A stretch of DNA of 64,000 nt from a virus. The notes below the pieces were generated by a model that was given only the letters and a program-made list of their open reading frames with translations, had not been told where the DNA came from and did not search any database. How positions within the stretch are numbered: the stretch's first letter is position 1; the number at the start of each line of letters is the position of its first letter. Below, in pieces: positions 1 through 64,000 of this stretch. The translations under genes and the position numbers were made by a program. The DNA lies in IMG/VR virus record IMGVR_UViG_3300027849_000009; one strand, given 5' to 3'.

Positions 1-201
1 GTTACTAGTGATGGACCCTACCAGAGAGAGACTAAGGTTTATAAATCTCTTGATGTTGGTACTGGTAATACTGAAAGAAAGGAACGAATGAACTATACTG
101 GCACTCTTATCAAAGGTATTGCTACCATGCATAAGAGCAATGCGGTGCCAATCCTCAATCAACAAGATGCAATAGACATTGCAAACATGAGAAGATCCTG
201 A
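1..201 (+). CDS. Conserved T4-like phage hypothetical protein, 5'-truncated
   Basis: Frame 1 is open from the window edge and ends ...YTGTLIKGIATMHKSNAVPILNQQDAIDIANMRRS*. Confidence 0.75.
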   Translation, partial: VTSDGPYQRETKVYKSLDVGTGNTERKERMNYTGTLIKGIATMHKSNAVPILNQQDAIDIANMRRS

Positions 202-205
202 TATA

Positions 206-385
206 ATGGTAGATTATACACTGAAGACTAACTGGGATTGCCTAGCGACTCTGACGAAAAAGATTGAAGATGATAAGAAGTCCAAAGAGAAAGTGATTTC
301 TTTTGATGGACTTACGTTGACTACCAACAAGTTTACATATACGTTATTTGCTGGTGAATTGAATAGAAAGAAGAGGACTAAATGA
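206..385 (+). CDS. Hypothetical protein (59 aa)
   Basis: ATG at 206, MVDYTLKTNW...RKKRTK*; its stop overlaps the next ATG. Confidence 0.6.
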   Translation: MVDYTLKTNWDCLATLTKKIEDDKKSKEKVISFDGLTLTTNKFTYTLFAGELNRKKRTK

Positions 386-615
386 TGGCAGAACGATATC
401 GCGAAGAAACTACTGATTGGGGTGATTACAAGATAAGCAATCACATATATATTACTATGGGTGAGCAATTGTTAGGTTATATACCCAAAGGCGGTAAAGA
501 GATGCGATTCTCTAAACCGAAGAAGCAATGGTCAGTATCGCGACGAAAGTTTCGTGAACTCACCAAGAAAGAAATAGCGTGGGTAAAAGAAAATGGTAAC
601 ATACCGCAAAGTTAG
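382..615 (+). CDS. Hypothetical protein
   Basis: ORF with GAGGA SD, translationally coupled to neighbours. Confidence 0.7.
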   Translation: MMAERYREETTDWGDYKISNHIYITMGEQLLGYIPKGGKEMRFSKPKKQWSVSRRKFRELTKKEIAWVKENGNIPQS

Positions 616-967
616 TATATTAGCACTAGCAATATTAATATCTGGATGTAATTTATTACCAGACAACTTCGATAATCAAGAGTTTGGTTATCTCGCAGAA
701 CTTCATGTATCTGCATCCGTAACACCAAGTCCCTGTGATCAAGACGAACTAAAAGAAATACATCGTCTAGCATCCGTTCTCACTACATACAGTGAACATA
801 CACTAAATGACAATACCACACTAATCTATAGTGAGATTCAAAGTCTCACGGGTGAGTTGTTGGACAGGGAATCACCTAGTAGAACCTACTGTAAAATGAA
901 ACGAAAGAGTATCCGACAAGTGACTGACACAGCACTATCGGTATTCGGAACGAGGATAAAGAAATGA
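593..967 (+). CDS. Lipoprotein
   Basis: Signal peptide with lipobox ISGC. Confidence 0.75.
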   Translation: MVTYRKVSILALAILISGCNLLPDNFDNQEFGYLAELHVSASVTPSPCDQDELKEIHRLASVLTTYSEHTLNDNTTLIYSEIQSLTGELLDRESPSRTYCKMKRKSIRQVTDTALSVFGTRIKK

Positions 968-1185
968 GTGCATTATTAGACGATTGGGAAAAGAAAGCAG
1001 AAGTTCATATTCATGAGTTGAAGAGTTACTTGGATAATGGTGAACTTGCACAAGATGAATATGACGAGTTAGTAAAAGATGTTGTTGATACATCTACTAT
1101 TGTCGGACTACTTGATACAGAAAACGATCGGATCATTATGGCGAAGATTGCAGAAGGACTAATGGTTCTTGCAGGTGCGCTATGA
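964..1185 (+). CDS. Acidic hypothetical protein
   Basis: ATGA overlap with the upstream gene; GAGGA SD. Confidence 0.7.
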   Translation: MSALLDDWEKKAEVHIHELKSYLDNGELAQDEYDELVKDVVDTSTIVGLLDTENDRIIMAKIAEGLMVLAGAL

Positions 1186-1574
1186 TAAGTAAAATACTGT
1201 TCGGTGTGATACTGAGTGGTTCTATAGGTTTCTATCTGTTCTATACGTTTGCGCATCTACCATTAGTCACTAAGGTGGAGCAACAGCAGTTAGTTCTACA
1301 GGCACAAGAGTTTCGCCAGCAAGAACAGATTGCTACTATAGACGCACTTCAGAACAATCTAACCAAGACTAGTGAAGCACTAAGCACACAGTCGGCACGT
1401 AACTCAGAGATTGAGGGTGAGATGTCTCGATACATGAACATCTTTCGTAGACACAACCTAAGTAAATTAGCGGCAGCAAAACCTGGACTAATTGAACCAC
1501 GTATTAACAAGGGGACCAAGAATGTATTTGACAGCATCGAAAAAGATTCTGCTTTTATCAGCGATCTTAATTAG
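1182..1574 (+). CDS. Inner-membrane spanin (Rz-like)
   Basis: N-terminal TM helix followed by coiled coil; KPGLIEPRINKGT motif; overlaps a downstream lipoprotein gene. Confidence 0.7.
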   Translation: MISKILFGVILSGSIGFYLFYTFAHLPLVTKVEQQQLVLQAQEFRQQEQIATIDALQNNLTKTSEALSTQSARNSEIEGEMSRYMNIFRRHNLSKLAAAKPGLIEPRINKGTKNVFDSIEKDSAFISDLN

Positions 1575-1914
1575 TACAGGTTGTTCGTTACTTCCTCAAG
1601 CACCTAAAGTTATTCCAGTTGAGATTCGTACTATAGAGGTAAAGATACCTATTGTGCATCCTACTCTGCCTCGTGCAATCGATCTGAAAGAACCATACTT
1701 CTATGTGGTATCAGATAAGAACATGGATACGTTTATCGCAGAGATGGAGAAACTAAATGGTACAGTAGTCTTCACTGCAATGACAATTGATGACTATGAG
1801 TTGATGGCATATAACATGCAGGAAATAAAACGCTACATAGGACAGTTAAAGGAAGTTGTGGTATACTACCGAACTATTAATGACGAACCCGAAGAGGTCG
1901 TAGAGGAAAAATAA
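1522..1914 (+). CDS. Outer-membrane spanin lipoprotein (Rz1-like)
   Basis: Starts inside the i-spanin gene in another frame, AAGGGG SD, lipobox STGC, Pro-rich segment then helix. Confidence 0.7.
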   Translation: MYLTASKKILLLSAILISTGCSLLPQAPKVIPVEIRTIEVKIPIVHPTLPRAIDLKEPYFYVVSDKNMDTFIAEMEKLNGTVVFTAMTIDDYELMAYNMQEIKRYIGQLKEVVVYYRTINDEPEEVVEEK

Positions 1915-2369
1915 TGTACGATTACAAAGTAAAAATCGTGAGAGTGGTCGATGGCGATACAGTGGATGTTGATATTGACTTAGGTTTTGGTATCTGGATG
2001 CTTAAAGAACGTGTACGTATGATGGGCATCGACACACCTGAATCACGTACTCGCGATAAGGTAGAGAAGAAGTTTGGTCTTGCCGCTAAGAAACATCTCA
2101 AAGAAATGTTAGGTAAGACAGCGATTCTTAGGACTCAGATCGATAGGTCCGGAGAAGACAAGAAAGGTAAGTTCGGTCGTATTCTAGGGGACTTCGATGT
2201 TCAAGTTGAACCATCTATCGGTCAGTATGATACAATGAAGAGTGCTTGCCAGATTATGATTGATGACGGTCATGCAGTATCGTACTTCGGTGGTAATAAA
2301 GAAGAGAATAAAGCAAAGCATTTAGCGAACCGTGAACGCCTGATTGCCGAAGGTGTTGTCGTTCTATAG
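1914..2369 (+). CDS. Thermonuclease (staphylococcal nuclease-like)
   Basis: RVVDGDT, RVRMMGIDTPE and GKFGRIL motifs. Confidence 0.9.
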   Translation: MYDYKVKIVRVVDGDTVDVDIDLGFGIWMLKERVRMMGIDTPESRTRDKVEKKFGLAAKKHLKEMLGKTAILRTQIDRSGEDKKGKFGRILGDFDVQVEPSIGQYDTMKSACQIMIDDGHAVSYFGGNKEENKAKHLANRERLIAEGVVVL

Positions 2370-2433
2370 ATCGAAAGGTTATATGCATATAACAAAATAC
2401 TCTAAAAATAGTGTTATTAAATCATAATAATGC

Positions 2434-2462
2434 TTGTGGATGTTACTCTCTCGTGTTATAAT
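2434..2462 (+). promoter_or_regulatory. Early sigma70-type promoter
   Basis: TTGTGG-17-TATAAT with TG extension; upstream motif B at 2388-2404. Confidence 0.6.
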
Positions 2463-2493
2463 GGTACCTCATTAGACAGAGAGAGTAACTACC

Positions 2494-3123
2494 ATGTTCA
2501 TGAAGATCGCAGATTCTACCCTTTACGAGATGTACGTAACTAAGCATCAAATCAAGCAGAACAAAGGCGAAGCACGTGGTTCTAAGGACATGGAGCGCAC
2601 CAAGTGCTACGATGCAGAGTGGAGATTCCAACGCTCTGTTCAGATCCCTCTATTCAAGTCTATCGCAGAAGCAGAAAAATTCACTAAGAAAATCTACAAG
2701 TCTAAGTTGTGGGAGAAGATGTGGAAAGAATCTGTCGAGAACAATGTCGGTAGAATCTTCAACAACTATCCTGACGTAGTACAGATGAAGCGCGCCTCAG
2801 GAAGAACTGCTGGTTCTACTAACGGTAAGACTGTATACTTAAATGTCAATTCTGGTTTAGATATGTACACTTTGTTGCACGAACTTGCTCACACTCTTGG
2901 TCACATGCACCACGGACGTTCGTTTCGTCAAGCACTGTTGAAACTTGTAGGACAGTTCATGGGTGCCAAGTTCAAGAAAGTTCTAGCAGAATCATTCAAG
3001 AAAAACAAACTCAAGTGTGGCGATGCTCGTAAAGCAATGTCATTTGAGAACTGGGTTGCTTCTCGTGATCGAATGGAGAAGATTCGTCAAGAGAAAGGAA
3101 TAGGGGAGTTCGCACCATTATGA
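2494..3123 (+). CDS. HEXXH zinc metallopeptidase-like protein
   Basis: LLHELAH...HHGRSF motif. Confidence 0.75.
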   Translation: MFMKIADSTLYEMYVTKHQIKQNKGEARGSKDMERTKCYDAEWRFQRSVQIPLFKSIAEAEKFTKKIYKSKLWEKMWKESVENNVGRIFNNYPDVVQMKRASGRTAGSTNGKTVYLNVNSGLDMYTLLHELAHTLGHMHHGRSFRQALLKLVGQFMGAKFKKVLAESFKKNKLKCGDARKAMSFENWVASRDRMEKIRQEKGIGEFAPL

Positions 3124-3488
3124 GACCAATATGCTTAAATTACGGTTGTGAGAAACTAGTGACCCATAACGGTAGCAGATGGCGATCCTTCTGTGCCCGT
3201 TGTCATCGTGCTGGATATGGTGCCGCGACACTAGCAGAAGGTGTAACTGCATTCAAGACTGGTGTGTGTAGTAATCAGAACGGTCAACTTGGATTCGGAT
3301 GTGCAATCGATTATGTTAAAGCACCGTGGGCATTGGGACAGACTCAGATCGATCATATATCTGGTGACTACTTTCATAACGATCCAATCAACTGTATGGA
3401 ACTATGTGATATGTGCCATACTTACAAGGGTAAACTGTCAGGCGATTTCAAGCGACAGAATAAATATATGTATAAAAAAACGAAATAA
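3120..3488 (+). CDS. HNH-type endonuclease / zinc-finger protein
   Basis: CxxxxC and CxxC pairs; IDHISG...HNDPINCMELCDMCH. Confidence 0.7.
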   Translation: MRPICLNYGCEKLVTHNGSRWRSFCARCHRAGYGAATLAEGVTAFKTGVCSNQNGQLGFGCAIDYVKAPWALGQTQIDHISGDYFHNDPINCMELCDMCHTYKGKLSGDFKRQNKYMYKKTK

Positions 3489-3501
3489 ACTGAGAAATAT
3501 G

Positions 3502-3530
3502 TTGCAATTACATATTACCTATGTTATAAT
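3502..3530 (+). promoter_or_regulatory. Early sigma70-type promoter
   Basis: TTGCAA-17-TATAAT. Confidence 0.7.
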
Positions 3531-3562
3531 AACACTTCATTAATGAGAAAGAGAGATATATT

Positions 3563-4525
3563 ATGAGTCATGAATTAGAGATTGTAAACGGTAAAGCACA
3601 AATGGCATATGCAGGACAAGTTCCTTGGCATGGTCTCGGTACTAAAGTATCTACAGATTTGTCTCCGAGAGAGATGATGGTCGAAGCGGGATTGGATTGG
3701 GGTGTGGAGAAACACTCTGCATTGATCAACGTGCGTGGTGAGTTAATTGAGACGGGTCAGGAAGCACTTATCCGTACAGATACCAATGCTGTACTAACTA
3801 ACGTAGGTAAGAACTGGAATCCTGTTCAGAATAGCGAAGCATTCGATTTCTTTGCTGAGTACTGCGCCGCTGGCGATATGGAGATGCACACAGCGGGTTC
3901 ACTAAAGGATGGGCAAATCACTTGGGTTCTTGCTAAAGTAAATGAGTCATTCGATATCCTTGGTGATGATCAAGTAGATTCGTTCTTGTTACTATCTAAC
4001 CCACATCAGTATGGCAAAGCAATCAATGTTCGCTTCACTCCTATTCGTGTAGTATGTAACAACACCTTGACCTTCTCACTTAGTGCGAACTCAAACAATC
4101 AAGTAACTATGAATCACCGTTCTAAGTTTAATCCTGATGAAGTTAAAGCACATATGGGAATTGCTCACGACAAGTTTGCTCAGTATAAAGAGATGGCGAA
4201 TTACTTAGGACACAAGCAAGCATCATTCGGTGATTTGATTAACTACTTTAACAACGTGTTCCCAGTTGCTAATGCTGCCGCTCGTGAAGCGAAATCATAC
4301 AGTGATTTGTCTCGTACTGCTAAGATAGCGATGGATCAACTTGACACACAACCGGGTGCTGAGTACGGACGCGGATCATGGTGGCAAGCACTTAATGCAG
4401 TGACTTACACAACCGATCACTTGTTGGGTCGCTCTGCTGATACTCGTATGGCGTCTGCATGGTTCGGATCTAATCAAGCGAAGAAAGTCAAAGCAGTAAA
4501 CCTCGCAGTTGAGATGGCATCGTAA
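3563..4525 (+). CDS. DUF932 / TIGR03299-like phage-plasmid protein
   Basis: PWHGLG, VQNSEAF, AGSL.DG and TPIRVVCNNTL motifs. Confidence 0.85.
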   Translation: MSHELEIVNGKAQMAYAGQVPWHGLGTKVSTDLSPREMMVEAGLDWGVEKHSALINVRGELIETGQEALIRTDTNAVLTNVGKNWNPVQNSEAFDFFAEYCAAGDMEMHTAGSLKDGQITWVLAKVNESFDILGDDQVDSFLLLSNPHQYGKAINVRFTPIRVVCNNTLTFSLSANSNNQVTMNHRSKFNPDEVKAHMGIAHDKFAQYKEMANYLGHKQASFGDLINYFNNVFPVANAAAREAKSYSDLSRTAKIAMDQLDTQPGAEYGRGSWWQALNAVTYTTDHLLGRSADTRMASAWFGSNQAKKVKAVNLAVEMAS

Positions 4526-4549
4526 TTAACGCCTGAAAAACGTCTTTAG

Positions 4550-4557
4550 TATAAATA
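4550..4557 (+). promoter_or_regulatory. T4-type late promoter
   Basis: TATAAATA within an RBS-occluding inverted repeat (4539-4587). Confidence 0.8.
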
Positions 4558-4592
4558 TTATAATGATATTCATGTACTAAAGGCGTTGTTTT

Positions 4593-5066
4593 ATGATCGA
4601 TCCTATATCTGCTGTGGCAGTTGCAACATCCGCATACAAAACAATAACTGCAATGCTTTCTGCTGGACGTGAAGTTGAAGATACTCTCGGTCAGTTAGGA
4701 AAATGGTACGGCGCTATCGCTGACTTCAATGAAGCAAAGCGACAAGCAGAAAATCCCCCTCTATTCAAGAAACTATTCTATTCCTCAAGTATTGAACAAG
4801 AGGCGATGAATATGTTCATTCAAGAACGAAAAATCAAAGCACAAGAAAAAGACCTCCGAGAACTATTGACCTTCTGTTTTCCTGGTGACGCATACAAAGA
4901 ATTGACGGATATGCGTAGAAAAATAAGGGATCAGCGAGAGAAAACCCAGTACAAGCAAATTCGCCAGAGACAAGCATTTGTTGCCAATGCAATCAACTGT
5001 ATACTGATTGTTGTTTTAAGTGCTTTTACGTATGGTATATTTTCAATGATTATAAATAACATATAG
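4593..5066 (+). CDS. Membrane-anchored coiled-coil protein
   Basis: Helical body with a C-terminal TM segment. Confidence 0.75.
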   Translation: MIDPISAVAVATSAYKTITAMLSAGREVEDTLGQLGKWYGAIADFNEAKRQAENPPLFKKLFYSSSIEQEAMNMFIQERKIKAQEKDLRELLTFCFPGDAYKELTDMRRKIRDQREKTQYKQIRQRQAFVANAINCILIVVLSAFTYGIFSMIINNI

Positions 5067-5113
5067 ATAAGATAAGATAAACAATTGAATTAAATGAATG
5101 AAAGGTGGAATAA

Positions 5114-5674
5114 ATGAAACATATAATTTGTGTGATGTTAATGGGAATGCTATGCACCATAGCGAATGCACAAGATGCTCCCATTGATGATACTATCAGA
5201 ACAGACTCAGTAACAAACAGTACGGTTGATTCAACATCGAGATCAACTACCACGCTGAACTCTCCTCCTGCTTCTGCAATAACTCCGACTATCAATACGT
5301 CAAACTCTGACTTATGTACGTTCGGTGTTGCGGGTGCAATTCAAACACAGATTCTAGGTATCTCTACTGGCACTCAGGTGACAGATGATAACTGTGAACG
5401 CCTGAAACTTTCGAAGACTCTGTATGATATGGGTATGAAAGTGGCAGCGGTTTCGACGATGTGTCAAGACGAACGAGTATTCAACGCTATGATGATGGCA
5501 GGCACTCCGTGTCCCTACGATGGTATGATTGGATCAGAAGCAAAGGCAGCATGGGAAGTTAATGCTGAAGAGAAACCAGATGCTAAAAAAGAAGAGGAGG
5601 GACTGACTGATGGTACTAAGACATTATTGGGCGGCGCTGGCGTTGCTAGTTTGCTCTTGTTACTCCTACTCTAA
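5114..5674 (+). CDS. Secreted protein with Cys-flanked beta-hairpin and C-terminal hydrophobic anchor
   Basis: Sec signal ending ANA; S/T-rich stretch; C...C hairpin; ends GGAGVASLLLLLL. Confidence 0.75.
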   Translation: MKHIICVMLMGMLCTIANAQDAPIDDTIRTDSVTNSTVDSTSRSTTTLNSPPASAITPTINTSNSDLCTFGVAGAIQTQILGISTGTQVTDDNCERLKLSKTLYDMGMKVAAVSTMCQDERVFNAMMMAGTPCPYDGMIGSEAKAAWEVNAEEKPDAKKEEEGLTDGTKTLLGGAGVASLLLLLLL

Positions 5675-6500
5675 CGATACAGTTTATGGTTCTACGTCGA
5701 ATGCGGCAGCAAATGGTTACAGATGGGTCATGACAAATGTTCTACCTCAACAGTTAGGATTGACTGTTGGTAATGTCATCTATCAATACACTACAGTTAA
5801 GAATACTGATGACGATATGGTTGTCAGTGTACAGAATGAGAATGCGCGAGGCGAAGGTTATATCTTTAGATCAGTAGATGATTGGTCAGGAATACCGGGC
5901 AATAGTATAAATAAAGTCGTTCCTGCAGGCAACATAGACATATCATACTGGGGGAATGGTTCGATAGATTGGACAGGCACTGGTTCTGTTACAGATGCGA
6001 AAGTGATATACACGTATCAGTACGACCCATGTTTTGATCCGCAGACTGATCCCGCTTGCCCAGGATGGATAGCGCCAGTTAATTACAGTATCGAAGACGC
6101 CGAAGCATACGATGCTTTATCTGAAGACTATGTTCAGAATGAACTGGATCGAAAGCAGACTCTCCAAGATGAAGAAGAGGAAGAAGAAGCGGAACGCAAG
6201 GCAAACATTCTAAGAAAGAAAAGAGAGAATGACGAACGACTAGAAGTAATGTTGGGATATGTGAATACATCCCTATTATCTGACGGTCAACTAATTCAGC
6301 ATGAGATGCTAAAGGCGACAAACAATCTGTCGGGTGCGTATTATGCAACTATATCAGGTGGTAATTATCCAGAGACTATTAAGTTGATTGATAAGAAACT
6401 GCCGGATAGTAAGAGTGGTGTCAGAACCAATCTTGCGCAACAAGTGCTACACCAACAGATGGTCGACTCACAATATAATAATAATAACGGAGAACAATAA
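5610..6500 (+). CDS. Secreted protein (beta domain, acidic linker, helical C-terminus)
   Basis: Signal peptide; CFDPQTDPACPG; poly-Glu run. Confidence 0.75.
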   Translation: MVLRHYWAALALLVCSCYSYSNDTVYGSTSNAAANGYRWVMTNVLPQQLGLTVGNVIYQYTTVKNTDDDMVVSVQNENARGEGYIFRSVDDWSGIPGNSINKVVPAGNIDISYWGNGSIDWTGTGSVTDAKVIYTYQYDPCFDPQTDPACPGWIAPVNYSIEDAEAYDALSEDYVQNELDRKQTLQDEEEEEEAERKANILRKKRENDERLEVMLGYVNTSLLSDGQLIQHEMLKATNNLSGAYYATISGGNYPETIKLIDKKLPDSKSGVRTNLAQQVLHQQMVDSQYNNNNGEQ

Positions 6501-6994
6501 TGTTCAAAAAATTAATGTTATCGGTAGCAATTCTGAGTGGCAGTGCAATTGCCCAAGAAGTGCCTATTACTGGCAACGTAGAATCAAAATGTATAGTACA
6601 AACTGATACACTCGGAGTATATGGTAACCCGACTCCTAGTCAACTAACTACATCATCTAATAGTGGCGGAGTAACTCCTATTATTCGTTTCGATGTGATT
6701 CAAGCAAGTTTTTATAAAGCACGAATCACTACACCGAGCGGATTCTCAGAAAGTCCTGCGCTAGATGATGTTGTAACATGGACGGGTGATGTTGCTGTAG
6801 GCGAAGTTTCCGATGCTACTATGTCATCTTATAGCACCAGCAAAGTCGAGTACGATAACACAACTGAAATAGATTTGACAGTTGCGGGCAGTACTTGGTT
6901 TAATATTACATCAACAGCAGACTACGGATATGACACAGCACTTCCTGCTGGCACTTATCGTGCTGTTGTAAGCGCGGAATGTATCGCTCTGTAA
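6500..6994 (+). CDS. Fimbrial/pilin-like secreted subunit
   Basis: Signal ending AIA; N-terminal ITGNVESKC and C-terminal LPAGTYRAVVS, as in chaperone-usher pilins. Confidence 0.55.
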   Translation: MFKKLMLSVAILSGSAIAQEVPITGNVESKCIVQTDTLGVYGNPTPSQLTTSSNSGGVTPIIRFDVIQASFYKARITTPSGFSESPALDDVVTWTGDVAVGEVSDATMSSYSTSKVEYDNTTEIDLTVAGSTWFNITSTADYGYDTALPAGTYRAVVSAECIAL

Positions 6995-7368
6995 TGCGTT
7001 TTTTTGTAATGCTATTATTGATGACTTTAAGCACCTATGTAATAGGTCATCAATGGACTCCAACTTATCCTACGTTGAAGAACTCTTATGTATCTGGGGT
7101 TCTTTCAACTAGGATGGAGTTGTTCAATGCTAGAAAAGAGGTGTTGTATTATCAGATTGGTGTATTTGATACCGACTTCAAAGCAGTGCCATTTGCTACC
7201 TCAGAAAAGATAATAAAGATTGAACACCTTGACCGAAGGACTGTTGACATTTTTATTAGAAATAGAGATAAAAGTAAAGCAGTATATATTTGTTCTAAGT
7301 CTAAGTTGTTAGCAAAGGGATCGGCAACAACCTCTATATCTTCAAGGATATGTTCTAAAATTAAATGA
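6994..7368 (+). CDS. Fimbrial chaperone-like periplasmic Ig-fold protein
   Basis: Signal peptide, early TP motif, alternating beta strands, two C-terminal Cys; adjacent to the pilin-like gene. Confidence 0.45.
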   Translation: MRFFVMLLLMTLSTYVIGHQWTPTYPTLKNSYVSGVLSTRMELFNARKEVLYYQIGVFDTDFKAVPFATSEKIIKIEHLDRRTVDIFIRNRDKSKAVYICSKSKLLAKGSATTSISSRICSKIK

Positions 7369-7378
7369 GTAAATTGTA

Positions 7379-7807
7379 GTGAGAAAGATTTTTATAATAT
7401 TGATGTTAGTAAGTACCGGAGCAATAGGTGAATCTAGTTCTTTGAATCTTGCTATACCTCAATCACAACAGAGTTACCAGTCAGACAGAATACGTGCAGG
7501 GAATATCGAATGTTCTAATGCTATCGGTTCTGCAACTAATGTTGAGTTTGGTGTTGTTGGAATCATTGGAGAGAATGATCCCTACGGTTATAATAATAAC
7601 TCTGGCGCCAGTATGAACACAGGTAGCAATAACGGTATGGTCAAAGATGTCGGTGTGTATGCTAAGATAACGATACCAATCGGTGGACCAAAAGAAAGAA
7701 TAAACTGTAATACTTTGTATCAACTAGAACTAGAAAAGACTCGCTTAGAAGTTCGCAAACTGAAAGCAGAAATACAGAGTATGAAGCAACTAGAATTTGA
7801 TAACTAA
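7379..7807 (+). CDS. Secreted protein with amphipathic beta-hairpin and C-terminal coiled coil
   Basis: Signal peptide; strands NVEFGVVGI and DVGVYAKITIPIG flanked by two Cys. Confidence 0.7.
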   Translation: MRKIFIILMLVSTGAIGESSSLNLAIPQSQQSYQSDRIRAGNIECSNAIGSATNVEFGVVGIIGENDPYGYNNNSGASMNTGSNNGMVKDVGVYAKITIPIGGPKERINCNTLYQLELEKTRLEVRKLKAEIQSMKQLEFDN

Positions 7808-7821
7808 AGGATCAATGTAAC

Positions 7822-8280
7822 ATGGCAGAAGTAGAGTTTGGTGGAGTAACTTTTAGTGGCGGTAAGATGTTTGTCTTACTCTCTGCACTTTCTACTTTGG
7901 GCGGTGCTACATGGGCAGGTTTCGAGTTCTATTCCGACTACATGGATATGAAAGAGATTGTCCAGAACATCGACACTACCGAGATAGCAAACCGAAATGC
8001 TCAGATCGAGATTAAACTTGACGAAGCAATCGACTATTCACGTAGTATCAAGAACGACCTTCGTGATGACTTCAATCGTATGGAAGGTAATGTTGACCGT
8101 ATCGAAGATAAGAATCGTGATATGGAAGATAAAGTAAAGACGATGATTGATCGCGCCAGCGAGAGATTTGACTCAAAGAGAGATAGTCTTCAGAACGATA
8201 CCGAGATTAAAATCAACTCTCTTGAAGATCGAATGAATAAGAAGATACAAACTGTTTTAGATAATCCTCTGGCAGATTAA
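7822..8280 (+). CDS. Membrane-anchored coiled-coil protein
   Basis: N-terminal TM helix followed by long heptad region. Confidence 0.75.
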   Translation: MAEVEFGGVTFSGGKMFVLLSALSTLGGATWAGFEFYSDYMDMKEIVQNIDTTEIANRNAQIEIKLDEAIDYSRSIKNDLRDDFNRMEGNVDRIEDKNRDMEDKVKTMIDRASERFDSKRDSLQNDTEIKINSLEDRMNKKIQTVLDNPLAD

Positions 8281-8284
8281 AGTA

Positions 8285-8572
8285 ATGCAAGTAACAGATA
8301 GAGCAAGAGAGAAACTCCAAAACTTCTTAGAACAACGGAGTAAAGGTTGCGGTGTGTTCGTAACAGTTAAAACAACTGGATGCTCTGGGTATGCATATCA
8401 TTTAGAATTTGCAAATGACCAAGATAGTCTTATCGAAGTAGACCCCAAATACAAGTATATGTTCGAAGGAGTCATTCTTGATTATGTCAAGCAGGGTCTT
8501 AATGAAGGATTCGAATTTGACAATCCTAACGAAAAACACAAATGCGGTTGTGGTGAATCTTTTACCGTATAA
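8285..8572 (+). CDS. iscA: A-type Fe-S carrier protein (IscA/HesB)
   Basis: TTGCSGYAY and C-terminal CGCGESF motifs. Confidence 0.92.
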   Translation: MQVTDRAREKLQNFLEQRSKGCGVFVTVKTTGCSGYAYHLEFANDQDSLIEVDPKYKYMFEGVILDYVKQGLNEGFEFDNPNEKHKCGCGESFTV

Positions 8573-8581
8573 AAATAACAC

Positions 8582-8610
8582 TTGACATTCCTTATAAATC
8601 CTAGTATAAT
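8582..8610 (+). promoter_or_regulatory. sigma70-type promoter
   Basis: TTGACA-17-TATAAT. Confidence 0.75.
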
Positions 8611-8728
8611 GCACTTAACGCTTTTATGAATACTAAATATTATCTTTTCAACAAATATCGCAAATACCAATTCTATCTTGAGAGAAAGGGTAATACTATA
8701 GATGTATATGTTTAGTACTATAAATCCT

Positions 8729-8795
8729 ATGAATGATGACTATTCATGAGATAAATGGTAATTAGGTTGACGATGTTGTGATATCATGATATAAT
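8729..8795 (+). promoter_or_regulatory. Early promoter cassette with palindromic motif A
   Basis: ATGAAT-N7-ATTCAT (8729-8747), 19 nt gap, TTGACG-17-TATAAT. Confidence 0.8.
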
Positions 8796-8823
8796 AACAC
8801 TATATTAACCAATTGAGAAAATT

Positions 8824-8997
8824 ATGAATTTATATGATATGAACGATACAAACTTTGATAACTACCAAAACTACATTATGGACAATGCTGATCTTTCTGA
8901 GGTCACCATCTGTAACGGAGACACACTCTTGGAGGCAGCAGAAAATTCGTACCTCCTAGAAGAGTTCATGCAATCACCCCAATACATTGTGGAATAA
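8824..8997 (+). CDS. Small highly acidic early protein (57 aa)
   Basis: MNLYDMNDTNFD...QYIVE*; 12 D/E and no K/R; first ORF after an early promoter. Confidence 0.7.
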   Translation: MNLYDMNDTNFDNYQNYIMDNADLSEVTICNGDTLLEAAENSYLLEEFMQSPQYIVE

Positions 8998-9008
8998 CCT
9001 TTGAGTAA

Positions 9009-9362
9009 ATGATTATGAGAAAACCACCAATATGTTGCATAGAAGATTGCGGTCAAACATCCGATCATACAGATGTACGCTATTTCGGTGAAGTGTATAG
9101 AAACCTCTGTGAGGAACATTACGAAGACCTGCATCCTATTAGAGATAGAACACATCCAATTAGACCCGAGTGTACAGTTGCAGATTGTGACAAGTTAGCG
9201 CATAATACCGGTACCAATAAGAACGGTACTATAAACTGGAGAAAGCATTGTTATGCGCATCACCAGGATAGACTAGACCAACTCGCCTTATCAAATTCAA
9301 TTTCGCTTACTCCATTTATACCAAGATCGCATCACGGTGATCTGCTACCATTTTTCGAGTGA
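9009..9362 (+). CDS. Tandem zinc-finger protein
   Basis: Two CxxxxC...CxxH units. Confidence 0.65.
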   Translation: MIMRKPPICCIEDCGQTSDHTDVRYFGEVYRNLCEEHYEDLHPIRDRTHPIRPECTVADCDKLAHNTGTNKNGTINWRKHCYAHHQDRLDQLALSNSISLTPFIPRSHHGDLLPFFE

Positions 9363-9372
9363 TATAAGTTCC

Positions 9373-9439
9373 ATGAATAGTGAGTATTCATGAGATAAAT
9401 GCTAATTAGGTTGACTATGTTGTCATTTCATGAGATAAT
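9373..9439 (+). promoter_or_regulatory. Early promoter cassette with motif A
   Basis: ATGAATAGTGAGTATTCAT, 19 nt gap, TTGACT-17-GATAAT. Confidence 0.8.
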
Positions 9440-9469
9440 AGTACCCTAATCAGATGAGAGAGATATGTT

Positions 9470-9766
9470 ATGACTGCATTTACTAAAGAAAACTTCACTT
9501 GGGACGGCATGTACTTGATGTATCAAGGCGCGTTCGAAGGTTCTCGCACTATGGAGCAAGTGTCTCCTGACTGTCACCCATCTTGGTACGGTATGCCCGA
9601 ACGTACTTTTGTTGCACGATTCAAGTATGGTAGCAAACCTTGGAAGTCGTGGGTTAACTTCCTAGTTAAGAACTTCACCATCGAAGAGTACATTGAACTA
9701 AGTAAACAAACTAGTCCGATGCAAGCGATGGAAGTCAAAGGTTTTAAAGCGAGGAAGAAAGCATGA
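9470..9766 (+). CDS. Hypothetical early protein
   Basis: ORF with GAGAGAG SD after promoter cassette. Confidence 0.75.
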   Translation: MTAFTKENFTWDGMYLMYQGAFEGSRTMEQVSPDCHPSWYGMPERTFVARFKYGSKPWKSWVNFLVKNFTIEEYIELSKQTSPMQAMEVKGFKARKKA

Positions 9767-10188
9767 AAATTTTAATGATGTGTCAAGATAGAGAGAACTA
9801 TGGCGCTCATGATTGGGACGATGCAACTACCGAGTGTCCTCAGTATTGGAAGAATAAGGGCGGTAATACATATATCATAGAGAACGTAACTGTTGCGCAG
9901 GGACGTGATGAGGCGTTCTGGCAGTTAGCAGAGGCAGCAATCGAGTCTTCGGACGATTACTTCTCTACGCATATTCTACAGCAACAATTAGTAGATGATG
10001 ATTACGACACTAGTAAGTGGATAGAGGGTTGGGAAACTCCTATTCGCTTAAATCTTGTCGGCGAAGACTTCCATGCAGAGAGAACTCGGGGGGCATTATC
10101 TAACGTCTCAATCAACGAGTCATGGATTCAAAAAGATGGTGATAGATTGCACTACACATCCTTAAATACTACAGGTACAAACAAATGA
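9763..10188 (+). CDS. Hypothetical protein
   Basis: ENYGAHDWD...PQYWKNKGG motif; coupled to neighbours. Confidence 0.75.
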   Translation: MKILMMCQDRENYGAHDWDDATTECPQYWKNKGGNTYIIENVTVAQGRDEAFWQLAEAAIESSDDYFSTHILQQQLVDDDYDTSKWIEGWETPIRLNLVGEDFHAERTRGALSNVSINESWIQKDGDRLHYTSLNTTGTNK

Positions 10189-11138
10189 AGGGAAATAGAA
10201 TACTTGTTACCGGCGGTGCTGGTTTCATTGGTTCACAACTGATTGCTCGATTGAATGATCGGGGTTACGAGGCGATGGGTATTGACAACTTCAACTCCCA
10301 TCTGTACGATGCATCCTTTAAACATGATCGAGTAAAGGCATTAAAGATTCCTGTTACTCATTGTGATTTTGCCTCAGGAGACATTCGCTATCTTCGTAAG
10401 ACTGTCACGGACTTCGCGCCTGATCAGATTATTCATCTCGGTGCTATGGCGGGGGTGCGCGATTCGTTTGGTAAAGAAAGTGAATATCACAAGAACAATA
10501 TTGACGGCACACAAAGAATCATTGAATTACTTCAGACATATTTACCTGAGTGTCGGGTGATTTATGCGTCTACGTCTAGTGTGTACAGTAGCACCAAAGA
10601 ACTTCCATGGAAAGAGGACAATGTTCAAGCGCACCAGTTGAATGCATATTCATACAGCAAGTATGCTAACGAATGTATGTTCAAGATTAGTGGTCTGAAT
10701 AATGTTGGTCTAAGATTCTTCACAGTCTATGGACCGTGGGGCAGACCTGACATGGCACTGTTCGACTTCACTAAGAAGATTCTAGCGGGCGAACGTATCA
10801 CAGTGTATAACTATGGTAACATGAAACGGGACTTCACCTACGTCGATGATATACTTGACGGCATTGAGATAGTGATTGAGAATGCTAAGATCGAATCTGG
10901 TGAGATATTCAATATTGGTAATGGCAAGCAAGTGGGTTTAATAGACTTCATCAATGAGATTGTGAAGTGTACGGGCAAGAAATCATTGCAAGACCTTCGC
11001 GCTCCACATCCTGCTGATGCTCTTGAAACATGGTCTGATACAACGAAACTTGCTAAACTAGGATATGCTCCGAAGGTTGATGTTGAAGAAGGTGTCGCTA
11101 AGTTCTACGATTGGTACATGGAGTACTACGGTGATTAG
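10185..11138 (+). CDS. NAD-dependent nucleotide-sugar epimerase (UDP-glucuronate 4-epimerase/WcaG-like)
   Basis: TGGAGFIG, YxxxK, LRFFTVYGPWGRPDMA, RDFTYVDD. Confidence 0.92.
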   Translation: MKGNRILVTGGAGFIGSQLIARLNDRGYEAMGIDNFNSHLYDASFKHDRVKALKIPVTHCDFASGDIRYLRKTVTDFAPDQIIHLGAMAGVRDSFGKESEYHKNNIDGTQRIIELLQTYLPECRVIYASTSSVYSSTKELPWKEDNVQAHQLNAYSYSKYANECMFKISGLNNVGLRFFTVYGPWGRPDMALFDFTKKILAGERITVYNYGNMKRDFTYVDDILDGIEIVIENAKIESGEIFNIGNGKQVGLIDFINEIVKCTGKKSLQDLRAPHPADALETWSDTTKLAKLGYAPKVDVEEGVAKFYDWYMEYYGD

Positions 11139-11481
11139 TTATAGCACAAACTGGATGGGTCCAATCTCTACTAAGTGGTACGAAGATAGAGACATACCAT
11201 TTGTAATGGAGAAAACACTAAACTCTTCTAACACTGCATACATAGAGTACAAACACTATCTTGAATCTTATTCATGTGGACGTATCGATATCTATGGGTT
11301 AGATCCTGAAGAATATTATGCAGGTAAAGATGAGTACGGTGTCTCGCCAATGCGTACAGAAGATTGGAACGCATTCGGCGATTGGTTAGATAATATAAAT
11401 GATGAAAGTCTAACTACATACAAAGAACTGATACGTCAATTCGAAGATCACCATGGCAAACCTATAAGATGGTATAAATAG
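11131..11481 (+). CDS. Hypothetical protein
   Basis: GTG start overlapping the epimerase stop. Confidence 0.65.
   Translation: MISYSTNWMGPISTKWYEDRDIPFVMEKTLNSSNTAYIEYKHYLESYSCGRIDIYGLDPEEYYAGKDEYGVSPMRTEDWNAFGDWLDNINDESLTTYKELIRQFEDHHGKPIRWYK
11473..11480 (+). promoter_or_regulatory. T4-type late promoter
   Basis: TATAAATA upstream of a structured leader and lipoprotein gene. Confidence 0.7.
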
Positions 11482-11578
11482 AGATTACAAGGATGATGTT
11501 CTGCGTATCAAGTGGTACGTACCACAGTAGTGATAAAGGGATACACAATCGGAAAGACAAGAACAGGAGATTGTCACT

Positions 11579-11788
11579 ATGCATAAGTTATTCGCATTAG
11601 TAGCAGTAGTTTTTCTAGCAAGTTGTTCTACAGTCGATGCTACCTATGACGGTGGTAAGGGTGTTGTGAATGGTGTTGCCAAAGATACATTTGGTATTAC
11701 ATCAGGAACTTTTGACGTTATTTCAAACGTCATCAAAGATGTTGCTGATAAGACTGGCGTAGATATCGAAGAAGAAGACGCCGAGTAA
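11579..11788 (+). CDS. Small lipoprotein (entericidin-like architecture)
   Basis: Lipobox LASC followed by Gly-rich amphipathic helix; AGGAGA SD. Confidence 0.75.
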   Translation: MHKLFALVAVVFLASCSTVDATYDGGKGVVNGVAKDTFGITSGTFDVISNVIKDVADKTGVDIEEEDAE

Positions 11789-11845
11789 TTGTAAGTAAGG
11801 AGTTCGCCGACCAAGGATGGTACTATTCATTAAAGGTATTAGAGT

Positions 11846-12016
11846 ATGAAACGTGGTGAGAAAAGTTTGGAAGTAAGAGCAAAGCAACAGATTTCTATTT
11901 GTTGTAAGACTCTGTGTGAACGTGAGGTAGTCGAAGCGTATATTGAAGAGTTGGAATGTGAAATCGCTGACTTGAAAAAGTATGTTGCCGCATTAGAAAG
12001 GCAGTACAATGAGTGA
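11846..12016 (+). CDS. Hypothetical coiled-coil protein (56 aa)
   Basis: MKRGEKSLEV...RQYNE*; overlaps next start. Confidence 0.55.
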   Translation: MKRGEKSLEVRAKQQISICCKTLCEREVVEAYIEELECEIADLKKYVAALERQYNE

Positions 12017-12467
12017 ATATACACCAGACAATTGGGTTGTCATTAAATTTACCCAACAAGTAAAAAGTGGCAACACTGGATATGGTAGAACAGAAAAAGT
12101 GTTTTACAAAGTACTCGGTGGTTGGTCAGGCGGTTATCTGTCTGGTGATTCATGGAGACTGAACAGTGGCATCGTTGATGTTGAAGAGACTACCGATTCT
12201 TTTATCTTCATTGGTCATAGTGGTAGTCGATACATATGCGACAAGACTCAGGAATGTCTGAGAATGAATACTGCCGGTATATGGAAACAAATGCAGGAAG
12301 TTAGTGGTGATACGGCAGGAGATGTTGAAGTCGAACTGATGGAACCTGATGACGAAAGAACTCGTAAGGATTGGAAGGCGATGATACTCAATGTGACACC
12401 AGAAGAATTTATTGCAAAGTACGAAGACGTATTGCTACCCGTAATGAAGAGACTGGCAGACAAATGA
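12009..12467 (+). CDS. Conserved phage hypothetical protein
   Basis: YTPDNWVV...YKVLGGWSGGYL.GDSWRLNSGI motif. Confidence 0.8.
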   Translation: MSEYTPDNWVVIKFTQQVKSGNTGYGRTEKVFYKVLGGWSGGYLSGDSWRLNSGIVDVEETTDSFIFIGHSGSRYICDKTQECLRMNTAGIWKQMQEVSGDTAGDVEVELMEPDDERTRKDWKAMILNVTPEEFIAKYEDVLLPVMKRLADK

Positions 12468-12643
12468 ATAAGTGGTGGAGAATCTGGGCAAAGAGTCTAG
12501 GTGAGAAAGTTGGTGAGACGGACAAGCAAGCAAACACTGTTGCTAGTATTCGTACACTATGGTGGTTGACTCACATGGCAACTTGTGTAGCAATCATTCT
12601 TAATGCAATAGCAAATCACGGTTGGAGATTGATAGGATTATGA
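12464..12643 (+). CDS. Small membrane protein
   Basis: WRIWAKSLGEK motif plus TM helix. Confidence 0.7.
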   Translation: MNKWWRIWAKSLGEKVGETDKQANTVASIRTLWWLTHMATCVAIILNAIANHGWRLIGL

Positions 12644-12996
12644 AATACGTCTGGATGGGTTTAGGTTGGTTGTGTGTTGTATTAGCATATGTTGGTTTCG
12701 TCACACCTGGAATTCCATTCAGTCACTTTCTGTTGGGTGCAGTCTATTGCTTCTCGAAGTCTAGTCCTCGAATGGAGAAGTGGTTATATAATCATCCCTG
12801 GTTCGGTGAGTTTCTTACCAACTGGAAAGAGAAGAAGATATTCCCAGTCAAAGCAAAGATCGGCATGGTCGTTATGATGTCATCTTCCCTCATTATTATG
12901 TACTACACTGTACCTAATATCATGTTGGTTGTCTATGCGGGTGTCACCATGGCACTAGTTGCTACCTTTGTCTGGTGGAAATACCCATCGTCATAA
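12640..12996 (+). CDS. ybaN: YbaN/DUF454 inner-membrane protein
   Basis: GFVTPGIP..FLL.A.YCFSKSSPR...WL.NHPWFG motif. Confidence 0.85.
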   Translation: MKYVWMGLGWLCVVLAYVGFVTPGIPFSHFLLGAVYCFSKSSPRMEKWLYNHPWFGEFLTNWKEKKIFPVKAKIGMVVMMSSSLIIMYYTVPNIMLVVYAGVTMALVATFVWWKYPSS

Positions 12997-13001
12997 GTTC
13001 C

Positions 13002-13067
13002 ATGAATCATGAGTATTCATGAGATAAATGGCGAAAGTGTTGACACCATCTCCAGTTATGATATAAT
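13002..13067 (+). promoter_or_regulatory. Early promoter cassette with motif A
   Basis: ATGAATCATGAGTATTCAT, 19 nt gap, TTGACA-16-TATAAT. Confidence 0.8.
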
Positions 13068-13097
13068 AGTACCTCATTAGACAGATAGAGACTTATT

Positions 13098-13394
13098 ATG
13101 AAAGACAGAATATTCAACTATGCCCACACTGATGATACTAACAAGTTCTACTTCAATCGTGTTACCGACGAGTTCACCACCAAGATGAATTGGTATGATA
13201 ACGATGACGTTGATATGATTGTCGTTGACGCAACCAATACCTCACAAGAGACTGACAACATATTCTCTTTCATCTATAAGACAGAACCTAACACTGATCA
13301 AGTATGGATGCGCTTTGCCAATGAGTTCGAATGTCGCAACACTGACTTGATTCTTGATCCAACTAAACCTGCTTACATGATACAGGTGAAATAA
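13098..13394 (+). CDS. Hypothetical acidic early protein
   Basis: ORF directly after promoter cassette. Confidence 0.7.
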   Translation: MKDRIFNYAHTDDTNKFYFNRVTDEFTTKMNWYDNDDVDMIVVDATNTSQETDNIFSFIYKTEPNTDQVWMRFANEFECRNTDLILDPTKPAYMIQVK

Positions 13395-13395
13395 A

Positions 13396-13554
13396 ATGAA
13401 TAAACTGAATCTTGTATTAGGTAGTTTGATGATGATGGGTGCTGTTGGTGCAATCGAGACTGGCAGTATGCCACTCAGTACTGCTATGGTGTTTGGTGTG
13501 ATTGGTTCAATCTCCGCAGTCTACAGTGCATATAAACTTAATGAAGAGTATTAA
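13396..13554 (+). CDS. Small two-TM membrane protein
   Basis: MNKLNLVLGSLMMMGAVGA...; AGGTG SD. Confidence 0.6.
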   Translation: MNKLNLVLGSLMMMGAVGAIETGSMPLSTAMVFGVIGSISAVYSAYKLNEEY

Positions 13555-13557
13555 ATA

Positions 13558-13851
13558 ATGACCGAGTTCACCCCCGAAGAGTTGAAAAACTCCAAACGAA
13601 TCTTCAAGTCCGCAACACCAAAGTATACTATTGATTGGTATGTCAAGTGGTTTGCCTCTGTTATGGTCCTCTCTGCAATGTCAGTACGAGGAATTGAGGG
13701 ATTGATGTACTACGATCTCGCCTTGTCATACATTGGATTGATCGGGTGGTTAGCAGTCTCGTTCATGTGGAAAGATAGAGCATTGATTTGTGTAAACGGT
13801 GTTGGTCTTGTGTTACTATCAAAGAATATTCTTTCTCTGTGGGCAGCATAA
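13558..13851 (+). CDS. Membrane protein (DUF6552-like)
   Basis: DWYVKW and WKDRALI motifs; three TM segments. Confidence 0.7.
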   Translation: MTEFTPEELKNSKRIFKSATPKYTIDWYVKWFASVMVLSAMSVRGIEGLMYYDLALSYIGLIGWLAVSFMWKDRALICVNGVGLVLLSKNILSLWAA

Positions 13852-13864
13852 GAATGAAGGTTCT

Positions 13865-13928
13865 TATAACAAAATGTTCTAAAAATAAGTGAGAAAAAGG
13901 TAGACAAGAACTCCAGATATGATATAAT
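13865..13928 (+). promoter_or_regulatory. Early promoter cassette with motif B
   Basis: TATAACAAAATGTTCTA, 19 nt gap, TAGACA-16-TATAAT. Confidence 0.7.
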
Positions 13929-13965
13929 AAGTACTTAGTTAATCGAGATGAAGAGAGAATATATT

Positions 13966-14559
13966 ATGAATGATGTAATTGAGATGTACGAAGCAAATGT
14001 TGTTATGAATGATTTAGTTGAGTTGTTCGAAGCAAATAGTTTAACACTTGTACTAGATGTTGACAATAAGATTGCTCGTTGTGATCGACCTGCTCCACGT
14101 AGTCGTTTAGGTTTCAAGAGCGAGTTCCACACTCGTTACCAAAGTGTTGAGCGTATGATTCTAGTATGTACTCAGTTCATCGAAAAGCGTATTGCTAATC
14201 AGAAAGCGAAAGAAGAACGTAAGATCGCTCAGAAGTTAAATAAAGTTGCTCTTGCCGCAGATGTTAAAGTTGGTGACTTGTTCGTTGACAGTTGGGGTTA
14301 TGAACAAACCAATGTTGATGCTTACCAAGTTGTTGCTAAACCTAGTGCGACTACTGTAATCGTTCGTGAGATTGGTTACGCTACTGTTAAAGATTCTGAA
14401 GGTTATGATTGTGAAAATGTTCGTCTTGTTCCTAACTCTTTCAAGGGTGAAGAGATGACCAAGAGATTAAACAACTACGGTGGTTTCAAGACTTACAGTC
14501 ACTCAAGTGCTTCAAAGACTACTGCTGATGCTACTCACTACCGTTCATGGTACTACTAA
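13966..14559 (+). CDS. Hypothetical early protein
   Basis: VGDLFVDSWGYEQTNVDAYQVV motif; GAGAG SD. Confidence 0.8.
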   Translation: MNDVIEMYEANVVMNDLVELFEANSLTLVLDVDNKIARCDRPAPRSRLGFKSEFHTRYQSVERMILVCTQFIEKRIANQKAKEERKIAQKLNKVALAADVKVGDLFVDSWGYEQTNVDAYQVVAKPSATTVIVREIGYATVKDSEGYDCENVRLVPNSFKGEEMTKRLNNYGGFKTYSHSSASKTTADATHYRSWYY

Positions 14560-14572
14560 GAGAGAATATATT

Positions 14573-14710
14573 ATGAAAAATGAAGTTTCTGTGTTGATGA
14601 ATGACCTCGTTATGCTGATTGAAGCAAGCGAGTGTTATAACGAAACGTACTACAACAGCGAGTACAAGCGAATAATTAATCGAATCATTGAACTAGGAGG
14701 GTTCTTATAA
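14573..14710 (+). CDS. Small hypothetical protein
   Basis: Same 20-nt RBS as the 13966 gene; N-terminus similar (MNDLV..IEA). Confidence 0.6.
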   Translation: MKNEVSVLMNDLVMLIEASECYNETYYNSEYKRIINRIIELGGFL

Positions 14711-14760
14711 CAAAATGTTCTAAGAAAGGTGTTGACAAAACATCATATCCATGAGATAAT
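14706..14760 (+). promoter_or_regulatory. Early promoter cassette with motif B
   Basis: TATAACAAAATGTTCTA, 9 nt gap, TTGACA-17-GATAAT. Confidence 0.75.
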
Positions 14761-14792
14761 AGTACCCTATTGAGATGAGAGAGTTATTAGTT

Positions 14793-15281
14793 ATGTTAGT
14801 TGAAGCGATCCAGTTTGCCACCGAGATGCACAAAGGTCAGGTACGAAAGTATACTGGTGAAGCATATATCACCCACCCTGTTGCCGTTGCTGATCTTGTT
14901 GAAGAGTATATGGATGCCAATGGTTACAGCGAAGATGAGATCATGGATGCCATGACCATCGCCGTCTTGCACGATACTGTCGAAGACACCGAAGCAACCG
15001 AGGAAGACATCTTCCAGATGTACGGTGCTGATATTGCCAGCGGTGTTTGGTTCTTAACTAAGTGTCCTGACTATGTAGGTAACAGACGAATTCGCAAGAA
15101 GATATGCGAAGAACGTCTCGCTCGTGCCCCACAAATTATTAAAATCATTAAGACATTTGATATGTACCACAACAGTCTAACCTTGGAAAGAGATGACCCT
15201 AAGTTCTACAAGGTCTTCATGGTCGAGACTGCCAGTTTGTTGAGCGCAATGAACACTACTGAAATCTTTCCGAAGAAGTAA
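14793..15281 (+). CDS. HD-domain small alarmone hydrolase (SpoT/Mesh1-like)
   Basis: HKGQVRKYTGEAYITHP, LHDTVEDT and IK..D..HN motifs. Confidence 0.85.
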   Translation: MLVEAIQFATEMHKGQVRKYTGEAYITHPVAVADLVEEYMDANGYSEDEIMDAMTIAVLHDTVEDTEATEEDIFQMYGADIASGVWFLTKCPDYVGNRRIRKKICEERLARAPQIIKIIKTFDMYHNSLTLERDDPKFYKVFMVETASLLSAMNTTEIFPKK

Positions 15282-15306
15282 CTACTTAAATTATTGGAGA
15301 TATATT

Positions 15307-15660
15307 ATGGGTATTCACGTAAACATTTATAAGCAAGCAAGAGACGAAGATTCTATGTTCGGTAACGTGGACTGCACCGCTGGTGGTGAGTCAAGTTACG
15401 CAAAAGGTTTCACTGTGATGAACTGTGAAGGACCGTTCGAACCTTGTATGGATTATCCTGCCGCTGAACTTGTGATGGCAGAACCAATCGGTGGAAGAAA
15501 GATTCTTAGACTGTTTCCAGTTTCTAAGTTGAACAACAACATGACCATGTTCGGTGGAAACTATGCGGGTTGTTCTGACTCAAGGTTCTCAAGACTTTGT
15601 GACCAGTTACTCGGTAGTACGTTCTACGGTGCGGTTGCTGTCTTTGATAGAGTTGAGTGA
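15307..15660 (+). CDS. Hypothetical protein
   Basis: MFGGNYA..SDSRF...FDRVE motif; GGAGA SD. Confidence 0.8.
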   Translation: MGIHVNIYKQARDEDSMFGNVDCTAGGESSYAKGFTVMNCEGPFEPCMDYPAAELVMAEPIGGRKILRLFPVSKLNNNMTMFGGNYAGCSDSRFSRLCDQLLGSTFYGAVAVFDRVE

Positions 15661-15670
15661 GATTCATCAG

Positions 15671-15736
15671 ATGAATAATCACTATTCATGAGAAAAATGT
15701 GAAAAGTGTTGACACCCTGTGTGAATATGTTATAAT
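15671..15736 (+). promoter_or_regulatory. Early promoter cassette with motif A
   Basis: ATGAATAATCACTATTCAT, 19 nt gap, TTGACA-16-TATAAT. Confidence 0.8.
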
Positions 15737-15765
15737 GGTTGTACGAATTGAGAGAGAGATTAAAT

Positions 15766-16149
15766 ATGTTATATAATGATTACAACGAAATCCCCGCAAA
15801 CCTTCGCCGAGTTATCCTTGATGAGACGCTAGAGAAGCGTATAAACAAAGTGCCTTTGTCACTATGTAATCGAATCATCGATGATTATGAGCGACATGAG
15901 GCAGAGATGGAAACACTTCGCCACTTCAGTGTTCAATATAAGAAGGGCAGTGTCACTAAGACATTCGAATACACAAGTGGTCAAGAAGCGTTGACCGCAC
16001 TTGATCAGATGATTGGTTATGATGATAGAGACTTGTCTGTTGTTGCTGTTCTGAAGCAAGCAGATAGAGTTATTCGTGGTTACTTCAACGGTCAGTGGAT
16101 TGTCCCTGCTCCGAAAGATGCTGTTAAATTTAATAAGGTTGGTGTTTAA
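15766..16149 (+). CDS. Hypothetical early protein
   Basis: ATG after GAGAGAG SD. Confidence 0.7.
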   Translation: MLYNDYNEIPANLRRVILDETLEKRINKVPLSLCNRIIDDYERHEAEMETLRHFSVQYKKGSVTKTFEYTSGQEALTALDQMIGYDDRDLSVVAVLKQADRVIRGYFNGQWIVPAPKDAVKFNKVGV

Positions 16150-16150
16150 T

Positions 16151-16426
16151 ATGATTATTGATAAAATTACTGTTACTACTGCGCAACAAATTCCTAATGA
16201 AGATACTTCGTTTATACAGGATATGTACACATCAATTACTGTACGTGAGTTGTACGCTGTAGTAAAAAAGAAAGCGTTGGCGATAGCAGAAGATTTAGAA
16301 TTGCAGACCCAAGGCAAAGCGCGTGTTAGCGTTGAGATGGTAGAGGGCGCGGGTGGTTTACCTTGCGCAGATATTTGGAGTTACGGAAGCATTACAAATC
16401 AAGTCTTCTGTACAGATGAGGTATAA
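16151..16426 (+). CDS. Hypothetical protein
   Basis: Operon-coupled ORF. Confidence 0.6.
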   Translation: MIIDKITVTTAQQIPNEDTSFIQDMYTSITVRELYAVVKKKALAIAEDLELQTQGKARVSVEMVEGAGGLPCADIWSYGSITNQVFCTDEV

Positions 16427-17005
16427 ATGAGAGAAGATAATATAATTTTAACTGACATCGACGGAGTAGTTCTTAACTGGTTCTATGCGTTTGATGTCTG
16501 GATGTTAGAACATGGACATGAGCGTAGAGATGGTGTTCTACAATATGATGTATCAGAAACATATGGTATTGGCAAAGCACAAGCAAAACAAATGGTTCGT
16601 ATGTTCAATGAGAGTGCCGCAATGGGATTCTTACCGCCTCTACGTGATGCAATGCACTACATGAAGAAGTTGCACGAAGAGCATGGATATGTTTTCCATG
16701 CAATCACTAGTCAGAGCAGTAACCCTAATGCGCAGAAGTTGCGAATTATGAATCTTCAGAAGTTATTTGGAGAAACTCTATTCGCGAAGTTCACTATTCT
16801 TGGTTGTGGTGATGACAAAGACGAAGCACTTGAACCATATCGCGATTCCGGTTATACTTGGGTTGAAGATAAAGTAGAGAATGCTGAGTTGGGTGTTAAG
16901 TTAGGACTCGATAGTCTATTGATGGAACATGGATTCAACATGGATCACGAAACTATTCCTTGTATGAAAAACTGGAAAGACATCTATGAGCGACTTGTAG
17001 GTTAA
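16427..17005 (+). CDS. HAD-family phosphatase/nucleotidase (T4 gp30.2-like)
   Basis: ILTDIDGV and WVEDK motifs. Confidence 0.85.
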   Translation: MREDNIILTDIDGVVLNWFYAFDVWMLEHGHERRDGVLQYDVSETYGIGKAQAKQMVRMFNESAAMGFLPPLRDAMHYMKKLHEEHGYVFHAITSQSSNPNAQKLRIMNLQKLFGETLFAKFTILGCGDDKDEALEPYRDSGYTWVEDKVENAELGVKLGLDSLLMEHGFNMDHETIPCMKNWKDIYERLVG

Positions 17006-17057
17006 TATGTTATGGGGAGTGGCGTTATGTGCTACTCCCTAACACGTTTCTGTCCCT

Positions 17058-17065
17058 TATAAATA
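17058..17065 (+). promoter_or_regulatory. T4-type late promoter
   Basis: TATAAATA 26 nt upstream of ATG 17092. Confidence 0.75.
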
Positions 17066-17091
17066 AAACATTATATCGAGGGAATCAATCA

Positions 17092-18543
17092 ATGCCAGCG
17101 TTAGGTTTAGATGAGTTTAAAAATATAGCGTCATCCGGTGACTATGCTGGCACTTATAGGCATGAAATTTTCAATCTCAAGATCAGAGACAAAAAACCAT
17201 TCATAATAGGCAACACTGAAGCGGGCAGAAAAGTTGTCGGCGTATCTTATGAGTATGATCCCCGCGATACTAGTCATAAAGGCACATTCACCTACTACAT
17301 CCACAACAAGAAAGAACTCATATCTGTATCTAATAGAAAGGTATTTAAAGATGGAGACTTTGGTGGAGGCAAAGCAGGATCAGGTGGTGGTGCTGAAGTA
17401 ACCAAGTTTACTGAGTCTACACAGTGCTACTATTGTGCCTATGTGTTCAAGCATGGACGTAAGATCGATCTGAAGAAACCTCCTACTACTGCTGAACTCA
17501 AATCATGTGAGAATCTGGTATATGCCACAAAGTCACTTGATGATTGTATCAAGAAAGGACCCGCAAAATGGTTCGAAGACCAGATATATGCTAAGACTGC
17601 TAATGTGATGTTCGAGAAATACAAGGGCAAGTTCAAAGGCACTGTATACTTTCATCGTTCTGGTGATGGCAGTAGGTCTAAGTTGATGGACAGCATCTAT
17701 CAAGCAAAGTTAATTTGTGCTAGAAAAGATCGACAGTCTGGTGAACCTCAAGCACCTGGTAGTTTCTCTAATGACAAATGGAATCCCGGTGACATATGGG
17801 CAACAACATTACCTAACGAAGCAAAACCTCTGCACGACTTCACAGATTCGTGGGGCGAACTCAATGATGCTGTAGCAAGACTGAGTGGTGCTTTCGGTGG
17901 TGATGCTAAGATTCTAGGCATATCTTTGAAGCGACTAGCAGGAATGGGTAAAGTACAAGAGTTCAATATTCCTGGCACCAAGACATTCGATGATATCTCA
18001 TTCTCACATTTTACCTTCGGTCAAATCAATAACTTCTTCTCATCTACTGATGCCTACTTGTATACATTAGTACAGGGCAGAATGCAGTTAAGAACATTCT
18101 CTACTACATCATCTTGGCAGGGACAGATTACTGGTGCGGCGGCAGCAGGTGGTAAGATTGGTGGTGGTAACTTAGCATTCTATCTAAATCTAGTCACTAA
18201 TGGTACAGTTAGAATGTTCGGTGCATTAGGAACTGAAGATAATCTCATCAGAAATGAAATAAATAATAACGCTAAATATAGTAATGATTTCTATAAGTTG
18301 TATGTTAATTTAGCGAAAAGTTCTAAGAACCAAAGGCAAGAAGTGCCGCTGTCCGAATCAGAGTTTGATAAGAAACTCAGTCAAGCGACAGATGGTTTTA
18401 GAGTATCAAAATACATTACCAGTAGATTTATAAATGAGTTGTTAAAATTAACTGCTAAAGAGCAGGACGAAATAATGACCTTGTGTTGGTTGTATGCATC
18501 TTCTGCAACAGACCAATCTAGTTATTATATTAAAATAGCATAG
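17092..18543 (+). CDS. PD-(D/E)XK-like nuclease-fold protein
   Basis: KWNPGDIW...GISLK motif; GAGGG SD before 17092. Confidence 0.6.
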   Translation: MPALGLDEFKNIASSGDYAGTYRHEIFNLKIRDKKPFIIGNTEAGRKVVGVSYEYDPRDTSHKGTFTYYIHNKKELISVSNRKVFKDGDFGGGKAGSGGGAEVTKFTESTQCYYCAYVFKHGRKIDLKKPPTTAELKSCENLVYATKSLDDCIKKGPAKWFEDQIYAKTANVMFEKYKGKFKGTVYFHRSGDGSRSKLMDSIYQAKLICARKDRQSGEPQAPGSFSNDKWNPGDIWATTLPNEAKPLHDFTDSWGELNDAVARLSGAFGGDAKILGISLKRLAGMGKVQEFNIPGTKTFDDISFSHFTFGQINNFFSSTDAYLYTLVQGRMQLRTFSTTSSWQGQITGAAAAGGKIGGGNLAFYLNLVTNGTVRMFGALGTEDNLIRNEINNNAKYSNDFYKLYVNLAKSSKNQRQEVPLSESEFDKKLSQATDGFRVSKYITSRFINELLKLTAKEQDEIMTLCWLYASSATDQSSYYIKIA

Positions 18544-18550
18544 AAATAGG

Positions 18551-18578
18551 TTGACAACCAGTACCAGTATGTTATAAT
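18551..18578 (+). promoter_or_regulatory. sigma70-type promoter
   Basis: TTGACA-16-TATAAT. Confidence 0.7.
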
Positions 18579-18610
18579 AGCATATTACTTACTAGAACTA
18601 AGAGAGAAAT

Positions 18611-18907
18611 ATGAAGTCATTCAAAGTATATCTTCAAGAATCCATCAAAGTAAAGTGGAATAAAGTTGCTGATGGATACGTGAATAAAAAGATGGTGTAC
18701 AAACACGTTACTTCTGATGGTATGTATCAAATACGTATATCTGGTGCTGATTCTATGAAATTTAATAAAGATGGCAGTCAGAAAGTGATGCCAACAGTCT
18801 TTGATATGCATCCAGCATCATATAGTCCAAGATACCCCGTTAGCGGTTATAAGAATGTTACTATAGCGAAAGCAGAAGTTGAAAGGTGGATTGCTGATCA
18901 TGAATAA
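18611..18907 (+). CDS. Putative internal head protein
   Basis: N-terminus MKSFKVYLQE resembles the T4 capsid-targeting sequence (CTS). Confidence 0.65.
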   Translation: MKSFKVYLQESIKVKWNKVADGYVNKKMVYKHVTSDGMYQIRISGADSMKFNKDGSQKVMPTVFDMHPASYSPRYPVSGYKNVTIAKAEVERWIADHE

Positions 18908-20129
18908 TTTTAACGAGTTCATTACAGAAGCGGCACAAAAGAACACCCATATGACCCACATCGAAGATAAGGTCATCTACGGTGGTGCTAATGGAACTCG
19001 TCAAGCAATCAATGCTCTTCGTGAGTTAAGAGATATGCTTGGCGGTAAGAAAGAAGGTTCTGTATCAGTCAAGTGGGACGGTGCACCAGCAGTATTTGCC
19101 GGTACTGATCCCTCTGACGGTAAGTTCTTTGTTGCTAAGAAAGGTATCTTCAATAAGAATCCAAAGATATACAAGACTGATGCTGACATCGATGACGATA
19201 CATCTGGTGATCTCAATGACAAACTAAAACTTGCATTGAAGTATTTACCTGAACTTGGTATTAAAGGAGTCATTCAAGGCGACTTTCTATACAAGCGTTC
19301 TGAACTAAAGAAGAAAAAGATCGGTACAGAAACATATCTTACCTTTCACCCTAACACAATCGTGTATGCAGTACCCGTAAAACAATCTAAAGAACTTCTC
19401 GCTTCTAAAATCGGCATTGTATGGCACACTACATATACAGGTAGTTCTTTTGAAACTATGAGCGCATCATATGGTGTTGATGTAAACAAACTGAAGAAGT
19501 CAACTAATGTCTGGTCACAGGATGCTATATTGCGTGATGTGTCTAATGCTACGATGACTAAAAAAGAAACGGATGAAGTAAATGAAACTCTATCACAAAT
19601 TGGCAAACTTTTTAACCAAATCTCTGGAAGCACTCTTCGAGTATTATCCTCTAACCCAGGACTTGCACAGACCATCGAGACCTTTAATAACACCTACGTT
19701 AGACGAGGAGAAGTTATCGGAGACTCCAAAAAGCACGCCGAAAAACTCATCGCCTACATCAACCAAAAGTACCAAAAAGAAATCGACAAGCGCAAAACCG
19801 AAAAAGGCAAAGGCGCCCAGCAAGCAAAGCGCGACGAAATCCTCAAGTTCTTCAGCAAAGAAAACAAAATAAGTCTAATTAAGATGTTTGAATTGCAGAA
19901 ATTGATTGTTTTAGTTAAATTAAAACTTATAAATAACCTTAATAGATTAAGTAATATTGGTGCGTTTGTTAAAACTAAGAACGGATACAAGACTACTGGT
20001 CAAGAAGGTTATGTTGCAATAGACACACTTGGTGGTGATGCGGTGAAACTAGTTGATCGTATGGAGTTTTCATACAACAACTTTTCACCTGATATATTAA
20101 AAGGATGGGATAAACCAAAAGGTAAATAA
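18900..20129 (+). CDS. DUF6267-like protein; RNA/DNA ligase-like nucleotidyltransferase
   Basis: KWDG, QGD, EGYV and VKLV motifs; CTS-like MNNFNEFITE. Confidence 0.7.
   Translation: MNNFNEFITEAAQKNTHMTHIEDKVIYGGANGTRQAINALRELRDMLGGKKEGSVSVKWDGAPAVFAGTDPSDGKFFVAKKGIFNKNPKIYKTDADIDDDTSGDLNDKLKLALKYLPELGIKGVIQGDFLYKRSELKKKKIGTETYLTFHPNTIVYAVPVKQSKELLASKIGIVWHTTYTGSSFETMSASYGVDVNKLKKSTNVWSQDAILRDVSNATMTKKETDEVNETLSQIGKLFNQISGSTLRVLSSNPGLAQTIETFNNTYVRRGEVIGDSKKHAEKLIAYINQKYQKEIDKRKTEKGKGAQQAKRDEILKFFSKENKISLIKMFELQKLIVLVKLKLINNLNRLSNIGAFVKTKNGYKTTGQEGYVAIDTLGGDAVKLVDRMEFSYNNFSPDILKGWDKPKGK
19582..19872 (+). CDS. Putative overprinted K/S/T/P/A-rich basic protein
   Basis: +1 frame ORF inside the DUF6267-like gene, coinciding with a codon third-position shift to C/A. 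Confidence 0.5.
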   Translation: MKLYHKLANFLTKSLEALFEYYPLTQDLHRPSRPLITPTLDEEKLSETPKSTPKNSSPTSTKSTKKKSTSAKPKKAKAPSKQSATKSSSSSAKKTK

Positions 20130-20130
20130 G

Positions 20131-20565
20131 ATGGCAGATAAACCATTATCGTTTAAAGACTTTTTAACAGTTGACTACAGTCAGACTGGTGAAAGAGTAC
20201 AAGCGACAAACGCTAAACAGCGTAAAGAAACTGACGAAGCACTCGACTTTCAACAGAGACGTGCCCGCGGTCGTTCGATGAAAAAGAACAAAGCAAAGAT
20301 AGCGATGGGTCGTAGACGTGCCGCTAAGAAAACTGCTAGTCAAGATGTCCTTAAGAAACGTGCCCGCAAAGGCGCGATCAATCAACTATTCAAAAAATTC
20401 GCAAAGGGCACTTCACGGTCTGATTTACCTGCATCTCGGCGTCAAGAGATCGAGAAGCGTATCGAGAAAATGAAATCCAAAGTGAATATGATTGCACGTA
20501 AGAACTTACCTGCTATTCGCAAATTAGAGAAAGATCGCCGACAGGGTGGAAATACTCCAAAATGA
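20131..20565 (+). CDS. Basic hypothetical protein, putative head-associated
   Basis: Very K/R-rich; SFKDFL N-terminus; TDEAL possible cleavage site. Confidence 0.75.
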   Translation: MADKPLSFKDFLTVDYSQTGERVQATNAKQRKETDEALDFQQRRARGRSMKKNKAKIAMGRRRAAKKTASQDVLKKRARKGAINQLFKKFAKGTSRSDLPASRRQEIEKRIEKMKSKVNMIARKNLPAIRKLEKDRRQGGNTPK

Positions 20566-21809
20566 TTCCTTCCTTTAAACAGTATCTCGTAGAAGAGAAC
20601 CGTGAAGTGTTCTTCACATTCGGTCGTATGAATCCTCCTACGATCGGACACGGCAAACTACTGTCAGTACTATCCACTAAAGCGGGCAAGAATCCCTGGT
20701 TCGCTTATGTCTCACAATCACAAAACGCAAAGAAAGATCCCTTAACCTACGACCAGAAAGTGAAACACGTTCGCAAGATGTTTCCTAAGTTTGGTCGTAA
20801 TGTAATGCTTGATAAGAAAGTACGTACAGTGTTTGATATTGCTGTAATACTATTCGATCAAGGTTTCAATCGCATTACAATGGTTGTTGGTTCGGATCGT
20901 GTAACAGAATTTAAGACTCTCCTTGACAAGTACAATGGTGAGAAAGCGCGACATGGTTTCTACAACTTCGAAAAGATTATGGTTGTCTCTGCTGGTGAAC
21001 GTGATCCTGATGCCGAAGGCGTTGAGGGAATGTCTGCATCTAAGCAACGCGAGAATGCCAAGAACAATGATTTCGCATCATTCTCTCAGGGTGTTCCTAA
21101 GTCGATGAATGCGAGAGATGCAAAGCGTCTGTTCAATGATGTTCGCGGTGGGATGGGACTCAAAGAAACAACTACATTTAGAAATCACATTGAACTTGAA
21201 TCAGTATCAGAGACACGAGAGAAATTCATTCAAGGTGAGTTATTCAATCTTACTGACAAAGTTATTATTAGCGAGTCAGGTAAGTCGGGATACATTCAGA
21301 CTATTGGTACTAACTATGTTATCGTAGCATTAGATGAAGGTGGCATTACTCGTCAATGGATAGAATCAGTTGAGTTAGCAGAAGTACCAACAAGTCAGAT
21401 GATCGATAAGATTAAAGCATCTACTGTATCTAAGAAGCGATATCAGACAGCACTCAAAATACTAAAAGATGTTGTTGCTCGTAAGAAGAAAGAAGCGAAT
21501 GGTAAACCCATGCGTCACGGTATCGAATACTACGCTGGACAAATCGCTAAACAGTATGATATTAATCCTCGGGTTCTTGCTACTATGCATGAGACTAATG
21601 TTCCTGGATGGGGAACACCAGAAGCAACTAAGAAAGCGAAGAAGTATGTGCCTGGTCAGAATGAAGCGAAGGGTGACGAAGTTGCCATAGCAAGAGATGT
21701 TATCGACCAAGAACTTCAGACAGACAAGATTAAACATGACCGTATTCTTGATCGTGCGAGACTAAACCGCGCTAGACGCAAGAATAAACAAACAAATCCA
21801 AAAGTATAA
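20562..21809 (+). CDS. Cytidylyltransferase-like (HIGH-superfamily) nucleotidyltransferase
   Basis: FTFGRMNPPTIGH, VVGSDR and MSASK motifs; CTS-like SFKQYLVEE. Confidence 0.85.
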   Translation: MIPSFKQYLVEENREVFFTFGRMNPPTIGHGKLLSVLSTKAGKNPWFAYVSQSQNAKKDPLTYDQKVKHVRKMFPKFGRNVMLDKKVRTVFDIAVILFDQGFNRITMVVGSDRVTEFKTLLDKYNGEKARHGFYNFEKIMVVSAGERDPDAEGVEGMSASKQRENAKNNDFASFSQGVPKSMNARDAKRLFNDVRGGMGLKETTTFRNHIELESVSETREKFIQGELFNLTDKVIISESGKSGYIQTIGTNYVIVALDEGGITRQWIESVELAEVPTSQMIDKIKASTVSKKRYQTALKILKDVVARKKKEANGKPMRHGIEYYAGQIAKQYDINPRVLATMHETNVPGWGTPEATKKAKKYVPGQNEAKGDEVAIARDVIDQELQTDKIKHDRILDRARLNRARRKNKQTNPKV

Positions 21810-21812
21810 ATA
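21805..21812 (+). promoter_or_regulatory. T4-type late promoter
   Basis: TATAAATA 6 nt before ATG 21819. Confidence 0.7.
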
Positions 21813-21818
21813 GGACAT

Positions 21819-23819
21819 ATGAAAACATTTAATGCGCTATCAGAAGAAGTAACTCAAAAGCAACTCAATGATGTTGAGAAGTTTGCGGATCGTATTCTCG
21901 CCAAGTTTAATGTAGACATTGAATTTACTCGACACTTTGCGGATCGTATGAATGATGATCGAAACAAACCCGCAGTTAGTGTTGCGGAGTTACAGCAGAT
22001 ATTCAAAAAGATTGCAAGAAAGAAAGCGAAGGATATAAGACAGAATCCAGACAGTGAAGCGGTCATAAAAGATATTCAAAAAGACTTGAACTTGCCTGTG
22101 GTTATACGTTATAATAGAAACAAAGAAGAGTTTGAGGTTACTACAAAGACTATCATGCGCAAAAAAGATTTTAAAACCACAAGTAAAGTAATTACTACGG
22201 AAGCAAAAAAAATGAAAGATGACCCTTGTTGGAAAGATTACGAGATGGTAGGCACTAAGAAGAAGAATGGTAAAGAAGTGCCTAACTGTGTACCAAAAGA
22301 AGATGTGTCCTTAGAGTCAACAAAGGAATACGGTAAGTCTCAGGCAGCGATTGCTCGTAAGCGTCAACAGGCAGCAATGCGTCCTGGTGAGATGGACAAG
22401 TTAAAGCGTCTCAAAGATATGCTCAAGAATGCTAATAATAAAGTTGGTGTTGTTAAAAAAGAATCTGTTGATGAAGCAACTATTGAAGAAGCAACAATGG
22501 GCCCAGACAAGTTAGAGATGCTACGTAAAGCATATGGTTCTGTTAATAAGATAGACCCCTCATCTCCTACGTATAAGAAGATGGAAAAAATGATTGATGG
22601 TATGAGTCAAGACCATTTGAAAGGTCTTGCTTTTGCTAAGATTAAATTCTTATCTATGTTGGCAGCAACTAAGTTACGTTACAAGCACAACGTAAAGTTA
22701 GACTTTGGTGACTACTGGGCAGAATCGGTCGATCATGATCTAGAACAAATCGAAGAAGCAGTTCAAGATTGGACAGTCACCGTTACAAAACCTGTCAACA
22801 AATTAAAGAAAGGTGCCACACAAAAAGTTAAAGCACGTTCGGCATTTGAAGCAATTAACAAAGCAGTGAAACTGTGGGGCGATCCTGCTCTTAAAGCGGC
22901 ACCAATGAATTCGTTTAGTATTACTAAAGAATCTGTTGAACTTGACGAAGCGGCGGGCAAATATTCAAAATCTGGTGATAATCTAATGTATAAATGGGGT
23001 GATGTTAATAAAGCACTAATGAATGCTGGTTTAAACCCTAGAGCAATATTAAATGTTCTTACCGATCTTTCTAAAAAGGAAGTCAAAGAGTCTGTTGAAC
23101 TTGACGAAGGGTACCAAAATAAAGTTTTAGCAAGTAAAGGTCAGTGGGTATTTCAAAATAAAGGCGAAATTCAGCAAATTAAATATAAAGGAAAAGTAAT
23201 TGGAGATGGTTACTATGACCAAGGGTCAGATAGTTTTGATGTAAGTTGGACAGATTTTAAGCGTGGTCAAAAGAATAACCGCAAAGGAGGAACAATGTTT
23301 GATACCGCACAGGATGTCGTAGACTTTTTCTCTAAGATGAAAATTACAGAGTCTGTTGACCTTGACGAAGCAAGACAAATGAAAGACCCTAAGAAAGACT
23401 CTATGGTCACTAAGAGTGGTAAGACTATCGTAATCGACAAGTCTAAGGAATCAGAGTACCTCAAGAAAGGTTGGACTCTTGCTGAGAATGAGACTGTCAA
23501 AGAGTCTAATAACTTCTTTAAGTTCCGCGACTCATTGAATGAGAAGAAAGATTCTGCTGCCGATTTGTACTTTGATACTTACTCTGCCGCAGTACAACAC
23601 GCAAAGGCGCAAGCAGAGAAGAAAGGTTTTGAAGTTGTCGAAGATGATTGGTTCACTCAAGTGACCACAGGCAAAGGGAAACCTGGTCGTGGTAAGACTA
23701 CACGCCACACTCTGAAACTTCTCAAGAATGATAAACCAGTACGTAAAAGTCTTGCTATTCAGGTATACAACCGTGATACCAATAAGAACACTTACGAACT
23801 TAATATGTACATATCCTAA
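21819..23819 (+). CDS. Modular putative internal head polyprotein
   Basis: CTS-like MKTFNALSEE; modules separated by repeated ESV(E/D)LDE linkers. Confidence 0.75.
   Translation: MKTFNALSEEVTQKQLNDVEKFADRILAKFNVDIEFTRHFADRMNDDRNKPAVSVAELQQIFKKIARKKAKDIRQNPDSEAVIKDIQKDLNLPVVIRYNRNKEEFEVTTKTIMRKKDFKTTSKVITTEAKKMKDDPCWKDYEMVGTKKKNGKEVPNCVPKEDVSLESTKEYGKSQAAIARKRQQAAMRPGEMDKLKRLKDMLKNANNKVGVVKKESVDEATIEEATMGPDKLEMLRKAYGSVNKIDPSSPTYKKMEKMIDGMSQDHLKGLAFAKIKFLSMLAATKLRYKHNVKLDFGDYWAESVDHDLEQIEEAVQDWTVTVTKPVNKLKKGATQKVKARSAFEAINKAVKLWGDPALKAAPMNSFSITKESVELDEAAGKYSKSGDNLMYKWGDVNKALMNAGLNPRAILNVLTDLSKKEVKESVELDEGYQNKVLASKGQWVFQNKGEIQQIKYKGKVIGDGYYDQGSDSFDVSWTDFKRGQKNNRKGGTMFDTAQDVVDFFSKMKITESVDLDEARQMKDPKKDSMVTKSGKTIVIDKSKESEYLKKGWTLAENETVKESNNFFKFRDSLNEKKDSAADLYFDTYSAAVQHAKAQAEKKGFEVVEDDWFTQVTTGKGKPGRGKTTRHTLKLLKNDKPVRKSLAIQVYNRDTNKNTYELNMYIS
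22926..23370 (+). repeat. Three copies of a 25-bp linker repeat encoding (K/T)ESV(E/D)LDE
   Basis: AAAGAATCTGTTGAACTTGACGAAG at 22926-22950; variants at 23085-23109 and 23346-23370; partial copy at 22458-22476. Confidence 0.9.
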
Positions 23820-24151
23820 TGAAAAAGTTTAGTTCTTTCATAAAGGAAGACTGTACTTGTGAAGAACTAGAAATCACAGAGGCGGAATATCAGGGTAAAT
23901 CTGTTACACTAAATAATCCCTTTAGACTGCCTTCTGGTAATAAGAAGAAGTTTGGCGTATACGTTACCAATAAGAAAGGTAATATAGTTAAAGTTACGTT
24001 TGGTGATCCTAACATGGAGATCAAACGTGATGATCCCGAAAGACGAAAGTCCTTCAGAGCGCGGCACAATTGTGCTGATAAGAAAGATAAAACCACTCCG
24101 GGTTATTGGAGTTGCTATCAATGGAGGGCATCTGCGAAAGTAGATAACTAG
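23819..24151 (+). CDS. DUF6321-like protein with CTS-like N-terminus
   Basis: MKKFSSFIKE; FGDPNM, RRKSFRARHNC and YWSC motifs. Confidence 0.75.
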   Translation: MKKFSSFIKEDCTCEELEITEAEYQGKSVTLNNPFRLPSGNKKKFGVYVTNKKGNIVKVTFGDPNMEIKRDDPERRKSFRARHNCADKKDKTTPGYWSCYQWRASAKVDN

Positions 24152-24156
24152 ATTGT

Positions 24157-24456
24157 ATGGGAAATATGACAAACGCAGATCGACTAGGCAGAATAGAGGA
24201 CAAGATTGACCAAATGTCCGAAGCAATCATCTCACTCGCAAGAGTGCAGGAGAAAGTGTCGGACTTGGAGAATCGAAGAGCGGAGCAACACGAACGTATG
24301 AATCAACACTCTAAGAAATTAGATGACATAGATATTAAAGTCACTACGTTGATGGAAAAAGTAAACAACATACAGATGGTGGGACTCGCGGCAGGCGGTC
24401 TGATAGCAACAATTTTTTTAGCACTACTAACTGGGCAGATAGTAATCGGCCAATAA
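24157..24456 (+). CDS. Coiled-coil protein with C-terminal TM helix
   Basis: RLGRIEDKID heptads and hydrophobic C-terminus. Confidence 0.7.
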   Translation: MGNMTNADRLGRIEDKIDQMSEAIISLARVQEKVSDLENRRAEQHERMNQHSKKLDDIDIKVTTLMEKVNNIQMVGLAAGGLIATIFLALLTGQIVIGQ

Positions 24457-24474
24457 ACGCAACTGGAGAACAAA

Positions 24475-25503
24475 ATGAATCCCGAGTACATTAAAAATAT
24501 CGCCCAACTATGGCAAGACGTACAAGAAGGCGAAAAGAAGAAATTAGATCCCGTAGATGATAAAGCGAACGATAAGAAGTTCGTTAATCGCAAAGACAAA
24601 GACATTGACAACGATGGCGATGTTGATTCATCTGATGAGTTTCTGCATAAGAAACGCAAAGCAATCGATGATAAGATTGATGGCGGTAAGAAACCTGCTA
24701 AGGAATCTTGCGGCGATGACGATAAGAAGGTGAAGAAAGAGTCGGACGAAGATATGACTCCTTGTCCTGATTGCGAAGGTTCTACTGAAAATCACGAACC
24801 TGATTGTCCTAAAGCAGACAAAGGTAAAAAAGAAGTAGAAGAAGGCAGAGTGAAAGATCAAATGGTTACAGATTCCGAGAAGATGTCTAAGAAAGACTTC
24901 ATTAAGAAGTACGGAAAAGAAATGGCAGATGATCTTTATGAAGCAAAAGAATATTCTTACACGGTTGTTCATGCTAAGAAAGGTAAGGTAGTAGTTACTG
25001 CCCCTACTTCATATGATGCGGCACAGAAAGCGGCAAAGCAATGGAAACTGAAGTCTACCGGTGGTGTTGATGCGCATCTTATGAAAGAGTCAAACACTGT
25101 TACTCATGCTCACCACGGTTACGGTGAAATTCTGCAACGTACTGATGAAGGCATAGATGTTATGTTTGAACATGGCGTTGAAATGGGTATGAGCGAAGCA
25201 ACTCTAACATTCCTAGAGACTGTTGCCGCTACTACACTAGCAAAGAAAGCGACTCAAGTTGCTGGCGGTGGAGAGAAGACTGGACAAAATGCTTCTAAAG
25301 GCGAGAAAGAATTTGCTGATAAGCATGACAAAGATGATCCAAAGTTAGCGGCAGATGATGCTGATGGACACGAAGATGCTACTAAAGCAGGACGTGCAGT
25401 TAAGTCTCAGTCTGGTACTCGTGGTAACGAACCTCGTATCGGTGACAAGACTATTGTAAATCCTGTTAAGGGTGCTGTAACTAAAACTACTGGTAAGGAA
25501 TAA
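24475..25503 (+). CDS. Modular charged protein, putative head-associated
   Basis: DIDNDGDVDSSDEFLH EF-hand-like motif; several xxE cleavage-like sites. Confidence 0.75.
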   Translation: MNPEYIKNIAQLWQDVQEGEKKKLDPVDDKANDKKFVNRKDKDIDNDGDVDSSDEFLHKKRKAIDDKIDGGKKPAKESCGDDDKKVKKESDEDMTPCPDCEGSTENHEPDCPKADKGKKEVEEGRVKDQMVTDSEKMSKKDFIKKYGKEMADDLYEAKEYSYTVVHAKKGKVVVTAPTSYDAAQKAAKQWKLKSTGGVDAHLMKESNTVTHAHHGYGEILQRTDEGIDVMFEHGVEMGMSEATLTFLETVAATTLAKKATQVAGGGEKTGQNASKGEKEFADKHDKDDPKLAADDADGHEDATKAGRAVKSQSGTRGNEPRIGDKTIVNPVKGAVTKTTGKE

Positions 25504-25507
25504 GATT

Positions 25508-25771
25508 ATGCCTATTAGAGGTCCTAAGAATGCTACTCCAACTCCAATCGGTTGGGTTTCACCAAAAGGCGAATTGCTAAAGAGTCAACGTATTACTTCT
25601 CAGCAAATCGCAGAGTTTCATGGCGATGTTCCATCAACTGCAACTCAGTTAAACGAAGCACCTGTTCACCAGACTTCATTGGGTGCTATGACAGATGTGG
25701 AACTAGAAGTAACTTCACTGCATTATGATATCGACTTGTCTTCGGGTATCACCGAAGAGTTAGAAGATTAA
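25508..25771 (+). CDS. Hypothetical protein
   Basis: PT..GWVSPKGELL motif. Confidence 0.7.
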   Translation: MPIRGPKNATPTPIGWVSPKGELLKSQRITSQQIAEFHGDVPSTATQLNEAPVHQTSLGAMTDVELEVTSLHYDIDLSSGITEELED

Positions 25772-25772
25772 T

Positions 25773-26090
25773 ATGTCAGAAGAACTAGATAAGATCCATC
25801 ATCCTGCTGATACCAACGGTGATGGAAAGGTATCAAAAGAAGAAGAAGCAATGTACTTAGAGTTTAAACGTAAAGAACTCGACGATGCTGATGCTATGCG
25901 AGACGCACAACGTAAGATGGCGTGGTTCGCATTGTTCGGTATGTTGTTATATCCCTTTGCTGTTGTACTTGCTTCTCTATTAGGTATCGATACAGCGGCG
26001 AAGACTTTAGGTGATATGGCGCCTACTTACTTTGTATCTGTATCATTAATTGTTGGTGCTTTCTTTGGCGCTCAGGCACTGAAGAAATAG
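25773..26090 (+). CDS. EF-hand plus two-TM membrane protein (holin candidate)
   Basis: DTNGDGKVSKEE followed by two TM helices. Confidence 0.65.
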   Translation: MSEELDKIHHPADTNGDGKVSKEEEAMYLEFKRKELDDADAMRDAQRKMAWFALFGMLLYPFAVVLASLLGIDTAAKTLGDMAPTYFVSVSLIVGAFFGAQALKK

Positions 26091-26129
26091 AAGTCTATAT
26101 ACTATACCAACATATAGACTATAGCAAAT

Positions 26130-26498
26130 ATGAAACTTTTTGAAACACTAGATGAATCTACGTTCCTGATCTTCTCAGCAAAGAATTATTACAATCCTAC
26201 TTGTATCGATGCTGAGGAGTTCTACGAAGATATAAAACGATTTAAGTATATCAAGCGTCTATTGAACAGACATCTTGATGGTGGTAAACTGTCAGTGAAC
26301 TTGATATTAAATCATCTCATTGTTGTATTCAATGTGTTTGGTAATGAACCAGGTTTAAAGATGTTAGAGTACAAGTTAGATGACCGTCACTGGACATCAG
26401 TCAAACCATTCCTTGTATATCTAAGAGTAATAACAAACGAAACATATACGGGCATTGAAATGGATGCGCGTGTTATCGAAGAGTTGAGAAAGATATGA
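26130..26498 (+). CDS. Conserved T4-like hypothetical protein
   Basis: Y.NP.C...EF.ED.KRFKYIKRL and LILNH motifs. Confidence 0.8.
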   Translation: MKLFETLDESTFLIFSAKNYYNPTCIDAEEFYEDIKRFKYIKRLLNRHLDGGKLSVNLILNHLIVVFNVFGNEPGLKMLEYKLDDRHWTSVKPFLVYLRVITNETYTGIEMDARVIEELRKI

Positions 26499-27082
26499 GT
26501 TTAGCAAGTAAAGCGGGTGATCTGCTCTATACGTTTAGATTCTTGAAGATGTTGACTACACCTTGGGATGAGACTGATGCATTTAAATTAGGTCTTATTG
26601 ATGAGAAAGGTAAGCGAATCAAGAGCGAGAAAGTCGATTCATCTGACAAGAAAACCGCGTTAGGTCCTTTCGTTCGTCTCGTGTTTAATGTCAAAAGAGC
26701 AATAGGCAAGATACCTGGTGGCAAGACTACTTTAGGTTCTTATGCGGCAGCACTCTTTCTACTCAAAGAACATTATAGTGTCGGTGAGAATAATCTAACA
26801 AGAATATGTGTCGAAGCGGGTATTGATCCACTTGATATGATAGCAGAAGACCATGCTTGGTACGTACTTGAGAACAACCAATTAGCACCAGGAATATATC
26901 GCGTAAAGGGTGATAAACTTCTTGGCGAAGGACTCGAAGATGCAGTTCGTGCTAAAGACCAAATTCGTATACTTGACGAATCATTTCCAGTCGGTGATGT
27001 GTTCGGCATGAACGTGTATGAAGCAATGCACCTAACTACTAACAAGATGGTGTATATCACACTAGGAGAAATCTACAAATGA
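26495..27082 (+). CDS. Conserved T4-like hypothetical protein
   Basis: FRFLKMLTTPW..TDAFKLGLIDEKG motif. Confidence 0.8.
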   Translation: MSLASKAGDLLYTFRFLKMLTTPWDETDAFKLGLIDEKGKRIKSEKVDSSDKKTALGPFVRLVFNVKRAIGKIPGGKTTLGSYAAALFLLKEHYSVGENNLTRICVEAGIDPLDMIAEDHAWYVLENNQLAPGIYRVKGDKLLGEGLEDAVRAKDQIRILDESFPVGDVFGMNVYEAMHLTTNKMVYITLGEIYK

Positions 27083-27255
27083 AATCGTTCAAAGAATTTA
27101 TGGTAGAAGAACCTACAGTCTCCACTGGTCCCGGTATCGCAGGCACAAGTCCTGGTGATCCTGCTGACTGGACACATGGAAAGAAGAAAAAGCGTAAACC
27201 CCTAACTCGTTCTTTTATAGAGATAATGGGCAAGCGTAAAAAACTTATCAAATAA
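27079..27255 (+). CDS. Small basic protein with CTS-like N-terminus
   Basis: MKSFKEFMVEEPT...KRKKLIK*; AGGAG SD. Confidence 0.7.
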   Translation: MKSFKEFMVEEPTVSTGPGIAGTSPGDPADWTHGKKKKRKPLTRSFIEIMGKRKKLIK

Positions 27256-27269
27256 AACCTCGAAATAGA

Positions 27270-27298
27270 TTGACATCCTCTCGATTGTAGTGTACAAT
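27270..27298 (+). promoter_or_regulatory. sigma70-type promoter for nrdAB
   Basis: TTGACA-17-TACAAT. Confidence 0.7.
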
Positions 27299-27352
27299 AA
27301 GCACTATATAAACGACTAGACCCAAAAATAAAATAATAGATGAGTAGAATTA

Positions 27353-29341
27353 ATGCCAGTAAAAATTGATAAGAAGCGTGATGCACTATTAAAAGATTAC
27401 GCAGTAGGTATGTTGAAAGACTTCTACTTAAATGATAATGAAAATTCTCCGCAAGAAGCATTCGCTAGAGCATCAACAGCATGGTCAAGATACGAAGGAC
27501 AATTGGACGAAGCATTAGCACAACGACTCTATGATTTTGTTTCGAAGAAGTGGTTTATGTTTGCTAGTCCTGTACTATCTAATGCGCCTACTGATAAGAA
27601 GAAAGATAAAGGGATGCCTATCTCATGCTTTCTAACTTATGTTCCAGATACATTAGAAGGACTAATTGGTCACTCATCTGAGTTAAGATGGTTGTCAGTC
27701 TATGGTGGTGGAGTTGGTGGTCATTGGAGTGATGTACGTACAGTATCAGATGTAGCACCTGGTCCTATGCCATTCTTACATACTGTCGATGCTGACATGA
27801 TTGCATATAAACAAGGCAAGACTCGCAAGGGTTCTTATGCCGCATATATGGATGTAAGTCACCCTGACATTATAGAGTTTTTGAACATGCGTGTGCCTAC
27901 GGGTGACGTACAGCGTAAAGCATTGAACTTGCATAATGCAATCAATATTACTGATGAGTTCATGGAAGCGGTTACTAAGAATCTTTTGTTCGATCTACGT
28001 GATCCGAAAGGACAAAAAGTTAAAGAATCAATCAATGCTCGTAAGTTATGGGAACGTATTCTTGAGACTCGATTCAGAACAGGCGAACCTTACTTAAACT
28101 TTATTGACACTGCTAACAGAGACTTACCTCAACCATTGAAAGACCTAGGTCTGAAGATTAATGGTTCGAATCTCTGTAATGAAATTCACTTACCCACATC
28201 GAAAGACCGAACTGCTGTATGTTGTTTGTCTTCATTAAATCTGGAATACTATGATGAATGGAAAGATACTACTATTGTTCGTGACCTTATTCGTATGCTT
28301 GATAACGTCTTGCAGTACTTCATTGACGAAGCACCCAACACAATTGAACGTGCAAAATATAGCGCCGCAAGAGAGAGATCGCTCGGACTTGGAGCGATGG
28401 GATTCCATAGTCTATTGCAACGACACGGTGTTGCATGGGAGTCACAGGCAGCGCGGGAAATTAACGATGCTGTGTTTAAACACATTAATACCCAAGCGAT
28501 TCTGGAGACTGAAGTCTTGGCACAAGAGAGAGGTGAATATCTCGATGGTCAGGGAAGTGGACGGAGAAATAGTCATCTCATGGCAGTGGCACCCAACGCT
28601 TCAAGTGGAGTAATACTAAGTACTAGTCCTTCGATTGAACCAAGTAAAGCAAACGCATACACACACCGTACTCGTGCTGGATCGTTTCTTGTTAAGAATC
28701 CATACTTGATTCAATTACTGATAGATAAGGGTGAAGATAACGAGTCTAACTGGACAAGTATCATCACCAACAAAGGTTCTGTTCAACACTTACCGTTTAT
28801 GACTGAAGGCGAGAAAGCAATCTTCAAGACTGCGCAAGAGTTAGATCAGAACTGGGTAGTTCAACACGCAGGTGAACGTCAGAAGTATATCTGCCAGGGT
28901 CAGAGTGTTAATCTATTCTTTCCAGCAGGTACTCCTAAGTCGTATGTAAACAAAGTACATATCAATGCATGGAAACTAGGACTGAAAGGACTGTACTATC
29001 TACGTACAGAAGCGAAGTCTCGTGCAGAGAATGTATCAGAGAAAGTAGAAAGAGTAGCACTAGAAGGTGATAAGCGAAACGTAGTATATTCTAAACCAGA
29101 TTGTCCATTCTGTCAATTGGCGAAAGAAGAAATGAGACTACGTGGTATTCCATATGATGAAGTTAATCTAACTGAGGTAGGTAAGACAGCGGCAGAAGTA
29201 ACTGGTCGTAAAGATGTTAAAACAGTTCCACAGATATATATTGGTGGAGAATATATTGGTGGGTATGAAGACCTTATGTCATACCTAGATAAAGAAGTTG
29301 AAAACGATGGCGATGACGAATGTCTCGCGTGTTCAGGATAA
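27353..29341 (+). CDS. nrdA: Ribonucleotide reductase class Ia alpha subunit with fused glutaredoxin
   Basis: SCF, GSNLCNEI, APNASS, GLYYLR; then CPFC...TVPQI Grx domain and terminal CLAC. Confidence 0.97.
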   Translation: MPVKIDKKRDALLKDYAVGMLKDFYLNDNENSPQEAFARASTAWSRYEGQLDEALAQRLYDFVSKKWFMFASPVLSNAPTDKKKDKGMPISCFLTYVPDTLEGLIGHSSELRWLSVYGGGVGGHWSDVRTVSDVAPGPMPFLHTVDADMIAYKQGKTRKGSYAAYMDVSHPDIIEFLNMRVPTGDVQRKALNLHNAINITDEFMEAVTKNLLFDLRDPKGQKVKESINARKLWERILETRFRTGEPYLNFIDTANRDLPQPLKDLGLKINGSNLCNEIHLPTSKDRTAVCCLSSLNLEYYDEWKDTTIVRDLIRMLDNVLQYFIDEAPNTIERAKYSAARERSLGLGAMGFHSLLQRHGVAWESQAAREINDAVFKHINTQAILETEVLAQERGEYLDGQGSGRRNSHLMAVAPNASSGVILSTSPSIEPSKANAYTHRTRAGSFLVKNPYLIQLLIDKGEDNESNWTSIITNKGSVQHLPFMTEGEKAIFKTAQELDQNWVVQHAGERQKYICQGQSVNLFFPAGTPKSYVNKVHINAWKLGLKGLYYLRTEAKSRAENVSEKVERVALEGDKRNVVYSKPDCPFCQLAKEEMRLRGIPYDEVNLTEVGKTAAEVTGRKDVKTVPQIYIGGEYIGGYEDLMSYLDKEVENDGDDECLACSG

Positions 29342-29353
29342 GAGAGTAGATTA

Positions 29354-30322
29354 ATGGCATTATTAGAATTCAGTAAAAGTTACAAACCATTCTATTACCC
29401 TTGGGCGGTAGACTTGACAAAGAAACATGAAGAGATACATTGGGTAGAAGACGAAGCAGAGTTAAGCGAAGACGTACAAGATTGGAAAACTAAGTTAAGT
29501 GAAGAGGAGAAGGAGTTTGTTACACAGATTCTACGTCTATTCACACAGTCAGATGTTCAAGTAGGCGAGAACTACCACGAGTTATTGATCCCTAAGTTTA
29601 AGAACAACGAGATCCGTAACATGCTATCGTCCTTTGCTAATCGCGAAGGTGTACATCAACGTGCATATGCTCTGTTGAATGATACGCTTGGATTGCCAGA
29701 CGAAGACTTCCACAAGTTTCTTGAATACAAAGCGATGGCAGAGAAACTGGACTTCATGAAAGAAGGCAGTATCAATACACATACAGGTCTTGCACTAGTA
29801 TTAGCACAGTCAGTATTCAACGAAGGTATGAGTTTGTTCTCTTCGTTCGTTATGCTATTGAACTTCCAGCGTTTCGGTAAGATGAAAGGCATGGGTACTA
29901 TTGTTGAGTGGTCTATTCGTGATGAGACTCTACACGTACAAGGCAACGCTAAGTTGTTCCGTGAGTTCTGCGAAGAGCATCCACGCATTGTCAATGACGA
30001 ATTAAAGTCAAAGATTTATGAGATGGCAAAGAATGCTGTTAAGTTAGAAGATAAGTTTATTGACTTAGCATACAACAACCACGAGATCGAAGGTCTTGCA
30101 AAAGAAGATGTTAAGCAATACATTCGACACATTGCTGATCGACGCTTGTTACAACTAGGCATGAAACCTAAGTTTAAAGTAAAAGAGAATCCATTACCTT
30201 GGTTGGACTGGGTACTCAATGGAGCATCTCATGATAATTTCTTTGAGAAGCGAGTCACTGAGTACTCTGTAAATGGTATGGACGGTGATTGGGGATGGGA
30301 TGAAGAAGGAGTGCCTGCATGA
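29354..30322 (+). CDS. nrdB: Ribonucleotide reductase class Ia beta subunit
   Basis: Di-metal ligands D, EGVH, E, DETLH; NFFEKRVTEY. Confidence 0.97.
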   Translation: MALLEFSKSYKPFYYPWAVDLTKKHEEIHWVEDEAELSEDVQDWKTKLSEEEKEFVTQILRLFTQSDVQVGENYHELLIPKFKNNEIRNMLSSFANREGVHQRAYALLNDTLGLPDEDFHKFLEYKAMAEKLDFMKEGSINTHTGLALVLAQSVFNEGMSLFSSFVMLLNFQRFGKMKGMGTIVEWSIRDETLHVQGNAKLFREFCEEHPRIVNDELKSKIYEMAKNAVKLEDKFIDLAYNNHEIEGLAKEDVKQYIRHIADRRLLQLGMKPKFKVKENPLPWLDWVLNGASHDNFFEKRVTEYSVNGMDGDWGWDEEGVPA

Positions 30323-30468
30323 TGGAAGACACCCGTAGATTTATGACTGAATGTCCGGTATGTGATAGTAACTGTTTCATCGATGTGTTAAACGTCGATG
30401 AGGCAGTGATATACTGTCCCATGTGCGGAACTGAAGCAGAAGTGGAAGAGGTTTTTATAGAAGACTAA
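30319..30468 (+). CDS. Small acidic zinc-ribbon protein
   Basis: CPVC...CPMCG, 49 aa. Confidence 0.7.
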   Translation: MMEDTRRFMTECPVCDSNCFIDVLNVDEAVIYCPMCGTEAEVEEVFIED

Positions 30469-30498
30469 ATAGTGTTATCTTCAATCAAGGTAGCACTA
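30464..30498 (+). promoter_or_regulatory. Late promoter variant with RBS-occluding hairpin
   Basis: ACTAAATA at 30464-30471; stem 30470-30481 pairs with 30487-30498. Confidence 0.6.
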
Positions 30499-30499
30499 C

Positions 30500-32143
30500 A
30501 TGAAACCCACTATAGCATTGTATGAGGGTCATGATACTAATCTAACAGTATATGACCCTAATACCGACTCGTTCTACATATATGAATTTGAACGTGTTTC
30601 AGGTATTAAACACCACAACATAAAAAATCGTACGGGTAGCAATGGTTTATCTACCAGCGCAAATGTTCAATATCTACATATTATTCTGAATCATCTTAAA
30701 GAAGTTCATGGCATTGAAAATGACTTTGGCACATTTATCTTCAAACCCATTTGGTGGAATATATCATACATTGACCGTAGTATTATCAATTCAGACAAAG
30801 AGATTTTACCAGTCATCGATCACCATGATGCTCATGCATGGTGTGCATATGGACAGGCACCTGAATCGTTCGAGAACACTGCTTGTATAACTTATGATGG
30901 TTGGGGCGAAAACACCGCATTCAAGTACTCGTGTTTCAAAGGCATCAATCGACATTCAGTTGAACCCATGTATTATAATTTCTCGATGGTCTACACTGCT
31001 ATGGCACACTCTCTCAAGATATTACATAATACTATGGATCTTGATCTCCCGGGTAAACTAATGGGATTATCTGCATACGGTGAAGTGAATCGCACGTGGT
31101 CAGATATAATGAAAGATTCTATCAAATCAGACTGGTGGAAATATAAACTAAACAAAGATACAGGATCTAAACCACCTGCCACCTGGAACGACTCACAAAA
31201 TCCATTACTTGTGATGAGAAAACAGATCAATCCGTGTATTCAGACAACTGATTATAACATAAAACTAGAGAACACTAAAGCATTCATGCTTGCTAGGTCT
31301 GCGCAGATTGCATTCGAAGAAGGTATCGTCGAAACTATTAAAGAAGAGTTCCTTGATAAGATTGAAGCGCACGATAACAATCTGATAATATCTGGTGGTA
31401 GTGCATTAAATGTTCTTGCTAACGAAGCAATCAAACGTGCATTTCCTGATGTCAACATATACATCCCACCAAACTGTCATGATGGCGGTCTAAGTTTTGG
31501 TATGTTATATGAACATCTAAAGACTACTAAGAAATACGATGTCACACAATCTGGTCCAAGAATATTTGATTACAAATATATGGATCCGATGATTAAACTA
31601 TACGGCGCAAAGAAGGTCAGTATTAATGATATTGCAGACTTACTTAAAGAGCAGAAGATAATAGGGATGGTGATTGGTAACATGGAAGTAGGACCGAGAG
31701 CATTAGGCAATCGTTCTATACTATGTGACGCATCTAACCCTAAGATGAAAGACACACTCAATTGTCGTGTTAAGTTCCGAGAGTGGTTTAGACCGTTCGC
31801 TCCTATATGCAGAAAGGAAGATGCACCTAAGTATTTCTACTCACCAAACTTTGATAACATGGAATGTATGCAATTCGTCGCGGATGTGTTGCCAGAGTAT
31901 CAAACTAAACTATTCTCTGTAACACACTACGACAATACTGCCAGACTGCAGGTGGTGACGGAGGAGAGCAATGCCGCAATCTATGACATACTGACAGCGT
32001 TCGATGGAGTACTAATAAACACTTCCTTGAATGTTCAAGGTAAACCTATTCTAAATACCTTTGATGAAGCATTTCATGTTTTACAAAAGACTGGTCTAGA
32101 CCATATAGTGGTAGAGTATGAAAATGATTATTGGTTATTCTAA
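30500..32143 (+). CDS. O-carbamoyltransferase (NodU/CmcH/TobZ family)
   Basis: GHD, HH.AHA, DG.G, GKLMGL, GG.ALN, GPRALGNRS, FRPFAP, NTS.N. Confidence 0.92.
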   Translation: MKPTIALYEGHDTNLTVYDPNTDSFYIYEFERVSGIKHHNIKNRTGSNGLSTSANVQYLHIILNHLKEVHGIENDFGTFIFKPIWWNISYIDRSIINSDKEILPVIDHHDAHAWCAYGQAPESFENTACITYDGWGENTAFKYSCFKGINRHSVEPMYYNFSMVYTAMAHSLKILHNTMDLDLPGKLMGLSAYGEVNRTWSDIMKDSIKSDWWKYKLNKDTGSKPPATWNDSQNPLLVMRKQINPCIQTTDYNIKLENTKAFMLARSAQIAFEEGIVETIKEEFLDKIEAHDNNLIISGGSALNVLANEAIKRAFPDVNIYIPPNCHDGGLSFGMLYEHLKTTKKYDVTQSGPRIFDYKYMDPMIKLYGAKKVSINDIADLLKEQKIIGMVIGNMEVGPRALGNRSILCDASNPKMKDTLNCRVKFREWFRPFAPICRKEDAPKYFYSPNFDNMECMQFVADVLPEYQTKLFSVTHYDNTARLQVVTEESNAAIYDILTAFDGVLINTSLNVQGKPILNTFDEAFHVLQKTGLDHIVVEYENDYWLF

Positions 32144-32156
32144 GGAATTATAACAG

Positions 32157-32612
32157 ATGTGGAATATGAATGAAAGTGTATTCGAACCCAGCGAAGAGTT
32201 TTTAAAAGACTATGTTGGATTTGTGTATCGTATCACTGAGATAGATACAGGTAAGATGTATATAGGAAAGAAGTTCTTCTGGAAACCCAAGACACTACCC
32301 AAGAACTCTGTACGTAAAAGAAAGATAAAAATGAAAGTACCTTCGGACTGGCAGAAGTATTATGGTTCGAGTGAACATCTATTAGAGTCAATCAAGAGAA
32401 CTGGCGTTGATAACTATCACCGTGAAGTTCTAAAGTTATGCACAACTAAAGGCGAATGCTCCTACTATGAAGCAAAGTTACAATTTGAATACGATGTCCT
32501 ACTCGACGAACAATACTACAATGCGTTTATCGGTTGCAAAATACACGCAAAGCATTTGCCCAAACCCGCTATCGAAATACGAACAGCAGAACCTTGGTTC
32601 AATAGACCTTAA
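32157..32612 (+). CDS. GIY-YIG nuclease-domain protein
   Basis: GFVY...YIGKK and YYGSS motifs. Confidence 0.8.
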   Translation: MWNMNESVFEPSEEFLKDYVGFVYRITEIDTGKMYIGKKFFWKPKTLPKNSVRKRKIKMKVPSDWQKYYGSSEHLLESIKRTGVDNYHREVLKLCTTKGECSYYEAKLQFEYDVLLDEQYYNAFIGCKIHAKHLPKPAIEIRTAEPWFNRP

Positions 32613-32615
32613 ACT

Positions 32616-34364
32616 ATGAGGAATCTAATCGCCGCTAATTGGGGGCATGACGCCTCACTATGTTTCTGGAATGATGTTGCGAAAACATTTCATACTATTG
32701 AGATAGAAAAACTTGTAGGTATAAAACACTACAGAGGTCACGCACGTAAGGATGAAGAACTAGAGATTCTTAAAAGGTGTGCTAAGATAGCAGAAGAAGA
32801 GTTTGGCATACCCAACGACTATCACTGCATCATTCGTGGCAATCTATTGAACGATATCAAGAAAGAACAGATTGAAAATGGCACGGGTCGTTTGACAGAT
32901 AATAAAGTTTCTGATGATATGATGCTCGATGTTGATAACATTAATGCGGCATTTAATACTAAGAATATTGATATCACATATCGACATCATGAAGCACACG
33001 CATGGAATGGATTCGCTCCTTCGGGATTTGACAAAGCAGTCATACTTACTATGGATGGTGGTGGTAACGATGGGTTCACTCACTTGTTCACTGCTGAACA
33101 TCCTAATAAACCTCTGACAAGTCGTACACGAATACATGGAGTTCAAGCGCATGGCAGAAACTATACTCAGGCATGCCTATGGTCGTTATACAGTATAATG
33201 CAAAGCACCGACTGCTCGTTAGATGTTGCGGGTAAAGCAATGGGTGCATCGTCGTACGGAAACACTGAAAGCGATCCCTACTCGACTGCAACGAAACTGT
33301 TTTTGAGGACTAACTCCGCTTGGAAAAACTTTAGTCCTGGCAGAATGCTGTACGAGAAACATTACAATCAACCTCTGAAAGACGGTACTAACAGCAAGAT
33401 TAAGTTTATCGAAGCATTTAGTACTTCGCCCGAAGTGTACAATCCCTATAAACTATTTATTGATGAGATCGATTGGCAAACAGAATGTGATATGGCAAGA
33501 GGCATTCAAGATGCGTTTGTTAAAGATGCTATAAAATGGTTCAAAGAGATTATGAGTGTTAGGAACATAAACCTAGATGACTACGACAGAAATGTGGTGT
33601 TCTCTGGTGGTAGTGCGTTAAATGTACTGTTCAATGATATACTACAGCGAGAGATGAATATCAATCTATTCGTGCCGCCTAATCCAGCAGACCAAGGAAT
33701 TCCCTACGGTATGCTCGTGCAATGGATGGTCGATCATGCAACACAATACTCGCGTGAAGAAACTACGTACTCTGGTCAAAAGATACAAGACATGGAGGAC
33801 TTACAGAAATATTATCATTCACACAAAGGCAGAATGACAACTATTGCAGATGTAGCAAGCATACTGAAAGATGATAAGATTGTCGGACTCGTGCAAGGTG
33901 GCATGGAAGTAGGTGCGAGAGCATTAGGCAATCGTTCTATACTTGCTGATCCAAAGGGCGCAGATAAGAAAGACAAAGTTAATGTAGTAAAGAGACGCGA
34001 AGCATACCGTCCGTTCGCGCCAGTATGTAGATTAGAAGATGTAGAGACTTACTTTGACTCAGTTCGTTATGACAATCTATCTTATATGAATTTTGCGATA
34101 AAGACTCGTGAGGAACATATAGATAAGTTAAGAGCAGTTACTCATGTTGATGGGACAGCAAGAGTACAGACAGTTACTAAAGAACAGAATACAATACTAC
34201 ATGATTTATTAAGTGAATTTGATGGTGTATTATTGAACACTTCTTTCAATGTGAAAGGATCTCCAATACTAAATACACTTAAAGAAGCGTTCTATATGCT
34301 TGACGAAACCACACTCGATCATCTGGTAGTAGTAGATGAACATAACACAATATGGATTTTTTAA
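32616..34364 (+). CDS. O-carbamoyltransferase (NodU/CmcH/TobZ family), second paralog
   Basis: GHD, HHEAHA, DGGG, GKAMG, GARALGNRS, YRPFAP, HVDGTARVQ. Confidence 0.92.
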   Translation: MRNLIAANWGHDASLCFWNDVAKTFHTIEIEKLVGIKHYRGHARKDEELEILKRCAKIAEEEFGIPNDYHCIIRGNLLNDIKKEQIENGTGRLTDNKVSDDMMLDVDNINAAFNTKNIDITYRHHEAHAWNGFAPSGFDKAVILTMDGGGNDGFTHLFTAEHPNKPLTSRTRIHGVQAHGRNYTQACLWSLYSIMQSTDCSLDVAGKAMGASSYGNTESDPYSTATKLFLRTNSAWKNFSPGRMLYEKHYNQPLKDGTNSKIKFIEAFSTSPEVYNPYKLFIDEIDWQTECDMARGIQDAFVKDAIKWFKEIMSVRNINLDDYDRNVVFSGGSALNVLFNDILQREMNINLFVPPNPADQGIPYGMLVQWMVDHATQYSREETTYSGQKIQDMEDLQKYYHSHKGRMTTIADVASILKDDKIVGLVQGGMEVGARALGNRSILADPKGADKKDKVNVVKRREAYRPFAPVCRLEDVETYFDSVRYDNLSYMNFAIKTREEHIDKLRAVTHVDGTARVQTVTKEQNTILHDLLSEFDGVLLNTSFNVKGSPILNTLKEAFYMLDETTLDHLVVVDEHNTIWIF

Positions 34365-35113
34365 TGTTAAAATTTCAACAGTACATAAACGAACAAGCAA
34401 TAATAGAACAAGCAGAACTAGACCTAATCAACGAAGGCGTAAATGATCCAGCAATCTTTAAAGCAGTGTTTCTTGCTGGTGGTCCTGGTAGTGGCAAGTC
34501 GTTCATTGTTGGCAAAACTGGATTAGGTAGTTTTGGATTTCGTGTAGTCAACTCTGATGATGCATTTGAAAACTCTATGAAGAAAGCAGGCATGGAGATG
34601 AATCCGGATAACATCTTCTCTGTTAAAGGACAAGAACTACGTGGTAAAGCAACTAAGTTGACTGCCGCTAAACAAGAGATGTATCTTAAAGGTCGTCTCG
34701 GTATTGTTATTGATGGTACTGGTAAAGACTCTGCTAAGATTAAAAAGCAACGTGCGGCACTAGAGAAGATGGGATACGAAACTGCAATCATTATAGTGAA
34801 CACCAACTTAGAATCCGCTGTTGATCGTGATACAAAACGTCAACGCTCGATTGGTAAGAAGATGCTGGAACCCATGTGGCAGGCAGTACAAGATAATATC
34901 GGAGCATACCAACAGATGTTTGGTCAAGAGAATACATTCATTGTTGATAACTCAGACGTTGATGGTGTTACTGATAAGAAAGAAATCTTGAAATTGATCG
35001 ACAAGAAAACAATGGCAGCATACAAGGGAATTGGTGCATGGTCTAAGAGACCAGTTAAAGGATCTCGTGCTAAGAAGTGGATTAAATCTGAGTTAAAAAA
35101 TAAGACTAGATAA
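34364..35113 (+). CDS. P-loop kinase (zeta-toxin/PNK-like) with CTS-like N-terminus
   Basis: AGGPGSGKS, N.D, IDGT; starts MLKFQQYINE. Confidence 0.8.
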   Translation: MLKFQQYINEQAIIEQAELDLINEGVNDPAIFKAVFLAGGPGSGKSFIVGKTGLGSFGFRVVNSDDAFENSMKKAGMEMNPDNIFSVKGQELRGKATKLTAAKQEMYLKGRLGIVIDGTGKDSAKIKKQRAALEKMGYETAIIIVNTNLESAVDRDTKRQRSIGKKMLEPMWQAVQDNIGAYQQMFGQENTFIVDNSDVDGVTDKKEILKLIDKKTMAAYKGIGAWSKRPVKGSRAKKWIKSELKNKTR

Positions 35114-35127
35114 TAGTAAGAAATAGG

Positions 35128-35156
35128 TTGACAGGCGTACTGTGATCGTGTATAAT
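35128..35156 (+). promoter_or_regulatory. sigma70-type promoter
   Basis: TTGACA-17-TATAAT. Confidence 0.8.
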
Positions 35157-35203
35157 GCACTTAGTACGTTTTTAATTGAATAAGATGATAGGTTGTTAGT
35201 AAT

Positions 35204-35635
35204 ATGAGTTATGCAAGAAAGAAAGAAGTATATCAAATACTTAAACTAGTTGAATCAGCAAAGTCTCGTAAAGACAAGATCCAAGTCTTACGTGATAACA
35301 ATATAATGGCACTACGAGATGTACTTCAAGGTACATTCGATCCCACTATCAAATTCAAACTGCCAGAAGGCACACCTCCGTTTACTGCAAATGAAGAAAA
35401 CACTGCACCCTCATCATTACTAAGGCATCATAGATTCTTTAAGTATTTTGTTGAGGGAGTTGGTGAGTGTGAAAAACTCACAAACCTCAGGCGTGAAAAA
35501 ATGTTCATTGAAGTACTCGAAGCGATTCACCCACAAGATGCCGAAATTGTAATCAAAATGGTTGCAAAGAAAACCCCCTTGAAAGGATTGACCAAGAAAT
35601 TGGTACAGGAGGCATTGCCTGATTTGATCCGATAA
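35204..35635 (+). CDS. Conserved T4-like hypothetical protein
   Basis: LPEG.PP and RREKMFI..LE.IHP.DA motifs. Confidence 0.8.
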   Translation: MSYARKKEVYQILKLVESAKSRKDKIQVLRDNNIMALRDVLQGTFDPTIKFKLPEGTPPFTANEENTAPSSLLRHHRFFKYFVEGVGECEKLTNLRREKMFIEVLEAIHPQDAEIVIKMVAKKTPLKGLTKKLVQEALPDLIR

Positions 35636-35683
35636 TTTGTCATGTTGAAGTTTAATTAACTAACCCCCTTACGGAGTACGCCT

Positions 35684-35854
35684 ATGGTAGAAAGAAATCA
35701 GATAGCAAGGTTAAGAAAAGATTCTCAAGAACTTGGACACTATATCCACAAATTGAATAAGAAAGGAAATGCAGATAAAGCGTATAAAATCGCCAAACGG
35801 CAATCTTTCCTCAATCAGGTAATAGAGCAATTCGAGACTTCAATAGCAAAATAA
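35684..35854 (+). CDS. Small hypothetical protein (56 aa)
   Basis: MVERNQIARLRKD...SIAK*; GGAG SD. Confidence 0.65.
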   Translation: MVERNQIARLRKDSQELGHYIHKLNKKGNADKAYKIAKRQSFLNQVIEQFETSIAK

Positions 35855-35906
35855 GGGGGTGATCCTATCTCTTTGGAGTAATTACAGTTACTTCATCGTA
35901 TGTTTT

Positions 35907-35941
35907 AGGATAGCGTCTCAAGGATGAGACATATCTTTTTT
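35907..35941 (+). terminator. Intrinsic terminator-like hairpin with AAGGAU loop
   Basis: GATA-GC-GTCTC/AAGGAT/GAGAC-A-TATC followed by a T-run. Confidence 0.55.
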
Positions 35942-35990
35942 ATACATAATGTAAACTATAAGAAACAATGTACAGGATAAGAAACAAATA

Positions 35991-36227
35991 ATGCCTATTT
36001 ACACAATGAAAAACATTAATACTGGCGAAACAGAAGATATGTTTATGTCTATAGCAAACATGGAAAAATTCGTGGCAGAAGGTACTCACACACAAGTTAT
36101 GAGTGCGCCTGCTTTGGTAAGTCATACAGGTAACATCATCAATAAGACATCTGGTGATTGGAAAGAACATCTTACTCGCTGTCAGAAAGCGGCAGGCACT
36201 CACATTCCTAATACTATAAAAGTATAA
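35991..36227 (+). CDS. FmdB-like small protein
   Basis: MPIY...TGE N-terminus; sits directly upstream of phoH. Confidence 0.65.
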   Translation: MPIYTMKNINTGETEDMFMSIANMEKFVAEGTHTQVMSAPALVSHTGNIINKTSGDWKEHLTRCQKAAGTHIPNTIKV

Positions 36228-36228
36228 T

Positions 36229-36954
36229 ATGAAATCAAAACAAACTAAAGGTCAGTTCATTACAGCGGCACCGGCACGTCGACCCAGAACACTTCGTCTC
36301 TGCGACTTGATGACTATCGATCCTCTTACAGATAAGCAGAGAGATACGTTTGAAGCATATAAGTCTGGTGATCATCTAGCACTCGTAGGAACAGCAGGAA
36401 CAGGTAAGACATTTCTTGCTCTATATCTTGCGTTCGAAGAGATGATGAATAAGTCAACAATATACGAATCAGTTAGAATCGTTCGCTCAGTTGTACCTAC
36501 AAGAGATGTTGGTTTCTTGCCAGGAACACTAGAAGAGAAACTTGATGCGTTCACAGGACCTTATCGTTCTGCTTGTGCTGAGTTGTTCGGAGACGGTGAA
36601 GCGTATGATAAACTGATTGATGCCAACCAATTAACATTCGAGTCTACATCATTTATTCGTGGTGTCACATATGATAACTCTATTGTTATTGTCGATGAGA
36701 TGCAGAACTTAAACTTTCACGAGTTAGATTCTATCATCACACGTATCGGTCAAAACAGTAAGATTATATTTGCAGGTGATTATCTGCAATCAGATTTCAA
36801 GAATAAGAATGAAAAAGAAGGGGTTAATAAATTCCTAAGTATACTTGAGAACATGAAACATTTCAGCATAGTTACATTTACTTGGGAAGACATCGTAAGG
36901 TCTGACTTCGTGAGAGACTATATAATGACTAAAGAACATATGGGCATAACATAA
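36229..36954 (+). CDS. phoH: PhoH-family ATPase
   Basis: GTAGTGKT, GFLPG, RG.T, DEMQN, GD..QSD, VRS motifs. Confidence 0.95.
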   Translation: MKSKQTKGQFITAAPARRPRTLRLCDLMTIDPLTDKQRDTFEAYKSGDHLALVGTAGTGKTFLALYLAFEEMMNKSTIYESVRIVRSVVPTRDVGFLPGTLEEKLDAFTGPYRSACAELFGDGEAYDKLIDANQLTFESTSFIRGVTYDNSIVIVDEMQNLNFHELDSIITRIGQNSKIIFAGDYLQSDFKNKNEKEGVNKFLSILENMKHFSIVTFTWEDIVRSDFVRDYIMTKEHMGIT

Positions 36955-37400
36955 TGAACAGAACAAATTTATTTGAACAATTAAAAATCGACGAAGGTGT
37001 CAAGTACGAAGTGTACAAGGATCATCTTGGTTATCCAACATTTGGTGTAGGTCACTTAATTTTAAAAGATGACCCCGAATATGGATTCGAAGAAGGCACT
37101 CCTATCTCAGAAGAACGTGTTGTTGAAGCGTTTAAATATGACAGTGAGTTAGCAGAGTCAGAGTGTGTTGCACTATTCGGTAACGGATTCATGTTGTGGC
37201 AACCAGAAGTACAAGAAATCTGCATTAACATGATGTTCAACTTAGGTCGTACTCGACTAAGTAAGTTCAAGAACTTCAGGGCAGCACTTAAAGATAAAGA
37301 CTTTGCACGAGCGGCAGTAGAAGGTCGTGATAGTCTATGGTACAGACAAGTAGGCAATCGTGCCGAGCGTCTGATGGTTAGATTGGAAGCACTAGGATAA
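36954..37400 (+). CDS. Lysozyme/endolysin (T4 e-like, GH24)
   Basis: DEG......Y.D..GY.T.G.GH; NM.FNLG; S.W..QV..RA. Confidence 0.9.
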   Translation: MNRTNLFEQLKIDEGVKYEVYKDHLGYPTFGVGHLILKDDPEYGFEEGTPISEERVVEAFKYDSELAESECVALFGNGFMLWQPEVQEICINMMFNLGRTRLSKFKNFRAALKDKDFARAAVEGRDSLWYRQVGNRAERLMVRLEALG

Positions 37401-37405
37401 TAGTA

Positions 37406-37561
37406 ATGGCAAAGTACGGTCGATTCGATCCCCGTAATAAGAAGAAAGAGCAGAAGTCTGGTAAGAAAGTAAGAACACCACAGGATGCTATGAATTTTAT
37501 TAACTCGCTTGATAAGAGGTCTTTCTCGGAGTCTACTACAGATCAACGTGAACAAAAGTAA
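37406..37561 (+). CDS. Small basic hypothetical protein
   Basis: MAKYGRFDPRNKKK...; AGGA SD. Confidence 0.6.
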   Translation: MAKYGRFDPRNKKKEQKSGKKVRTPQDAMNFINSLDKRSFSESTTDQREQK

Positions 37562-38448
37562 TGCCATTACAAGAGTACGTCGATCCATGGAAAGGACTGT
37601 CTTTTCTTTTTACAGATACTAATACTGTAGATTGGAAGGGCACCATTGGTGTCGGCGACATACTCTTTGGTCTTAATGCTGTACATATGCTCACACATCT
37701 AGCACGAAAGTCTGGTCGCGATGTGCCATTCACTACGATGAATGTGCATTGGAATCACAGCGAAGACCACCTCCATCACTTCGAAGATCCCGAAACTATC
37801 ATTGAGCGAACTGATTACATTCATTCGTTCTATCACGATAAAGAATCCGTAAAGATTAATCATATCTTTAACTCCACTGACAATGAGATTGAACGTCTAC
37901 GTCATAGAGGACTACAACGTAAGTCTGGTGCGAGAGATGTGCTAGATGGTATCCCGTCATGGATGTTCAGACGCGATTGCTGGCACGATTCAAGTGAAAG
38001 CAAGAAGGTCGTATTCTGGAGACCATTCGTACTTAATGCAGAGATCCCACGTGGGTGGAAACGAACCTTTCAACCCGAAGACTGGGAAAGAATACTCGAC
38101 ATACTACGCGCCAAAGGTTATGAACTTATTGAGTTGTCGTACCGCACCCCCGTAAGAGAAGCATTCTATCATATCAACACTTGTCGTTTTGGTATATTCT
38201 ACGATGGCATGTGGCAGTACATTGCAAAGAATTTATGTAAACCTGTTGTAGCATTAGGCGACAATGGTATCATTCACATACACAATCCGCAGGGCGTCAA
38301 CTTCAAGTTACCTATACCAGATGCTGGAGGTGGTACTGTATTCTCTTATCTTGAGGGTTTAGATAAAGGAAATCAAAATCACATGGATCGTCGTGCAGAG
38401 AAATATCGAGATTTTATACTAAATGAGTTGCAAGTTGAAGACATTTAG
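37561..38448 (+). CDS. Putative GT-B glycosyltransferase-like protein
   Basis: GVGD near N-terminus; WKR.F..EDW and YDG...IA..L.KP resemble GT9-like enzymes. Confidence 0.5.
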   Translation: MPLQEYVDPWKGLSFLFTDTNTVDWKGTIGVGDILFGLNAVHMLTHLARKSGRDVPFTTMNVHWNHSEDHLHHFEDPETIIERTDYIHSFYHDKESVKINHIFNSTDNEIERLRHRGLQRKSGARDVLDGIPSWMFRRDCWHDSSESKKVVFWRPFVLNAEIPRGWKRTFQPEDWERILDILRAKGYELIELSYRTPVREAFYHINTCRFGIFYDGMWQYIAKNLCKPVVALGDNGIIHIHNPQGVNFKLPIPDAGGGTVFSYLEGLDKGNQNHMDRRAEKYRDFILNELQVEDI

Positions 38449-38493
38449 TGTATACTATACATAGTAGTCTATAACGTAATAAAGTGAATTAAT

Positions 38494-39462
38494 ATGAAAA
38501 TCGATAGAGCAGTAATTGAGATTGAAGGTGCATGTAACTTCTCATGTACCATGTGTCCACAAGACAAGCGCAACGAACAGGGCGGGCGACACAAAGACTT
38601 TCTTCGTAAGATGAATCTATTGGAGTTTGAGGACTACGTAAGAGATTGCGCACAGCATGGTTTACGTGTAGTTAATCTTGATGGTTCTGGCGAAGCAACA
38701 ATTCTACGAACACTTCCTAAATATATTGAAATCGTTAAGAGATACAATGCCGAGTGCGTTATCTTCTCTAACGGTTTTAAGATGCATGGTCAATTCATGC
38801 GAGACTGTGTTGATGCAGGACTCGACTTCTTCAGGTTTTCGTTCATCGGTTCGAATCCAGAAAAGTATCAACAATGGATGTATAACACTCGCGGTTCGAA
38901 CTACGAGTTTATCAAGAAGAACATTCGTGAGATGCGCGACTATGTTAAGTCATCGGGTTCTACATGTACTGTAGCAACATATCATCTTATCACTGACAAC
39001 GACAACTACGAGAACGAACTTGCTGAGTATAAAGCAATCGTTGAAGAGTTAGATGTTAAGACTGAAATCTGGAAGATGCACAACTGGTCAGGCGTATATG
39101 AGTTAGATGTTAATGCTCGAAAGGGTGAAGTTAAAACATGTGGTCGACCATTCGCTCCTGATGTTGTGATTCGTGCTGGCGGTTTAGATGGTAACAGAGG
39201 TGCAGTTGCGCCATGTTGTCAAGTATTAGGTCGCGACGAAGAGGCAGTTCTTGGTCATTGTTCTGTAAACACTATCGAAGAGATTTGGGATGGACCTGCT
39301 TACACCGAGTTAAGAGACAATCATACTACAGGTGACTATCCAGATTACTGTAAGTCGTGTGACTTTTTACTTGACGATCCAGAAGTTTTAGTCTATAGTA
39401 ACCATGAACGTGATCTACACCAGATGTACGGCACTGAATTTAGTCTTGAGGAATTTCGATGA
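38494..39462 (+). CDS. Radical SAM/SPASM protein
   Basis: CNFSCTMC; C-terminal C...PCC...C..C SPASM/twitch motif. Confidence 0.9.
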   Translation: MKIDRAVIEIEGACNFSCTMCPQDKRNEQGGRHKDFLRKMNLLEFEDYVRDCAQHGLRVVNLDGSGEATILRTLPKYIEIVKRYNAECVIFSNGFKMHGQFMRDCVDAGLDFFRFSFIGSNPEKYQQWMYNTRGSNYEFIKKNIREMRDYVKSSGSTCTVATYHLITDNDNYENELAEYKAIVEELDVKTEIWKMHNWSGVYELDVNARKGEVKTCGRPFAPDVVIRAGGLDGNRGAVAPCCQVLGRDEEAVLGHCSVNTIEEIWDGPAYTELRDNHTTGDYPDYCKSCDFLLDDPEVLVYSNHERDLHQMYGTEFSLEEFR

Positions 39463-40040
39463 AACCAGATGTTCATATGATTACTATTACTGGTAATGCT
39501 ATATCAGAACACTATCGCGATCTTGTTAAACCATCGTGGGAAGATGCTGGTTGGAAAGTTTTAAACTTCGAAGCGTTAGTTCCTGAGGACTGTGTGAATG
39601 TGAAAATCTTACCCTTAGGCGATAAGCGTCGAGGTGCTAAGATAGTTGGATTTACTGAAACAGAGATAGCAGTTTGGTACAGTCATTACTATGCTTGGAT
39701 GCTATGTCGTAAGTTAGATAAACCTATCATCGTAGCAGAGCATGACATTCTATTAGAACAAGATATTGATCCAGATGTGTTCAATCATCCTATTGCCTGC
39801 TTGTCTCATGTCACACGAAGAAACGGTGATCATGCTAAACTCGCGGGTGGTGCATATTATATTACGCCAGCAGGCGCAAAGAGATTATGTGCAATCAAAG
39901 ACCATAAGAAAGACTCTGTTGATTATAACTCTGATGCTTGGATACATCGTATTTGTGATACTTACGGTAAATGGTTTATGATGACAACTATACAAGTGCA
40001 AGACCAAGAAGTTGGTGTTACAGTTGAGCATAGAAAATGA
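39459..40040 (+). CDS. Glycosyltransferase family 25-like
   Basis: E.A...SH...W, EHD and AY.ITP.GA motifs. Confidence 0.75.
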   Translation: MKPDVHMITITGNAISEHYRDLVKPSWEDAGWKVLNFEALVPEDCVNVKILPLGDKRRGAKIVGFTETEIAVWYSHYYAWMLCRKLDKPIIVAEHDILLEQDIDPDVFNHPIACLSHVTRRNGDHAKLAGGAYYITPAGAKRLCAIKDHKKDSVDYNSDAWIHRICDTYGKWFMMTTIQVQDQEVGVTVEHRK

Positions 40041-40822
40041 AAAGATTAATATATCAAGTAGCAGTAGGCAAACCTTCGAAGTTATATGCAACGTGTATAG
40101 AGACAGTCTCCTTATATTGCGAACGTCATGGTATAGAGCATATCGTACAGACAACTCCTAAACTTAGAATCAAACCCGACATCTTTACCACGGGTCGTAG
40201 CACTGAGTCATACAGTAAACATGGTGGTTTTCTACCTATCTTCGAGAAAGAGAATGCGTTCGATCTCCTTGATTCTTATGACCAGATTGCTATAGTTGAT
40301 GCTGACATATTCATACGTGAAGACGCTCCTAATATCTTCGATGATTTCGGAACAGATCGTGCGTTCGGTGCAGTCATTGAGCGAGAGATGCCTATCACTA
40401 GAGAGTATCAGAACAAGATACAAAACTACTCTAATATGCAGTACGCTGGATTACACACACCTCAAGTTGACTTCAAACCTAACAGATTAGGATTCGAGTT
40501 CGCTAACATGGGTCTAATTCTACTGAACAGTAAGTTGTTTAAACCTTATCTTAAAGGACAGACAGCAAAACAGTTTCTAAATCGTATTGAGTTTAAACCA
40601 TTCGTTGATGGTATCAATGCTTGGAAATGGTCTACAGATCAGACTCTATTGAACTATTTCATAAAAAAAGAGAAGGTTTCGTTTAAATCGCTTGACTTTA
40701 GATGGAATGGTCTGTATACTGTAAATACAAAGATAACTGAATGCTACTTCGTTCACTTCTTTCTGAAAGATAAACTGCCGAATGGTGGTGAGAATGTAAG
40801 CGAGTTAATAGGAAACATATGA
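40037..40822 (+). CDS. GT-A glycosyltransferase (GT8/GT34-like)
   Basis: DAD, N.G, DQ.LLN, WN, HF motifs. Confidence 0.8.
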   Translation: MKRLIYQVAVGKPSKLYATCIETVSLYCERHGIEHIVQTTPKLRIKPDIFTTGRSTESYSKHGGFLPIFEKENAFDLLDSYDQIAIVDADIFIREDAPNIFDDFGTDRAFGAVIEREMPITREYQNKIQNYSNMQYAGLHTPQVDFKPNRLGFEFANMGLILLNSKLFKPYLKGQTAKQFLNRIEFKPFVDGINAWKWSTDQTLLNYFIKKEKVSFKSLDFRWNGLYTVNTKITECYFVHFFLKDKLPNGGENVSELIGNI

Positions 40823-41922
40823 AGTCATACGAAGATAAAACCCAGAAGTACAGTACGTGGGGAGATAAACTTCTCCAACATACTGACCTTCTGGCGTCCA
40901 TACAGATAGAAGATAAGTTTAAACCAGTTACAGTTCAACTGTCGCTATGTGAGATGTGTGACAGTGATTGTCCGTTCTGCTCTGTTGCGGCACGACCTCT
41001 GAAGAGTTACATCCCATGGGAGCAAGTGAAACAACTTCTGCTTGACTTTAAAGATTTGGGTGCTAAGAGTATCGAGATTACAGGTGGTGGTAATCCAATG
41101 CTGTATCGCGATAAAGAGACCAAGAAGAATATTAACGATGTGATTAAGTTCTGCAACGAATGTGGATTCGATGTTGGTATTATTACTAACACAGAGAAAC
41201 TTGAACGTCATCTTAATCCCGAAGTATATCCAATGATTAACTGGATTCGTATCTCACTGATTAAGTTAGATGAGCGAACTGCACCAGAGAAGTATGATTT
41301 CGGATCATTCCCTCACAGCAAGTTGGGATTCAGTTACATAATCTACGATAGCACAGGCGATGGACCTGATGTATTATCTCGCACGAACAAACCTTATCAA
41401 GGCACTACAGTAGAAAGCATCGAACGTATTGCTAAACTGATTGAGTTGAACCCTGGTGTTAAGTTCTGTCGTATTGCAGGCAACTGTTTATTGTCAGGAC
41501 ACAACACAGAGATACGTGGTAGATTCGGTGCTATCATTGACGCGCTTGATAAACATGACAAGTTCTTTATCAAAGAGATATGGGATCAAGATAAACCATT
41601 CTCTGACGGTTGTTACGTAGGACTAGTTCGACCATACATTGCACCACATCCTGACGGTGGCACATATCAAGTTTATATTTGCACAAGTCATGTACTAGAG
41701 AATCGAATCTATGATTTGGACTATTCTCTTGGTGATATTAAAGATATCAAAGCAATATGGAACAAGGCAAATCTACTGTACGCAAAGACAGGCAACCCGT
41801 ATGAAGTACGTGGTAACTGTGGTGATGACTGGGACAAGTCATGCGTGAAGTGCTTCTACTATAACAATAACAAACTACTACATACAGTAGCGCAACCAAT
41901 GGAAGACCCTAACTTTCCGTGA
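40819..41922 (+). CDS. Radical SAM protein with C-terminal Cys domain
   Basis: CDSDCPFC, ITGGGNP; C-terminal C...C..C. Confidence 0.85.
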   Translation: MKSYEDKTQKYSTWGDKLLQHTDLLASIQIEDKFKPVTVQLSLCEMCDSDCPFCSVAARPLKSYIPWEQVKQLLLDFKDLGAKSIEITGGGNPMLYRDKETKKNINDVIKFCNECGFDVGIITNTEKLERHLNPEVYPMINWIRISLIKLDERTAPEKYDFGSFPHSKLGFSYIIYDSTGDGPDVLSRTNKPYQGTTVESIERIAKLIELNPGVKFCRIAGNCLLSGHNTEIRGRFGAIIDALDKHDKFFIKEIWDQDKPFSDGCYVGLVRPYIAPHPDGGTYQVYICTSHVLENRIYDLDYSLGDIKDIKAIWNKANLLYAKTGNPYEVRGNCGDDWDKSCVKCFYYNNNKLLHTVAQPMEDPNFP

Positions 41923-42073
41923 GACATGAAACAGGGATGTTCATTTTGCGAATGATGTTGATTGTCTGGTTATCAATGAGTGTTGATGGCGAAGATGATC
42001 TTTACGGAGTACTCTCCTCAATAAGAAGACTCCAAGAGTGTAAGAAACTAGTAACTATACAATAGGTGATGAT

Positions 42074-42658
42074 GTGGCATTTGACAAAACGTACTACGAA
42101 ACAAACAACTATACGAACTATCTCGAAAGAGGTGATCGTTATCAACAAACTGCCGCAGAGTTGCTGGCACACTTAAAGACTATGAACTTAGATCATGGAC
42201 CCTTTCTCGACTTCGGTTGTGCTGTAGGGTTTCTACTTCAGGGTCTAAAGAATCTAAGACCTGATGAGGAGATGTACGGTGTTGACATCTCTGAATATGC
42301 TCGTGAAGTATGTAAGGAGAAAGAACTCACTGCATTAGCAGAAGTAGAATTCGCTAAGAGTCACGGTGTTGTATTTGCTATGGATGTATTCGAGCATATG
42401 CCTATCGATCAACTCGACCTATTCTTCAATCTTATTAAAGCAGAAACTATCGTATTTCGTATGCCGGTACCTGCTGCCGAAGGCGAAGATTACTACCTTG
42501 ATGTATCTCGTGCTGATCCTACACATCTTATTAAGTGGACTAAGGACGAGTGGAGAGAATTCTTTGTAGAGAATAACTATATTCCTCTTGACTTAAACCT
42601 CTCAACGGTGTATAATAGTACTGGAGTTTACACTGGATTAGCAATTCGAGTTAAGTAA
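42074..42658 (+). CDS. Class I SAM-dependent methyltransferase
   Basis: LDFGCAVG, GVDIS, DVFEH, DPTH. Confidence 0.85.
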   Translation: MAFDKTYYETNNYTNYLERGDRYQQTAAELLAHLKTMNLDHGPFLDFGCAVGFLLQGLKNLRPDEEMYGVDISEYAREVCKEKELTALAEVEFAKSHGVVFAMDVFEHMPIDQLDLFFNLIKAETIVFRMPVPAAEGEDYYLDVSRADPTHLIKWTKDEWREFFVENNYIPLDLNLSTVYNSTGVYTGLAIRVK

Positions 42659-43200
42659 TGTACAACGCATTTAAAATAGAAAACATCTTCGACCAAGACG
42701 AGATAGAGAATCTAAAATCTTTATTCGAATCTTGTTCGGAGAGTTTAGCACATCAAGATTACAATCTCTATGATGTTGATAAACGTATTATTCCAAACTC
42801 TGCTACACATCCTCTGTTACAAAAACTAAATCAATATGTCGATCTGACTCCTATGTCTCATTACTTTGTTAAGTATGATGTCGAAGGATTCACTAGTCTG
42901 CATACAGATGATGATGGTGTGGTAAAGTTGACTGTCGTTACATTGCTTGACGATGTGGATTTAGTAGGCGGCGAGACTCTTGTACTTGATCGCTACGTGA
43001 AGAATGCTAGACCATCATATAAGTATGCAAAACGTGGTAAGATGGGAGAAGCGCCAATTGGCAGTTCACGTATTCCTGTCATTGCTAGAATGAAACCTGG
43101 AGACTCTATCAGTTATGACAATGCAGTAAAGCATGGCGTTTGTCAAGTTGAGAAGGGTTATAGATTAGTATTAGTTAGTTGGTATAAAGAACATGATTAA
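42658..43200 (+). CDS. 2OG-Fe(II) oxygenase
   Basis: HTD...GGE...H.V.....R..LV.W. Confidence 0.8.
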   Translation: MYNAFKIENIFDQDEIENLKSLFESCSESLAHQDYNLYDVDKRIIPNSATHPLLQKLNQYVDLTPMSHYFVKYDVEGFTSLHTDDDGVVKLTVVTLLDDVDLVGGETLVLDRYVKNARPSYKYAKRGKMGEAPIGSSRIPVIARMKPGDSISYDNAVKHGVCQVEKGYRLVLVSWYKEHD

Positions 43201-43672
43201 GATTGCACACCGTGGTAATGTAAGTGGACCTAATCCTGGTCGCGAGAACACCTCAAAGTATATTGATGAAGCAGTTGAATTAGGGTATATCGCTGAAGTG
43301 GATATATGGAAAGTCGGTGACAGATTATATATGACACATGAATGCAAGTTGAACGATAGAACTGAAATCAACATTGAATGGTTAAAGTCACGAAAGAATG
43401 AACTTGTTATACACTGTAAAGATATTATTGCATTACAGTTTTTCTCGTGTTCACTTGAAGACTGGCACTTCTATTATCACGAGAGTGACGCATATACTCT
43501 AACAAGTGCTAATTGGATTTGGGCATTTCCCGGGAGTCCTGTTCACCCATATAAACCTAAAGACATTTACAATTCTGCTGATTGTGTTTCTATATGCAAC
43601 TTACCAGAACTGAGTGACCAAGATGTATCACTGTTTGCTGGTGTATGTTCTGATTACATAGAGAACTATTAA
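43193..43672 (+). CDS. Glycerophosphodiester phosphodiesterase-like protein
   Basis: IAHRGN, EN, EVD, H, C.D motifs. Confidence 0.8.
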   Translation: MIKIAHRGNVSGPNPGRENTSKYIDEAVELGYIAEVDIWKVGDRLYMTHECKLNDRTEINIEWLKSRKNELVIHCKDIIALQFFSCSLEDWHFYYHESDAYTLTSANWIWAFPGSPVHPYKPKDIYNSADCVSICNLPELSDQDVSLFAGVCSDYIENY

Positions 43673-44376
43673 TGAAAGTCTATTGTATTTACACAGAGAA
43701 AGATCCTCAATCTAAGAAGGGATTGCAAAGGTGTAAAGATTCTGCTAAGAAGCACGACATCGATCTTATATCATATCCCTGCATACACTTCTCTGACTTA
43801 AAAGAAGTTTGGAAAGAGCATGACATCAAAGCGAAGTATAAACCAATCCCAGGACAACAGACAGACTTTGTTAAGAAGTTCGCGCCACAGACTAGGGTAG
43901 CAAACGGCACTACACATTATATGTTGTATAAGAAGTGTGTCGAATTGAACGAACCTATTGCTATACTAGAACACGATTCATTTTTTGTCGCACCTCTTCC
44001 TACAGATTTACCTCCTAACATAGATGAGGCGATTATTCAAATATCATCACATTCTGCGATGCAACTTACTCCTACTATGTTGAAGGGTTGTGGTCGTGCT
44101 AATAAGATGAGAACATATGGTAAGACACAAAAACCATATCGCGACTGGACTGGTGAGAAGGGTGTTATATCTCATCCTCTATCAGGCACAAACGGCACTA
44201 GTGGTTACATAATAGGTCCCGTGGCAGCACAGCGAATGATTGACTATATAAATGTAGAAGGTATAGGATTTGCTGATAGATTACGTGAAGATCATATTGG
44301 CGAAGGAAATATTCACTTACAAGTTCCGCAGAGCGTTCTCTGTCCGAACGATATTAAATCAGCGAGACTGACATGA
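43672..44376 (+). CDS. Glycosyltransferase family 25-like
   Basis: H..L...C, LEHD, GY.I.P.AA. Confidence 0.75.
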   Translation: MKVYCIYTEKDPQSKKGLQRCKDSAKKHDIDLISYPCIHFSDLKEVWKEHDIKAKYKPIPGQQTDFVKKFAPQTRVANGTTHYMLYKKCVELNEPIAILEHDSFFVAPLPTDLPPNIDEAIIQISSHSAMQLTPTMLKGCGRANKMRTYGKTQKPYRDWTGEKGVISHPLSGTNGTSGYIIGPVAAQRMIDYINVEGIGFADRLREDHIGEGNIHLQVPQSVLCPNDIKSARLT

Positions 44377-45005
44377 ACATGAACATGAAAGACATCTTTT
44401 TAAAGAACGGTAGTGATAAGGGTGTTACTGGTAAATACCCACACCACTATCACACAGTGTATGAATCAGTATTCGAATCGCGTCGGAACGAACCTATTAA
44501 GATATTAGAGGTAGGTATTTGGAAAGGAACGAGTCATCAATCATGGTTAGATTACTTTCCCAATGCAGAAGTCTATGGCATTGACATATTTACTCGTGAA
44601 CAACCCGAAGACGTTCCTGCACTACAAGATGAGCGGTGTCACTACATCAAAGCAGACAGTACAAATCCTAGTGTACAAGGTCTCATAGATGAAGCATGGG
44701 GCGAAGATATTAAGTTCGACTTTATCATTGATGATGGTTTACATACGCCTACAGCAAACAGAAAGACTTTCGAGAATCTATGGAAGTATACAGCAAAGGG
44801 CGGCAGTTTCTTAATTGAAGATATTTGGCCAATCAACAAGATGACTTTCGATGAAGCAAAACATTCTTGGATACAGAAATCTGCTTACAACAGACACTTC
44901 TATGACATGTTCCTCGAGGCATTGCCCGAAGGATACGTAGAATACGATTGTCGATATACGAGCGGTGTTCCTGATAGTTATATTATAGAGATAAAGAATG
45001 ATTGA
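44373..45005 (+). CDS. Sugar O-methyltransferase-like (class I SAM)
   Basis: SDK...H.Y, LEVGI, GIDI, FIIDDG.H, IED. Confidence 0.8.
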   Translation: MNMNMKDIFLKNGSDKGVTGKYPHHYHTVYESVFESRRNEPIKILEVGIWKGTSHQSWLDYFPNAEVYGIDIFTREQPEDVPALQDERCHYIKADSTNPSVQGLIDEAWGEDIKFDFIIDDGLHTPTANRKTFENLWKYTAKGGSFLIEDIWPINKMTFDEAKHSWIQKSAYNRHFYDMFLEALPEGYVEYDCRYTSGVPDSYIIEIKND

Positions 45006-45696
45006 TGGTTACGTAATAACACTAAGTGATAATCCAATTTCTTGGCATTCAAGCGATAGACTCATTGCTAGTTCAGAGAAAGTAGAGAACGAGTTTACGA
45101 TTCATAAGACTCAAGCAATCACACCTGATCGTGTAACAACATTGATGAAACAGCATCGACTTCATTGGAACTACCCTTGGCAAGGATCACAACTTGATTT
45201 GCAGTCTGGTCTTACGAAGTCTGCTTATCAAACTGTTGATCCCAATAAGAGAATCGCTTGCTTTCTGTCACACTATCTACTATGGAAAAAGTGTGTAAGT
45301 GAGAAGAAAGACATAATGATATTCGAGCATGATGCATATTTTACAAGTAAGTTAGAATATAGTTTGCTATTTCAATCACCTTATGATATAATAGGACTTA
45401 ATGATCCAATGGGAGCAACTAGACGCGCCCAACTATATCATGAAGGTGTAAGCAAGAGACGCGGAGTTAGTCCAGCACCTAAGATAGATAGCATTGAGAT
45501 TCCACAAGGCATAGCAGGAAACTCTGCATACTTCATTAAACCTGAAGGCGCACAGAAACTAATAAACTTAGTGGATGAATACGGTGCTTGGCCAAACGAT
45601 GCTATTATGTGTAAACAATTAATACCTCGCAAACTGGGACAATTGTTCCCTTATGTAACTAAAGTACAAGGTATCGAATCGACGACCTCAATATGA
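44998..45696 (+). CDS. Glycosyltransferase family 25-like
   Basis: ACFLSH..LW, FEHDA, AY.IKP.GA..L. Confidence 0.8.
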   Translation: MIDGYVITLSDNPISWHSSDRLIASSEKVENEFTIHKTQAITPDRVTTLMKQHRLHWNYPWQGSQLDLQSGLTKSAYQTVDPNKRIACFLSHYLLWKKCVSEKKDIMIFEHDAYFTSKLEYSLLFQSPYDIIGLNDPMGATRRAQLYHEGVSKRRGVSPAPKIDSIEIPQGIAGNSAYFIKPEGAQKLINLVDEYGAWPNDAIMCKQLIPRKLGQLFPYVTKVQGIESTTSI

Positions 45697-46343
45697 AATC
45701 ATTTGTAATTACAATAAAATCTTTACCGGAGTCTGTTGCAGTAGCAGAGAGAATGATAGCATCGGCACCTGAGTATGATGTTCAGATGTTCAATGCTATT
45801 ACTCCTAAGGATGATCCATATAAACTATTTGATTATTATGGATTGCCTCTACATGGATTTAGAGAAGAGGGATCAGTGAAACTTAACTGTATGTCTGCAT
45901 TCTTATCACACTACACATTATGGAAAATGTGTGTGAAAGATAATGTCGAGTACCAAATATTCGAGCATGACGCTGTAGCAGTTATGCCTATTCCTAGAGT
46001 GATCAAATATACGGGTTGCGTCAATATTGGTGCACCTAGTTATGGTAGGCAAGTGCAGTGTGTTCAGATGGGTGTTAATCCTTTGACAACTAAGACTTAC
46101 TTTCCTGGCGCACATGGTTATCGACTCAAACCTGATGCGGCAAAGGCATTTATTCAAGGTGCTTATGACTATGCCAGACCAACAGATGTATTTCTAAACA
46201 TTGCAATCTTTCCTTGGTTAGAAGAGTTCTATCCACATCCTGTGGTTGCAAGAGATACATTTACTACTATTCAAAAAGAAGGTGGGTGTGTAGCAAAGCA
46301 TAATTATGATGCTAACAAATATCGGATAATAAGTAATGTCTAA
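45693..46343 (+). CDS. Glycosyltransferase family 25-like
   Basis: AFLSH..LW, FEHDA, GY.L.P.AA, D. Confidence 0.8.
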   Translation: MKSFVITIKSLPESVAVAERMIASAPEYDVQMFNAITPKDDPYKLFDYYGLPLHGFREEGSVKLNCMSAFLSHYTLWKMCVKDNVEYQIFEHDAVAVMPIPRVIKYTGCVNIGAPSYGRQVQCVQMGVNPLTTKTYFPGAHGYRLKPDAAKAFIQGAYDYARPTDVFLNIAIFPWLEEFYPHPVVARDTFTTIQKEGGCVAKHNYDANKYRIISNV

Positions 46344-46992
46344 TACAAGCAGGTGCTTTATTACTGGGTGTGATTCTAATACAGAATGGATGCTCCCTTG
46401 GTTTATTAAGCACTACACTAAGCACAACAAAACACCTATTGTCTTTATGGACTTTGGTGTATCTCGTGAAATGAAAGGATGGTTACAGGCAGATAATATA
46501 TTTGCTGACTACATAACAATGGAGAAACAGAAAGTTGGTGGTTGGTTCTATAAACCACAAGCATTACTTGCATCTCCTTGTGAAGAGACTTGCTGGATTG
46601 ACACAGACATTCATGTACTAGGCGATCTATCGGGTGTCTGGGATCATGTTGAAGATAATAAACTAGGCATGGTAGAAGACAAACCTTGGAGCGCACGAAG
46701 AGGCGAAGTATGGCACAACTCTGGTGTTGTTGCAATGAAGGGCAAACCTAATATACTTCGCAAGTGGGCAGATGAATGTCGAAAGAATCCTAAAGTAGGA
46801 GACCAAGAAGTACTTCACTCGATGATGCTTACTCCCATTTCACGTATGACACACATCAATAGTGTGCCTAATATATACAACTGGTTACGTATACAATTAC
46901 TTGATGGTCAAGACAATCCTAACAAACTTGCTATGCACTGGACAGGTGCAAAGGGCAAAGAACAGATAAAGAAGATAATGTATAATGAGTAA
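46336..46992 (+). CDS. GT-A glycosyltransferase (GT8-like)
   Basis: WF.KP, WIDTD, NSGV, GDQ, YN, HW. Confidence 0.75.
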   Translation: MSNTSRCFITGCDSNTEWMLPWFIKHYTKHNKTPIVFMDFGVSREMKGWLQADNIFADYITMEKQKVGGWFYKPQALLASPCEETCWIDTDIHVLGDLSGVWDHVEDNKLGMVEDKPWSARRGEVWHNSGVVAMKGKPNILRKWADECRKNPKVGDQEVLHSMMLTPISRMTHINSVPNIYNWLRIQLLDGQDNPNKLAMHWTGAKGKEQIKKIMYNE

Positions 46993-47734
46993 AGTATTTC
47001 ATATTATTGGTAACGGTGATCAAGCGAAGCATTACCTGAAAGAACCACGAAAGGGAACTAAACTTCTCTGTAATATGCCTCCGTTCGAGATACCTAGAGA
47101 TGAGGTGTTCGGTACGTGCATGGTTGACTTCAAGATGATGATGGCATTGACCGAAGGGTCAGTTCAACTTGATCAATATATGTGGATTCTAGGCACACGT
47201 CCTCGCGCATGGATGTATGAACGTCATGCATTCTATCTCAAGTATGCTCCTAACATCAAAGAGTTCTACACTGATGTTCCTGAATATGCTGGCAATGCAA
47301 CGAACTTTAACTGTGGTCACATGGCAGTTCACTATGCGGCAGCACGACACAAAGCAGATGTTATTCATATGTACGGATTTGATACTCTGTTCGATTTCAA
47401 TATGCGTAGTGTGACTGACCTTGTATTGTCTAGTGATAGAACACAAGTCAACAACTATAGACTATTGAACAACTGGCGCCCTGTCTGGCGTGATATCATG
47501 CGTGAGTTCCCCGATACTAAGTTCGTATTGCACCACAATCATGACCAACTGAAGATACCTAAACTGCCTAATGTTGAAGTAGTAGTATATCCAGATGCAC
47601 TGACTAGTCCTCAAAAGAATGAAGATGAGAGTGATATTAGTGATGGTCGTGGAATGGATCAGCAAGTGGTTATCCCACAGACAAGAGCAGATCGACGTAG
47701 AGCAGAAAAAGAATTGAAAAAGAAAGCAAAATAA
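46985..47734 (+). CDS. Sialyltransferase/Maf-like GT-A protein
   Basis: IIGNG...CN...D...G..A...A...I.MYGFD pattern. Confidence 0.55.
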   Translation: MSKVFHIIGNGDQAKHYLKEPRKGTKLLCNMPPFEIPRDEVFGTCMVDFKMMMALTEGSVQLDQYMWILGTRPRAWMYERHAFYLKYAPNIKEFYTDVPEYAGNATNFNCGHMAVHYAAARHKADVIHMYGFDTLFDFNMRSVTDLVLSSDRTQVNNYRLLNNWRPVWRDIMREFPDTKFVLHHNHDQLKIPKLPNVEVVVYPDALTSPQKNEDESDISDGRGMDQQVVIPQTRADRRRAEKELKKKAK

Positions 47735-47747
47735 GTCAAAATAAGTC

Positions 47748-47776
47748 TTGCATTGGTTGGATATCTGTGATATAAT
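47748..47776 (+). promoter_or_regulatory. sigma70-type promoter
   Basis: TTGCAT-17-TATAAT; tandem AAAATAAGTC upstream. Confidence 0.65.
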
Positions 47777-47808
47777 ACTACTTGTATTCAATTGAAGAGA
47801 CTTATATT

Positions 47809-48492
47809 ATGTTCGAACACCTTAATTATGACCTGGGTTACGCTGATTTAGAATCAGAAACCCTTGAAACTGGTCGTCATTATCAAACGCCTGACGGCAA
47901 AAAGTATCCTTCTATCACAACCTGTCTGTCTATTCTATCTGAGAAAGGCATCGCCGCTTGGCGCAAACGTGTTGGTAAAGAAGAAGCAGACAAGATATCT
48001 TTCCGCGCGTCTACACGCGGTACTGCTGTTCACGAAATCATCGAAGATTACATCAACAATGTGCCTGACTATACTAAGAAGTATATGCCTAACATCGTCG
48101 CTAACTTTCTTGACGTTAAAGAAATCCTAGATACACGTATAGGTAAAGTCTATGCACAAGAAGTTCCATTGTACTCGCATCATCTAGGTGTTGCAGGACG
48201 AGTGGATTGTGTTGCTGAGTTTGATGGCAAGTTATCAATCATCGATTTCAAGACTGCTAAGAAAGCAAAACTTCGTAAGTATGTCGAAGCGTATTTCATG
48301 CAAGAGTCATTCTATGCTATAGCATGGGAAGAAATCACTCAATTACCTATTACACAACTAGTCACCATTATTGCTGTTGACAACGATGAACCACAAGTGT
48401 TTATCGAGCATCGTGATAATTGGTCAGGACCATTAAAACTTACTATTAAGAAGTATAAGGATCGCAAAAATGCCGAACAATATAGTTTCTGA
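47809..48492 (+). CDS. PD-(D/E)XK exonuclease (T4-like, Cas4-like fold)
   Basis: YPSITT, RGT..H, AGRVD, IDFKT, Q...Y. Confidence 0.88.
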   Translation: MFEHLNYDLGYADLESETLETGRHYQTPDGKKYPSITTCLSILSEKGIAAWRKRVGKEEADKISFRASTRGTAVHEIIEDYINNVPDYTKKYMPNIVANFLDVKEILDTRIGKVYAQEVPLYSHHLGVAGRVDCVAEFDGKLSIIDFKTAKKAKLRKYVEAYFMQESFYAIAWEEITQLPITQLVTIIAVDNDEPQVFIEHRDNWSGPLKLTIKKYKDRKNAEQYSF

Positions 48493-48805
48493 ATCCGCAG
48501 AGTACGAGAACTTTGTTGGTGAAAGAGTAGAAGTAGATACCGAAGCACCAGCATCACTCGCGGAGTTTATCGGTATGGAAGATAACACTAAAGAGTGGAA
48601 GAAAGAATGGGTTGGTATGCCTGAGTACAAGCAGGAAGATAATCCTACGTTTAAGACTATCTCTATGCACTTCAGAAACAAAGAAGACTACGAAGAGTTT
48701 GCTAAACTGATTGAGCAACCCTTAACTAAGAAGACTAAGAGTACTTGGTTCCCACGGTTAGATAGAACTGCTAACTCACTATTGCGTTGGGTCGAAGAAG
48801 AATGA
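48470..48805 (+). CDS. Hypothetical protein preceding TAGT-like glycosyltransferases
   Basis: EW.GMPE and HF...EDY..F...I.Q..T.KTKS.WFP motifs. Confidence 0.7.
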   Translation: MPNNIVSESAEYENFVGERVEVDTEAPASLAEFIGMEDNTKEWKKEWVGMPEYKQEDNPTFKTISMHFRNKEDYEEFAKLIEQPLTKKTKSTWFPRLDRTANSLLRWVEEE

Positions 48806-49659
48806 TCGAAAAGATATTCATTCCTACTGTCAACAGACCAGACTCACAGTTGACGTATAATAACTTACCCGATGCTCTGAAGAAGATAACTGTTATGGTT
48901 GTTCAAGCATGGGAAAGAGATCAGTACGATTATCCTTGTGAGTATCTGGTTCTACCTGATACGGACGAATATCACTTCGACCATTACTATTGTCTACCTA
49001 AGACTCGAAAGTTTATATATGAGACGGGTCAAGATATGAAGTATGCAGTACTTGACGATGATTTAGTTTTCATACGAAGAAACGCAAAATACTGGACTGG
49101 CATATCAAACATGGAAATGTCCAAGAAGACATCGACAGACGAAGATATTCTTGAGATGTTTGAAAAGTTCAGTGTTTGGTTAGACCTAGATACAGTAACG
49201 ATATGCGGATGTGGACCGAGTGCTTTACCTCCTATTCCTATAGAGTATCGCAACAACTCTTTTTTATATTGCGGACTATGGATAAATGGCAGTGACTTCA
49301 AGCATGAGTTACACGAACTTGATTTGACCTCAATAAAGATTGCTGAAGATGTGTTCTTTCTATTACAGATGCTAGACAAAGGGTACGGTAATAGACAGAG
49401 TAACGAGTTTGCATTTTTAAATAGCAGTGTACATAAGAAAGATTATGGTTCTACTTGTTGGGATAAACAATCATTTGATGATACACACAAAGACCATAAG
49501 TACATTGAGCAGAGATTTCCTAATACATTCAATGTACTTTATGACGAGAACGGCGAGAGAACAAAGGGTGGATTTAGAGATTATGGAAGAACAAAAGTTA
49601 AATGGGGTAAGACCTTCAAACCTAGAACAAACACATTGGGAGCATTTTTAGATGGTTAA
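48802..49659 (+). CDS. TAGT/GREB1-like glycosyltransferase (putative DNA-modifying)
   Basis: IFIPT..R, LDDD, ED...LQ.L..G. Confidence 0.7.
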   Translation: MIEKIFIPTVNRPDSQLTYNNLPDALKKITVMVVQAWERDQYDYPCEYLVLPDTDEYHFDHYYCLPKTRKFIYETGQDMKYAVLDDDLVFIRRNAKYWTGISNMEMSKKTSTDEDILEMFEKFSVWLDLDTVTICGCGPSALPPIPIEYRNNSFLYCGLWINGSDFKHELHELDLTSIKIAEDVFFLLQMLDKGYGNRQSNEFAFLNSSVHKKDYGSTCWDKQSFDDTHKDHKYIEQRFPNTFNVLYDENGERTKGGFRDYGRTKVKWGKTFKPRTNTLGAFLDG

Positions 49660-50596
49660 ACCTAAGTATCCTATATATATTATATCAAAGGGACGCCAAG
49701 ACTCTATGGTGACATCACAGTCATTAGCGAGAATGAAAGTCCATCATTACATTAGCATTGAACCTCAAGACTGGGACGCTTATGAGACTGCGCTTGATAA
49801 TTTTAACATTAGGAAGTATGTTACTCTATTACTTCTGCCCTTCAGCAACCATGGTGATGGTCCAGGTCGCGCTCGTAATTGGTGTTGGGACCATTCTATT
49901 ACACTTGGCGCTAAACGCCATTGGGTTCTTGACGACAATATTGCTGATTTCTACCGCCTTCATAATAATAAGCGAATTCGTGTAGAGAGTGGTGCATTCT
50001 TTGCTCCTATGGAAGACTTCGTTGATCGCTACACTAATGTTATGATAGCAGGACCTCAGTATCGTTTCTTCTGCGCACCTAATCAAGCATACCCCGCCTT
50101 TGTAAAGAACACTAGAATCTATTCTTGTCTCTTGATTGACAATGAATGTAAGCACAGATGGCGTGGTCGTTACAATGAAGACACTGACATTTGTTTGCGC
50201 GTTCTCAAAGACGGTGACTGTACTATTCAGTTCAATGCATTTCTTCAAGGCAAGATGGCAACGCAGACACTCAAGGGTGGTAACACCGAAGAGTTCTATC
50301 ATAAAGAGTTGGGTATTGATGAGAACGGTGTTGCTATTCAAGCAGACGAAACATTAGACGTAAAAGAAAGATATAACGTAGAGGGTACAATCGCTAAGTC
50401 ACAGATGCTTGTTGATATGCATCCTGACGTAGCAACGATGGTATGGAGATATGGTAGATGGCATCACCATGTAAACTACGATTCGTTCAAAAAGAATCCG
50501 CTAGATAAAGATACAACTGTTGTGATACAGAAAGGTGTTAATAACTACGGTATGAAATTAATTAATAATTATGGTGTAAACGCGAATGAATATTAG
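49652..50596 (+). CDS. TAGT/GREB1-like glycosyltransferase (putative DNA-modifying)
   Basis: YIISKGR, ARN, W.LDDN, YNEDTD.CL, GGNT. Confidence 0.8.
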   Translation: MVKPKYPIYIISKGRQDSMVTSQSLARMKVHHYISIEPQDWDAYETALDNFNIRKYVTLLLLPFSNHGDGPGRARNWCWDHSITLGAKRHWVLDDNIADFYRLHNNKRIRVESGAFFAPMEDFVDRYTNVMIAGPQYRFFCAPNQAYPAFVKNTRIYSCLLIDNECKHRWRGRYNEDTDICLRVLKDGDCTIQFNAFLQGKMATQTLKGGNTEEFYHKELGIDENGVAIQADETLDVKERYNVEGTIAKSQMLVDMHPDVATMVWRYGRWHHHVNYDSFKKNPLDKDTTVVIQKGVNNYGMKLINNYGVNANEY

Positions 50597-51119
50597 AGAA
50601 GCAACAATTGACTTACATAATGCAGTAGAGGCGACACCCTTTGCTATTCGAATGATTGATGGTACTTTGTCTAAGAAGGACTACGTTCGCTATCTCAATG
50701 CTCAGTATCTAATCTTTAATGCTATGGAACAGTATGGTGAGTATACTCTTCCTCATGAGAATCTACCTAGAAAACAAGCAATCATTGATGATCTCAAATC
50801 ATTAGATGAAGAAGCGACTGGTTATAATATGCCTAAGTCTGCTCAAAAATATTCTGATTATATTCTTGGACCATACGACTCTGAAGAGAATCTTCGTAGT
50901 TCACACATCTACTTGAATTACATGGGTATGATGTTCGGTGGTGGTATCGTAGCAAAGAATGGTTACTCTGATGGTAACTTATATAAGTTCGAAGGTGGTC
51001 GATCAGAAATCATTGCGGCGATTCGTGGATTGGAACTAAGTGTCGATGAAGTCAATCAAGGGTTTCGTTATCACATAGAGATATTCGAAGAGTTAGAAAG
51101 GATGGGTAAAGATGATTAG
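50586..51119 (+). CDS. hemO: Heme oxygenase
   Basis: REAT..LH...E (proximal His); HIY..YMG..FGG distal helix. Confidence 0.88.
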   Translation: MNIREATIDLHNAVEATPFAIRMIDGTLSKKDYVRYLNAQYLIFNAMEQYGEYTLPHENLPRKQAIIDDLKSLDEEATGYNMPKSAQKYSDYILGPYDSEENLRSSHIYLNYMGMMFGGGIVAKNGYSDGNLYKFEGGRSEIIAAIRGLELSVDEVNQGFRYHIEIFEELERMGKDD

Positions 51120-51762
51120 TTTAGAAGATCGTCTAACCGCACTAACTGGTGAGATGCAAGAAATCATTGAAGCATCTGCTGGCGTTAAACCATTAGAGAC
51201 AGAGGAGTTTGGATGGGAGAACTATCGATACGAATCGCCTAAGTTTAGACTAGCACACATAGAGCGATACTATGTTGATGGACTGGTTGTTGCTCATGTT
51301 GTTGTAATGCCAGTTCAGAGTTGTGGTGCACCTATCTTTGGATTCGATGTTGTCGGTAGTGCTAAGTCAGGAAGAATTACTGGTGCTTTCGTTGATTGGT
51401 CGCCCATAATGTGGGAAGGCAAGTGGCACAACACAGAGTGGAACAATGATAGAAAACTACCTGTTTGGGCAGAGTGCTTCAGCAATCAATTCGTCGCTAT
51501 CAGACCGGACGAAGAAGAGACTGATAAACTGTTTGAGTTTGCTATAGATACTTTCATGGAGTATATGATGATGCTTCAAGAGTGCTTTATTAATACGTCT
51601 GGTCGATTTGACAAAGGCGCACTAGAAGTTATCAAGATAGCACAGAATAAGTACTGTACACACCAAGCATCAAACCCACGCACACGTGCCGCATTGAATA
51701 AGAAGATCGGCAAAGAACGTGCAGAGTATTTCATGACTGAGATACTTTTCCCGAAGATTTAG
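51112..51762 (+). CDS. pcyX: Ferredoxin-dependent bilin reductase (PcyX/PcyA-like)
   Basis: FR.AH.E, PIFGFD, D.SP, LP.WA..FS, Q..YC..Q..N..T, LFP; adjacent to heme oxygenase. Confidence 0.8.
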   Translation: MISLEDRLTALTGEMQEIIEASAGVKPLETEEFGWENYRYESPKFRLAHIERYYVDGLVVAHVVVMPVQSCGAPIFGFDVVGSAKSGRITGAFVDWSPIMWEGKWHNTEWNNDRKLPVWAECFSNQFVAIRPDEEETDKLFEFAIDTFMEYMMMLQECFINTSGRFDKGALEVIKIAQNKYCTHQASNPRTRAALNKKIGKERAEYFMTEILFPKI

Positions 51763-51821
51763 TCCCGCCTTGGGACCGACCTGAGCATGTCACGAAACTG
51801 CTCTTTCTTTTAAAATAATGC

Positions 51822-51850
51822 TTGACAATCCATTTACTTTGGTGTATAAT
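51822..51850 (+). promoter_or_regulatory. sigma70-type promoter
   Basis: TTGACA-17-TATAAT. Confidence 0.8.
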
Positions 51851-51941
51851 GGTGCCTATGAAGTGATAACTCTTTCGTAAACTGGTAATGATTCCTAAGC
51901 GAGAGTGACACTTCATATACATAATGATTAAAAGGTAACAT

Positions 51942-52484
51942 ATGAAAGTTAATATAGGTAAGTATCCTAGACACCGATGGTATCACAACTTTGTTTTCTG
52001 GCACTTTGGATATGAAGCAAAGGTAAAAGAGAAGATTGTGATTGAAGAGTTTGATACTTGGTCAATGGATCATACACTCGCAAAGATAATTCTTCCTATG
52101 CTTATTCAGTTGAAAGAGACAAAGCATGGCGCACCCTTTGTTGAGATGGAAGATGTTCCTGAACTTCTACGTTGGGACATGAAAGACGAGCGACACTACA
52201 ATACCAAAGGTGAAGTTGATGAGCAATACTTCGAGCGTTGGGAATATGTGATCAGCGAAATGATTTGGGCATTCGAACAGAAGAACTCAGATGATTGGAC
52301 AGAGCAATACACAAAGGGTGAGCATGATATTCAATGGATTGAACTAGAAGATGGTATGTCTGAGATGACTAAAGGACCAAACGACACTTTCGAATCTGAC
52401 GATGAAGGCATTAAAGCACATCAAAAAAGAATAACAAATGGTTTTAGACTATTTGGTAAATACTACGAAGGACTATGGGATTAA
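51942..52484 (+). CDS. Conserved phage hypothetical protein
   Basis: DTWSMDHTLA..I.P.L..LK and GF.LFGKYY..LWD motifs. Confidence 0.8.
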   Translation: MKVNIGKYPRHRWYHNFVFWHFGYEAKVKEKIVIEEFDTWSMDHTLAKIILPMLIQLKETKHGAPFVEMEDVPELLRWDMKDERHYNTKGEVDEQYFERWEYVISEMIWAFEQKNSDDWTEQYTKGEHDIQWIELEDGMSEMTKGPNDTFESDDEGIKAHQKRITNGFRLFGKYYEGLWD

Positions 52485-52485
52485 T

Positions 52486-53154
52486 ATGGAACAAAATGAA
52501 GTAAGTTTAATTGCACTAAGTTCACCGAGCGCATACACTGGAGTTAATTCAGCAGAGCAATTGGTAGCATATGCGGCAAGAGTGAGTAACCCCGCTAATC
52601 AGAATAACACCGAGACTGCTGGTAAGTTAGTTCGTTATTTGATTAAGGAGAATCATTGGTCACCACTTGAAATGGTACACTTGACACTTGAGATTAAAAC
52701 AACTCGTGATATTGGTCGTCAGATTATACGTCACAGGTCGTTCGCCTTTCAAGAGTTCTCACAGAGATATGCAGTGAGTGAGAATATTGATGTAGTACGT
52801 GAAGCACGAGTTCAAGACGAGAAGAATCGCCAGAACTCTAATGTAACTGATGACGAACATATTAAGAGTGAATGGGGACGTTCACAAGCGCGTATACGCA
52901 ACTTCGCAAAGAAAGAGTATGCTGCCGCACTTGATATGGGTATTGCTAAGGAACAGGCACGTGCATTGTTGCCCGAGGGTTTAACAGGAACAACACTGTA
53001 TATGGCAGGTAGTTTGCGTTCATGGATTCACTATTGTGATTTGCGTATGGCGAATGGTACACAGAAAGAACATATGGATGTAGCAGAAAAATGTTGGGAA
53101 ATAATTAAGCAACACTTCCCTGATGTAGTTAAAGCGGTCGAGGAGACTAAGTAA
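52486..53154 (+). CDS. thyX: Flavin-dependent thymidylate synthase
   Basis: H.SP.E, RHRSF...EFSQRY, E.AR..LP, Q.EH. Confidence 0.95.
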   Translation: MEQNEVSLIALSSPSAYTGVNSAEQLVAYAARVSNPANQNNTETAGKLVRYLIKENHWSPLEMVHLTLEIKTTRDIGRQIIRHRSFAFQEFSQRYAVSENIDVVREARVQDEKNRQNSNVTDDEHIKSEWGRSQARIRNFAKKEYAAALDMGIAKEQARALLPEGLTGTTLYMAGSLRSWIHYCDLRMANGTQKEHMDVAEKCWEIIKQHFPDVVKAVEETK

Positions 53155-53432
53155 TGAGTGATTTTAAAAAAGGTGATGTAGTAAGTGTAGTGACTCTTTC
53201 AGGAGAGTATATGGGTAAGTACAATCAGAATCATGCAGACGGTGGGTTGACGTTAGATGATCCTCGTATGTTGATTGCTGGTGATGACGGTATTGGTTTC
53301 GCTCGTGGTATCTGTATGACTGGTATTGAGAATGTCAATACTGTTCGTTTCAAAGATTATGTTTACGTAACACCAACCAACGCAGAGTTTGAGAAAGCGT
53401 ATCGTACAGCAGTAAGCGGCATCATTCTGTGA
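53154..53432 (+). CDS. Conserved T4-like small beta-barrel protein
   Basis: GDVVS....GE..G and C-terminal Y...SGII. Confidence 0.75.
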   Translation: MSDFKKGDVVSVVTLSGEYMGKYNQNHADGGLTLDDPRMLIAGDDGIGFARGICMTGIENVNTVRFKDYVYVTPTNAEFEKAYRTAVSGIIL

Positions 53433-53575
53433 ATTCAAAGAAAGCGAAATTGTTTCGTAAAGTAGGAAAGGTTGACAAACGGTCAAAGTCCTTGTATAAT
53501 AGTCTAACTAGCAAAGAAAAAGAATTGTTAGGCGAGATTTATAAAGTAGCGAAACAAAAACAGTCGGAGAAATAA
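53429..53575 (+). CDS. Small basic hypothetical protein (48 aa)
   Basis: GTG start overlapping upstream stop; MNSKKAKLFRK...QSEK*. Confidence 0.55.
   Translation: MNSKKAKLFRKVGKVDKRSKSLYNSLTSKEKELLGEIYKVAKQKQSEK
53472..53500 (+). promoter_or_regulatory. Consensus sigma70 promoter embedded in an ORF
   Basis: TTGACA-17-TATAAT with TG. Confidence 0.75.
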
Positions 53576-53576
53576 C

Positions 53577-54128
53577 ATTAATATATTCTATTTGCATCAA
53601 GATCCTATAATATGTGCAGAACAGCACAGCGACAAGCACGTGGTAAAGATGTGTGTAGAATATGCACAACTGTTATCGACTGCGCAAAGATGTATTGATG
53701 GCGAGTTCTGGCATGGTAGAACAACTAACGGTCGTAAGATTGCTAGGTACTTCCACCCAGACTCTGCCATGAATCATACTCTGTATAAAGCAACACACAT
53801 CAATCATCCATCTTCTATCTGGTGCAGAGCATCCGTACAGAATTATCAGTGGTTGTATGATATGTGGGTCTCATTATGTTTTGAGTTCGAACGACGATAT
53901 AAAAAGAAGCATTTGTCATTTGTAAAGTTAGAGTACTATCTCTTAATGCCACCTGCCGCAATACCTATAGACGAGTTTACAGAACCTACTCCTGCTATGG
54001 GTTCACATCCGCATTGCATTGTTGAAGGTGATTCGATAACATCTTATCGCAACTACTACAGAGAAGCAAAGCGTGATTTTGCAGTATGGTCAACAAGAGA
54101 CATCCCAGAATGGTGGAGAGAAAGATAA
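53577..54128 (+). CDS. Pyrimidine-dimer DNA glycosylase-like (DenV-related) protein with ATT start
   Basis: (M)NIFYLH....A..H.DKHVVKM..E.AQLLS, H.NHP, YR.YY...K; GGAGA SD 6 nt before ATT. Confidence 0.75.
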   Translation: MNIFYLHQDPIICAEQHSDKHVVKMCVEYAQLLSTAQRCIDGEFWHGRTTNGRKIARYFHPDSAMNHTLYKATHINHPSSIWCRASVQNYQWLYDMWVSLCFEFERRYKKKHLSFVKLEYYLLMPPAAIPIDEFTEPTPAMGSHPHCIVEGDSITSYRNYYREAKRDFAVWSTRDIPEWWRER

Positions 54129-54886
54129 TGGCAAAGAGAATTAAGAAAGTAAAATTCACGCCGAAACCAAAGAAGACTTTGGTGCCTGCACCTAACTGGG
54201 AGAAACTCCAGAAGGCAAGTACAGAAGAGAAACGACTGGATGCATGGAAAGATTGTGAACAGTTCGTTCATGCTGAAGTTACTGACAAAGAGTATCTTCA
54301 CTCTATGAAGAAGTGGGTACGAGGTAGTGACTGGAACATGGCAGAGCAGAGTGCAATATTGCCTGATGCTTTCATGTTACCGTTTGCTAAACATGGTTGG
54401 AAAGCAATACGATTAGGGTTTATGCCTGAGAATGTTGAGCGTTCAATTAAGAAGAATCTTCTACCTTTGCTTGAGAAAGCACAGAAATTGAGAGATAGAA
54501 TTGCTAGTGATCCTGCGATTCATCCATCAGTGCTTGAGAAAGATGAAGACCATGATTTGTATTACCCCACAATAAAAGAATGGATAGCGGAAACAAAGTC
54601 GTTTCTGAAAGCGAGTAAAAACTATCAAGAGTCTCCTGATCCTGCATTGCGTAGTCAGTATCGAGTGATGGAAACTTATCTCTACAATCTCAATCAATAC
54701 GTCAAGATGGGAGTGTGGTTAGATTCGCACTATGGCGCCAAACGTGAGTACAAGCAAGTCGCCGCATGTGTTGCACCAGCATATCATGCAGACGGCACAC
54801 AGAAAAGAACTATTGGTATATACTATCTCGACGTAGGTGATGTGTGGACCAAAGAAATGGAAGGATATTATAATGATCAAACTTGA
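54128..54886 (+). CDS. Hypothetical protein
   Basis: Long ORF coupled to gp33. Confidence 0.75.
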   Translation: MAKRIKKVKFTPKPKKTLVPAPNWEKLQKASTEEKRLDAWKDCEQFVHAEVTDKEYLHSMKKWVRGSDWNMAEQSAILPDAFMLPFAKHGWKAIRLGFMPENVERSIKKNLLPLLEKAQKLRDRIASDPAIHPSVLEKDEDHDLYYPTIKEWIAETKSFLKASKNYQESPDPALRSQYRVMETYLYNLNQYVKMGVWLDSHYGAKREYKQVAACVAPAYHADGTQKRTIGIYYLDVGDVWTKEMEGYYNDQT

Positions 54887-55109
54887 TAGTGATATGATGA
54901 TGACGAAGAGTCGCTTTACTAGGATGGTAGAAGATTGGGTACGTGAGAAGCAACAACCCTATATGGATGCCGTAGTAGCGATTTGTGAGAACCACAACAT
55001 GGACGTAGAAGACTGTAAGAAGTTTGTCTCACCTGTCATTAAGAACAAACTTGAGGCAGAAGCAATGTCTCTAAACTATCTACCAAGGCAGAATACTCTG
55101 CCGCTATGA
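54873..55109 (+). CDS. gp33: Late transcription coactivator gp33
   Basis: F...VE......Y.DA....CE......I..KLE.EA..LNYL. Confidence 0.85.
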   Translation: MIKLDSDMMMTKSRFTRMVEDWVREKQQPYMDAVVAICENHNMDVEDCKKFVSPVIKNKLEAEAMSLNYLPRQNTLPL

Positions 55110-55477
55110 GTGATGAAAGTACAATAGCATCAACAAACGCGCTCCTGCCGTTTGGTACAACGTCCAGTGCGCCTGCTATTGTACTTCCTGACACTGATCT
55201 GTTTAGATCAGAACGTGGATCATTAACACGAAACTACTTCGAGAATGCAGTTGATTTAATTAATCGTGAGTATGAAGCGATAAAAAGACTTGCAATGTTG
55301 AATGAATTAGTGTATAATGCATCTTATAACTTCGTACCAAGAGTTGGTCAAATGTATCATCTATATCGAAAGCAAGACGATTCATATATGTTGAGCATGA
55401 TCGAAAACTGGACGAAGTATGAGTTTGTAGTATCGATTGAATATACTGCTGACTCAGTTTGGAAAGAAAAAGGTTGA
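55106..55477 (+). CDS. DUF2452-like protein
   Basis: LP.GT..SAP.I; Y.A.YNF.P.VG..YHLY. Confidence 0.65.
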   Translation: MSDESTIASTNALLPFGTTSSAPAIVLPDTDLFRSERGSLTRNYFENAVDLINREYEAIKRLAMLNELVYNASYNFVPRVGQMYHLYRKQDDSYMLSMIENWTKYEFVVSIEYTADSVWKEKG

Positions 55478-55502
55478 CTTTCGTAAGTTATTATGTTACT
55501 AT
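55474..55502 (+). promoter_or_regulatory. Promoter for gene 32
   Basis: TTGACT-17-TACTAT followed by A-rich leader. Confidence 0.6.
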
Positions 55503-55588
55503 ATACAAGTACATTATGAAATACAAGTGGACAAAAGCAACACCATACTAGAAACTATACTCTGTAATAATACTAAAGGTAAATAAAT

Positions 55589-56485
55589 ATGTCATTCGCA
55601 AATCTAAAACGCAACCGTAACTCAATCTCCGATCTTGTCAGTGCCGCTGGTGCTGGTTCAGGCGGTGGTGGAGACGCAAAGAAATCCTATAAAGATGAAC
55701 GCCAGTGGAAACCAACTGTTGATAAAGCAGGCAATGGTTATGCTGTACTTCGTTTTCTCCCTGCTCCTGAAACATGTGAAACTCCTTGGGTTCGCTATTG
55801 GGATCACGGGTTCAAGGGTCCTACTGGTCAATGGTTCATCGAGAAATCTTTGACTTCTATTGGTCAACAAGATCCAGTATCAGAAGCAAACAGTATCCTA
55901 TGGAACACAGGTACTGATGATAACAAAGCAATTGTTCGTGAACGTAAGCGCCGTTTGCACTATGTATCAAACGTACTAGTGGTTAGTGATCCATCTAATC
56001 CTGCCAATGAAGGCAAAGTATTCATGTACACTTATGGTAAGAAAATCTTCGATAAGATCATGGATGTTATGCAACCACAGTTCGCTGATGAGAAACCAGT
56101 TAACCCATTCGACTTCTGGGAAGGTGCAGACTTTAAACTGAAGATTCGTCAAGTTGAAGGGTATCGTAACTATGATAAGTCCGAGTTCTCTTCGCCAGCA
56201 CCTCTAATGGGTGGTGATGATGATCAACTTGAGCAGTTATATGAAACTGTTTATGACTTAGGTGAGTTTGCTGATCCTGCTGCCTACAAGACATACGAAG
56301 AGTTATCTGCTCGTCTTGCTCTTGTTCTTGGTGAGCAAGCACCTCGCACTGTTGCACAGACTGTAGCATTAGATACTGTACAAGCACCAGCGCCTGTACG
56401 TGAAGCACCTGCTCCAGTTATGCCTAGTGCTGCCGAAGATGAAGATGACACTATGTCATACTTCGCTAAACTAGCGGCAGAATAA
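55589..56485 (+). CDS. gp32: Single-stranded DNA-binding protein gp32
   Basis: DKAGNGYAVLRFLP, HGFKGPTG.W.IE, GKKIFDKI, NYDKSEF, acidic tail. Confidence 0.97.
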   Translation: MSFANLKRNRNSISDLVSAAGAGSGGGGDAKKSYKDERQWKPTVDKAGNGYAVLRFLPAPETCETPWVRYWDHGFKGPTGQWFIEKSLTSIGQQDPVSEANSILWNTGTDDNKAIVRERKRRLHYVSNVLVVSDPSNPANEGKVFMYTYGKKIFDKIMDVMQPQFADEKPVNPFDFWEGADFKLKIRQVEGYRNYDKSEFSSPAPLMGGDDDQLEQLYETVYDLGEFADPAAYKTYEELSARLALVLGEQAPRTVAQTVALDTVQAPAPVREAPAPVMPSAAEDEDDTMSYFAKLAAE

Positions 56486-56518
56486 CGTCAACTTCATAAG
56501 ACGGTAGAGGATGAAACT

Positions 56519-56548
56519 AAGGGGACGCGAAAGCGTCCCTTTTTTATT
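56519..56548. terminator. Bidirectional intrinsic terminator
   Basis: AAGGGGACGC-GAAA-GCGTCCCTTTTTT between convergent genes. Confidence 0.9.
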
Positions 56549-57914
56549 AGAAGGAATACATGGAAGAAATATAACCGTTATTGTGAACAGGTGAAAGTGA
56601 TCTACTTTCTCTTCTACTTGTACCGTTAGATACATTGTTCTGAGTTGATGTAGGAGCATTAACATTATTTACATTAGTAATATTCACTGTAGCACCTTCG
56701 CCTGCTGTTACTGTTCCTTTAGCAATCGATCCCGTAACTTCTTCTCGCATAGATGATTTGCTTAATCTATCAGCAGTACTCTTTCTGTTAGCAGTTACAA
56801 TAGACTGGGTCAGAGTTTCTGGAGTCATCTCAGCAAGATTAGTTCTACCGCCCCTAGCACCACTCACTTTCTTCGCTACTGTATTACCATTTGCATCAGT
56901 ATCAACTTGCATAGTCTCTACTGTAGGCGCACTGCCTGTACCGCCACTCATCACATTGTTCCATTCTTTCATGAATGCTTGAGCAGGTGAATCACCGCCA
57001 GGAGCGATTGCCATTATAGCGGCAACTGCACCACGTGCGAATCCTTCTAGTACATTGAACATTGTATCAACAAGTTTACCGAATAAATCAGAGAAAGAGA
57101 ATGAGTCAAGTAACTTAGAGAAGTTGCCCAATCCTATCTTTTCCATCAACCATGATACACCATCTTTAAGTAAGTCAAGAGGAATCAAAACAATGTTTGC
57201 AATACCTTTCTGTATTCCTTTTGCAATAGCAAAAAACTTATCCAAAATATCAGCACCATCACCAAGACTAGTCAGTTCTTTAAAGATTGCCATTCCCACT
57301 TCGATTGCCGCAGTGAGTGGAAGAAATACTCTACCAAGTACTCTAAAGAACCCAAAGAACTTAGCGAATGTTGCACCGAATCCTTTAACGAATGTAACTA
57401 TAGGTTGAAAGAACCCTCCAATCTTAGCAAAGACTTTGCCTATAACGCCTCCTTTACCTAAGAATGCTCCGATACGACCGAAGAAATCAGTCATTGGTTT
57501 AAAGAAGGTGCCTACCTTTGCTACTGCTTTACCAATTGCTCCTTCGGCAGAGAAGATTGCTTTAAACTTAGCACCCCATGCAATGAACTTAGCACCTAGG
57601 TCTATCTTAAAGAATTTCAAACCTTTATTCAGTGCATCACCAATACCGGCGGCAAATCCCAGAACAGCGGCAGCGACACCAGCAACAAGAAACCCTAGAC
57701 CAAAGTCAAGACCCTTCACATCATCTTTTGGTTTAGTATCTTCGCTAGGCACAGTAGGAGCAGGTGGGGCGATTCTCTCGCGCATCATTTCCATCTCGTC
57801 CATCTTATTAGCAAACCAAAGCGTAATAAAATTATCGAGTCTACGATCAACCCGTTGAAGAGTTTCGTTGGTCTGCATCTGTTCTAGTACTACGTCATCC
57901 AGTGTTTGTGCCAT
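56547..57914 (-). CDS. Tail tape-measure-like / baseplate hub protein (gp29-like)
   Basis: Long G/A/F-rich amphipathic repeats; lies directly downstream of gp26/gp51. Confidence 0.6.
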   Translation of the reverse strand: MAQTLDDVVLEQMQTNETLQRVDRRLDNFITLWFANKMDEMEMMRERIAPPAPTVPSEDTKPKDDVKGLDFGLGFLVAGVAAAVLGFAAGIGDALNKGLKFFKIDLGAKFIAWGAKFKAIFSAEGAIGKAVAKVGTFFKPMTDFFGRIGAFLGKGGVIGKVFAKIGGFFQPIVTFVKGFGATFAKFFGFFRVLGRVFLPLTAAIEVGMAIFKELTSLGDGADILDKFFAIAKGIQKGIANIVLIPLDLLKDGVSWLMEKIGLGNFSKLLDSFSFSDLFGKLVDTMFNVLEGFARGAVAAIMAIAPGGDSPAQAFMKEWNNVMSGGTGSAPTVETMQVDTDANGNTVAKKVSGARGGRTNLAEMTPETLTQSIVTANRKSTADRLSKSSMREEVTGSIAKGTVTAGEGATVNITNVNNVNAPTSTQNNVSNGTSRRESRSLSPVHNNGYISSMYSF

Positions 57915-58095
57915 TACTTTCTCTCTCTTGTTTCTCTTCTTCTAAAGTTTGCATTAACAGTATCAAGTGTACCTCTCTCTCCCATGGCATCATAAACTCT
58001 AACTCTGTTAATGAATACTTATGATACCTGGATAGCAAAAAATTAGTCTTAAAATGATTTGCTAGATTGTCGTGAGACAGGCATACTAGAAAAAA
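57895..58095 (-). CDS. gp51: gp51-like baseplate hub assembly segment, probably reached by -1 frameshift
   Basis: LSHDNL..HFKTNF....HKYSLTELE.MMPWERE.HL..L; no suitable in-frame start; T TTT TTC at 58095-58089. Confidence 0.75.
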   Translation of the reverse strand, partial: FFLVCLSHDNLANHFKTNFLLSRYHKYSLTELEFMMPWEREVHLILLMQTLEEEKQERESNGTNTG

Positions 58096-58781
58096 CTCTG
58101 CATTCCCTCCAGTACAACATTATTATGTGTACCACATTTTTCACAGTCAAACTTAACTTCATGTTTAACTGAAGGCATATCTTTTAAATACGTTGACACT
58201 TTCTCGAATTGCTGTTGTGTCATCGAATCAATAAATCCATCAATACTCTCTTTCGATTCGTCTGCCATTACGATTCGTTCTTCTTGAGTGATAAGAGTCT
58301 TCATACATTTACCAAGAACACTGAATCCTGCCTGTGCTTCATCTTCAGTGAAGTCAACCATAGCATAACTCGGGTAAATCATCTCGATAGATATATCATC
58401 ACTTAATTTTATGATGTTACTCTTCTTACCAACCTTACATTGAATCTCACCAATATCAACTAACTGTTCATTGTCATGGTCACACTCTTCGCAAGCAATG
58501 TTTAATGTTACAACTTCACCAACAGACTTTGATCGGATCTGAAGAAACATGTATTCAATATCGAATGTTGTTAATTCATTTCGTTTAATACTGTTACCGT
58601 CAAGACACGCCATAACTGTATCAAGCACTGCATTCATTATCTGACTAAGGTCTTTCGACTCAGATGCCATTAGTAAAATCTTTTCTTCTTTGACTAAGTA
58701 AGGTCTAAACTTCACTTTCTTCTTCAACGATGGAACTGTCAACTCATATTTGGGTGTATCATTTAACGATGGTAATGCCAT
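58086..58781 (-). CDS. gp26: Baseplate hub assembly protein gp26
   Basis: MALP...P.Y, FRPYLVKEEK.LL, FD.EY.FL.IR.KSVGE, CxxC pairs, ends SFF. Confidence 0.9.
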   Translation of the reverse strand: MALPSLNDTPKYELTVPSLKKKVKFRPYLVKEEKILLMASESKDLSQIMNAVLDTVMACLDGNSIKRNELTTFDIEYMFLQIRSKSVGEVVTLNIACEECDHDNEQLVDIGEIQCKVGKKSNIIKLSDDISIEMIYPSYAMVDFTEDEAQAGFSVLGKCMKTLITQEERIVMADESKESIDGFIDSMTQQQFEKVSTYLKDMPSVKHEVKFDCEKCGTHNNVVLEGMQSFF

Positions 58782-58814
58782 TATTTAACTTCCTCAATAA
58801 TTTAATTTAGTGCT

Positions 58815-59189
58815 TTATTTATTTCTGTAATCTGCGATAGCAGACTTGATTGCGTCTTCTGCTAGGACGGAACAATGTATCTTAACAGGAGGTAATGCTA
58901 ACTCTTCTGCCAGTTCTGTATTCTTGATTGTGTTTGCTTTATCCAAGGACTGACCAATGACCCATTCAGTAAGCAGACTACTAGAAGCAATAGCAGAACC
59001 ACAACCATAGGTTTTAAATTTAGCATCTTCTATTATTCCTTCTTCGCTTACTCTTATCTGTAGTCTCATAACATCACCACACGCAGGAGCACCTACCATA
59101 CCAGTGCCCACGTTCTTGTCATGTTCGTCCATCTTTCCCACGTTTCGGGGATTCTCGTAATGGTCTAGTAACTTCTCACTGTATGCCAT
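58815..59189 (-). CDS. iscU: Fe-S cluster scaffold IscU
   Basis: HYENPRNVG, GAPACGDVM, GCGSAIASSS, LPPVKIHC. Confidence 0.97.
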   Translation of the reverse strand: MAYSEKLLDHYENPRNVGKMDEHDKNVGTGMVGAPACGDVMRLQIRVSEEGIIEDAKFKTYGCGSAIASSSLLTEWVIGQSLDKANTIKNTELAEELALPPVKIHCSVLAEDAIKSAIADYRNK

Positions 59190-59191
59190 AT

Positions 59192-59923
59192 TTAAGTTAG
59201 TGCTTTGAATATTTTGTTTGTTACTTTACTTGCCGCATTTGTTGATGCCGCACCAGTTGCTGTGATTCCTAACTTGCCCTTATCAGCAGGTTCCAAATAT
59301 TCACCGCGCCATGCTTTATATGAGAACTCTACAGTGAACTGACTGATTTCGTTCTGCGATGCATCCGTAAATGTCTCGTACTGTATTGACTTAGGAAATG
59401 CACGATCTAGTAACCAATGATAGTTTGCTGAACCGCTTGTGCCCGCATCTACATCAAGATCAAGATTAAGTGAGATAGGACCAATATTAATATCTTTACT
59501 GATATTGAATAGAGGTGTCGTGAATCCCTTTTCTAGTTGATAGATGTGAACTGGATTACAGTATGTGTCTGCATATCCAGCAACGTATCTTCCTTCGCCC
59601 GCATCACCGACACGCCTAATAATACTGTCCATCCAACTCTCAAAGTATCGCCGCGTTCCCTGATCGTTCATTACTCTGAATGTCATACTGACTTCTGGAT
59701 TGTTAAACCCATATGCTACTTGCTGTATATCAGCACCAATCTCTCGCGCAACTGTACTAATCTGTCGTGATGGAAGTGTAACACTAGTACACATAAAGGA
59801 CATATCTTTGGGCGACTGATCACCTATACGCGGCAAAAGAACGTGATACAAGTTGGGTCTTGCCGCACCTCCTTTAGCACCAAATACACTTTTAAATTCG
59901 TCTACGCTACCTGGTCTAAACAT
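59192..59923 (-). CDS. gp54: Baseplate-tail tube initiator (gp54-like, tail tube fold)
   Basis: ARPN.Y.V, C..V.LP, F..W...I, AFP, F.V.F.Y. Confidence 0.7.
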   Translation of the reverse strand: MFRPGSVDEFKSVFGAKGGAARPNLYHVLLPRIGDQSPKDMSFMCTSVTLPSRQISTVAREIGADIQQVAYGFNNPEVSMTFRVMNDQGTRRYFESWMDSIIRRVGDAGEGRYVAGYADTYCNPVHIYQLEKGFTTPLFNISKDINIGPISLNLDLDVDAGTSGSANYHWLLDRAFPKSIQYETFTDASQNEISQFTVEFSYKAWRGEYLEPADKGKLGITATGAASTNAASKVTNKIFKALT

Positions 59924-60522
59924 TAGATCATACCTCGTGAATCTTTATATACTTGACCCTTGTTGCCCTGGAATTGTGCAGTGGGTAAGAAAGTCGCAAT
60001 CTCCCATTCAGGAGGTGGCACGTATGCCATACGACCTTCAATCTGAGATGTTAAGTAATGCTTGAAACAAGGTTTAAAGAATCTCATCTTCGCACTTCGC
60101 TGTAGCATAGAATATCTAGTCTGAAACTTTGTGGTTTCATCGAATGCTTTATTGTTTGTAACTTTCATTAACTCATCCAGAAATCTTGCTCTTAATGCAA
60201 TAGGTAAGTAATGAAGATTCAAACCATAGAACCCGCCCTTTGCAGGACCAACAATGATTACTAGAGGAAACGCATCCCAGTATGGAAGTGTTGCTCTGTT
60301 CTTAGCATCATAGAAGTACATGTACATATCGCCAATGCCGGTCTTCTGCTTCGCAACATTAGGACCTCGCTGTTCTAGTTCTTCTTCGCGCATTAACGCC
60401 CGCCGATTAAGACCGCGCATATTCTGCACCTTGCGTCTAAACCAGTTCTGCGATTCTTTAGTGCGAGGAGTAATACCTGCACGAAACGCTTCTGCTTCTA
60501 CTTTTTTAAATATTTCACTCAT
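59923..60522 (-). CDS. gp2: DNA end protector gp2
   Basis: YDAK....LPYWD.FPL, GLNLHYLP, PC.K.YL, W..A..LP. Confidence 0.92.
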   Translation of the reverse strand: MSEIFKKVEAEAFRAGITPRTKESQNWFRRKVQNMRGLNRRALMREEELEQRGPNVAKQKTGIGDMYMYFYDAKNRATLPYWDAFPLVIIVGPAKGGFYGLNLHYLPIALRARFLDELMKVTNNKAFDETTKFQTRYSMLQRSAKMRFFKPCFKHYLTSQIEGRMAYVPPPEWEIATFLPTAQFQGNKGQVYKDSRGMI

Positions 60523-60526
60523 GGTT

Positions 60527-61042
60527 CTATTTAGTCTTTTTCCTAGAGTATGGTTTCATTTTCTTTAAAGGTTTAATACTTTTCTTTGGTTTTGCTTTCT
60601 GAGTTGACTTAGGCATAATACCCATTGCAGTCAATTCATTCTCAGTCCATATAACAAAGTCCCAACCATTATCCTTAGCATATGCTGATGCCGCTTTCCA
60701 TTTGTTCTGATTCTTTATGTAAGTCAAACCTTCGTTGATGTATCTCTTTGTCTTACGAGAACCTGTAGGTGGTGATAGTTCTTTGTGTGGTTTGATCTCG
60801 ACCAGAACAGTCTTGCCATTCTTGTATGTCAACTTCAAGTCCATAAAGTATCGATGATACCTCATATCAACCTCATAGAGATACGGTATTACTGTCTCTT
60901 CGCTTGACCAGTACTTAATGTCAGAGTTATCGTCTGCCCACATGAAAGCATATTTCTCCCATAGAGAACGATAAACGACCTTATTGTAATCCCCTCTGTA
61001 CTTTTCGGGGTGTTTAACTTTATATCTTCCAGAATACGCCAT
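60527..61042 (-). CDS. gp4: Head completion nuclease gp4
   Basis: KY.GD...V.YRS.WE, WSSEE..IPY, HRYF.D, EIKP, N..KW.AA. Confidence 0.93.
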   Translation of the reverse strand: MAYSGRYKVKHPEKYRGDYNKVVYRSLWEKYAFMWADDNSDIKYWSSEETVIPYLYEVDMRYHRYFMDLKLTYKNGKTVLVEIKPHKELSPPTGSRKTKRYINEGLTYIKNQNKWKAASAYAKDNGWDFVIWTENELTAMGIMPKSTQKAKPKKSIKPLKKMKPYSRKKTK

Positions 61043-61051
61043 AAATATACT

Positions 61052-61082
61052 TATAAATAACCTCATAGAAACTCTATTTAGT
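61052..61082. promoter_or_regulatory. Overlapping divergent late promoters
   Basis: TATAAATA on + (61052-61059) and ACTAAATA on - (61075-61082). Confidence 0.7.
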
Positions 61083-61093
61083 AGGTAAATAAA

Positions 61094-62359
61094 ATGGCAA
61101 AAACATCACGTGGCGAACTAAAGCAACAACAGCGAAAAGCGCAAGAAAATTTCCGCGCTGAAATTGCTAAGTCTGAGAACAGACCTGATCCCACTACTAC
61201 GCAAGAGGCATATGAGAAAACTCAACCAGTTGCTCAAGTAAAGACCGAGGTTATTCATGAAGAAGTTATCACCGAAACTCTCGCAGAAAATCCTTCGCAG
61301 TTCGAAGAAAATAAGAAGCGTAATTTTAGATACCCTCTATCAATGCCCGCATCAGGAAAAGGTTATCCCGGAACTATTACATTTGAAGCACACATAGTTG
61401 AAGGTGTTGATCTTGCCAAAGAAATGTCTGGCATATATAATCGACTTACTAGAAAGAAGGAAGTGGTTGAAGATGAAAGCGAGGCAGATGAAGAAAACAA
61501 ACAGTCCATTATAGAGTCCAACAAAACAGCGAATAGCAAAAACAATGCAGAAGAAGCAGGACTACGGAACGACATCACTAAAGTGGCAAATTCAGTAAGC
61601 AAGACTTTTGAAAATGTTAATGCCCTCAATTCAGTCGGCAGTGTTATATTGCCACTGCAACGTGACTTACGATTCTCGGACAACGTATCATATGAAAGTC
61701 CTGCTATCGGTATGATGGGTGCTGGACTAGAAGGCGCGATAGGCGGTAAGAATCCATTTGATGGTGCTACTAACGGTGACGGTTCATTTACTACTGCCTC
61801 TTCAGCACTTGCCGCACAAGCAATTGCAAAAGCATCGGGTCTTGGAGTTGGCGCACTAATTGGTAAAATAGCAGGCGGTGCTTTAGGTGGTGCTGTACTT
61901 GGTTCTGGCGCTACAGAAGGACTAGGCGATGCTGTCAAGAGTGCTACACGAATTGCATCTGCTCCTAATCAAAGAACTCTATTCAAAGAAGTACAGATTC
62001 GACAGTTTGCTTTCACGTTTAAGTTGATCGCTAACAGTAGTCGTGAGGCAGAAGAGATTAAGAATATCATCAAATTCTTCAGACAGGAATTGTATCCTGA
62101 GATGTTGACTGTTGGTGATAACAAAGTTCCTATCGCATACAAGTTTCCTAATGTGTTTTCGATAAAGGTTAAGAATCAGTTTGGTGGCGATGCTGCCTCA
62201 AAGATACAAAGATGTTATTTACGAGATGTTCAGACATCATACAATGCTACCGGTAACGGTCTCCTAGAAGATGGTAATTTCATCGAAGTGGACATATCGT
62301 TATCGTTTCAAGAAGTTAAAGCACTTGATAAACAAATGGTTGCACTAGAGGATTATTAA
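61094..62359 (+). CDS. gp48: Baseplate tail-tube cap gp48
   Basis: RYP, PN...LF..V..R.F.F.FKL, E...I..II.FF, ..L.F.E. Confidence 0.85.
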   Translation: MAKTSRGELKQQQRKAQENFRAEIAKSENRPDPTTTQEAYEKTQPVAQVKTEVIHEEVITETLAENPSQFEENKKRNFRYPLSMPASGKGYPGTITFEAHIVEGVDLAKEMSGIYNRLTRKKEVVEDESEADEENKQSIIESNKTANSKNNAEEAGLRNDITKVANSVSKTFENVNALNSVGSVILPLQRDLRFSDNVSYESPAIGMMGAGLEGAIGGKNPFDGATNGDGSFTTASSALAAQAIAKASGLGVGALIGKIAGGALGGAVLGSGATEGLGDAVKSATRIASAPNQRTLFKEVQIRQFAFTFKLIANSSREAEEIKNIIKFFRQELYPEMLTVGDNKVPIAYKFPNVFSIKVKNQFGGDAASKIQRCYLRDVQTSYNATGNGLLEDGNFIEVDISLSFQEVKALDKQMVALEDY

Positions 62360-63156
62360 TGTCAAACTATTTTGAAAACTTTCCTAGAAATCTCTATCGT
62401 TTTGGCAACGGTGAGGATCCCGTTTACTTTCAACGACTGAGTAAGTACGTTGATTTGATTGACCAGGTAAGAGATGATGTTGGAGGATACCTAGAGTACG
62501 AGATTCTTGAAGGTGATCGACCCGACACACTAGCACATCGTCTTTACGGTAAGGGCGAGTACGAGTGGACATTCTTCTCAATGAATGAGCGTCTACGTGA
62601 GACTGGTTGGCCAATGAGACTTCAAGATGTGTACGAGTATGCACAGACTAAAGCATATAAGAATTACACTTGTAATATCAATCTTGAAGTTGATTCTGCT
62701 TCGCTTGTTCTTTATGGTGATTCCGTATCAGGACAACAGATGTTACTTTCTGGTATTGCACCGCTATATGATGTTGGTCAAGCAGTAATACTTGGACAAC
62801 AACAAGGCATAGTTACTGCTAAGAACTTAGCGGTTGGCGAGATAACAGTTAGAATTGATAGTGCTGTTGGTAATCCCACAAGTCCTCTGAACCAAACTTA
62901 CTTGTCATATGGTGATGGCACATCTAATGTACTATCATTAACATCTTCTAAGTACGAGTACGAAGGAACACATCACTTCATAGACTCTGCAGGAGATGAG
63001 ATAGATTATTTTTACAGCAATGCGGCGGGTAAAATACCAGTAACTAATCTGGAATATTTAATTGCACAGAATCAAGAGTCGAGAAAAATACGTGTTATCA
63101 AGAAACAATTCATCGACAAGATTGTAGGCGAACACAAACGTCTAACATCGAGATAA
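62359..63156 (+). CDS. gp53: Baseplate wedge subunit gp53
   Basis: YF..FP...Y, G.RPD.LA..LYG, WP, TN.EY....N.ESR.I.V. Confidence 0.88.
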   Translation: MSNYFENFPRNLYRFGNGEDPVYFQRLSKYVDLIDQVRDDVGGYLEYEILEGDRPDTLAHRLYGKGEYEWTFFSMNERLRETGWPMRLQDVYEYAQTKAYKNYTCNINLEVDSASLVLYGDSVSGQQMLLSGIAPLYDVGQAVILGQQQGIVTAKNLAVGEITVRIDSAVGNPTSPLNQTYLSYGDGTSNVLSLTSSKYEYEGTHHFIDSAGDEIDYFYSNAAGKIPVTNLEYLIAQNQESRKIRVIKKQFIDKIVGEHKRLTSR

Positions 63157-63159
63157 TTT

Positions 63160-64000
63160 ATGGCAGAAAATAACTCACAGTATAGTATTCTTGAGGCAGC
63201 AATAATCTCTTCATCTGCAACTAGTGAAGACAATATGGTTGACATCAAGAGCAACGTAATAGAACTTCAATTCTGGGAGCATATAGGCAAACCCTATATC
63301 GATGCAAGGATTGTGTTCATCGATGATATGGGTTTGAAGGAAGCATTAGGCATTCAGGGTACAGAACGTATTCGTATTGTTATAGGTGATGCACAACATC
63401 CCGAAGAACCAGCAATTATCAAATACTTCTACTTTGCTAACATAGCAGAGACAGAGCGATTGAACGAAAGAAGTGAAATGCTATCGGTCAATCTTGTTGA
63501 AGAACACGTATATGTGGATGCTGTTAAACAGTTTAGTAGGTCATACACTGCCAATCTCGAAGACATCATAGAGAGTATATGCAATCGTGATTTAGGTAAA
63601 GGTGTTGAGAGATGGCGATTTAAGGGATCTGTACAGGGTCAACGAAAGATTATTGTTCCTTACATGAGTCCTATTGCCGCGATACAATGGTTAAAGATTA
63701 GAGCAACGACAAAGATTGGTTCACCTATATATCTCTACTCAAGTTTATATCAAGATGAATTGGTCATGTCTGACTTAGATAATCTTTTAAGCGAAGACGT
63801 TATCAACGGTGATATGCCATTCAGATACTCAAAGGCACTTCAGGCAAGCGATGATCCTAGACGTAACCTATACGAGATTATAGAATTTAACGAGACTGGG
63901 GGTGACAACTCACTATCATTATATGAATCTGGTGCTATCGGTTCACTCTATTCTAATCTGGATGCTGGTACAGGCAACTCGGTTGATGACCACATGACTA
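63160..64000 (+). CDS. Baseplate hub protein (gp27-like), 3'-truncated
   Basis: ORF open to the window end; E.I..P...A.I...D...G.E.I.I pattern; follows gp53. Confidence 0.65.
   Translation, partial: MAENNSQYSILEAAIISSSATSEDNMVDIKSNVIELQFWEHIGKPYIDARIVFIDDMGLKEALGIQGTERIRIVIGDAQHPEEPAIIKYFYFANIAETERLNERSEMLSVNLVEEHVYVDAVKQFSRSYTANLEDIIESICNRDLGKGVERWRFKGSVQGQRKIIVPYMSPIAAIQWLKIRATTKIGSPIYLYSSLYQDELVMSDLDNLLSEDVINGDMPFRYSKALQASDDPRRNLYEIIEFNETGGDNSLSLYESGAIGSLYSNLDAGTGNSVDDHMT

Follow-up and report, generated by a model that had tools for sequence, protein, structure and literature searches.

The internal-protein system of T4 is the closest known system to the locus that we describe here. The T4 proteins IPI, IPII, IPIII and Alt, which are targeted to the capsid, processed by gp21 and encoded in hypervariable loci, have a short leader that is aromatic at positions 4 and 7 and closes with hydrophobic-x-Glu (PMC9026906), and leaders of this kind recur at our locus. 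In mutagenesis of the T4 leader, residues 4 and 7 were the ones needed for targeting, and residues 8 and 10 those needed for processing (PMC9026906). IPII and IPIII both start with MKTYQEFIAEA, and each T4 internal protein is a single small protein with its own gene and its own leader. The T4-type head protease cuts after a Glu that has a hydrophobic residue at P3 (PMC5694885). A second relevant group is the polyvalent proteins, which, like the protein analyzed here, combine many unrelated domains in one polypeptide; their delivery with the DNA has been proposed and their processing considered (PMC5512222).

Here we analyzed a 64,000-nt stretch of viral DNA (hereafter the window, meaning the whole stretch) that contains, at 21819..23819, an open reading frame (ORF) composed of small modules joined by a repeated linker. 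Related IMG/VR records of 116–149 kb carry the gp17–gp23 block (terminase, sheath, tube, portal, Peptidase_S77, scaffold and gp23), which indicates that the window derives from a T4-like marine myophage. By DNA similarity, the cultured phage closest to it is Melnitz, an OM43 myophage of the Kyanoviridae, whose genes 15-21 make up the syntenic locus. An assembly artefact was considered as the source of the ORF and rejected, as many independent contigs, and Melnitz as well, show the same architectural logic.

The gene cluster and the modules of the ORF

The ORF lies within a cluster of genes that are all on the same strand, and several of these have a leader-like N-terminus or a modular structure of their own:

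18551..18578, + strand: sigma-70-type consensus promoter (TTGACA, 16 nt, TG, TATAAT; 12/12 matches)
18611..18907, + strand: small gene with a leader-like N-terminus that fits M-K-x-F-x-x-Y-L-x-E
18900..20129, + strand: DUF6267 gene (ATG at 18900; PF19782, 5e-104)
20131..20565, + strand: small basic gene (phrog_23027, positions 213-327)
20562..21809, + strand: NMNAT-like cytidylyltransferase gene with a leader, an SH3-like part and a modular tail
21819..23819, + strand: putative cassette polyprotein ORF, 666 aa, ATG start
23819..24151, + strand: gene with a T4-like leader
24475..25503, + strand: modular gene in which approximately 24976-25089 is a 38-aa cassette

The cytidylyltransferase has 35–39% identity over ~260 aa to the core cyanomyovirus gene. 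The locus of the ORF is placed between the DUF6267/cytidylyltransferase pair and the ribonucleotide reductase (RNR), and the cluster is found among replication-type genes. After the consensus promoter at 18551-18578 no further strong promoter occurs until 27270-27298, so that the region 18.6–27.1 kb looks like one early transcription unit. A search for late promoters returned 8 boxes, where 5 were expected, and none near the cluster was convincing. The sole late-type box near it, TATAAATA at 21805, lies 6 nt from the start codon of the ORF and overlaps the stop codon that precedes it.

The ORF consists of a 9-residue leader followed by the modules M1–M9, the junctions delimiting 9–10 small modules in total:

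21819..21845, + strand: N-terminal leader, aa 1-9, ending L-S-E, disordered in the model (pLDDT <50 for residues 1-7)
21843..22199, + strand: M1, folded alpha/beta domain (model pLDDT 86.5)
22200..22316, + strand: M2, two-Cys "CW" mini-module
22317..22490, + strand: M3, helical basic module with a double linker at its end (22458-22493; breakpoints 22443 and 22478)
22491..22757, + strand: M4, in place of which three related loci (G001, L006 and L007) have other modules
22758..22949, + strand: M5, ending in repeat copy 1 (22926-22950)
22950..23108, + strand: M6, ending in repeat copy 2 (23085-23109); found in one other locus only
23109..23369, + strand: M7, ending in repeat copy 3 (23346-23370)
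23370..23543, + strand: M8 (aa 518-556) with a short tail, the most mobile cassette; DNA blocks end here
23544..23816, + strand: M9, widespread alpha/beta domain (model pLDDT 91)
22926-22950, 23085-23109 and 23346-23370, + strand: three copies of a 25-nt repeat, 88–96% identical

The junctions are short acidic linkers with a hydrophobic-x-Glu end; they follow aa 127, 166, 219/224, 313, 377, 430, 517, 556 and 575, and some of them, after aa 127 and 166, have the Glu but no hydrophobic P3 residue. An earlier note on this sequence had quoted a set of junction strings and two motifs, and all of these were present: the junctions were Glu-terminated, and FTRHF.DR.ND.RN and CW...VPNCV were located at aa 36-49 and 137-158, respectively. 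Its description of the modules as mutually unrelated also held, in that no Pfam family fitted any of them and separate modules matched different phages. Apart from chance-level hits, Pfam searches at E up to 5 gave no family for the 666-aa protein or for its nine modules taken singly. The claim that the modules between the repeats are AT-rich was true only weakly, as the GC content of M6 and M7 was 0.35–0.36, with the whole ORF at 0.38 and the window at 0.40. Across the modules, GC3 ranged from 0.23 (M6) to 0.52 (M8) (permutation p = 0.044).

The region aa 11-125, essentially M1, matched ~130-aa stand-alone genes in Melnitz and a Paraglaciecola phage, hypothetical proteins of Flavobacterium phages and, in the Sinorhizobium phiM12 group, the C-terminus of a protein of 602 aa that fuses M1 with a module of the 20131..20565 type. 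Where M1 is a gene by itself, it has a leader of the type seen in the ORF. M1 has six invariant residues (H39, R43, R48, K110, R114 and K115). When its model was compared with known structures by VIA-align, 20 of the 23 top matches were RelE/HigB/YafQ/ParE/YoeB-type toxins or T4 RegB, a tally in which Cami1, at rank 18, was left uncounted. These scores were weak throughout (Z 4.0–5.8, rmsd 2.7–4.7 over 64–114 residues), the best matches having Z 5.0–5.8, and Foldseek gave E >= 0.03. There was no sequence similarity between M1 and T4 RegB, and in the ESM Atlas M1 fell in unnamed viral clusters only. The RelE-like character that had been proposed for the N-terminal domain had weak backing from the fold, at Z 5–5.8 to RelE/HigB/YafQ and to T4 RegB. 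The closest structures to the M1 model, which is itself confident, were almost all RelE, HigB, YafQ, YoeB, ParE and RegB, and the invariant residues of M1 include His, Arg and Lys, but it differs from them in being without an antitoxin partner and in having an extra N-terminal helix. That M1 would be a RelE/RegB-like endoribonuclease is a reasonable guess.

M2 (aa 119-172 in the matches) was found in cyanophages and haloviruses, including inside the head-maturation-protease gene of halovirus HSTV-1, adjoining virion genes in S-TIM5 and in ORF139 of S-SZBM1, a virion-detected protein. For M4, matches came from 4 other loci and, over aa 232-286, from Rhizobium phages, and no clear copy of M7 was seen among 79 related loci. 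M9 was represented by 1230 cluster representatives, in which it occupied any position in proteins of 95–1105 aa. As the repeated linkers caused misalignment of the full-length fragment alignment, M1 and M9 were folded alone. M9 had fold matches of mixed kinds (cystatin-, PAS- and NTF2-like, Z <= 5.4) that were not informative, and a Foldseek search against the PDB returned nothing at E <= 0.001 for either M1 or M9. A BFVD match of M9 to a protein named Acb1 was noted as a lead only.

Modules move in frame between genes at the linkers

Comparison of the window with related loci revealed that modules move, in frame, within the ORF and to and from three neighboring genes. The frame of the locus is conserved (DUF6267, small basic gene, cytidylyltransferase, variable slot, then genes 23819, 24157 and 24475), and within it 65 architectures were observed in 80 loci. 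Breakpoints were read from the ends of DNA-level blocks and from the upstream contexts of anchored module starts; the ends of protein BLAST HSPs, gapped or ungapped, had been tried as a breakpoint measure and were replaced, as they were noisy (only 2.5–3.4-fold enrichment near [LI]xE).

The nearest record, G001, is 97–99% identical to the window in both flanks, and L006 and L007 are ~94% identical. In G001 the ORF encodes 349 aa, with M1–M3 kept, M4 exchanged and M5 kept, followed by a stop. M8 is located in that record inside the homologue of 24475..25503, while the 24475 gene of the window is without M8 and has the 38-aa cassette that is absent in G001. In the G001 homologue of 23819..24151, leader and body are separated by an extra module, with the same linker as the joint. 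In L006 a 43-aa cassette is inserted exactly after aa 127. The DNA homology of the window with these three records ends at 22443/22478, 22748, 22930-22945 and 23364-23367, and these positions are linkers.

Across the 79 related loci, too, the blocks of DNA homology began and finished at module borders. Most relatives carry M1 and M2, in one order or the other, within the cytidylyltransferase gene, and in ~29 loci that carry M1 inside another gene the homologous block starts at aa 8-9, just past the leader. M8, which in most relatives is inside the homologue of gene 24475..25503, is delimited by DNA blocks that start at aa 511-517 in 56 loci and end at aa 552-558 in 55. Constant module content across relatives, which the earlier note had named as refuting its reading, was clearly not what we found; content was highly variable, and the DNA breakpoints fell on the linker repeats. 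That combination speaks for modules being exchanged in frame at the linker.

The linker is also a repeat at the DNA level, as had been noticed for three of the linkers. The 22-nt core had three exact matches in 64 kb, all inside the ORF, and none in 100 shuffles. The exact 22-nt linker was found in 15 further contigs, always in frame and inside ORFs of 331–931 aa, where the identical sequence joins at least 8 different module pairs. One 893-aa protein containing M9 has about eleven linkers of this type. The silent codon positions of the linker are conserved far beyond codon usage. Among 34 distinct linkers, which are not fully independent because homologous junctions of related phages are included, the Leu codon was CTT in 28/34 (18% background) and was never TTA or TTG (41% expected from codon usage), and the Asp codon was GAC in 23/28 (41% background).

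Linkers and leaders as candidate cutting and packaging signals

The peptide encoded by the linker appears to be constrained as well. With upstream contexts anchored on the conserved first residues of each module, [LIVM]-x-E stood directly before M1, M8 and M9 in 84%, 91% and 89% of distinct contexts, compared to 5%, 5% and 21% of random windows of the same proteins. Differing DNA and residues, as in I-E-E-A, L-A-E-N, L-N-E-K and M-Y-E-E, kept the junction pattern. Retention of [LIVM]-x-E despite differences elsewhere in the linker speaks for selection that acts on the peptide, and not on the DNA alone. The 64-kb window contains no head genes, and the gp21-type protease is known here from relatives, Peptidase_S77 being present in four of five large related records beside the portal, scaffold and gp23 genes. 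The motif agrees with the T4 cutting rule and, by inspection, the likely propeptide end of a relative's major capsid protein is compatible with it. From these sequence patterns we infer that the linker is a head-protease cut site.

Leader-like N-termini were concentrated in the cluster, with six in 18.6–26.5 kb and two elsewhere in the window. A similar comparison over crude ORF calls at all loci showed weak enrichment (22% vs 13%) and is not relied on. The T4 leader pattern was found in the genes starting at 18900 and 23819 and in the G001 copy of the latter, and 6 of the first 11 residues of gene 18900..20129 are those of the T4 IPII/IPIII leader. The leader of the ORF itself has F4 and L7, but its L-S-E is at residues 7-9 and not at 8-10, so that it fits the T4 pattern more loosely than its neighbors do.

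Published virion proteomes provide further data on the corresponding genes of T4-like cyanophages. In CsCl-purified virions of S-SZBM1, the cytidylyltransferase (ORF140) and the adjacent ORF139 were detected (PMC9146016); ORF139 is a 457-aa protein in the same slot as our ORF and carries M2. In S-CREM2 virions the cytidylyltransferase was detected together with two neighbors (ORF154-156), and the authors noted that similar enzymes recur in cyanophage virion proteomes and that abundant proteins may be carried over (PMC10665884). These cyanophage detections rest on 2–4 peptides. The phiM12 homologue has no virion annotation, and the gene two positions upstream of it is annotated as a virion protein. 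Overall, loading into the head, cutting and injection of the module products are plausible, with the chances about evenly balanced. The gp21-type protease of relatives, the [LIVM]-x-E enrichment, the T4-like leaders and the cyanophage virion proteomes point to such a route, and the early-promoter context weakens the case for it.

Possible explanations and comparison with known systems

We slightly favor an explanation in which the ORF encodes a cargo polyprotein in a hyperplastic locus, packed by means of its leader, cut by the gp21-type protease and injected. The ORF may have originated from a gene of the stand-alone M1 type, with a leader and a RelE/RegB-like domain, that gained eight further modules in frame, each small and folding independently. 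Recombination between copies of the linker moves, deletes and inserts modules in frame. The polyprotein would be made early, its N-terminal T4-type leader would bring it into the prohead core, and the gp21-type prohead protease would cut after the junction Glu to release separate small proteins. Released from the head together with the DNA, these would be active from the first moments of the following infection, in which M1 would be an endoribonuclease. The full form of this proposal is more tentative, and we hold it at somewhat below an even chance: that the linker serves two purposes, as a head-protease cut site in the protein and as a recombination joint in the DNA, and together with the leader makes an in-frame cassette system, extending over several genes of the locus, by which marine T4-like phages continually re-assort their packed, injected small proteins, with M1 as an injected endoribonuclease. 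Integron cassette arrays would then have a counterpart at the protein level.

The position of the cluster behind a consensus early promoter, without a usable late promoter and among RNR and replication-type genes, would suit a multi-domain protein that is made early, stays uncut in the cytoplasm and is not packaged. Its modules would act jointly or each for itself while tethered, and the linker would be no more than a flexible acidic spacer in which in-frame recombination is tolerated. Many multi-domain proteins have acidic linkers, and the phiM12 homologue's lack of a virion annotation agrees with a cytoplasmic protein. We consider this rather unlikely, although it is the alternative to be taken most seriously, as a spacer leaves unexplained the hydrophobic-x-Glu that precedes module starts in 84–91% of unrelated contexts, as well as the T4-like leaders and the presence of a neighboring gene's product and of a same-slot protein in purified cyanophage virions. 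Those virion data, which point to packaging, also count against a polyprotein that is cut in the cytoplasm by a host protease or another phage protease, with unpackaged products acting in the cell that produced them. The conserved junction motif and the early expression context would fit such cutting, yet cleavage after Glu with a hydrophobic P3 is the rule of the T4-type head protease (PMC5694885), and the cluster showed no other protease gene; we regard it as improbable. Lastly, the conserved silent positions of the linker and the recurrence of the same 22-mer in many contigs are what would be expected if the repeat were selected purely as DNA, as a recombination or homing signal, with the encoded peptide incidental. 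This is very improbable, since many junctions keep the peptide pattern despite different DNA and residues, the repeat is always in the same reading frame inside long ORFs, and there is no endonuclease gene next to it.

Should the modules be separated in the head and injected, as we favor, the locus would represent a ready-made and rapidly re-assorting library of first-minute effectors, and that library would belong to some of the ocean's most abundant phages. With the linker as a simple sequence rule, such effectors and their boundaries could then be sought in metagenomes. The linker would also indicate that a protease site can evolve into a portable recombination joint, which would explain the in-frame movement of sub-gene modules between genes. 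Even without packaging, the domain shuffling mediated by the linker is an unusually clean natural case of modular protein evolution.

We found no published description of an in-frame cassette array of this type, although parts of it have parallels. Among T4-type phages, PeSL shuffling and the swapping of gp38 glycine-rich motifs are reported as cases in which short conserved joints flank variable segments in hyperplastic regions (PMC2839356, PMC4122927, PMC3157838), as they do here. What moves with the intergenic PeSLs, reported as promoter-terminator cassettes, is whole genes; the joint at the window locus, unlike them, is coding and keeps the frame, and moves sub-gene modules between several genes. 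The resemblance to integron arrays is an analogy only: both have exchangeable units, a repeated element as the border and one upstream expression signal, but the repeat in the window is a translated 22–25 nt within an ORF, unlike attC, and exchange presumably occurs by general homologous recombination.

Polyvalent proteins differ from the ORF in having large, recognizable enzymatic domains and embedded peptidase domains for their processing (PMC5512222). Their domain repertoire was absent, by Pfam, from the ORF and from all nine modules, and their context of packaging and late genes was not found at our locus, which is flanked by the DUF6267/cytidylyltransferase pair and RNR and has an early-type promoter. 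A repeated linker is not described for them, the word "linker" occurring 0 times in that report (PMC5512222). With the T4 internal proteins the locus has in common that the leader is conserved and the payload that follows highly variable, that relatives encode a gp21-type protease, and that related proteins were detected in virions (PMC9146016, PMC10665884). It is unlike them in that, as predicted from sequence, the ORF would place up to ten payloads behind one leader and join them by internal linkers that resemble cut sites and act as the recombination joint.

Genes and sequence elements around the polyprotein

The gene for the DUF6267 protein (18900-20129) neighbours that of an NMNAT-like cytidylyltransferase (20562-21809). 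In the PHROG family phrog_455 the two occur as a single fusion, and this suggests that they have a paired function in nucleotidyl transfer. A K-x-D-G motif of the ligase/capping type was also observed in the DUF6267 protein. The cytidylyltransferase stop codon is overlapped by a TATAAATA box (21805-21812), 6 nt before the ATG of the polyprotein, that is similar to a T4 late promoter; this resemblance is probably a coincidence.

Downstream, EF-hand-like calcium-binding loops (D-x-D-x-D-G) are present in both genes 24475-25503 and 25773-26090, and the same loop was found in gene 21 of Melnitz, a cultured OM43 phage, as well as in unrelated metagenomic polyproteins. The large subunit of ribonucleotide reductase (27353-29341) has a glutaredoxin domain fused at its C-terminal end.

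A putative modification cluster

Several genes elsewhere in the window look like a cluster for DNA hypermodification or sugar modification:

30500-32143 and 32616-34364, two carbamoyltransferases in tandem
42074-50596, methyltransferases in one block with three family-25 glycosyltransferases and a TET-associated glycosyltransferase
49652-50596, the TET-associated glycosyltransferase of that block (PF20691)

Related loci and proteins in other phages

When compared with BFVD, the predicted structure of M9, the last polyprotein module, weakly matched (E 0.026, TMq 0.58) a protein of 1134 aa from an uncultured phage. UniProt gives this protein the name anti-CBASS Acb1, and it may likewise be a polyprotein, one that includes a known counter-defence domain.

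Melnitz has a syntenic locus (L092, MZ577097.1, 12203-19275), and as a cultured phage it offers a cultivable system for testing. Within this locus are:

gene 18, cytidylyltransferase polyprotein, 651 aa
gene 20, modular protein containing M9, 463 aa

In the locus of cyanophage S-SZBM1 (L093, NC_070839.1, 78988-81477), the product of ORF139 was found in the virion (PMC9146016). The match of ORF139 to its best relative covers only 57% of its length, compared to 100% for neighbouring ORFs (supplement, PMC9146016), which fits with cyanophages likewise having a variable modular slot.
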